Source: Acaryochloris marina S15 (lineage in GTDB: Bacteria > Cyanobacteriota > Cyanobacteriia > Thermosynechococcales > Thermosynechococcaceae). Taken from it: a stretch of DNA of 32,000 bases. Position 1 is the stretch's first letter, and each line of letters opens with the position of its first letter. The notes under the pieces were generated by a model. The model was not told the DNA's origin and made no database searches. It was given only the letters and a program-made list of their open reading frames with translations. Both the position numbers and the translations under genes were made by a program. The DNA is taken from assembly GCF_018336915.1 (NCBI RefSeq), contig NZ_CP064923.1, forward strand, positions 330,001 to 362,000. The letters run 5' to 3'. Positions 1 to 32,000 of this stretch are shown in pieces.

Positions 1-96
1 TAATTGTCTCCTGGACAAAGGTGTTGAACGGATGACTCCTTCAACCTAATTAATCTCGAAGCATATTTAGCAAGGAAACAGAGGAAGCTAATCGCG

Positions 97-1968
97 ATGC
101 CAAAGCTCGAACAACGATTTGACTACGTCAAAATTGGGCTAGCCTCTCCGGAACGGATCCGGCAGTGGGGGGAGCGCACCTTACCCAATAACCAAGTGGT
201 GGGTGAAGTCACCAAACCAGAAACCATCAACTACCGGACCTTAAAACCGGAGATGGATGGTTTGTTCTGTGAGCGAATCTTCGGCCCCGCCAAGGATTGG
301 GAATGTCACTGTGGCAAATATAAGCGAGTGCGGCACCGAGGCATTGTATGTGAGCGCTGTGGTGTAGAGGTTACAGAATCGCGAGTCCGTCGTCATCGCA
401 TGGGCTATATCAAATTAGCTGCTCCTGTGACCCATGTTTGGTACTTGAAAGGCATTCCTAGCTATATGGCCACCCTGTTAGACATGCCCCTGCGGGATGT
501 TGAACAGATTGTTTATTTCAATGCCTATGTGGTTTTGGATCCAGGCAATGCCGATACGCTTTCTTATAAGCAACTATTAACAGAAGATCAGTGGATCGAA
601 ATTGAAGATCAAATCTACAGCGAAGATTCCCAACTGGAAGGAATTGAGGTAGGAATTGGTGCTGAGGCTGTTCAACGGTTATTGCAAGATATCCAGCTAG
701 AAACAGAAGCGGAGACTTTAAGAGAAACCATTGGCACTGCTAAGGGCCAGAAAAGAGCAAAGCTCATTAAGCGTTTGCGAGTGATCGACAACTTTGTCGG
801 AACGGGCTCCCAAACAGACTGGATGGTTCTGAGCGTCATTCCTGTTATTCCACCGGATTTGAGACCGATGGTGCAATTGGATGGTGGACGGTTTGCTACC
901 TCTGACCTCAATGACTTGTACCGTCGGGTGATTAACCGGAATAATCGACTGGCTCGATTGCAAGAGATTTTAGCCCCAGAGATTATTGTCCGTAATGAAA
1001 AACGGATGTTGCAAGAGGCGGTTGATGCCTTGATCGACAATGGCCGTCGGGGCCGCACCGTGGTAGGAGCCAATAATCGTCCCCTGAAATCTCTCTCTGA
1101 CATCATTGAAGGAAAGCAAGGCCGTTTCCGCCAGAACTTACTGGGTAAGCGGGTTGACTATTCCGGTCGTTCTGTCATTGTGGTGGGTCCCAAGCTGAAA
1201 ATGCACCAGTGCGGATTGCCGAAAGAGATGGCGATTGAACTCTTTCAGCCTTTTGTTATCCATCGCTTGATCGGCCAAGGCTTGGTGAACAATATCAAGG
1301 CTGCTAAGCGTTTGATCCAACGGAATGATCCCGTCATTTGGGATGTATTGGAAGAAGTCATCGAGGGGCATCCGGTGATGCTAAACCGGGCACCGACCCT
1401 TCACCGATTAGGAATTCAAGCTTTTGAACCCATCCTGGTGGATGGTCGAGCAATTCAGCTCCATCCTCTGGTCTGTCCGGCCTTTAACGCTGACTTTGAT
1501 GGGGACCAAATGGCTGTTCACGTTCCCCTCTCGATTGAAGCCCAGTCGGAAGCCCGTCTTCTAATGTTGGCATCGAATAATATTCTGTCTCCAGCAACAG
1601 GACGTCCCATTGTTACCCCTAGTCAGGACATGGTGTTGGGTGCTTACTACCTGACCGCAGAGAATCCGGATCGGCAAAACGGGGCGGGTAAGTATTTCGC
1701 CCATTTGGACGACGCCATTATGGCCTATGAGCAGCAGCAAATTGACTTGCATGCGTACGTTTGGGTTCGATTTGATGGTTCTGTCGATGACGGAGAGGAT
1801 GACGTTGAACCTGAAGTAGAAACCTCTGCTGACGGGACGGTTATCCAAACTTACCCCTCTCGCCGAATTCGTAAGGATGCAGACGGGAACTTGATTTCGC
1901 AATATATTCGCACGACCCCTGGTCGAATGATTTACAACAAAACCATCCAAGATTCATTGGCTAGCTAA
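97..1968 (+). CDS. rpoC1: DNA-directed RNA polymerase subunit gamma (N-terminal part of beta-prime, cyanobacterial split form)
   Basis: 623-aa ORF. Has the Zn-finger-like CHCGKYK...CERCGV segment and the catalytic NADFDGDQM motif. It ends where a bacterial beta-prime would continue, and rpoC2 follows 16 nt later. Confidence 0.97.
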
Positions 1969-1984
1969 GTTGGAGAAGCAGATT

Positions 1985-4900
1985 ATGGCAGAGCGTTCAA
2001 CCCATTCCCCTCGCGAGGCGACTCCACCAGCCTTTTGTAATAAAATCGTCAACAAAGGGCAGCTAAAGTCGCTAGTGCATTGGGCTTTTACCCATTATGG
2101 AACCGCCCGCACCGCCGAGATGGCGGATCATTTGAAGGATTTAGGATTTAAATACGCCACTAAGGCCGGGGTCTCCATTAGTGTCGATGACCTTCAAGTC
2201 CCTCCCCGTAAACGCCAACTCTTAGAAACCGCTGAAGAAGAAATTCGAGTAACAGAGGATCGTTACACTCGTGGTGAAATTACTGAAGTTGAGCGGTTTC
2301 AGAAGGTAATTGATACCTGGAACGGCACGAGTGAAGAACTCAAAGATGAGGTGGTTCGCAACTTTCGCTCCAATAACCCCCTGAACTCGGTCTACATGAT
2401 GGCGTTCTCAGGGGCAAGGGGTAACCTATCCCAGGTCCGCCAATTGGTGGGTATGCGGGGTTTGATGGCAGATCCGCAAGGAGAGATCATCGACTTACCG
2501 ATTAAGACTAACTTCCGTGAAGGCTTAACGGTTACGGAATATATTATTTCTTCTTACGGTGCTCGTAAAGGACTGGTGGACACCGCTCTGAGAACAGCTG
2601 ACTCGGGGTATTTGACCCGTCGTTTGGTGGATGTTTCCCAAGATGTGATCATCCGAGAGCTAGATTGTGGGACCAAACGCGGAATTCCGGTCCGTAGTAT
2701 GACCGATGGCGATCGCGTTTTGATTCCCTTAGCCAATCGATTGTTAGGGCGTGTTGTTCTGGAAGAAGTCGTTCACCCCGAAACGGGAGAAGTGGTTCTG
2801 CCCAAGAATGAGGCTGTTTCAGAATCCATTGCGAAAGAGATTGCTAAGGCTGGAGTGGAAGAAGTTATTGTTCGCTCTCCCCTAACTTGTGAAGCAGCTC
2901 GCTCCGTTTGTCAGCATTGTTATGGCTGGAGCCTGGCCCATGCTCACCTCGTAGATACTGGGGAAGCGGTTGGTATTATTGCAGCCCAATCTATTGGTGA
3001 ACCAGGAACACAGCTCACCATGCGGACCTTTCACACAGGTGGAGTGTTTACCGGTGAAGTGGCTCGCCAAATCCGGGCACCTTTCAACGGCAAAATCAAG
3101 TTCCCCAAAAAGATGCGGAGCCGTCCCTTCAGAACTCGTCATGGGGAAGATGCCCTGACCGCTGAAGTGAGCACCAGTTTGACCTTAGAAGGGGAAGGGA
3201 AAAACGAAACCTTTGAAATTACCCAAAACTCAACGCTTTTAGTCAAAGATGGCCAAGCTGTGAAAGTGGGGCAGATGTTAGCAGAAGTGGCGGCGGCTGG
3301 ACGAAATGTTCGCAAAACCACCGAAAAAGCGACGAAGGACGTGGCCTCTGATCTGGCTGGAGAGGTGCAATTTTCGAATCTCGTCCCTGAAGAAAAGCAT
3401 GATCGACAAGGTAATACGACGCGCATTGCTCCTCGTGGTGGCTTGATTTGGGTTCTTTCTGGTGAAGTCTATAACTTGCCGCCTGGTGCTGAGCCTATCG
3501 TTAAAAACGAAGACTACATCAACGGTGAAGATGTTTTAGCAGAGACCAAGCTTGTCACTGAGCATGGAGGTGTCGTTCGTCTTCCGGTACAGGAAGAAGG
3601 CAAAGGGGGCCGAGAAGTTGAAATTATTACGGCTTCTGTTTTGCTGGACCAAGCTAAAGTCTGTCTGGAGAGTCTGCAAGGCCGAGACCAGTATGTAATT
3701 GAAGCCCAGAAGAAGCAGCGTTTTCTGCTGAAAGCGGCTCCAGGGACTAAGGTCATCAATGGTCAAGTGGTTGCTGAACTCATCGATGATCACTACCGCA
3801 CCAAAACTGGTGGCATCCTCAAATATGCTGGCGTTGAAGTTACTAAAAAAGGTAAGGCGAAGCAAGGGTTCGAAGTGACCCAGGGTGGAACGTTGCTCTG
3901 GATTGCGGAAGAATCCCATGAGGTTAATAAAGATATTTCTTTACTGTTGGTCGAAGATGGCCAATATGTTGAAGCTGGCACAGAAGTGGTCAAAGATATC
4001 TTTTGTCAAAGTAATGGAGTGGTCGAAGTTACCCAGAAAAACGACATCTTACGAGAGGTGTTGGTCAAACCTGGGGATCTGCATTTAGTCGATGACCCAG
4101 AAGCAGTCAAGAGTAAGGATCAGACCCTATTAAATCCAGGAGAAGAACTTTTACCTGGATTAGGGACAGATGAACTGCGATACATCGAATGTGTCACGAC
4201 CCCAGAAGGGGATGCGGTTCTCCTCCGGCCCGTTACTGAGTTTCCTGTACCGGATAAACCTGCTGTTCCGTCTCAAGAATCGATTAATGAGGCTGGGCGC
4301 TCAATTTGTCTAAAGGCAGTGCAGCGTCTTCCTTATAAAGATGGCGAGCGGGTGAAGTCAGTTGAAGGAGTTGATTTACTGCGGACTCAATTGGTACTGG
4401 AAATTGATACCGATGCGCCGCAAATTGCTGCTGATATTGAAATTTTGTCAGATGACAAGGATGAGGAAATCTCTCGTCTACAGCTGGTGATTTTAGAAAC
4501 TTTAGTCATTCGCCGGGATGTTTCTGCGGATCAAACCCAAGGAAGTACCAAAACACGGCTGTTAGTTGAAGAAGGACAGCAAATTGATCCGGGGGCTGTG
4601 GTGGCTCGTACCGAGATCAAGGCTAAGCAAGGCGGTAAGATTCGAGGTATCCGGAGTGGGAATGAGGCAACTCGCCGAATTCTGCTGATGACGAATGATG
4701 ATCTCATCACGATTGAGACTTCAGGGAAAACGACTTCTGCCTCTGAGGGAGAACTCCTCAGGGCAGGAGATGAAGTAGCTGCTGGCGTGACAGTTGAAGA
4801 GTCTTGCCAAGTCATGAAAGTTGAAGATGGCAAGGTTACTTTGCGCATTGCCCGTCCTTACTTGGTTTCTCCAGGAGCGGTCTTACAAATTGATGACCAG

Positions 4901-5980
4901 GATCTGGTCCAACGGGGCGACAACTTAGCACTGCTGGTGTTTGAGCGCACCAAGACGGGAGATATTATTCAGGGCCTACCTCGAATTGAAGAGTTGCTAG
5001 AAGCCCGTAAACCCAAGGAGATGTGCACTCTCGCACAACGCTCTGGAACTTGCCAAGTTATTTACAACGATGATGACAGTATTGAAGTCAAAATTGTTGA
5101 ACAGGATGGGACGATTACCGATTATCCTATCGGACCTGGACAAAACCCCATTGTCCTAGACGGTCAGACAGTCGAGGCGGGCGAAGCGGTTACAGATGGT
5201 CCGCTGAACCCCCATGACATTCTGGAAATTTATTTCCGGTTCCACCGGGAGACGAAGGGGGTTTATGAATCTGCATTGCTTAGCTTGCAGAAAGTCCAGA
5301 AGTTTCTCGTGAATGGTGTGCAGTCGGTGTATCAGTCTCAAGGGATTGATATTTCAGATAAGCATATCGAAGTAGTGGTTCGGCAGATGAGTTCTAAGGT
5401 CCGAATTGACGATGGGGGTGATACCACGATGCTGCCAGGAGAGCTAATTGATCTGTACCAAGTGGAACAGGTGAATGCGGCTATGTCGATTACGGGTGGA
5501 GCCCCGGCGGAATATACGCCCGTGTTATTGGGGATTACCAAGGCATCCTTGAATACCGATAGCTTTATTTCGGCTGCTAGTTTCCAAGAGACGACTCGAG
5601 TTCTGACGGAAGCTGCGATTCAGGGTAAATCTGATTGGCTGCGAGGCTTGAAAGAGAATGTGATCATTGGACGCCTCATTCCTGCGGGTACAGGCTTTAA
5701 TTCCTATGATGATGGTGGTTTAGGAGAACCTGATCCCTCATTTGAAGGAATGCCTTTTACGGATTCTGACGATGTGATTGACGATCGCACCGCTCGGAAT
5801 TACAACATCAATGATGTCAAACCTTTCTCTGGCGGCGAGCGGCCTGCTTATGATCCCAACAAGCCTGGTGAGCAACAACGGTCCATGCTAGGTATTGATC
5901 CTGCGGCAGTAGGGGATGATACCCTGATTGACGATCAAGTGGCTGAGAAGCTGAATGCCAATCTGGAAGGGAATCAGTAA
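1985..5980 (+). CDS. rpoC2: DNA-directed RNA polymerase subunit beta-prime (C-terminal part, with the large cyanobacterial lineage-specific insertion)
   Basis: The ORF track opens at TTG 1970. ATG 1985 is preferred because GGAG at 1972-1975 lies about 10 nt upstream. Conserved beta-prime segments are present ([54 protein letters not shown]...[19 protein letters not shown]). A roughly 600-aa insertion lies between the trigger-loop halves. Confidence 0.96.
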
Positions 5981-5992
5981 TCGGTGAAAGTA

Positions 5993-6019
5993 GGGGCTCA
6001 AATCGAGTCCCTGCTTTTT
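5993..6019 (+). terminator. Candidate rho-independent terminator after rpoC2
   Basis: 7-bp stem GGGGCTC/GAGTCCC (one G-U pair), loop AAATC, then TGCTTTTTG. It starts 13 nt after the rpoC2 stop. Confidence 0.5.
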
Positions 6020-6096
6020 GAGGTTGGCTTTTAGATTTTAGGTACCCAACTTTTGTGCCTATCTTCTGGGAGTTGAAAAAGCATGAGGTCGTCACC

Positions 6097-6948
6097 ATGC
6101 GGGCTAGAATTCGGGATACTGAACTTTACTTTGATGTTGAAGGCTGTGAACTTGCGATCGCAACCTCTCACATCCAGCAAAAACCCGTATTTTTCGTCAT
6201 CCATGGTGGACCAGGGGTAGACCATACGACCTGCCGCCCCGTCTTATCGCCATTGAGTGAAATCGCTCAACTCGTCTATTTTGATCATCGGGGTCATGGT
6301 CGCTCAGCACGAGGTAATTCTGAGACCTATACCCTGGATAACAATGTTGAAGATATGGAGGCTCTACGCCAGTATTTGGGGCTAGAGCGTATAGGTTTAC
6401 TTGGGTTTTCCTATGGGGGAATGGTCGCACTTACCTATGCCAGCCGCTACCCCAACCATGTTTCTCAGTTAATTCCCGTGGTCACGGCTGCGGATTCTCG
6501 ATTTTTAACCTTAGCCCAAGCGAAGCTTGCCAGGGAAGGAACACCCGAACAGCAAGTCATTGCTCAATTGCTGTGGGATGGCCAGTTCGCATCTGAACAG
6601 CAGTTGCAAGAGTATTTTCAGCTTTTAGGCCCTCTCTATTCTTTAACGTTCGATCTAGACAAATCGATGGATGCTTGGCGTCGAGTAATTTTTAATCCTG
6701 AGGCGATCAACCAAGCCTTTGGTGGATTCTTAAGAACCTATGATATTCGAGCGGCACTGCCTCAAATCAGTGTGCCAACGCTGGTTATCGGGGCTGAAAA
6801 AGATTGGATTTGTCCACCCCAATTTTCGAGAGAGATTGCTCAGGCGATTCCAAATGCCAGATTAGAAATCGTGCCCAACTCTGGTCATTCGATTCGAGCT
6901 GATGCACCAAAGATATTGCTGGAATTGGTTTCAAATTTTATGCAATAA
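6097..6948 (+). CDS. Alpha/beta hydrolase, proline iminopeptidase-like (S33 family)
   Basis: HGGPG motif, GFSYGG nucleophile elbow and C-terminal SGHS histidine region. ATG 6097 is preferred over 6055 because GAGG at 6085-6088 precedes it. Confidence 0.8.
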   Translation: MRARIRDTELYFDVEGCELAIATSHIQQKPVFFVIHGGPGVDHTTCRPVLSPLSEIAQLVYFDHRGHGRSARGNSETYTLDNNVEDMEALRQYLGLERIGLLGFSYGGMVALTYASRYPNHVSQLIPVVTAADSRFLTLAQAKLAREGTPEQQVIAQLLWDGQFASEQQLQEYFQLLGPLYSLTFDLDKSMDAWRRVIFNPEAINQAFGGFLRTYDIRAALPQISVPTLVIGAEKDWICPPQFSREIAQAIPNARLEIVPNSGHSIRADAPKILLELVSNFMQ

Positions 6949-6996
6949 ATGCAGCGTATTGGGTTGCTGCTGAGCCTTTAAACATGAGAATTGGAA

Positions 6997-8352
6997 TCAT
7001 AATGCAGACTCTAGAGGTACGGTCTGTCGAAGATTGCATGTTCTTTGATTCCAAAGATAGGCTCCAACCCCGGTTAGAAGGTTAGACAATCCCGTTGCTA
7101 CAAAAATGCCTTGAATACCAAAAAAGTGAGACCCAAAATAGGCCAAAGGAATATAAAGGACAAACATTCTGATGGCTGTCATCACAACGGAGGGGATGGG
7201 TTTGCCCAACGCATTAAACGTGGCGCTAGAAACTTGGATAATCCCTGCTGGAGCGTAGGTAATAGGTACGATGAGGAGATATAGAGCTGCGATCGCAACC
7301 ACCTCAGGATTGCCATTAAACGAGCTGACCAATTGTCTGCCAGTCGCTGCGAGTAACACAGCCATCAACATGCCCCAAAACAAACAAAATTGAAAGCTGA
7401 TCTTGAGAGATCGCTCCACCCGAGCGTAAGCTTTTGCCCCCCAGTTTTGGCCGACAAAGGGGCCCATGCTGGCTGCCAAGGCAAATAGCGTGATTAAGGC
7501 GAAGGACTCCACTCGCGATGCCACCCCAAAGGCTGCTACAGCTTCGTCACCGTAGAAGGCGAGGAGACTCGTGATCATCCCCACAGAAATCGGCGTAATC
7601 ATGCTGGTCATCGCCGCCGGGAGACCAATGCGGAGGATATCCAGCCAACATCTCAGCATCTCGGACAGCTTAGGGCGTTGGAAGCAGAGCAGGTGTTCTT
7701 TAAAGTGCAGAACGATCAGGGAGGCAGCAAAAGTAAGGGCTCGTGCAATCACCGTTGCTATGGCTGCGCCCTGTAATTCTAAACGCGGTAATCCCCCTAG
7801 ACCCAATATAAACAGCGGATCTAGGGCAATATTAATTCCAGCTGCGACGGTCATAATAACGCTGGGAGTTGCAGTATTCCCGGCTGCACGGATTGCACTG
7901 TTCCCCACCATCGGTACCACCAAGAAAATCATGCCTAGATACCAGATCTGCATGTAGTCCCGAACTAAAGGGAGAACATCTGCCGTTGCTCCCAGGGCTG
8001 TGAAGAGTGGATCAATCGTTAATAGTCCCACCACGATAAAGACCCCAACAATAGCCAGAGCTAGGGTCAAACTATTGGTGGTAAAGCGCTTTACTCTGGT
8101 TTGATCCCCTTCACCAATCGCTCGGGCAATGATTGAAGCAGCACCCGTCCCTAATCCCATGGCTAAGCTACCAAAGGTACTGACCACCGGAAAGGTAAAA
8201 CTCATGGCTGCTAGTTCTTGCGTGCCGAGCTGACCGACAAAATAGGTGTCTGCCAAATTGAAGGCAACAATCGCAAAAATTCCCCACACCAGCGGTAAGG
8301 TAAGTTTGATCAATTGGGCACTAACATTACCTTCCGTTAATCGCTGTCTCAC
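6997..8352 (-). CDS. MATE family efflux transporter
   Basis: 451 aa with about 12 hydrophobic segments. The N-terminal pattern ...LTLPLVWGIFAIVAFNLADTYFVGQLG..ELAAMSF.FP is typical of NorM/DinF-type MATE proteins. Confidence 0.85.
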   Translation of the reverse strand: MRQRLTEGNVSAQLIKLTLPLVWGIFAIVAFNLADTYFVGQLGTQELAAMSFTFPVVSTFGSLAMGLGTGAASIIARAIGEGDQTRVKRFTTNSLTLALAIVGVFIVVGLLTIDPLFTALGATADVLPLVRDYMQIWYLGMIFLVVPMVGNSAIRAAGNTATPSVIMTVAAGINIALDPLFILGLGGLPRLELQGAAIATVIARALTFAASLIVLHFKEHLLCFQRPKLSEMLRCWLDILRIGLPAAMTSMITPISVGMITSLLAFYGDEAVAAFGVASRVESFALITLFALAASMGPFVGQNWGAKAYARVERSLKISFQFCLFWGMLMAVLLAATGRQLVSSFNGNPEVVAIAALYLLIVPITYAPAGIIQVSSATFNALGKPIPSVVMTAIRMFVLYIPLAYFGSHFFGIQGIFVATGLSNLLTGVGAYLWNQRTCNLRQTVPLESAL

Positions 8353-8508
8353 GGTTTTTAGGGGGAGTAGGGTGGGGCATTTAGAGCCAACGATGCCTAG
8401 TTGTGGGTTAAATCTTACTCAACACCGTTGTATTTCTTTACAAATCTTAAAGCATTTTGCCCACTAACTGCACGGGGAATGCAACCAATATCTACTGCAT
8501 CAAGACTT

Positions 8509-8558
8509 CGCACCTATTAATTAATAGGTGCGCTAATCATTAATAGGTGCGCTAATCA
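8509..8558. promoter_or_regulatory. 24-bp perfect palindrome overlapping a 19-bp perfect tandem duplication (three TAATAGGTGCG half-sites)
   Basis: 8509-8532 CGCACCTATTAATTAATAGGTGCG is its own reverse complement. 8521-8539 and 8540-8558 are both TTAATAGGTGCGCTAATCA. The element lies between the stop of the 8584..9795 gene and the start of the MATE gene, 157-206 bp upstream of the MATE ATG. Confidence 0.6.
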
Positions 8559-8583
8559 ATATATAGGTATGAAAGGATTACTT

Positions 8584-9795
8584 TTAAGCAGGGCTATCTG
8601 TTGCTAGCTCCGGTGGAGCTGTACGTCGCTGCAGCACGATAATGTTTGACCCAACCACGGGCTCTCGCGCTAGGAGCTGGTCGGTCTGGTCCCGAATTTC
8701 TAGCTTGGGAAAGTCCAGTTTACGGCTTCGTTCAAGAGCGTCCGTTCCCAATTGATTTTGTTCAGATCGGGACAAGTCAAACCAGCGATCGCTTACCTTA
8801 ATCACTAGCCGCTCAGCCTGGAAATTGGCTTGAACGGACTGGACAATATCCTGAGAATACTGATCAAAAACTTGGGCGACCTGAGACTGCACCTCGATAA
8901 TCTGCTTCCGCTCTGGCTCTGGTGGAGGCAGTGGCTCTTCTGCTGGAGCCTCAACGACAGGTGTCGAGGGTGGCGAGACAGGAGTGGGTTGAGCAACGGG
9001 GGCGGTTGCCGGAGATTTAGCGACCGGGGCGGGCTGTTGCTGAACTGCTGGTTGACTAGGCAGGATCAGGGAGGAAAATAACCAGTAGATTAAGGTTGCG
9101 AAGCTGAGAATAACAATGGTTAAAAACCGATCAGAGAATGACTTTAAACCTTCTGGAAAGCGACCTCGCAGAATCTTCAGTCCCAAGCCCCAGATTGGCT
9201 TAATCACCACATTGCCAATGAGAACAATGACATTATTCCATAGCCAACTAATGGCTTTAACAACGGGTTCTACCTTGCTGTAAAAGGATGCCTTCTTTAC
9301 CTGATTGCCGATGGTAGAGAGGATTGAGCCTAGGACTTTACCCACCCCCCCTACTAATTGGGTTAAAACAACTTCAATCTTGGAATCGCCGATTGTTGAA
9401 TTCTGAGCAGAGTCAGCTTTAGACTTAGGCCCTTTTTTAGGTGTAGATTTTGGCCCTTTCCCAGATTTAGGTCTTGCTGATTTGGGTTTTACGTCATTAG
9501 GCTTTTCAGCATTAGGCTTTTCAGCCTGATCCGGCGTAGAAGAGGCTGATTCAGGTTCTTTCTTCTCTTCAGTCTGTAGGGGAGGCTTTGGAGCCGCTTT
9601 AGGTGAATCTGAGGCGGGATCAATGGGCTCCGCTTTTGCAGACGAGTCAGGAACTGTAGCGGTTGACTCTGCCTTAGCAGGAACATCAATGGTCGGGGAT
9701 TTATCAGAATCAGGAGCGTTGGGTGTTTCAAGGTTAGCTTTGGGTTCCTTGATATCTGCTTCTGATGCCGAGGGGGTGGGTTGCTCTGCTGACAT
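8584..9795 (-). CDS. Hypothetical membrane protein with disordered Pro/Lys/Ser-rich N-terminus and Pro-rich linker
   Basis: 403-aa ORF. It has an N-terminal low-complexity region (EKPNAEKPNDVKPKSARPKSGKGPKSTPKKGPKSK). It also has central hydrophobic segments, a PAPVAKSPATAPVAQPTPVSPPSTPVV linker and a roughly 110-aa C-terminal globular region. No family was recognised. Confidence 0.65.
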   Translation of the reverse strand: MSAEQPTPSASEADIKEPKANLETPNAPDSDKSPTIDVPAKAESTATVPDSSAKAEPIDPASDSPKAAPKPPLQTEEKKEPESASSTPDQAEKPNAEKPNDVKPKSARPKSGKGPKSTPKKGPKSKADSAQNSTIGDSKIEVVLTQLVGGVGKVLGSILSTIGNQVKKASFYSKVEPVVKAISWLWNNVIVLIGNVVIKPIWGLGLKILRGRFPEGLKSFSDRFLTIVILSFATLIYWLFSSLILPSQPAVQQQPAPVAKSPATAPVAQPTPVSPPSTPVVEAPAEEPLPPPEPERKQIIEVQSQVAQVFDQYSQDIVQSVQANFQAERLVIKVSDRWFDLSRSEQNQLGTDALERSRKLDFPKLEIRDQTDQLLAREPVVGSNIIVLQRRTAPPELATDSPA

Positions 9796-9979
9796 AGGTT
9801 TAGAACAAAAGACAGAACTGGGCTGGTTCTCAAAACGTAAGCAGGCTACCGCTGCTCAGCCCTAATCTATCATCAAACCGGGATGCCAAGTGCCGCATTC
9901 AAGTAACGAATAACGAATGAATGAGCTATACCCAGAGCCGAAGAAAAAAGGATTCTAGTTTGTTGGACTTAAGCTGTGC

Positions 9980-10150
9980 CTAAGACAAGGTGGCAGCAAA
10001 AGCGCAAAGACCGACTACTAGTAGAACACCACCGACGGTCAACGCCATATTCATGGTTTTCTTCTGATCGGATGCAGGCTCGGCTGCGTAGGATTTGGGC
10101 TCGACAGCGAAATTATTGACGAGACCTCGATCTTCAGTGGTGTAGGGCAT
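9980..10150 (-). CDS. Small single-TM protein, possibly ssl1498/Psb34-like light-harvesting-like family
   Basis: 56 aa from the internal ATG (MPYTTEDRGLVNNFAVEPKSYAAEP...). It has one C-terminal TM helix (ALTVGGVLLVVGLCAFAATL). The N-terminal pattern recalls the ssl1498 family from memory only. The track start at 10177 would add 9 residues. Confidence 0.5.
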   Translation of the reverse strand: MPYTTEDRGLVNNFAVEPKSYAAEPASDQKKTMNMALTVGGVLLVVGLCAFAATLS

Positions 10151-10347
10151 AGTTAAAGAAAATTCATTAAGTTTCACGAATTATAACAGACCGCCTCTAA
10201 CACCAAATGTTTATGGTGACAGCATTTTCATTCGTTCTGAACACGAAATTGACTGTAACAAGAGCTGTATGATCCCCGGAGCAATTCCACGATGTGAGAG
10301 GGGACTTTAGATATTCTTAGTGGACTAGCCACTAATAGACTCGTACC

Positions 10348-11175
10348 TTAGCTAGAGACTCGCCCCATCAAAGGAGAACTGGCACTAGCATAAGCTTTGA
10401 TCGGAATACGTCCAGACTGATAGGCCAATCGCCCAGCTTGGGTGGCCATTCCCATGGCAGTGGCCATCATCACTGGATCTTGAGCTTTTGCAATTGCAGT
10501 ATTGATCAGCACCGCATCAGCCCCCATCTCCATGGCTTGGGCTGCTTCGCTGGGGGAACCAAGCCCGGCGTCTACCACAACGGGCACGGTTGAATTCTCA
10601 ATAATGATCTGAATATTGGCGGCATTGTTGATCCCTTGCCCCGATCCAATGGGAGATCCCAAAGGCATGACGGTAGCACAGCCGACTTCTTCTAAGCGCT
10701 TGGCTAACAAGGGATCGGCATTAATATAGGGAAGGACCGCGAACCCTTCTTTGACCAGTTGCTCAGCAGCCTCCAAGGTGCCAATGGGATCGGGTAGCAA
10801 ATACTTAGAGTCTGGGATCACCTCTAGCTTGATAAAGTTATTGTCTTCTTGCCCCAACAGCTTGGCCATTTCTCGTCCTAGTCGGGCGACCCGGATAGCC
10901 TCCTCTGCCGTTTGACACCCAGCGGTATTGGGAAGCATCCATACCTTATGCCAATCCACGGCTTCGGCTAAGCCTTGATGCCCAGGGGCATTGGTTTGCA
11001 CCCGACGGACGGCAACCGTCAAAATCTCGCAGCCACTGGCAGCAATACTTTGCCGCATCATTTCAAAATCGTCATATTTGCCCGTGCCGGTCATTAACCT
11101 TGACTGGAACTGTCGATGACCAATTTGTAGGGGTTCAGTCGCCGCAGCCGAGGAGGAAGAATCAATGGTTTGCAT
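10348..11175 (-). CDS. thiG: Thiazole synthase
   Basis: 275 aa. Shows TGTGKY, ..ILTVAVRRV.., [28 protein letters not shown] and [31 protein letters not shown], the characteristic ThiG TIM-barrel pattern. Confidence 0.93.
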
Positions 11176-11273
11176 AGCCGAGGATGAAAGTCCAAGAAAA
11201 GTTCAGCAATGAAGGGAAACTGCCGCTAGGCTAGTGAAGTATCTCATATTATAAGAAACCAACTTGCGGTCAT

Positions 11274-11300
11274 GGGAACCCCCCATTTATCTCCTGCGTC
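11274..11300 (+). promoter_or_regulatory. Candidate ECF-type (autoregulated) promoter upstream of the sigma factor gene
   Basis: GGGAACC (11274-11280), then a 16-17 nt spacer, then CGTC (11297-11300). This lies 36 nt upstream of ATG 11336 and matches the generic ECF GGAAC-N16-17-CGT architecture. Confidence 0.4.
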
Positions 11301-11335
11301 AAAAGAGGCAGGTGTAATTATGGTCAATTCCATTC

Positions 11336-11998
11336 ATGACAGCCAGTCTTCAGGTATCTTGGTCAAGGGTTAGGGTTGAGGATTCAGAACCTCACGTGCA
11401 AATACCAGCAGCAAAACTTGGTAACTCTGAGCTGGTGCAACTTTGTCAAGCTGGGTTGCGCCCCGATCGTGTTGCTTTTACAGAACTCCTTAGACGCTAT
11501 CAGTCTCATGTCGATCGGGTGCTCTATCATCTCGCTCCCGATTGGGATGATCGTGCTGATTTGGCCCAGGAAGTGTGGATCCGGGTCTATCGAAATATCA
11601 GCCGCCTCAAAGAGCCCCCTAAGTTCCGAGGATGGTTGAGTCGGATTACCACCAATTTGTTCTACGACGAACTTCGCAAGCGCAAGCGCCACCGTAGTCC
11701 CCTGTCTTTGGATGCGCGGCTGACCATGGCAGATGGTGATATTGCCTGGGAGATTGCTTCGGGGGAACCCGGTCCTAATGAAAGCTTAGCTACCCATGAG
11801 TTTTACGGGCAACTCAATGATGCGATCTCAGAACTCCCAGAAGCGTTTCGCACCACAATTGTCTTGCGAGAAATTGAAGGCTTAGCCTACGAAGAAATTG
11901 CTGAAATTACGGGGGTTTCCTTAGGAACCGTCAAATCTCGGATTGCTCGGGCTCGTTTGCGGCTGCAAGGGCAATTGCAAAATTATCTTAAAGGTTGA
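11336..11998 (+). CDS. ECF-type RNA polymerase sigma-70 family factor (SigG-like)
   Basis: Region 2 (DLAQEVWIRVYRNISRL..P.KFRGWLSRITTNLFYDELRKRKR). Region 4 HTH (FRTTIVLREIEGLAYEEIAEITGVSLGTVKSRIARARLRL). An anti-sigma gene lies downstream. Confidence 0.9.
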   Translation: MTASLQVSWSRVRVEDSEPHVQIPAAKLGNSELVQLCQAGLRPDRVAFTELLRRYQSHVDRVLYHLAPDWDDRADLAQEVWIRVYRNISRLKEPPKFRGWLSRITTNLFYDELRKRKRHRSPLSLDARLTMADGDIAWEIASGEPGPNESLATHEFYGQLNDAISELPEAFRTTIVLREIEGLAYEEIAEITGVSLGTVKSRIARARLRLQGQLQNYLKG

Positions 11999-12252
11999 CG
12001 TTAAATTCTTCATCAAAGTTGATCATTCTAAGAATATAGAAGTAAAACCTTTAACACTTCTTTGTTGGTCCCCTAAACATACGTTAGATTTAAACTAGGC
12101 TTTCATTCATGAAACGCTTGCTTGAGATACCGACCTGGTATCAGCTTTTTGTCTCAGGTAGATGACCGTACTGATCACCTTCTGTACTAAATCAAGGTGA
12201 GACATTAATTTATTTCATCTAAACCTCCCAATCGGGCAAGTGAGATACTGCT

Positions 12253-12744
12253 ATGGATGACATTAAAACAATAGAATTTGATCGGTTTGAGCTACTGAGT
12301 GCCTATCTGGACGACGAAGCCTCTGCTGCTGAGCGGAAGCAAGTAGAAGCTTGGTTAGCTACGGACCCTGAATTTAATCAGTGCTATCAGCAACTTCTGC
12401 AACTCCAGCGTGGCTTTCAGGCTACCCCCGTGCCTGCCTCTACATCAGTTGAAGAAACGGTAGAAGCGGTGTTTGCTCAAGTAGAGCGCAAGCCAAAATT
12501 AGCCCTGTGGGCAACGGTAGGGGCTGCAGCGGCTGTGGCAGTCGCGGCCATCTCGAGTATCTTCTCTGGAGGCGGGTCTTTGGTCCCTCAAACCGCTCAA
12601 AATCCTGATCGCCCAGAGAGTTCCACCGTGGCCATTAACTCGCCATCAGACAACTTGAAGCCTTCGGATTTACTGATTGCCATTGAGCAATCTCCGGTAG
12701 ATATTCCAGTGGCGATTAACGTCTCGGATACAGATGCTCGGTAG
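12253..12744 (+). CDS. Membrane-anchored anti-sigma factor
   Basis: The N-terminal anti-sigma domain pattern is FELLSAYLDDEASAAERKQVEAWLATDPEFNQCYQQL. It has a single TM helix (LALWATVGAAAAVAVAAISSIF) and sits downstream of the ECF sigma gene. Confidence 0.75.
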   Translation: MDDIKTIEFDRFELLSAYLDDEASAAERKQVEAWLATDPEFNQCYQQLLQLQRGFQATPVPASTSVEETVEAVFAQVERKPKLALWATVGAAAAVAVAAISSIFSGGGSLVPQTAQNPDRPESSTVAINSPSDNLKPSDLLIAIEQSPVDIPVAINVSDTDAR

Positions 12745-12747
12745 CTA

Positions 12748-13635
12748 TTAGCGCAGTAAAGATCCGGTAATCATTCCAACCAATAGGAGTAATCCTATCC
12801 AGACGTTTTGGCGAAAAAGCTGACCATAGGCGCTAGGAATTAAGTTCTTGCGTCTAAGTCGGTCAATTTGACGCCACCAGAGATAGGTACTGAGTCCTAG
12901 GGATGTCCAATACCCAAAGTGAAGATTGAGGTTGTACCCAAGCACGCCTAAGCAGACGACCGTACCCACTAAAAAGAAGGCAATGGCTGCTTCAGCATAG
13001 TTGCCAAAGAATAATGCACTGGAATTAATGCCCAGCCGCCGATCATCGGGGCGGTCAGGCATGGCATAGATGGTGTCAAAGCCCAAGGTCCACAGTACTG
13101 TCGCGGCCCATAATAGCCAGGCTCCCATACTGAGATTACCAACGGCGGCACTCCAGCTGATCAGCACTGAAAAGCCCCATGCAATCGCCAAAACCAATTG
13201 TGGGACTGGAAACACTCGTTTGGCTAATGGATAGCAAATGATCACGGGAACCGCAGCGACACACAACCCAAAACTTAAGGGGTTGAGGAACCGAGATAGT
13301 CCAAAAGCACAGGCAAATGCAATAAAGGCAACAGCTAAACCCACCTGAATAGTCAAAGACCGATCGGCTAAAGGCCGCTTCCGAGTACGTTGAACCTGGG
13401 GATCAATATTCCGATCCCATAAATCGTTAACAACACAACCGGCAGCACTAGTCGCTAGGCTGCCGGTAATAATGATAGTAACGAGTCCTAAAGAGGGTTT
13501 ACCTTGGGCCGCCAGGACAATAGCCCATAAGGCCGGAATCATCAGAATTAAGCGGCCTTCGGGCTTATCCCATCGCAATAGTTTGATAATTGCGAACCAA
13601 GTGGGAGTAGACGGTTTGGACTGAAGGCGGGCCAT
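12748..13635 (-). CDS. ubiA: 4-hydroxybenzoate polyprenyl(solanesyl)transferase, UbiA family
   Basis: 295 aa and polytopic. Has the first Asp-rich motif NDLWDRNIDPQVQRTRKRPLA and the second motif region YAMPDRPDDRRLG. Confidence 0.88.
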   Translation of the reverse strand: MARLQSKPSTPTWFAIIKLLRWDKPEGRLILMIPALWAIVLAAQGKPSLGLVTIIITGSLATSAAGCVVNDLWDRNIDPQVQRTRKRPLADRSLTIQVGLAVAFIAFACAFGLSRFLNPLSFGLCVAAVPVIICYPLAKRVFPVPQLVLAIAWGFSVLISWSAAVGNLSMGAWLLWAATVLWTLGFDTIYAMPDRPDDRRLGINSSALFFGNYAEAAIAFFLVGTVVCLGVLGYNLNLHFGYWTSLGLSTYLWWRQIDRLRRKNLIPSAYGQLFRQNVWIGLLLLVGMITGSLLR

Positions 13636-13704
13636 GCTGTTTCATCGTGAATTCCATTACTAATCATGCCAAAGATTGCAAAGCATGGGAGCAAGAAATG
13701 GAAA

Positions 13705-13769
13705 TGATGAGACAGAATCAGCAAATTTGATGAGACTAGGCCTTACGCAAATTTGATGAGACTAGGCCT
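13705..13769. repeat. 23-bp perfect direct repeat (x2, 26-bp period) plus a third partial copy of the core TGATGAGAC
   Basis: GCAAATTTGATGAGACTAGGCCT occurs at 13721-13743 and 13747-13769. The core TGATGAGAC also occurs at 13705-13713. Copy 2 covers the last codons and stop of the 13762..14304 gene. All copies lie 70-135 bp upstream of the ubiA start. Confidence 0.85.
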
Positions 13770-14304
13770 GTTGAGACTGCTTCCATACCCAAGATAAAAG
13801 CACTCCACTGGCTGCTAGCTTGAGAACTTCAAAACTCCAGTACACATAGTGCAGTTGATCCATGGTGTCGGGGACAACGACCGATTCAAATAAGGACAGT
13901 TGAATTCCTAAACCACTCATTTGTGGGGTGAGGCCATAGGTATAGATAAATGGGATGGCGAGAAGAATGGTTGCGAGAAGAATGGCTGCTTTACTCAAAG
14001 GCAACTGAGGAGTAGTGGCTCGCCAAAATAACGTTCCCGATAGCACCACAGCTCCGGCAATTAATTCAACGCGATTAAACATTGAGAAAATCATATCCCC
14101 GGCTGATGCAAATCCAGGGTCTGACATCATGCCAGAAAAATATAGCCCTGGCATGATGATGAAGTCCATCAAGACGCTGGCCCCGATCCAGGCCATGACC
14201 GTCACAATTATGGTTGTTTGAACGACGGACAGATTGAGTGGACTAGTCTGGGCTAGAGAATTGGGTTGATTGTTTGCAGCGATGGTCATAATCTTGCGAT
14301 CCAA
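13762..14304 (-). CDS. Hypothetical integral membrane protein (about 4 TM)
   Basis: 180-aa ORF with four long hydrophobic segments. No catalytic motif was recognised. Confidence 0.6.
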   Translation of the reverse strand: MDRKIMTIAANNQPNSLAQTSPLNLSVVQTTIIVTVMAWIGASVLMDFIIMPGLYFSGMMSDPGFASAGDMIFSMFNRVELIAGAVVLSGTLFWRATTPQLPLSKAAILLATILLAIPFIYTYGLTPQMSGLGIQLSLFESVVVPDTMDQLHYVYWSFEVLKLAASGVLLSWVWKQSQQA

Positions 14305-14423
14305 GTTCCGTCTAGTGAAGGTCGTATAACCTTCGTACTGCTAGCCTAACGAGAACTTTTAGAATTCTCAGGTCCTCGAAACAAAACGCAAGTCTATTGC
14401 AATAAAACGACAAATTACGATGT

Positions 14424-15473
14424 TTATAGAGCCTGAGATTCTAGGATGATGCGAGTCGATCCCAGGGCTTTTAGAACCGGGTTGGTTTGCCAATCTTCAA
14501 TTAATAAGCGTTGTAGTAACTGCGCTGCCTGCTTGCTGTCTGGCGTCTCTAGCTGGCCGAGGTAGTGCCGAGCACTGTGGAAAGAATCGTCTTGACCCAA
14601 CTCAAAAATACTATCGGCTCGTTCTATTAAGGATTTGACTTGATTTTGTATATTTGTCCATAAATCTACATGTCGGAGATTACTAAAGGCTTCGGCCACT
14701 AAGTCTTGGCGATGCTGAATCAGGATGGTTTGGGGTCTGAGTAGGGGCGGTACATCATCCACCATCACCGCAGGACCATAAAAAATGCAGTGTAGAGCGT
14801 CAATCCACTTGGTATACGGCTGGAAGAACCTTTGCAGGATATGGAGGGCCTGAGCCGCAATAATACTGCCCTGACTATGGGCCAGAATGATAATTTCTGA
14901 CCCTGACCGAATGCTTTGCACGACTTCATAGGCCAGGCGAAGGATCGATCGTGGGGCTCCGGCTGGGTAACTGCCGTATAAATATGCCTCGAAATCATCC
15001 CAATTCATGTTTTGAATAAAGGGGAGTCGCCGCATAATATCTAGGTCAAAGGGCAACTTTTGAGCTGCTTCTCCTAGGGTAATGGCTAGGTCTTGGCGCT
15101 GCAGCTCCGCGAGGATGTCGGCTTCTGGAGAGAGGGTTTTATCGCACAGAAGCTTCAGCATGTCGGCATACTTTTGCAGTCGTTTGTCATTATCTGCAGA
15201 GAGCCGCTCCGGCCAAAATTGGGCGAGTTCAGCCTTGCCCATCATGGATTCCAGTAAATCACCTCGATAACCAGAGGTACTGTTATGGATGCCGACAATG
15301 TCAAGAGGGCGATCTAGGGTCAACCAGACTAAGGTTTCTAAGTCTTGTAGCTGTCTTTCAGCTGAACTAGTTACACCGTTAACGTGGAGCAGGCGTTTGG
15401 CTCGGCCAATGGGTTGTGCAGGTGGATAAACCAGTAAATGACCGTCTTGTTGCGGTTCGCTCAGCATAGACAA
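14424..15473 (-). CDS. Uncharacterised protein with lipase-like serine hydrolase signature
   Basis: 349 aa. It has an AHSQG pentapeptide (IIILAHSQGSIIAAQ), the AxSxG variant of the nucleophile elbow. Candidate Asp (HRQDLV) and His (SFHSARHY) residues follow it in alpha/beta-hydrolase order. Confidence 0.55.
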   Translation of the reverse strand: MSMLSEPQQDGHLLVYPPAQPIGRAKRLLHVNGVTSSAERQLQDLETLVWLTLDRPLDIVGIHNSTSGYRGDLLESMMGKAELAQFWPERLSADNDKRLQKYADMLKLLCDKTLSPEADILAELQRQDLAITLGEAAQKLPFDLDIMRRLPFIQNMNWDDFEAYLYGSYPAGAPRSILRLAYEVVQSIRSGSEIIILAHSQGSIIAAQALHILQRFFQPYTKWIDALHCIFYGPAVMVDDVPPLLRPQTILIQHRQDLVAEAFSNLRHVDLWTNIQNQVKSLIERADSIFELGQDDSFHSARHYLGQLETPDSKQAAQLLQRLLIEDWQTNPVLKALGSTRIILESQAL

Positions 15474-15688
15474 ATAAACTGCGTATTACCAATAGTATCG
15501 ATGGTGATAAGGATCACGAAGTCTGCGTGATCTACATCCTGTCTGGACCTATCTTCAATTGCCATACTACAAGAGACTCGGTGCTATCTGAGTCGTCAAT
15601 GGGGAACACACAGTACGCCGGCAGACTTGGTTCAGTTTGTCGGTTTTTTATTGCTTATTTTAAGCAGAGCTTGTCTGGGAGAACAAAC

Positions 15689-16291
15689 CTACTTCATGAG
15701 GCCCATCGTATGTTTCCAAGACAACTCCTTGCGCAGAATATCGAGAGCTCTACGATCACTGCCATCAAATAAGGGACTAATTTGCCCGAGAACCTGTTCG
15801 ACTAGCTGTGAGGCAAATGCTCCCCCAGACCGTAATAGATGACTGTAGTAGCCAAATTGGGGTTGATGTTGACGATCCAAATGGAAGGCATGGATATCTT
15901 CAGTGGCCATCGTCCAAACGGGGGTATTGACAGGGACAACTAAGCTGGGAATTCCTTGATCGCCATAAGATTCTGACTGTTCTTGTACCAGCACACCAAT
16001 TAGAACACACCAGAGCAAGGTCCGAGTTTCTCGAATTAAATCTGGCGTAAAGAAGGGATCAGGCTGACTGACCAAGCGTGGCCCTGAACTTAGATAGGCG
16101 GGATTAAATAATTGAGAGTTGTAGACTAGTCCTACAGCCCAATGTCGTTCTTCAGTTTCTAGTTTGACGAAGCAGCCAAACCCATAGTCATCCGGTCGAG
16201 GAGGGGTCAATACTTCCATGTCATCATCCACTTGAATGACGTAGTCGCAGTGCGAATCGGACTTAACAACTTTTCCGAGTTTCATACTCAA
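15689..16291 (-). CDS. Hypothetical protein
   Basis: 200-aa ORF without competing frames. The N-terminus (KLGKVVKSDSHCDYVIQVDD...GFGCFVKLE...AVGLVYN) loosely resembles a small beta-barrel (HAS-barrel-like) pattern, which is only an impression. Confidence 0.5.
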   Translation of the reverse strand: MSMKLGKVVKSDSHCDYVIQVDDDMEVLTPPRPDDYGFGCFVKLETEERHWAVGLVYNSQLFNPAYLSSGPRLVSQPDPFFTPDLIRETRTLLWCVLIGVLVQEQSESYGDQGIPSLVVPVNTPVWTMATEDIHAFHLDRQHQPQFGYYSHLLRSGGAFASQLVEQVLGQISPLFDGSDRRALDILRKELSWKHTMGLMK

Positions 16292-16417
16292 GAGCTAGGC
16301 TATCTTTGCTTGAATTCTAGACGCCTTCACCCGTTATTGGTATCAGCTTAGAAAGACTTAAGGCCTTGGACTCACGCTTAGAAGTCTAACGCCCAGAAGC
16401 CACTTTAATGTTGATGC

Positions 16418-16729
16418 CTACGTTTGGGGATCTTTGGGGTTGCTCTGTGAACCATGTCCATGGGTGGGACAAGGCGGTGCACTAATAGATCGATCGAGCC
16501 AACCCACGGCTTGCTGTAGGCGCAGTAATCCTTCTTCGGACTGATCATTGAGCAGAAACACAATTGCCGTAGCGGCTTGTTCTAATGCTCTAGCGCGACG
16601 ATTAGCTTTGAGGCGGTGCCAGTCCCCAGAAGTAATGGTTAACTGCTCTACGAGTTGACGAGCAGTTTCGCGAGTGACTTCTGGTGGGGTGGATGGTTCA
16701 GAAACCTGAGTGGGAGGATGGGATGACAT
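16418..16729 (-). CDS. Hypothetical small protein
   Basis: 103-aa ORF, helical-looking core, C-terminal PPCPTHGHG motif. No family was recognised. Confidence 0.45.
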   Translation of the reverse strand: MSSHPPTQVSEPSTPPEVTRETARQLVEQLTITSGDWHRLKANRRARALEQAATAIVFLLNDQSEEGLLRLQQAVGWLDRSISAPPCPTHGHGSQSNPKDPQT

Positions 16730-17019
16730 ATTTGTTTCCTAATGTGCTTGAAGCTGATTGTAACGGGGGTATCCTAATTGTGTCAGGCTCAGGTATTTAC
16801 CGAAATCCTGACTTTCACTGGGCTGATACAGAAATCCCTGTTACAATGCCCACTAGCGATTCCTGCGACGTTGGTGACTGCCAATATTGTTTTTTGATCT
16901 ATAACTTTAACGATAGGGAGCCATTTGCTCGATGGCAGTATACCAAGCTTGTACTTGGAAACTTTAAATCGATGTTTTCAACTCCCACCTGGATGATTCC
17001 AGGTCAAAAACTGAGGTAA
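16684..17019 (+). CDS. Questionable small Cys-containing ORF
   Basis: 111-aa ORF whose 5-prime end overlaps the start of the 16418..16729 gene. The only support is the strong hairpin plus T-run 37 nt after its stop. An internal Met at 16723 is possible. Confidence 0.25.
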   Translation: MGWMVQKPEWEDGMTYLFPNVLEADCNGGILIVSGSGIYRNPDFHWADTEIPVTMPTSDSCDVGDCQYCFLIYNFNDREPFARWQYTKLVLGNFKSMFSTPTWMIPGQKLR

Positions 17020-17055
17020 GACGGCGTTGCGGGAATAGCACCTCAATTTTTTAAA

Positions 17056-17097
17056 GGACAGAACCCCAGACGATCGTCTGGGGTTCTGTCCTTTTTT
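17056..17097. terminator. Long perfect hairpin with T-run (bidirectional terminator candidate)
   Basis: GGACAGAACCCCAGACG / CGTCTGGGGTTCTGTCC is a 17-bp perfect stem with a 2-nt AT centre around a CGATCG core, followed by TTTTTT (17092-17097) on the plus strand. AAA precedes it. The tRNA-Leu 3-prime end is 6 nt away on the minus strand. Confidence 0.7.
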
Positions 17098-17102
17098 AGT
17101 AA

Positions 17103-17437
17103 TGGGGGCGGAGGGACTTGAACCCTCACGACCTTACCGGTCAACGGATTTTCATTCTCCTACTGCTTTCGCAGCTACCAGATCTGGTTTTGAGAATTGG
17201 ACTCTCCCTTTACCCGTGCTATGTTCCAAGTTAAAACTTGAAAGAGCGTGAGGGTAGCTCCCGTCGAGTCTCTGCACCTTCAAAGCAATCCAGCGGACTA
17301 CTAGGCTTGGCTCAGGATTGCCTTGTCTGAAAGTTCAGATTTAGGTTTCCCTGAATTTGAGAGCATTCACTTACAAGATTTCTCCTGTAAGGCTCAGCTT
17401 TCTAAGTCCGTAGCGTCTACCATTCCGCCACGCCCCC
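17103..17437 (-). tRNA. trnL: tRNA-Leu(UAA) interrupted by a group I intron
   Basis: The 5-prime exon is 17437-17404 (GGGGGCGTGGCGGAATGGTAGACGCTACGGACTT). The 3-prime exon is 17152-17103 (AAAATCCGTTGACCGGTAAGGTCGTGAGGGTTCAAGTCCCTCCGCCCCCA). Spliced, they give the anticodon loop CUUAAAA and an acceptor stem GGGGGCG/CGCCCCC. The intron sits between U34 and A35, as in other cyanobacteria and plastids. Confidence 0.95.
17153..17403 (-). ncRNA. Group I intron of trnL(UAA), 251 nt, no internal ORF
   Basis: It contains the conserved trnL-intron core strings GGCAATCCTGAGCCAA, GGTGCAGAGACTCGACGGGAGCTACCC and GAGAGTCCAATTCTCAAA. It ends in ...GAGAATG (terminal G) directly before the 3-prime exon. Confidence 0.93.
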
Positions 17438-17717
17438 TTATTGCTTGGACTACAATAGCACGGGATTATGACAAGTTTGCAAGTCGATATCTTTGAGCAC
17501 CTAAAAACCTACCAATATATGCTCACATATTTAAAAAGCTAAAGTTGGTTCAAGTTTGCTAGAGGCTAAGTTAAAAGCGCTGAAAATCTGCTAGTTGTAA
17601 AAGTATGGGTGAGGATTGATATATTCAAAAGTGATAGCTCCACAGTTCCTTTCATGAATTTGACATATCCCTGCAGCTATGAGCCTTCAGTAAAGTTTGA
17701 GTCAGTGCCTAATTCAG

Positions 17718-18974
17718 TTACTTAGTGTCTACTGGGCTAGAGATGTTGTTGTGTGGAATTAATTCTCGAAAAAGTGATTGATACTTGCTTACAGCATGTT
17801 TGAGCTGATATTTACATAGAACAGCTTGTGCTGCTTTGTGTCCCATGTCATTACATAATTCTGAATCATTCATGATCTGGGTTAAGAGCTTAACCAATTG
17901 ATCATCATCTTGAGGTGACACTAGCCAGCCAATCCCTTCTTCTTGAATGACCTGTGCTAATTCTGATTCGTTATCTGCGATCGCAATCAATGGCTTGCCC
18001 GCAGCCATTTGGTTGTACATCCGGCTTGGAACGGACACTCCAGTCATACCCGGTAAGAAGGAAATGATACCAACATCACAAGAATTCAGCGTCACATTTT
18101 TCTGCTCATGAGGCAAGTAAGATAACACCGTCACATTCGGTAAGTGCTGATCCTGTACCCTTGCTTCCACATCTTGTTTTTGAGCCCCGGCACCAATCAG
18201 CAAAAAGTGGATTTGAGGTTGTGTGTCAGATAAGGTTTCTGCCGCATCGAGTAAGATTTTCAAGTCATGGGTTCGCCCCATATTTCCCGCATACAGTACC
18301 ACAAATTTATCCACTAAATTTAAGCGTTGTAATAGGGAATTGTTCTGCTTGTCGACAGGATAAATAATTTCGGTTTCAGCCCAATTAGGGATGCAGATCA
18401 GCTTCCCCTCTACGGGTTGGGTTAATTTAGTCTCCACTAGCTTTTGCATATCTCGCCCGAGAGTAATAATTCGGCTAGCCTGTCCATAAATCAGGCGATT
18501 GACCTCCTGCATCAGTCGGTAGACCAGAGATTGCGAATGGGCAAGCCCCGTGACGGATAATACCTCGGGGTAAACATCATGCACTAAGAGGACAAAATTA
18601 CACCCCTTCAGGGTTTTCAATAACCAGGCCATTAAGGGCAATAGAGGTGGGTTCGTGACGACTAAGATCACATCACTGGCATGACACTGCCATAAGGCGG
18701 TGAAAAAGATTGAAATTGCACGGGTACAACCATTCACCAAACGCCCGGGGAGCCAATTCTTATTAAACGTTGTTCCACGGCATCGATGAATTTCCACCTC
18801 TTTCACAACAGTATTCTGGGCCAAGCTAGATGCTTGACTATCATATAAGGAAGCTCCAGTAAAGACAGTCACTGGGTAGTCTGTGACCAGCCCTTGAGCA
18901 ATTGTGGTTAAAAAGTAGGCTGTTGAAGTCTTTTCTGGGTAAAACAGTTCCGTTAAAACTAAAATGCGTGCCAT
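17718..18974 (-). CDS. Glycosyltransferase family 4 (WcaI/WbuB-like)
   Basis: 418 aa. The N-terminus MARILVLTELFYPEKTSTAY is typical of the WcaI type. The C-terminal GT-B donor region is VSVPSRMYNQMAAGKPLIAI. Confidence 0.8.
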   Translation of the reverse strand: MARILVLTELFYPEKTSTAYFLTTIAQGLVTDYPVTVFTGASLYDSQASSLAQNTVVKEVEIHRCRGTTFNKNWLPGRLVNGCTRAISIFFTALWQCHASDVILVVTNPPLLPLMAWLLKTLKGCNFVLLVHDVYPEVLSVTGLAHSQSLVYRLMQEVNRLIYGQASRIITLGRDMQKLVETKLTQPVEGKLICIPNWAETEIIYPVDKQNNSLLQRLNLVDKFVVLYAGNMGRTHDLKILLDAAETLSDTQPQIHFLLIGAGAQKQDVEARVQDQHLPNVTVLSYLPHEQKNVTLNSCDVGIISFLPGMTGVSVPSRMYNQMAAGKPLIAIADNESELAQVIQEEGIGWLVSPQDDDQLVKLLTQIMNDSELCNDMGHKAAQAVLCKYQLKHAVSKYQSLFRELIPHNNISSPVDTK

Positions 18975-19069
18975 GGGCTAGGCTTAGATGAGCAAGGATT
19001 TCGACGTGCTAATTATTTTGAGAAACAGTTTGCAAATTACTCAGGGAAAATGGTGAACAACATGCCTCA

Positions 19070-20338
19070 TTATGGGCTATCTAATTGCTGGAGCAAATCT
19101 TCCCATCGATTAATATGCTGTTGATAAGAAAATCGAGATTGGAAGAGATTTAAACCATTGACTGCCAATGTTATTCGCTTGATTTCATCATTAGCGATTT
19201 CAGTCACTGATTGAGCAATAGTTTGTGGTAAACAGTCGTTTAAAAAGTAAGCCGTTTGCTCATTAACTGTGCTAGGGATCTCACCAATACGAGACGTAAG
19301 AACTGCACAACCACTCGCTAAAGCTTCTAATATCACCAGTGGCTGAGCTTCAGTTTTGTATTGGCTAGGAAAAACAAAGACATGTGCTTGATGAAACAAT
19401 TCTTGCTTTTGTAATCCAATCGCCCCATCAATCCACTGTAGACTGATTTGAGAAGATTGGTTGATCTCTTTAATTTGACTTTTTATCCAGTTCTGAGCTA
19501 GCTCAGGGTTAGAAAAACGAAGATTAGCATTGTCTGAAAATATGGTTTTTCCACATAAGATAAAGTTGAGCTTCCGATGAGTCTCTCTAGCTTCTTTAGA
19601 TAGGATATAAGCTGCTTCAATAAACTGAATATATCCTTTTTCTTCAAGTAAATTACTGAGAAATAGTATATTGAGAGGCCGATTAAGTGTAAGTGTCTGT
19701 GTATGTTTTTGCTTGATTCTAGAAATATTTAAGCTATCAATTAAGCAAGTATTATCAGCCACAAATATTTTATTAGGAGTGATGCCTAGCTCTTTTAGCT
19801 GAGTCACTTGATTAGGACCTAATACTGATATAAGATTGGCAGAACCTGAAATCATACGCAAGAATTTGGCTTCTAAATCTTTATATTGCCAAGTCATGAA
19901 ATTGCTTCCATGAAGCGAAATAATACCCGTCGTTTTGCGATTATTGAAAAAATACCTTAAAACGAATGGGATTCCTTCTCGCATCATTGAGAATTTGGTT
20001 TGGCCAAGTGATACATAAAGAATATACTCAGGCTTGAGCCGAAGTACCTGAAGCCAAGCATAGAGTAATACAGGAGTAGCATTTAGTATGCTGATTAATA
20101 ATATATTTATTTTAATTCGTTGATTGGTGGTTTTGCGTTCAAGAGCAGGCAACCGGATTGAATGAACATTCCAATTCCGTTCTTGTAGACCTTTTATTAC
20201 AATCTCGGAAGCCAATCTCTGGCCAGAACAATAGGTCCCATGAGCATAAAGTGCAGCGATGCTTGTTTGCTTATTGGAGCTACCTATTGGCCATTCAGAT
20301 TGAGTCGTGTGTTTCGGCAAGAGATGTTTCATAATCAA
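19070..20338 (-). CDS. Glycosyltransferase family 4
   Basis: 422 aa. The C-terminal E-x7-E region is FVFPSQYKTEAQPLVILEALASGCAVLTS. The annotated ATG overlaps the upstream gene by 44 nt, so the true start is uncertain. Confidence 0.75.
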   Translation of the reverse strand: MIMKHLLPKHTTQSEWPIGSSNKQTSIAALYAHGTYCSGQRLASEIVIKGLQERNWNVHSIRLPALERKTTNQRIKINILLISILNATPVLLYAWLQVLRLKPEYILYVSLGQTKFSMMREGIPFVLRYFFNNRKTTGIISLHGSNFMTWQYKDLEAKFLRMISGSANLISVLGPNQVTQLKELGITPNKIFVADNTCLIDSLNISRIKQKHTQTLTLNRPLNILFLSNLLEEKGYIQFIEAAYILSKEARETHRKLNFILCGKTIFSDNANLRFSNPELAQNWIKSQIKEINQSSQISLQWIDGAIGLQKQELFHQAHVFVFPSQYKTEAQPLVILEALASGCAVLTSRIGEIPSTVNEQTAYFLNDCLPQTIAQSVTEIANDEIKRITLAVNGLNLFQSRFSYQQHINRWEDLLQQLDSP

Positions 20339-21506
20339 TTAAGCGTTTGCGAGCAATGGATTCCCAACTGAACATTTGTTTCATCTTTTGACTACCAATG
20401 TTTCCCAATTCGGCACGCTTATGGTGGTCTTTCAGTTGTAGCAATGTATCTACTAAACAATCTAAATTATTGATGTGATATACCAATCCATTGCCTTCAA
20501 TATGATCAAAATATCCAATACCATCGCTTACGACAAGTGGTAATCCACAAGCAGCAGCATCAAGCATTGAAATGCTTTCATTTGTCGGCCAGACTCCTAT
20601 ATCAGCAGCACGATAGTACGTAGACAATTGATGGTACGGCATAAAATCTAAGATTTGGCAATTTGGATATTTTGAGATTTCACTTTTTTGTACACCATTA
20701 CCTATAAAAAGCCCCACAAACTTTTGCCCCTGAGCCCGCAATCGCTCAATGGCTTGAGCAAGAATCAGTGCATTTTTAGTCTCAGTGAATTTGCCACTGT
20801 AAACACAAATGATGTCATCGGGAGAGAAACCCAACTTTTGGCGAGTTTCAATACGTTCTTGCTGCATATGAGGTGTATCCGTAGCAGGATAGAAAAAATC
20901 TGTATCTACCCCCAAAAACATGACTTCTACTTTCTGTTGCTGAACTCCAAAAAATTTCCAAGCTATCTCAGCACAGTCTTGATTCGGGCAATAGCATTTC
21001 TCTGTTACTAGGCTAGCCAGTCGACCAGGGATACTGCGTGTCAGGAAACAGCGCACTTTTGCGGGACTAATCGTTCGGTGTGGCATGCTAGCAAGCGGGA
21101 ACGTACTGGAACTACGGTGATTACCTGTAAAGAGCTTATAGCCAAGCTTTGATTTTGCAAGCGCTAAATCTAATGGAATCCAACCAATGGGCACAGTAGT
21201 CTGCACAACATGGGGAGCTATATCCTTAAGCATTTGATACCACCCTTGCATTTGAAGGTGACCTACCACTCGCTTATATGGCAAAGTATGGACTGTAAAC
21301 CCATCCAATTGTTCACTGGTTGCAGTAGAAGAGAGATTGACTAGATCAGGATACGTTTCTTCAAAGTCTTGGAGGTAGCTGTAACAAGGGAGTGTAGTGC
21401 TTACAACATGTACTTCGACGCCGAGCCGTGCTAAATACTTCGGTAAGACATTTTCGATGTATCCCATATTTTTTGTGAATGATTCGACCATCAATACAAT
21501 TTTCAT
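20295..21506 (-). CDS. Glycosyltransferase family 4
   Basis: 403 aa. The N-terminus is MKIVLMVESFTKNMGYIENVLPKYLARLGVEVHVV. The C-terminal region is ..ADIGVWPTNESISMLDAAACGLPLVVSD. Confidence 0.8.
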   Translation of the reverse strand: MKIVLMVESFTKNMGYIENVLPKYLARLGVEVHVVSTTLPCYSYLQDFEETYPDLVNLSSTATSEQLDGFTVHTLPYKRVVGHLQMQGWYQMLKDIAPHVVQTTVPIGWIPLDLALAKSKLGYKLFTGNHRSSSTFPLASMPHRTISPAKVRCFLTRSIPGRLASLVTEKCYCPNQDCAEIAWKFFGVQQQKVEVMFLGVDTDFFYPATDTPHMQQERIETRQKLGFSPDDIICVYSGKFTETKNALILAQAIERLRAQGQKFVGLFIGNGVQKSEISKYPNCQILDFMPYHQLSTYYRAADIGVWPTNESISMLDAAACGLPLVVSDGIGYFDHIEGNGLVYHINNLDCLVDTLLQLKDHHKRAELGNIGSQKMKQMFSWESIARKRLIDYETSLAETHDSI

Positions 21507-21594
21507 TGATTTTGCAATTCACGTTCACGTTTAAGTCCATGAGTCAGCTTAGTCGATATCCGCTGTCTAGCGCGATCTCACTCACTTCAAAGTA

Positions 21595-21645
21595 TCTCTC
21601 AGAATTCTGAGAGACTGAAAATCTCCGTTATGAGTCTCTCAGAGA
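21595..21645. promoter_or_regulatory. 20-bp perfect palindrome plus a third copy of its half-site in the divergent intergenic region
   Basis: TCTCTCAGAATTCTGAGAGA at 21595-21614 is self-complementary. TCTCTCAGA recurs at 21635-21643. The element lies about 90-140 bp upstream of the GT gene start (21506) and about 265-315 bp upstream of the FkbM-type gene (21909). Confidence 0.55.
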
Positions 21646-21908
21646 TGTGGCTCTACCACTTGGCAAAAAGACAAAATTGTCAAAAGAGCACTATTTCAGA
21701 GTGTTGCCGGATCAAACGAAATCTTGTGGGTAATACCGGAATAATAGAATTACCTGCTTGTCCTGGCTTCATCATTTTTTATGTCTTTGAGATAGCCTTA
21801 TGAGAAGGTGTTGTATCGCGAATAGATATACTCAATTATCTAATGTCGTATTTTGTTTTAGATTGAATTCTGCATGTAGGCAATAACCATAGTAGCTGTA
21901 TAGATAGT

Positions 21909-22634
21909 ATGCCCCTCCAAAAGATATCGAAAAAAATAATAAAACGACTGTCATATCATACATTTCAAGCATTTGGAATGGATGCAATCACTCGCATCAA
22001 AATTACCAAGAGAAATGATCTCCAAAAATTTGGGACTGATTATGGAGGTTGGGTAATTCCAACACGTCTAATTAATGAGCATTCAATTTGTTACTGTGTT
22101 GGCTGTGGAGAAGATATCTCATTTGATCTGAGCCTGATTGATCATTTTAATTGCGATGTTTATGGCTTTGATCCAACCCCGAGAGCCATTGAATATGTAA
22201 AAAGTGTTGTTGGCCAGAACCCTAAATACCATTTCTATAACGTCGGACTCTGGGATGCAGAAGATACATTAAAATTTTTTGTACCTAAAAACCCTACTCA
22301 TGTTTCTCATTCACTTGTCAACCTCCAAAAAACAAATGAGCATATATTAATTAAAGTAAACAGGCTTGCTTCTCTTATGAAAGATCTCGGTCATGAGAAG
22401 ATAGATCTTCTTAAAATTGATATTGAAGGAGCTGAGTACAAAGTTATTGAATCTATCATTGAAGATGGAATCAATATAAAAGTGATCTGTGTAGAATACG
22501 ATGAATGTTCTAATCCGCTTGATTCAAACTATAAGGATAGAGTTCAAACATCGGTGAATCATCTTCTATACAATGGTTACTCATTAGTATTTGTTCAAGA
22601 TAATGGTAATTATGTTTTTGTTAAAAGTATCTAA
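21909..22634 (+). CDS. FkbM family methyltransferase
   Basis: 241 aa. It carries the hallmark IDLLKIDIEGAEYKVIESI motif and a CVGCGEDISFD Rossmann start. It is the only plus-strand gene in the glycan locus. Confidence 0.8.
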   Translation: MPLQKISKKIIKRLSYHTFQAFGMDAITRIKITKRNDLQKFGTDYGGWVIPTRLINEHSICYCVGCGEDISFDLSLIDHFNCDVYGFDPTPRAIEYVKSVVGQNPKYHFYNVGLWDAEDTLKFFVPKNPTHVSHSLVNLQKTNEHILIKVNRLASLMKDLGHEKIDLLKIDIEGAEYKVIESIIEDGINIKVICVEYDECSNPLDSNYKDRVQTSVNHLLYNGYSLVFVQDNGNYVFVKSI

Positions 22635-22642
22635 GTCAAAAG

Positions 22643-22681
22643 CATGTTAGTTAAGTAGAATTGTGCTACTTAACTAACATG
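22643..22681. terminator. 16-bp perfect-stem hairpin between convergent genes
   Basis: CATGTTAGTTAAGTAG (22643-22658), loop AATTGTG, CTACTTAACTAACATG (22666-22681). It starts 9 nt after the FkbM-type stop. No flanking T-run, so it is a non-canonical terminator. A second 12-bp hairpin lies at 22762-22790 next to the stop of the 22807..23649 gene. Confidence 0.5.
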
Positions 22682-22806
22682 TATGAAGAGTAACATTGAA
22701 AGAATTTTTCATGTTACAAATAATGTGATTCGATAATTTTGTTGAATAGTAATTTTTTATTAATAGTCTAAAGTTAAGCTTTAGACTATTGACATCATTT
22801 GAAAGC

Positions 22807-23649
22807 TTAGCTCCATGCTATTCCAATTCCACCGCCTGGATACCAGTGTTTTTTAGGCTTTTCTTTAAAGAAAATAAATTTTCGATTGGTATTCATAGCA
22901 AACCTTTGAAGCTTGTCAGTTTCATGAGAGTTATCTCCGAGAATAACTGACTTGAGAGATAGCTTCTCTTGAATTACCTTATATTCTTCCATCTCATAAT
23001 CAGCAGAGTGATCACTATCATTGATAAAAAGATCTATTGATTCTGATAGTAATTGGAGTGACTCAATTGAATCCCCATATAATATTTTCCCGACTTGATC
23101 ATAAGGAGAAGTAAACAAAAATCCTGCATCAGGATTTATATCAGTGCCGTAGTATTGACCAGAATGTCCTTCGGCTTGATTACGCAATAGAGCAGAACAT
23201 ATTACACAGCTTCCTAAGCCTTTATCAATACCAGTTTCAATAACAACTTTTGGCTTTAAGATCCGTACGAAAGCATACCAGCCAATGCGCCGTCCGTACT
23301 GTACATTTGCATCAGAGCTATTTCTATCAAGACTATTTCCTTGACAGATTGAAGTTTTTATAAGCTCTCTGAGATCTATATCTTGTTCAATCTCTTCAAA
23401 GTAGCTTAATACTTTGTTGGTATCGACTTGGGTTATTAGAGAAATAATTGAAGCTAGCTGTAAGCGATTATTAGAATCTAAACCATAGGTGAAATTTGTT
23501 ACTTCTTTTGATGTTGCTAACCATATGAGTATCCGCTTAAGTTGCGGTAGCTGATAAGCCATAGATACTCTAATTCGTAGCAGAAATATTGAGGGCTTAA
23601 TTAAGGGAGATGAAAAAAGAAGTTTCTTGAACTGTTGCTTTGTAAGCAT
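22807..23649 (-). CDS. Class I SAM-dependent methyltransferase (TylF/Methyltransf_24-like)
   Basis: 280 aa. It shows VIETGIDKGLGSCVICSALL...GTDINPDAG...DLFINDSDHSADYE, which matches the macrocin-O-MT-like fold pattern. Confidence 0.65.
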   Translation of the reverse strand: MLTKQQFKKLLFSSPLIKPSIFLLRIRVSMAYQLPQLKRILIWLATSKEVTNFTYGLDSNNRLQLASIISLITQVDTNKVLSYFEEIEQDIDLRELIKTSICQGNSLDRNSSDANVQYGRRIGWYAFVRILKPKVVIETGIDKGLGSCVICSALLRNQAEGHSGQYYGTDINPDAGFLFTSPYDQVGKILYGDSIESLQLLSESIDLFINDSDHSADYEMEEYKVIQEKLSLKSVILGDNSHETDKLQRFAMNTNRKFIFFKEKPKKHWYPGGGIGIAWS

Positions 23650-24097
23650 AGTGCGGTTAATTCATACCATTGCTAGTCATAACAATAAATGAGAAGGATT
23701 GACCATGAAAGCACAACAATCCATTGGGTAACATGGAGTTGAGATTGAGCGGAAAAGCATAGGCTTATCGTATTTGATAAGTTACATGTTCCTTCCATAA
23801 TATTGTTGTCTTGAAGTCATGCTCTTGAGTAATAAAATTAGGTGATGATTGCAATATATGCGTAATGAAGAATGCTTGTGATTGTTTGCGTTACCAGAGT
23901 CTTTTTGATGAATTGCTACTTAACTATCTAGTTAGAACGATTGTCATCAATATAGCGATTGTTTTTATCTCAGCTTATTTCAGCATACTCTAAGTTAGCG
24001 AACATAATTATGCTATTGTCACTGCACGCTATCGATGAGCGTAGGGTGATAAAGCCTCTCTTAAATCTTTCAAAATACTATCTTGAAGTTTGATGAA

Positions 24098-24847
24098 TTA
24101 ATTGTTTTTGTTGAAGCCTTTAGTCTCAGTGAAATAAGGACTTCTGCATATAAGAGTAGAATGATAAGTCCATAGAGAAGTTGCCCATCTTGGAAATAGA
24201 TTTAAGCTAATCTCTTTAATATAATATTGAGCTATACCTTTTCTATCGCCAGCATATCTATACATTGTTTTTGATATATTACTAACTTGCTGTCCTAGAA
24301 CTTGAAATTGACAAGTTTGTATCAAGCGCCTAATTGTTTTCGTATTGTAGTAATTGATATGGCCAACTTTATCAGGCACAAAATCTTTGGATAGACGAAT
24401 GTTGTCTTCAAGGGGAACTTCAATACATACATGTTGGGCAACACGGGCAATTTCATAAAGTAGTTGACGTGGAAATTCTACATGCTCTAATACATGGGTT
24501 AGGATTACAAGATCAAATGTTTGGTTATCATACGGAATTTTATAACCATCAAATTGTTGACATTCGACGAGATTAGGAATTTGACGCCTCTCAATAACCG
24601 TAACACCAGAAGCTGATAGTTCTAGTCCATACAGATGATCTCCAAATTGTCGATTACTCAATTCCTGTAAGATTGCACCATCGCCAGCTCCAACTTCTAA
24701 AATTGTGCAATGAGGAAGAACATCACATAATTGAATAATATTATTGACTTTGTCAGTAGCACCTAGCTTTCTCCATTCTAGTTCGCCTTCTTTATAGTAT
24801 TCATCGTAATTCTCTTTGAGGGACTTGGAAGGAGTAAAATTTTGCAT
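24098..24847 (-). CDS. Class I SAM-dependent methyltransferase
   Basis: 249 aa. Motif I is ILEVGAGDGAILQEL. A post-I acidic residue follows (GLELS), then FDLVILTHVLEHVEFP. Confidence 0.8.
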   Translation of the reverse strand: MQNFTPSKSLKENYDEYYKEGELEWRKLGATDKVNNIIQLCDVLPHCTILEVGAGDGAILQELSNRQFGDHLYGLELSASGVTVIERRQIPNLVECQQFDGYKIPYDNQTFDLVILTHVLEHVEFPRQLLYEIARVAQHVCIEVPLEDNIRLSKDFVPDKVGHINYYNTKTIRRLIQTCQFQVLGQQVSNISKTMYRYAGDRKGIAQYYIKEISLNLFPRWATSLWTYHSTLICRSPYFTETKGFNKNN

Positions 24848-24881
24848 AATTTATGACTTGAGGCTTGTTGTTTTCTGAATT

Positions 24882-26252
24882 TTAAATTGATGGTTTAAGC
24901 GATTTTGGGATTTTCTTTTTGTTCTTCTTAAGGGAACTAAATCGTCGTAACATTAGATAAAAAATAAAATTTAGACCTAAGCCAAAAGAAAATAATGTTG
25001 TCAGAAAATTGCCTTCTGACAGGAAGAAGGTTGACATGGACAAGGCGATATAAGTTCCCAAGACGCTCGGTGTTTTGTGCGACCCGATAAACCACTGATG
25101 ATAGTAAGATAGCAGGCTAACTATAAGAATTGATTGTAAGACTACTCCAAAATAGCTGAAATCAGCCCAGGCTGCCCCAATAAATGCAGCATTCCATGTT
25201 CCAGTTGCATCAGTAATGTCACTAAACAAAAAATAGCCACGAATCACGCGTCCTGGATCGAGCACCACATCATTGTCAGTAAAGATATTAGTGAATGAAG
25301 AGCTAGCGCCATTTAAGTGAGGAAAAATGTCAGGATATACATGGAAGTGCAATTGCAAAGTTCGTGATACTTCTCCACTTAGTCGATTTGCAACTGCCAT
25401 TAAACCTTCTTGGTAGGTAATACCAGGGTACTGAACCATATATTGAAAAGGGAGCAGAATAAATATTAGCAATAGTGCAATGCCGATGAATCGTTTTCCA
25501 ACTTTAGTCGTTAATGATATGGTTATATGACCTGTTGAAAAGAGCCAGCAAAGAAATAACCCCAATAGAATCAGAATTACACCACCTTTCTGACCTGAAA
25601 TTAAATTTAGTAAAAATGTTATACAAAAGATAGCCCAAAAAAGCGGGGTATATTTTGTATTTATTTTTCGAATAAAAAATAAGATATATAGACATAAGGG
25701 TAATGCTGTAAATCTAAATGTACTGGCTATTCTTAGAAGTACTCCATTATTCGCATTTGCTCCAAAGGAAACTCGTGCTGCTTTATACGTTTCTGCTGTA
25801 ATGTCACCAGTTAAGAAATAATCAATAAAATCAGGTCTCCATAGCAGCCAGAATGTAAAAATAGCAACGAAAATTGCAAAAAATGGAAAAATATCTCTGA
25901 CATCCTTCCGTTTTTTTGTCGCTAGCTTGAGAAGATCCTGCTTGAATTCTTTCCGACTGAGCTTTCTTTTTCCAAAGAATGGACGTGAGATAATTATTCC
26001 CACAACGAAACTGATATACATTAACACTAATGAAGCTAACCATCTCAGGATTACCTGGTCAGAGAGTTGAAGCCCCATTTGTCGATAAGTAATATCGACA
26101 TTAAAAGGTATCATTATTCCATGCTTTAGAAAGAAGGCATAGAAAAATATAGTGAAAATGCTTAATCTAGAAAAGCAGCTAGTTAGCTTTTCTAATAGGT
26201 ACCCGATGATGAATAAAAATAAATACCAACTTATTATAAATCCTATATTCAT
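24882..26252 (-). CDS. Polytopic membrane protein, oligosaccharide repeat-unit (Wzy-like) polymerase candidate
   Basis: 456 aa with at least 10 hydrophobic segments. It is very AT-rich with Phe/Ile/Leu-rich composition. Size and context are typical of Wzy-type polymerases, but no diagnostic motif exists for this family. Confidence 0.5.
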   Translation of the reverse strand: MNIGFIISWYLFLFIIGYLLEKLTSCFSRLSIFTIFFYAFFLKHGIMIPFNVDITYRQMGLQLSDQVILRWLASLVLMYISFVVGIIISRPFFGKRKLSRKEFKQDLLKLATKKRKDVRDIFPFFAIFVAIFTFWLLWRPDFIDYFLTGDITAETYKAARVSFGANANNGVLLRIASTFRFTALPLCLYILFFIRKINTKYTPLFWAIFCITFLLNLISGQKGGVILILLGLFLCWLFSTGHITISLTTKVGKRFIGIALLLIFILLPFQYMVQYPGITYQEGLMAVANRLSGEVSRTLQLHFHVYPDIFPHLNGASSSFTNIFTDNDVVLDPGRVIRGYFLFSDITDATGTWNAAFIGAAWADFSYFGVVLQSILIVSLLSYYHQWFIGSHKTPSVLGTYIALSMSTFFLSEGNFLTTLFSFGLGLNFIFYLMLRRFSSLKKNKKKIPKSLKPSI

Positions 26253-26310
26253 ATGACTTAGTTTGTATTTTTAAAAAATCAACAATATAATGACTAATAT
26301 CTAACAAATC

Positions 26311-27723
26311 CTAAGACACTAAAATCTGTTGGTAAAGGTCTTTCTCTTCACTAGTTGTTAAATGGCTGTTATGCCATAGAAGTGTGAAGTTTCCTGAGAA
26401 TAGATGGCATGTCATCTTCATCGAGTTTATGGCCTTGAATGCTTCACCACTTGATATTTTTAAGTTCATAGACTTCTCTTGTAAAACAGTGGCTTCCATC
26501 ACAATTAAGGGACGTTCGTATAGCTGTAAAGATTGACTTGTCAATAGGTTAAATACAGGAAATTCAAAACAAGTTCCACACCGAAAACCAATATGTTCAG
26601 CAAAGCTTAAAGTCGTATCGTAGTCTAGTCCAGAATTATTGAGGTTTTGCCAAGTTTTTGGCGTACTCCATCTCAGGCAATGTTGTCGCCCTCCCCATTG
26701 TTTTTGGGTGATATGTTCTTCTGCACAAATAGTCTTTAAAATATCGACTTCTTGTTGAGTTTGGGGCTGGTCTTGATAGGTATTGAAGCTTGTATGCAAA
26801 CCAATTTCATGGCCTCGCTGATGAATTTCGGATAGTAAAGAGCGCATGACTGGATGAGATAAGTCATAATCTCCATCAATGGGGTGACAGGTGTGGTCTG
26901 CAATAAAGTAAAATGCGCTTTTCAGTCCCTGTTGTTCACTAACTTGCATAATAAAATCAAACACGTTGCAAGGATCAGACTTGAGATTACCCTGTTTGAC
27001 TGATAACCAAGATTGAATACTTTTTGCTAATGCCCTAGGACTTTTACGACGGACTATATCTCCGACACACCGCTTGAGTAAACGCTGTGGCCCAGAGAAG
27101 GCATAGCGAAAGGGCTCATCCACATCATGACTAACATAGATCTGGAAGCTATGATGCCGTCGCTCAAGTCTTGGCCACAATAGCAGCATACAATGCCAGA
27201 GAATCTCGATATATTCATTGACAATGGGGCGCACAAGAAAGTTCTCTTGATAGGCCAGTGATGCTGAGGCTGGAAAACGATTATGTATATCCCGCTCGGG
27301 TTTTACGACCTCTTCGTACCGCGTCAGCATAAAAAATGTAGAACCGAATATATCTAACCCCACATATACCTGGTCTTCAGATTGATTTAGAAAGTATGGA
27401 TTTTCTGGATCATCCCCAAAAATAATAGGTATATCCGTGTGAACTAACCGTGGACTTAGGGTGGTGTTACCTAAATCCCATATTTCAAGAGGCTGTTTTG
27501 GTAGGGAAGTAGGTGTTAACCATAAGTGCTTTGGTGTAGAGAAAAGAGTGTCTGCGATGACTAACTGCCGATGATCTCTAGCCGTAATGATTACATTGGA
27601 GTGGGAGTGTTTTTGAAGTTGGACTTGAAATCCCAGAAACTCTTCAAAAAGGACCCGGACGATGTATGTTCGCTCTGCCCAATAGGAATCGGGCATCTCA
27701 ATTTGAAGTGTTGGTTTAGACAC
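26311..27723 (-). CDS. CE4-like polysaccharide deacetylase/deformylase family protein with N-terminal extra domain
   Basis: 470 aa. It shows YVSHDVDEP (Asp-Asp metal/base motif variant), GHEIGLHTSFNTY (His-His motif) and QHCLRWSTP (Arg motif), spaced as in NodB/ArnD-type enzymes. The N-terminal domain of about 190 aa is of unknown function. Confidence 0.6.
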   Translation of the reverse strand: MSKPTLQIEMPDSYWAERTYIVRVLFEEFLGFQVQLQKHSHSNVIITARDHRQLVIADTLFSTPKHLWLTPTSLPKQPLEIWDLGNTTLSPRLVHTDIPIIFGDDPENPYFLNQSEDQVYVGLDIFGSTFFMLTRYEEVVKPERDIHNRFPASASLAYQENFLVRPIVNEYIEILWHCMLLLWPRLERRHHSFQIYVSHDVDEPFRYAFSGPQRLLKRCVGDIVRRKSPRALAKSIQSWLSVKQGNLKSDPCNVFDFIMQVSEQQGLKSAFYFIADHTCHPIDGDYDLSHPVMRSLLSEIHQRGHEIGLHTSFNTYQDQPQTQQEVDILKTICAEEHITQKQWGGRQHCLRWSTPKTWQNLNNSGLDYDTTLSFAEHIGFRCGTCFEFPVFNLLTSQSLQLYERPLIVMEATVLQEKSMNLKISSGEAFKAINSMKMTCHLFSGNFTLLWHNSHLTTSEEKDLYQQILVS

Positions 27724-27762
27724 GACTGACTTTGGATTTGTGACCGAGTGAGTTGAAGCAAT

Positions 27763-28005
27763 TCATGCATCAGTGTTCTCAACTGCTTCAATAATTGATT
27801 TTACAGACTGTAACTCAGCGATTTGTTCATCATCAAACTGAACATCAAATTCTTCTTCAATCGCTAGAACTAAGTTGATATGTTTCATGGATTCCCATTG
27901 TTCAACGGATTCTGGTGAAGAGTCTATGTTGAGCTTATCGGTTGGAACATTGAGGATGGTTGAGATGACTTGAATAACCCGAACTTGTGTTGTTGTTCCA
28001 GGCAT
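27763..28005 (-). CDS. Standalone acyl carrier protein
   Basis: 80 aa. It reads ...SSPESVEQWESMKHINLVLAIEEEFDVQFDDEQI. The W-E-S-M serine is placed like the phosphopantetheinyl Ser of the (D/E)S(L/M) motif at the start of helix II. Its start lies 6 nt after the FkbH-like gene stop. Confidence 0.8.
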   Translation of the reverse strand: MPGTTTQVRVIQVISTILNVPTDKLNIDSSPESVEQWESMKHINLVLAIEEEFDVQFDDEQIAELQSVKSIIEAVENTDA

Positions 28006-28010
28006 TGACG

Positions 28011-29801
28011 TTAGCCTCCTTTAGCTACCTGAGAGATGATTTCACCAACAAAACGGCTTGCAGGCACGTCTTGACAATGGATAAGGTCTAAATGATACCG
28101 TCCAGCAGACTGTTCAGTGAAACTGCGATCGCAATAAAATGATTGGACCTGCATGTTCTTTTGTGTGGGCTGATACTGTCCCTCAATGGTCTGGCACTCT
28201 CGATGTGTTACGAGTTTGAGGATCTCATGCAAAAATGCATCTTCGACATGTCTGCCTAACACTCGGCAAGACAACAACAGCGAATCAATTACTGCGTGAG
28301 CATCTTGATAGATAACAATGCAGACTCCTACAATACCGTAGACGCCAAACTTATCTTTCAACTGTAGGTACAAAACATCAGATGTTGAGCAACTGATGAA
28401 ACCTGCAATATCTGCTTCAGAATACCGTTGGGTAGTCAAGTTGAATTGATTTGTTTTTTGAGTCAACTGTGCAACCCGTGGCATAGAGAACTCATCTGCG
28501 AAAGAGATCTCAGCAACCATTTCTAAAGATTCATGGTATTGGGTGATGCTCATGAACTGTTTTTGAGCTTGGGCTCGCTGCTGGGCAGCAGAGTACATGG
28601 CTCCACGGTCTAAGTCTTCTTGAGTTAGGGCTAGCGTATCAAACCAACCACAGCTCGATAACATCTGACGGTATTCTGTAGACCGTTTACGAGGTAAGTG
28701 GATGGTTTCTACTTCGGGAAGCAGTTGTCGAACAAGATTCACTTCAAATTCGCTATCGTCTACAAATACTAAGCTATCAAGTCCTATGTTTAATTCCTGC
28801 GCGATTTGGTGGAGATTGTGGGCTTTGTCATCCCAATTAATTTGGGCACAGGCAATATGAGATTCTTGCAAGACCATGTCAGGGTGATTATGAAATACAT
28901 CCCATACCTCGGCTTCGTTATTCTTACTACACAAGGCAATCAAAATACCTCGATGGTAGAGGTTGAGAATTGCTTGCTGAAATTCGTAGAAGCAAGATCC
29001 AGGATAAGAATTGGCGCTTAATTTTATGCCAGCTAAACCATCTTCACCAATCACACCGCCCCATAGGGTGTTATCACAGTCCAGGACCAGACATTTTTTG
29101 TTTTGTCCTTTTAAGGCCCGAATATACTTAAATACTTCAGTTGCTATCTCGCCTAGTGCCTGTCTCGTATAGGGCGATCTGCCGATATGCCAGTAGCGAT
29201 AGTCAAAGTAATGATGACTACCTAGCCGAGCAAGGGATAAATCTAAATCAACGAAATAACTATTCTCTTGCCCAAGCAAGAGGCTGTGAATAGCAGCATT
29301 TAATCGTTGTATAGTAGCGGTTTGCCCCGTCTGTCTTTGCAGGTCTAGGATTCCCCAGCTTGGATAAAGTGGACGTTCAAAACCCATCCATAAGATCATG
29401 GCTGTGGTTTGACGACGAAGTCCTTGAATAATAGTTTGCGCATACTCCAGAATTCGTTCGCATTCTGAATCTATCTCTTTAGCGGTCAATGTGGGGAAAC
29501 ATTGGGCCAAATGGGCGGATAAAACTTCTAATTTGAGAAAAACGAGAACACAATCTGTTTGACTATTGAAGAGTTGGGAATTATTTGCGATCGCATCTTG
29601 GATACTGCTGTCATATCCCCCCCACTGCACCTGGGCAGCGAAGCCCATTTGATAAGCCCAGTAGGCAAGATACGGTTCGATGGGCTCAACAGTGATGTTC
29701 CGAACAACAGAGATATTCAGCTCAGGCTGATTTTCCACCGATACCTGATTTAGAAAATTCTGAATCTCAGCAAACGTCAACATCATCTTTAAGCCGTACA
29801 T
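28011..29801 (-). CDS. FkbH-like HAD-IIIC phosphatase/acyl-loading enzyme with C-terminal GNAT-like domain
   Basis: 596 aa. HAD motifs are LVLDCDNTLWGGVIGEDG (DxDxT), LCSKN and FVDDSEFE. The C-terminal family pattern is QLTQKTNQFNLTTQRY...DKFGVYGIVG...LLLSCRVLGRHVED. Alternative Met starts at 29786/29783 would remove the overlap with the upstream gene. Confidence 0.85.
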   Translation of the reverse strand: MYGLKMMLTFAEIQNFLNQVSVENQPELNISVVRNITVEPIEPYLAYWAYQMGFAAQVQWGGYDSSIQDAIANNSQLFNSQTDCVLVFLKLEVLSAHLAQCFPTLTAKEIDSECERILEYAQTIIQGLRRQTTAMILWMGFERPLYPSWGILDLQRQTGQTATIQRLNAAIHSLLLGQENSYFVDLDLSLARLGSHHYFDYRYWHIGRSPYTRQALGEIATEVFKYIRALKGQNKKCLVLDCDNTLWGGVIGEDGLAGIKLSANSYPGSCFYEFQQAILNLYHRGILIALCSKNNEAEVWDVFHNHPDMVLQESHIACAQINWDDKAHNLHQIAQELNIGLDSLVFVDDSEFEVNLVRQLLPEVETIHLPRKRSTEYRQMLSSCGWFDTLALTQEDLDRGAMYSAAQQRAQAQKQFMSITQYHESLEMVAEISFADEFSMPRVAQLTQKTNQFNLTTQRYSEADIAGFISCSTSDVLYLQLKDKFGVYGIVGVCIVIYQDAHAVIDSLLLSCRVLGRHVEDAFLHEILKLVTHRECQTIEGQYQPTQKNMQVQSFYCDRSFTEQSAGRYHLDLIHCQDVPASRFVGEIISQVAKGG

Positions 29802-30223
29802 TCTAGAATTTCAACCAGGCCAAATCCGTGTATCTGATAAAAAGACACATTCTGAAAATTGAATAAAATGGCAGGTTTGGGGGGTGAGATCGTAATTATG
29901 CGGTGTTCTTGACGAAGCTTATCAATCGTTTGTTCCACATTCTCACTGACATAGCAGAGGTGGTAAATGATCTGAGCATAATCTGTTAACCACTCATCTA
30001 AGGGACCCGGAGAATCGGTGGGATAGATCAACTCTATATCAGGCATTGATGAATGCTCACCCATCCTCAAATTGACATTCTGCAACTCATCATAAGTTTC
30101 AGGACCAATTTGATAATCTAAATCTCTCAAGAAGTGAATGGCTTTTTGAGGCTTACGGACGGCCAGACCAAAATGGTGGAACTCCAAGCCAAATGGGTTA
30201 GAACTAATCATCGACTTTGCCAA
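29789..30223 (-). CDS. VOC (glyoxalase/bleomycin-resistance/methylmalonyl-CoA epimerase-like) family protein
   Basis: 144 aa. It has FHHFGLAV at the first beta-strand. Its size and beta-alpha-beta-beta-beta pattern are typical of single-module-pair VOC proteins. It overlaps both neighbours. Confidence 0.6.
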   Translation of the reverse strand: MAKSMISSNPFGLEFHHFGLAVRKPQKAIHFLRDLDYQIGPETYDELQNVNLRMGEHSSMPDIELIYPTDSPGPLDEWLTDYAQIIYHLCYVSENVEQTIDKLRQEHRIITISPPKPAILFNFQNVSFYQIHGFGLVEILECTA

Positions 30224-31130
30224 GGATAAGAGCGATATTAATAGGCAGCTTGTCCTGTTCAGATTGAGCTAAGGTCGTTGATTGGTAAGGAATCAACAAT
30301 TGGTGCTTGATATATAAACCACTGGCTTGAACTATGTCTGCAATTTGTTGCGCATGCCCAAATAAATAGATATGGTCAATGGCAGGAGAATTAATACAGG
30401 TCGTGACATGGATATGTGAGGTGTTGTGGGTCAACGCAGCAATCTTTTTCAAGAATTTTTGCGGTTGCTCTACATGCTCTAGTACTTCACCCATGACCAC
30501 TGCATCATATTGATCATTGGGTTCCCAAGCTAGAAAATCGCATTCTTTGATACTGTAGTTTTCAAACTGACCAAAATAACGGCTAGAAAGAATTTTTTGA
30601 GTAAGAAACACACTTGTAGGACTAATATCAACGCCTAAGAACTCTTCATACTGAGAACTTTGCATGGCCTCCATCATGTGAAATCCATGTCCTGGACCAA
30701 TTTCCAAATATCGCCCAGACTGTGTTTTTGGCAGCATCTCCTTGAAAAAATGTTTCATTTGAGCATGATTGGACCATAAAAAAGTTGTTATAGCCAAGCC
30801 ATACATATACATGCTCATGTACTCTTCATTTCGATACACTAAAGATTCAACTTCAGCATAAGACGAATACTTGTAATGACCATGGCGCTTAAAGTAGAGC
30901 TGCTGTGTAAAAGTATCTTTAACAATTAAGTCATAACATTCAGCTAAGTACCCTAATGTTAACTGTTGATCCAGACAATAATTGAGGTATTGAATGAAAA
31001 CCTGAGTGTCGCTTTGTGAAAGAGCTTTCACTGAATCTGCTAAGAAATTGCTTTGGAGTTTGTTAATCCTCAATATTTCTTGAATAAGCTCATCAATCAA
31101 GGGAGCTGATAAACGTTTTGTTGAATGCAT
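30204..31130 (-). CDS. Class I SAM-dependent methyltransferase with about 140-aa N-terminal extension
   Basis: 308 aa. Motif I is RYLEIGPGHGFHMMEA, followed by LGVDIS and then YDAVVMGEVLEHVEQPQKFL. Confidence 0.78.
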   Translation of the reverse strand: MHSTKRLSAPLIDELIQEILRINKLQSNFLADSVKALSQSDTQVFIQYLNYCLDQQLTLGYLAECYDLIVKDTFTQQLYFKRHGHYKYSSYAEVESLVYRNEEYMSMYMYGLAITTFLWSNHAQMKHFFKEMLPKTQSGRYLEIGPGHGFHMMEAMQSSQYEEFLGVDISPTSVFLTQKILSSRYFGQFENYSIKECDFLAWEPNDQYDAVVMGEVLEHVEQPQKFLKKIAALTHNTSHIHVTTCINSPAIDHIYLFGHAQQIADIVQASGLYIKHQLLIPYQSTTLAQSEQDKLPINIALILGKVDD

Positions 31131-31242
31131 ATAAAATTCCTTTTTATTGCTTTTATAATGGACAATAGATATTCGAATAACAGAATCTTTGAGTTAATTT
31201 GTCAAAGCTATAAATGCTTCATTAAGATCCATGCACTTTTAT

Positions 31243-32000
31243 TCAGCCTGTCTGGGTTTTTATGGTTTTTCGCAATAGCTTCTTGATCGCTTTTGATATG
31301 TTAAATGTTAATGAACCTGTATCCCAAACGGTGATTTCTTTAGCTGTATAGATATTAACTGCAGCATCGAAGAAATCTTGCATTTTAAATGTGAATAACT
31401 TGATTCCTGATTGAGTAAATGCTTGTGAGTTGGAGATGTCTAGTAAGCTGAAATAATAGATAGGGTCATAACCTCCTTTGGGGAAAGTTGCAGGGTTTCG
31501 CATATATGTACTGACTAACTGCTCACACCCATCAGATAACTTCACTGTGAATTCCTCTGGATCTTCGTAATAGATTTTATGCTTAAACTTATCTTTGAAG
31601 TGGTCTTCAATCATATGACATGGCGTAAATGCTTCAAATCCAACGCCAATTCCTAAATATTTTGCTCCATCCCCCATGATCTGATAGTAAGGAGACAGAG
31701 GACCAAAGGGGTAAGGAGATTGATGGTGATTGCCAGAGAATAGCTGAGCTTTCTGGCCATATGAAATAGTACTAAATATAGGATTTAGACTGCGCACGGA
31801 GCCTTTTTTTCTTCGAAGTATTTCAGCCATCATGCCGGACTCAGTAGCTGTTTTTTTAATATTAAAAACTTTAGTTTTTTCTGATATTTGATCGCGATCA
31901 ATAGGAAAGCATAGCGTCATTAATGTGCTGTCTTCTCCTAGATAAGTTATGAGATCTTTAAGTAGAGATTTAATAGGAACTAACTTGCCAGTCTTTAGAT
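31243..32000 (-). CDS. AAC(3)/Antibiotic_NAT-fold N-acyltransferase family protein (5-prime partial, runs off window)
   Basis: The frame stays open upstream of Met 31920 to the window edge (…LKTGKLVPIKSLLKDLITYLGEDSTLMTLCFP). Family pattern segments are G..STL..L.FP, ESGMMAEILRRKKGSVRSLNPIFSTISYGQKA, and GPLSPYYQIMGDGAKYLGIGVGFEAFTPCHMIE. They parallel YokD/AAC(3) motifs (GTLvMP; G.i.E.fR....RS.HP..SfaA.G; SPl...LLLGV...nTs.H.aE). Confidence 0.7.
   Translation of the reverse strand, partial: LKTGKLVPIKSLLKDLITYLGEDSTLMTLCFPIDRDQISEKTKVFNIKKTATESGMMAEILRRKKGSVRSLNPIFSTISYGQKAQLFSGNHHQSPYPFGPLSPYYQIMGDGAKYLGIGVGFEAFTPCHMIEDHFKDKFKHKIYYEDPEEFTVKLSDGCEQLVSTYMRNPATFPKGGYDPIYYFSLLDISNSQAFTQSGIKLFTFKMQDFFDAAVNIYTAKEITVWDTGSLTFNISKAIKKLLRKTIKTQTG

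Follow-up and report, generated by a model that had tools for sequence, protein, structure and literature searches.

The DNA at positions 26311-32000 of the window (the whole 32,000-nucleotide stretch of Acaryochloris marina S15 that we analysed) raises the question of what an FkbH-family loader and a stand-alone acyl carrier protein (ACP) do among polysaccharide genes. The answer that we favour, with moderate confidence, is that six genes here work as a single tailoring unit within a polysaccharide locus of the Wzx/Wzy-dependent type. The unit would exchange an N-acetyl group on a nucleotide-linked 2,3-diamino-uronic acid for an acyl group derived from glycerate, with acyl-ACP as the donor for the AAC(3)-fold enzyme. 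An ORF check and Pfam/NCBIfam profile searches agreed with the earlier note in placing six tightly packed, co-directional genes of these families here, all on the minus strand (Table 1). The gaps are 112 nt between the AAC(3)-like (AAC3) and methyltransferase (MT) genes, 5 nt between the FkbH stop and the ACP start, and 39 nt between the ACP and CE4 genes, and the VOC gene overlaps both neighbours, as had been claimed, by 20 nt (MT) and 13 nt (FkbH). The genes said to follow the cassette were likewise found: a Wzy-like gene (TIGR04370), three more methyltransferase genes, and three GT4 genes (Pfam/NCBIfam matches).

Table 1. Genes of the cassette and its downstream flank, in window coordinates
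Feature	Position	Strand	Evidence or remark
AAC(3)-fold (Antibiotic_NAT) acyltransferase	31243..32000	-	PF02522 9e-22; window edge truncates 64 N-terminal codons
SAM-dependent class I methyltransferase	30204..31130	-	Pfam/NCBIfam matches
VOC-fold protein, methylmalonyl-CoA-epimerase-like	29789..30223	-	Glyoxalase_4 1.5e-11
FkbH-family three-domain loader, 596 aa	28011..29801	-	TIGR01686 2e-88; HAD-IIIC 3e-17
Stand-alone ACP, 80 aa	27763..28005	-	PP-binding 1e-6 and NCBIfam ACP matches
DUF7033 + CE4 deacetylase, VimE-like	26311..27723	-	DUF7033 6e-34; Polysacc_deac_1 2e-5; NCBIfam VimE 2.7e-52
Wzy-type repeat-unit polymerase (context)	24882..26252	-	TIGR04370 1.8e-10
Methyltransferase (context)	24098-24847	-	Pfam/NCBIfam
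Methyltransferase (context)	22807-23649	-	Pfam/NCBIfam
FkbM-type methyltransferase (context)	21909-22634	+	Pfam/NCBIfam
GT4 glycosyltransferase (context)	20295-21506	-	Pfam/NCBIfam
GT4 glycosyltransferase (context)	19070-20338	-	Pfam/NCBIfam
GT4 glycosyltransferase (context)	17718-18974	-	Pfam/NCBIfam

The 596-aa protein proved to be a full member of the FkbH family, as had been proposed. It scored 296.5 bits against TIGR01686, twice the cut-off of 146.65, and also matched TIGR01681 and PDB 3SLR (6e-45). An AF2 model and Foldseek searches resolved an SGNH-like N-terminal domain, a HAD-IIIC phosphatase, and a GNAT-fold C-terminal domain with an invariant Cys; the HAD motifs are present, and residues D241, D243, S292, K326, D348, D349, and C512 were invariant in 17 sequences from many phyla. 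The GNAT-like region lies within TIGR01686 (positions 235-563 correspond to model positions 3-321 of 323). In the ACP, Ser39 (WESM) stands 10 residues ahead of EEEF, presumably the same register as that of the attachment Ser in E. coli ACP. An ACP match was present in the FkbH locus in 44 of 47 genome loci. The 596-aa clade is very widespread, and its partners vary widely (SDR-MaoC fusions, acyl-CoA dehydrogenases, FemAB-like GNATs). The FkbH-type enzyme OzmB makes glyceryl-ACP from 1,3-bisphosphoglycerate (PMC9057759), and we propose that the 596-aa enzyme likewise converts 1,3-bisphosphoglycerate to glyceryl-S-ACP. Like the FkbH/OzmB systems (methoxymalonyl-ACP, tetronate), the cassette has the TIGR01686 core, in which HAD-IIIC is joined to a GNAT-like part with its Cys, and a small ACP of its own whose gene lies alongside, but its loader adds a 230-aa SGNH-like N-terminal domain to the 366-aa FkbH/OzmB type, it has neither the FkbI/FkbK oxidation to hydroxymalonyl nor a PKS, and its acyl group is predicted to finish on a sugar amine.

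The frame of the AAC(3)-like gene is open up to the window edge and does not begin at 31920, as had been supposed; the complete protein, found in contig L001, has 316 aa and is identical at 250 of 251 residues. The AAC(3) fold assigned to this ORF was upheld by PF02522, by an AF2 model (pLDDT 93.6) with AAC(3)-IIIa, FrbF, and AAC(3)-Xa as its best Foldseek matches (TM 0.7-0.78), and by the catalytic His and acid, which are retained in the motif T-x-x-H-x-x-E. T190 is invariant, and H193 and E/D196 each occur in 30 of 32 sequences. The fold, the motif, and an amine on an aminosugar-like substrate as the acceptor are common to the cassette enzyme and the AAC(3) aminoglycoside N-acetyltransferases or FrbF; however, it is only about 15-20% identical to them, falls far below the NCBIfam AAC_3 equivalog cut-off (46.7 versus 270), carries extra basic N- and C-terminal helices, and is predicted to use acyl-ACP where they use acetyl-CoA. 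A functional link to the ACP is strongly supported, as an AAC(3)-like gene and an ACP gene shared one operon in 13 of 13 independent contexts examined, in one of them with an AMP-binding ligase as the loader in place of FkbH. We propose that the product is an acyl-ACP:aminosugar N-acyltransferase. To our knowledge, no AAC(3)-fold enzyme anywhere, nor any enzyme of the cassette, has been shown to use acyl-ACP.

The DUF7033/CE4 protein scored 24.9 bits against Polysacc_deac_1 (cut-off, 23.1) and, over its full length, 177.8 bits against NCBIfam VimE, well under the equivalog cut-off of 440. It contains the motifs HDVD (199-202) and HEIGLH (305-310), direct reading of its sequence revealed no signal peptide or membrane segment, and its gene was present with the cassette's AAC(3) clade in all six type-A loci. 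We propose that it is a cytoplasmic UDP-2,3-diacetamido-2,3-dideoxy-hexuronate N-deacetylase. For the MT, which matched Methyltransf_23/12/31/11/25 and resembles UbiG and BioC weakly, we propose O-methylation of glyceryl-ACP; its homologues directly adjoin FkbH in 16 of 45 genome loci. The VOC protein, with a match to TIGR03081 under the cut-off (2e-5), is proposed to be an accessory part, a C2 epimerase of the acyl-ACP thioester. Nine FkbH loci have its gene, but some cassettes that are complete in other respects (L005, L012, L015, L030, and L051) lack it.

The DNA past 32000 was read from contig L001, which is 99.6% identical and extends 5.7 kb beyond, and from the A. marina locus. Directly upstream of the AAC(3)-like gene, L001 encodes an NDP-sugar 6-dehydrogenase, a GFO 3-dehydrogenase-like protein, an LbH acetyltransferase, a DegT aminotransferase, and Wzx. 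The acetyltransferase matched WlbB 3MQG (5e-58) and the aminotransferase WbpE (3e-76); the GFO protein was nearer to the archaeal and GnnA-type UDP-GlcNAc 3-dehydrogenases than to WbpB, which leaves it uncertain at what stage C-6 is oxidised. These Wbp-like genes and Wzx point to the likely acceptor sugar, very probably UDP-2,3-diacetamido-2,3-dideoxy-hexuronic acid, made by the enzymes encoded just past the window. A WbpA/B/D/E-like set adjoins the cassette in all four cyanobacterial loci; the full set was not visible in the retrieved DNA of metagenomic contig L051 and Syntrophomonas.

The cassette recurs in the same gene order in A. marina MBIC11017, where the Wzy-type gene after it is also conserved, and was found in Chamaesiphon, Rivularia, Syntrophomonas, and one metagenomic contig. 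All six proteins are 40-50% identical in Syntrophomonas, where the order is ACP-MT-VOC-FkbH-AAC3-DUF7033-Wzy and a Wzy_C-family gene occupies the Wzy position. In pseudaminic-acid loci, a sister clade of AAC(3)-like genes stands beside an ACP in every case, immediately following it, and is itself followed by a DUF4910/DUF2172 protein (L041, L030, and L054) or fused to it (L015). The order in L054 is PseBCFGHI-ACP-FkbH-VOC-AAC3-DUF4910-MT. Vibrio coralliilyticus keeps ACP-AAC3-DUF4910 although its loader is an AMP-binding ligase.

The earlier note had likened the cassette to Nod-factor synthesis (NodB, NodF, NodA). The shared logic stands, in that a CE4 enzyme frees an amine and a dedicated ACP supplies the acyl group, but the two are unrelated in acyltransferase fold, in acyl group, in loader, and in acceptor, and this is an analogy only. 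Given the Wbp-like genes and the VimE-like deacetylation, the closest precedent is instead the Wbp/Vim pathway of Porphyromonas gingivalis and Tannerella forsythia (WbpA/B/E/D, VimE, VimA; Veith et al. 2020, PMC7468200), in which the Wbp product is deacetylated and then reacylated, the deacetylase activity of VimE being inferred from genetics only. Common to the two systems is a route of the Wbp type to UDP-2,3-diacetamido-2,3-dideoxy-hexuronic acid, after which a VimE-type deacetylase (DUF7033/CE4) acts and the amine that it frees is acylated again. They differ in the re-acylating enzyme (AAC(3) fold versus the FemAB/GNAT-like fold of VimA), the donor (a predicted FkbH-built acyl-ACP versus an amino acid), and the fate of the product (a Wzy-polymerised cyanobacterial glycan versus a T9SS anchor).

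The pairing of an AAC(3) fold with an ACP had been called uncharacterised. This holds in that no member has been characterised biochemically, but the gene combination is not unique: judged by published annotation, not sequence, the flagellin glycosylation island of C. jejuni contains the same gene types, namely N-acetyltransferase(s), a SAM methyltransferase, an 'epimerase', HAD-IIIC/FkbH, and a putative N-deacetylase, and the product known for it is a glyceroyl group, O-methylated and N-linked. Strain 11168 produces N5-(2,3-di-O-methylglyceroyl)-Pse, for which Cj1295 is required; annotated beside Cj1295 are N-acetyltransferases (Cj1296/7 and Cj1298), a SAM methyltransferase (Cj1300), an 'epimerase' (cj1301), and HAD-IIIC/FkbH (Cj1302), and we take Cj1299 to be the ACP. 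One variant goes on producing the di-O-methylglyceroyl sugar although its Cj1296/7 is out of frame; provided that the analogy is sound, Cj1298 must be the transferase in C. jejuni. The pseudaminic-acid loci that we fetched carry the same module beside the DUF4910 protein, which we assume to be of the Cj1295 type. In C. jejuni a nonulosonic acid is the acceptor, and DUF4910/DUF2172 serves as the deacylase where the cassette has DUF7033/CE4; experimental support there is for Cj1295 only, and in a 2026 paper Cj1296-Cj1310 are labelled as having no part in flagellar glycosylation.

The classical role of an FkbH/ACP pair is to feed a polyketide or non-ribosomal pathway encoded nearby with a starter or extender unit of the methoxymalonyl-ACP or tetronate type. 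Such a role is highly implausible here and is effectively refuted by the gene content around the locus. The window, the 5.7 kb that L001 adds to it, and the A. marina locus with 10 kb on either side contain no PKS, NRPS, FkbI, FkbK, FabH-like, or tetronate gene, which extends what had been said of PKS/NRPS and FkbI/FkbK past 32000; on the flanks stand Wbp-like genes, Wzx, Wzy, and glycosyltransferases. It is fairly unlikely that the architecture is right and the acyl group is not glycerate-derived, another small acyl phosphate being loaded or the ACP-bound unit being reshaped (e.g., to lactyl). The N-terminal domain absent from characterised FkbH/OzmB and the very diverse partners of the clade would fit such a scheme, but the HAD and Cys motifs are strictly conserved, the score is double the FkbH model's cut-off, and the sole conserved ACP-side partners are the methyltransferase and the epimerase-like protein, which fit the di-O-methylglyceroyl group of C. 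jejuni.

The final transfer had been left between the AAC(3)-fold enzyme and the GNAT-like C-terminus of the FkbH protein; the evidence favours the former, with its ACP link. That the C-terminus does it, leaving the AAC(3)-like protein as an ordinary acetyl-CoA N-acetyltransferase for another amine of the repeat unit, is unlikely. The domain does have a GNAT fold, and acetyl-CoA is the donor in every AAC(3)-fold enzyme with a solved structure; however, the GNAT-like domain is part of the canonical FkbH loader, inside a model that also covers the 366-aa OzmB type, and carries the invariant Cys expected for an acyl-enzyme intermediate, while the AAC(3)-like gene keeps its ACP even with a non-FkbH loader and is fused to the deacylase partner in L015. 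It is quite improbable that the Wbp link is coincidental and that the acyl group goes not to a nucleotide sugar but to, for example, a protein, a lipid-linked intermediate, or the completed polymer. L051 and Syntrophomonas would allow this, but the deacetylase is a full-length VimE homologue that appears cytoplasmic, the cyanobacterial loci all have the adjacent Wbp-like set, and the sister clade lies inside CMP-pseudaminic-acid operons.

The idea that a glyceryl-ACP-derived acyl group is put on a deacetylated sugar amine is thus supported by the families, folds with conserved catalytic residues, and conserved synteny, from which we infer the substrates, step order, acylated position, and degree of methylation of the exchange that we favour. 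WbpA/B/E/D-like enzymes would make UDP-2,3-diacetamido-2,3-dideoxy-hexuronic acid, and the VimE-like DUF7033/CE4 enzyme would take off one N-acetyl group, at N-2 by analogy with P. gingivalis. The FkbH-family enzyme would dephosphorylate 1,3-bisphosphoglycerate and pass the glyceryl unit to the stand-alone ACP, where the MT would O-methylate it and C2 may be inverted by the epimerase-like VOC protein. Acyl-ACP, not acetyl-CoA, would then be the donor from which the AAC(3)-fold enzyme acylates the freed amine, and GT4 enzymes would build the product into a repeat unit for flipping and polymerisation. The cassette points to candidate genes for similar sugar decorations in other bacteria, including Campylobacter.

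The earlier note had described six tightly packed co-directional genes in 26311-32000; these ORFs, all on the minus strand, and their tight packing and overlaps were borne out, and profile searches confirmed every family that it had assigned to them. The FkbH-like gene ends 5 nt before the start of the ACP gene, the gap from the ACP gene to the deacetylase gene is 39 nt, and the VOC gene overlaps the methyltransferase gene by 20 nt and the FkbH-like gene by 13 nt. The AAC(3)-like ORF belongs to the proposed family but not with the extent given, as its reading frame runs uninterrupted up to the edge of the window and the complete protein, of 316 aa, is encoded in L001, a contig 99.6% identical to the window.

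Genes of the cassette, with the profile evidence for each
Gene product	Position	Strand	Evidence
DUF7033 + CE4 deacetylase	26311-27723	minus	profile search
ACP, PP-binding	27763-28005	minus	profile search
FkbH-like, TIGR01686 + HAD-IIIC	28011-29801	minus	profile search, 296 bits (2x cut-off)
VOC protein, Glyoxalase_4	29789-30223	minus	profile search
Class I methyltransferase	30204-31130	minus	profile search
AAC(3)-like, Antibiotic_NAT	31243 onward	minus	profile search, protein partial in window

The FkbH-like protein scored 296.5 bits against TIGR01686 (cut-off, 146.65), with residues 235-563 covering positions 3-321 of the 323 in the model, and 63.6 bits against TIGR01681 (cut-off, 35.75). The pattern sought was that of HAD enzymes (DxDxT, Ser/Thr, Lys, DD) plus a conserved Cys for an acyl-enzyme intermediate, and among 17 sequences from many phyla D241-C-D243-N-T, S292, K326, D348/D349, and C512 (in SCRVLGR) turned out to be invariant. 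The role of this Cys as the acyl-enzyme site is known from OzmB, whose HAD and GNAT unit takes up the glyceryl group of 1,3-bisphosphoglycerate as a glyceryl-S-enzyme and then hands it to an ACP (PMC9057759). An AF2 model of moderate confidence comprised an SGNH-like N-terminal domain, a HAD domain, and a GNAT-fold C-terminal domain; since the HAD domain was modeled with low confidence, domain-level fold matches alone were used. The HAD domain matches PDB 3SLR (6e-45) and makes up, with the GNAT part, the canonical FkbH unit. Residues 1-230 were modeled with confidence as an SGNH/GDSL-esterase-like fold (Foldseek 7e16, 8ik1); within the 596-aa FkbH clade this domain carries invariant R34, N35, E39, P43, and Y44 and no GDS-type serine, and it is missing from the 366-aa OzmB-type FkbH. 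The adjacent ACP scored 29.2 bits against PF00550 (cut-off, 20.8), and its Ser39 lies 10 residues before EEEF, the standard register for phosphopantetheine attachment.

The FkbH-like clade is very large and highly conserved (more than 8000 matches at 50-60% identity across phyla), and an ACP match was present in the same locus in 44 of 47 genome loci; a literature search for a characterized FkbH-like enzyme in a glycan pathway gave annotations only. The commonest third partner of the FkbH-ACP pair was the window-type methyltransferase (16 loci). Elsewhere, in comparison loci L003-L049, the pair was accompanied in 12 loci by an SDR-MaoC dehydratase fusion, in 12 by LbH acyltransferases encoded right behind the ACP, and in 7 by VimA-like FemAB/GNAT Acetyltransf_6 proteins, with acyl-CoA dehydrogenases and second ACPs also among the partners. 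This variety suggests that many phyla, and two archaeal-labeled MAGs among them, use glyceryl-ACP for several uncharacterized decorations. The cassette's own VOC protein is a member of the VOC fold (Glyoxalase_4, 45 bits; cut-off, 27) that remained, with 25 bits, below the equivalog cut-off of 114.95 for methylmalonyl-CoA epimerase (TIGR03081); its H/H/E positions, as read from the sequence, are epimerase-like.

The partial AAC(3)-like protein scored 78.2 bits against PF02522 (cut-off, 25). The AF2 model of the AAC(3)-like protein (pLDDT, 93.6) matched AAC(3)-IIIa, FrbF, and AAC(3)-Xa in Foldseek (E, 5e-19; target-normalized TM, ~0.7-0.78), and the T-x-x-H-x-x-E motif is kept, H193 and E/D196 each being found in 30 of 32 sequences. 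The score against the NCBIfam AAC_3 equivalog, 46.7 bits, was far under the cut-off of 270, and the gene should therefore not be filed as a resistance gene. As in the other cyanobacterial-type proteins, both ends form long, strongly basic helices (residues 1-31, with nine Arg/Lys, encoded outside the window, and residues 295-316, encoded by 31243-31308), which the 255- to 270-aa pseudaminic-type relatives and the resistance enzymes do not have. These helices may serve for docking to the acidic ACP or for anchoring in a membrane.

With 23 matches, the clade of the window's AAC(3)-like protein is a small one, and each of its examined contexts, namely, four cyanobacterial loci, one Syntrophomonas locus, and one metagenomic contig, contains FkbH, ACP, and a DUF7033 deacetylase. 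In Syntrophomonas the order is ACP-MT-VOC-FkbH-AAC3-DUF7033-Wzy, with all six proteins 40-50% identical. A sister clade lies immediately after the ACP in pseudaminic-acid loci, exemplified by a Psychromonadaceae genome (MT-VOC-FkbH-ACP-AAC3-DUF4910-DegT-...-CMP-sugar synthetase) and by Sporomusa (PseB-C-F-G-H-I-ACP-FkbH-VOC-AAC3-DUF4910-MT). One 594-aa protein of a deltaproteobacterial MAG (L015:12059-13840) is a fusion of an AAC(3)-like domain to DUF2172/DUF4910, and the comparison-locus gene L012:6076-7545 probably encodes such a fusion as well, linking two putative activities, acyl transfer and N-deacylation. We take DUF2172/DUF4910 to be the architecture of Cj1295 of Campylobacter jejuni, too. 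In Vibrio coralliilyticus CP009264 (L053:4078-10055), an HMGL-like enzyme and an AMP-binding ligase replace FkbH while the ACP-AAC3-DUF4910 trio is kept; this module presumably decorates a nonulosonic acid with another acyl group. It also encodes a 205-aa protein and a cyclase, its carrier protein has 77 aa, and it adjoins NeuB and CMP-sugar synthetase genes.

Thus, the AAC(3)-like gene was tied to an ACP in 13 of 13 contexts, whatever the loader, and its partner was one of two alternative putative N-deacylases, DUF7033/CE4 in the diamino-uronic-acid loci or DUF4910 in six of the seven nonulosonic-acid loci. Taken together, the ACP linkage and the deacylase partner are the strongest support for an AAC(3)-fold enzyme using acyl-ACP, the central idea of the earlier note. 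We know of no biochemical precedent for the use of acyl-ACP by the AAC(3) fold.

The sequence beyond the window indicated a likely acceptor. L001 reaches 5.7 kb past position 32000. There the AAC(3)-like gene is immediately preceded by a gene for a Wzx-type flippase and, farther upstream, by genes for an NDP-sugar 6-dehydrogenase, a GFO-family dehydrogenase, an LbH acetyltransferase, and a DegT aminotransferase. The LbH enzyme matches the UDP-GlcNAc3NA N-acetyltransferase WlbB (3MQG; 5e-58), and the DegT enzyme matches WbpE (3e-76). The GFO enzyme had no match to the solved WbpB/WlbA structures, its closest relatives being archaeal/GnnA-type UDP-GlcNAc 3-dehydrogenases. All four Wbp enzyme types (6-dehydrogenase, 3-dehydrogenase, 3-aminotransferase, and 3-N-acetyltransferase) are together in L001, outside the window. 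The four genes are probably the enzyme set for UDP-2,3-diacetamido-2,3-dideoxy-hexuronic acid, with a GFO enzyme closer to the archaeal/GnnA type than to WbpB. WbpA/B/D/E-like genes adjoin the cassette in L001 and in three other cyanobacterial loci (L003-L005).

The deacetylase scored 116.7 bits against DUF7033 and 24.9 bits against CE4 (cut-off, 23.1), and a PDB sequence search with it gave no match. Against NF053580, named UDP-2,3-diacetamido-2,3-dideoxy-glucuronate deacetylase (VimE), it reached 177.8 bits of the 440 set as the equivalog cut-off, though the alignment was full length (residues 49-468 to positions 34-426 of 431), which makes it a homologue of VimE, not an equivalog. The match becomes informative because of the Wbp-like enzyme set beside the cassette. 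The protein has the features expected of the VimE type: the DUF7033 plus CE4 architecture, the Asp/His metal and catalytic motifs HDVD and HEIGLH, and genomic linkage to Wbp-like genes. For Porphyromonas and Tannerella it has been proposed that VimE removes the acetyl group at N-2 of the Wbp product and that VimA then acylates the product with Ser or Gly (PMC7468200); the activity of VimE is itself a presumed one.

The analysis supported and sharpened the interpretation of the earlier note. The explanation that we consider the most probable, with moderate confidence, is that a VimE-like enzyme would deacetylate the UDP-diNAc-hexuronate, FkbH would make glyceryl-ACP, which would then be O-methylated and perhaps epimerized at C2 by the accessory VOC protein, and the AAC(3)-fold enzyme would transfer the acyl group. 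One methyltransferase is encoded in the cassette and three more nearby. The acylated position (N-2, by analogy), the number of methyl groups, the stereochemistry, and the gluco or manno configuration of the sugar are all inferred.

An acyl unit other than the glyceryl-derived one is unlikely, the loader having the invariant FkbH residues. That the GNAT domain of FkbH itself performs the final transfer is quite unlikely; the domain is present, and the AAC(3)-like gene accompanies the ACP even where FkbH is replaced. An acceptor that is not a nucleotide sugar is improbable to a high degree, the cassette adjoining Wbp-like genes in all four cyanobacterial loci. The WbpD-like LbH acetyltransferase was considered as the ACP-dependent enzyme, since LbH transferases come after the ACP in 12 other FkbH loci, and was rejected, as it is a close WlbB/WbpD homologue (5e-58) inside the Wbp block. 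The supply of a PKS pathway by FkbH/ACP can practically be dismissed. Neither the window nor L001 nor the locus of A. marina contained a PKS, NRPS, FkbI, or FkbK gene, and the mark of a methoxymalonyl-ACP pathway, an FkbI-type acyl-ACP dehydrogenase and an FkbK-type 3-hydroxyacyl dehydrogenase beside FkbH/ACP, was absent. Having read the sequence beyond the window, we rejected PKS/NRPS or tetronate supply; the claim that these genes are missing holds for the 5.7 kb past 32000 too, and the finding that the earlier note had named as fatal to its proposal did not appear.

The proposed AAC(3)-fold transfer of a glyceryl-derived group has a possible parallel in C. jejuni NCTC 11168, which makes CMP-Pse with an N5-(2,3-di-O-methylglyceroyl) group and requires Cj1295, an aminopeptidase-like protein hypothesized to remove the N5 acetyl (PMC3068675). 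By annotation, the genes beside it encode N-acetyltransferases (Cj1296/7 and Cj1298, the latter first classed as "antibiotic resistance"), a SAM methyltransferase (Cj1300), a protein of the HAD-IIIC/FkbH family (Cj1302), and an "epimerase" (cj1301). Cj1296/7 is switched off in a variant still making the modified sugar (PMC3068675), a 2026 paper labels the genes next to Cj1295 as uninvolved, and the biosynthetic genes for glyceroyl-type groups have been described as unidentified (PMC5378307). Campylobacter was absent from the matches of a homologue search with a pseudaminic-type AAC(3)-like protein, and the parallel draws on the published annotations and on non-Campylobacter pseudaminic-acid loci. 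By this analogy, the window cassette is best read as a glyceroyl-type module like that of C. jejuni, joined to a front end of the Wbp/VimE type.

The cassette is not new in kind, as it brings the Wbp/Vim logic together with loading by FkbH/ACP and has widespread homologous modules. A clear prediction about the enzymology follows from it, as do candidate genes for a sugar modification long without assigned genes. It also predicts that Acaryochloris-type cyanobacteria have a sugar not described before, namely, an N-(O-methyl)glyceroyl 2,3-diamino-uronic acid. Together with its relatives, it would extend the Wbp/Vim deacetylate-reacylate logic beyond Bacteroidota and offers a concrete, testable enzyme set with a predicted new donor type for the AAC(3) fold, acyl-ACP. 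We give an even chance to a broader reading, in which AAC(3)-fold proteins would be a widespread, unrecognized class of N-acyltransferases that acylate aminosugars from acyl-ACP. They would be the constant core of a modular "deacetylate and re-acylate" system that diversifies surface glycans by swapping the loader (an adenylating ligase or FkbH), the enzymes for tailoring on the carrier (MT, VOC), and the deacetylase (DUF7033/CE4 for diamino-uronic, DUF4910 for nonulosonic acids). The system would also include the unassigned genes for the di-O-methylglyceroyl and N-glyceroyl sugars of Campylobacter and perhaps those for the sugars of Tannerella and Vibrio. If so, the aminoglycoside AAC(3) resistance enzymes would seem to be derived from glycan-tailoring ancestors. 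Unusual N-acyl groups on bacterial sugars (for example, glyceroyl, di-O-methylglyceroyl, and 3-hydroxybutyryl) shape antigenicity and phage and immune recognition.

The window begins with split rpoC1/rpoC2 genes, as is typical of cyanobacteria, and the glycan locus extends from ~17.7 kb to the window end with a GC content of 0.32-0.44 versus 0.47-0.50 elsewhere in the window. A. marina MBIC11017 (locus at NC_009925, 3,663,182-3,684,966) has eleven genes in an order identical to that in the window and L001 (FkbH, 87% identical), preceded by a WbpM/CapD-like dehydratase gene. Downstream of Wzy the two strains differ, a 280-aa Methyltransf_24 protein and an FkbM-type methyltransferase having no counterpart in MBIC11017. 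The low GC and the strain-variable gene content fit a horizontally exchanged O-antigen/EPS island. The FkbM-type methyltransferase gene (21909-22634, plus strand) is the only one of the locus on the plus strand, opposite to all its neighbors. The stretch just downstream of it, at 22659-22665, is where the mismatches of the window with L001 are concentrated. Unrelated to the cassette, a 403-aa ORF (8584-9795, minus strand) has a low-complexity N-terminal half with much Pro, Ala, Ser, and Lys, after which comes a hydrophobic segment.
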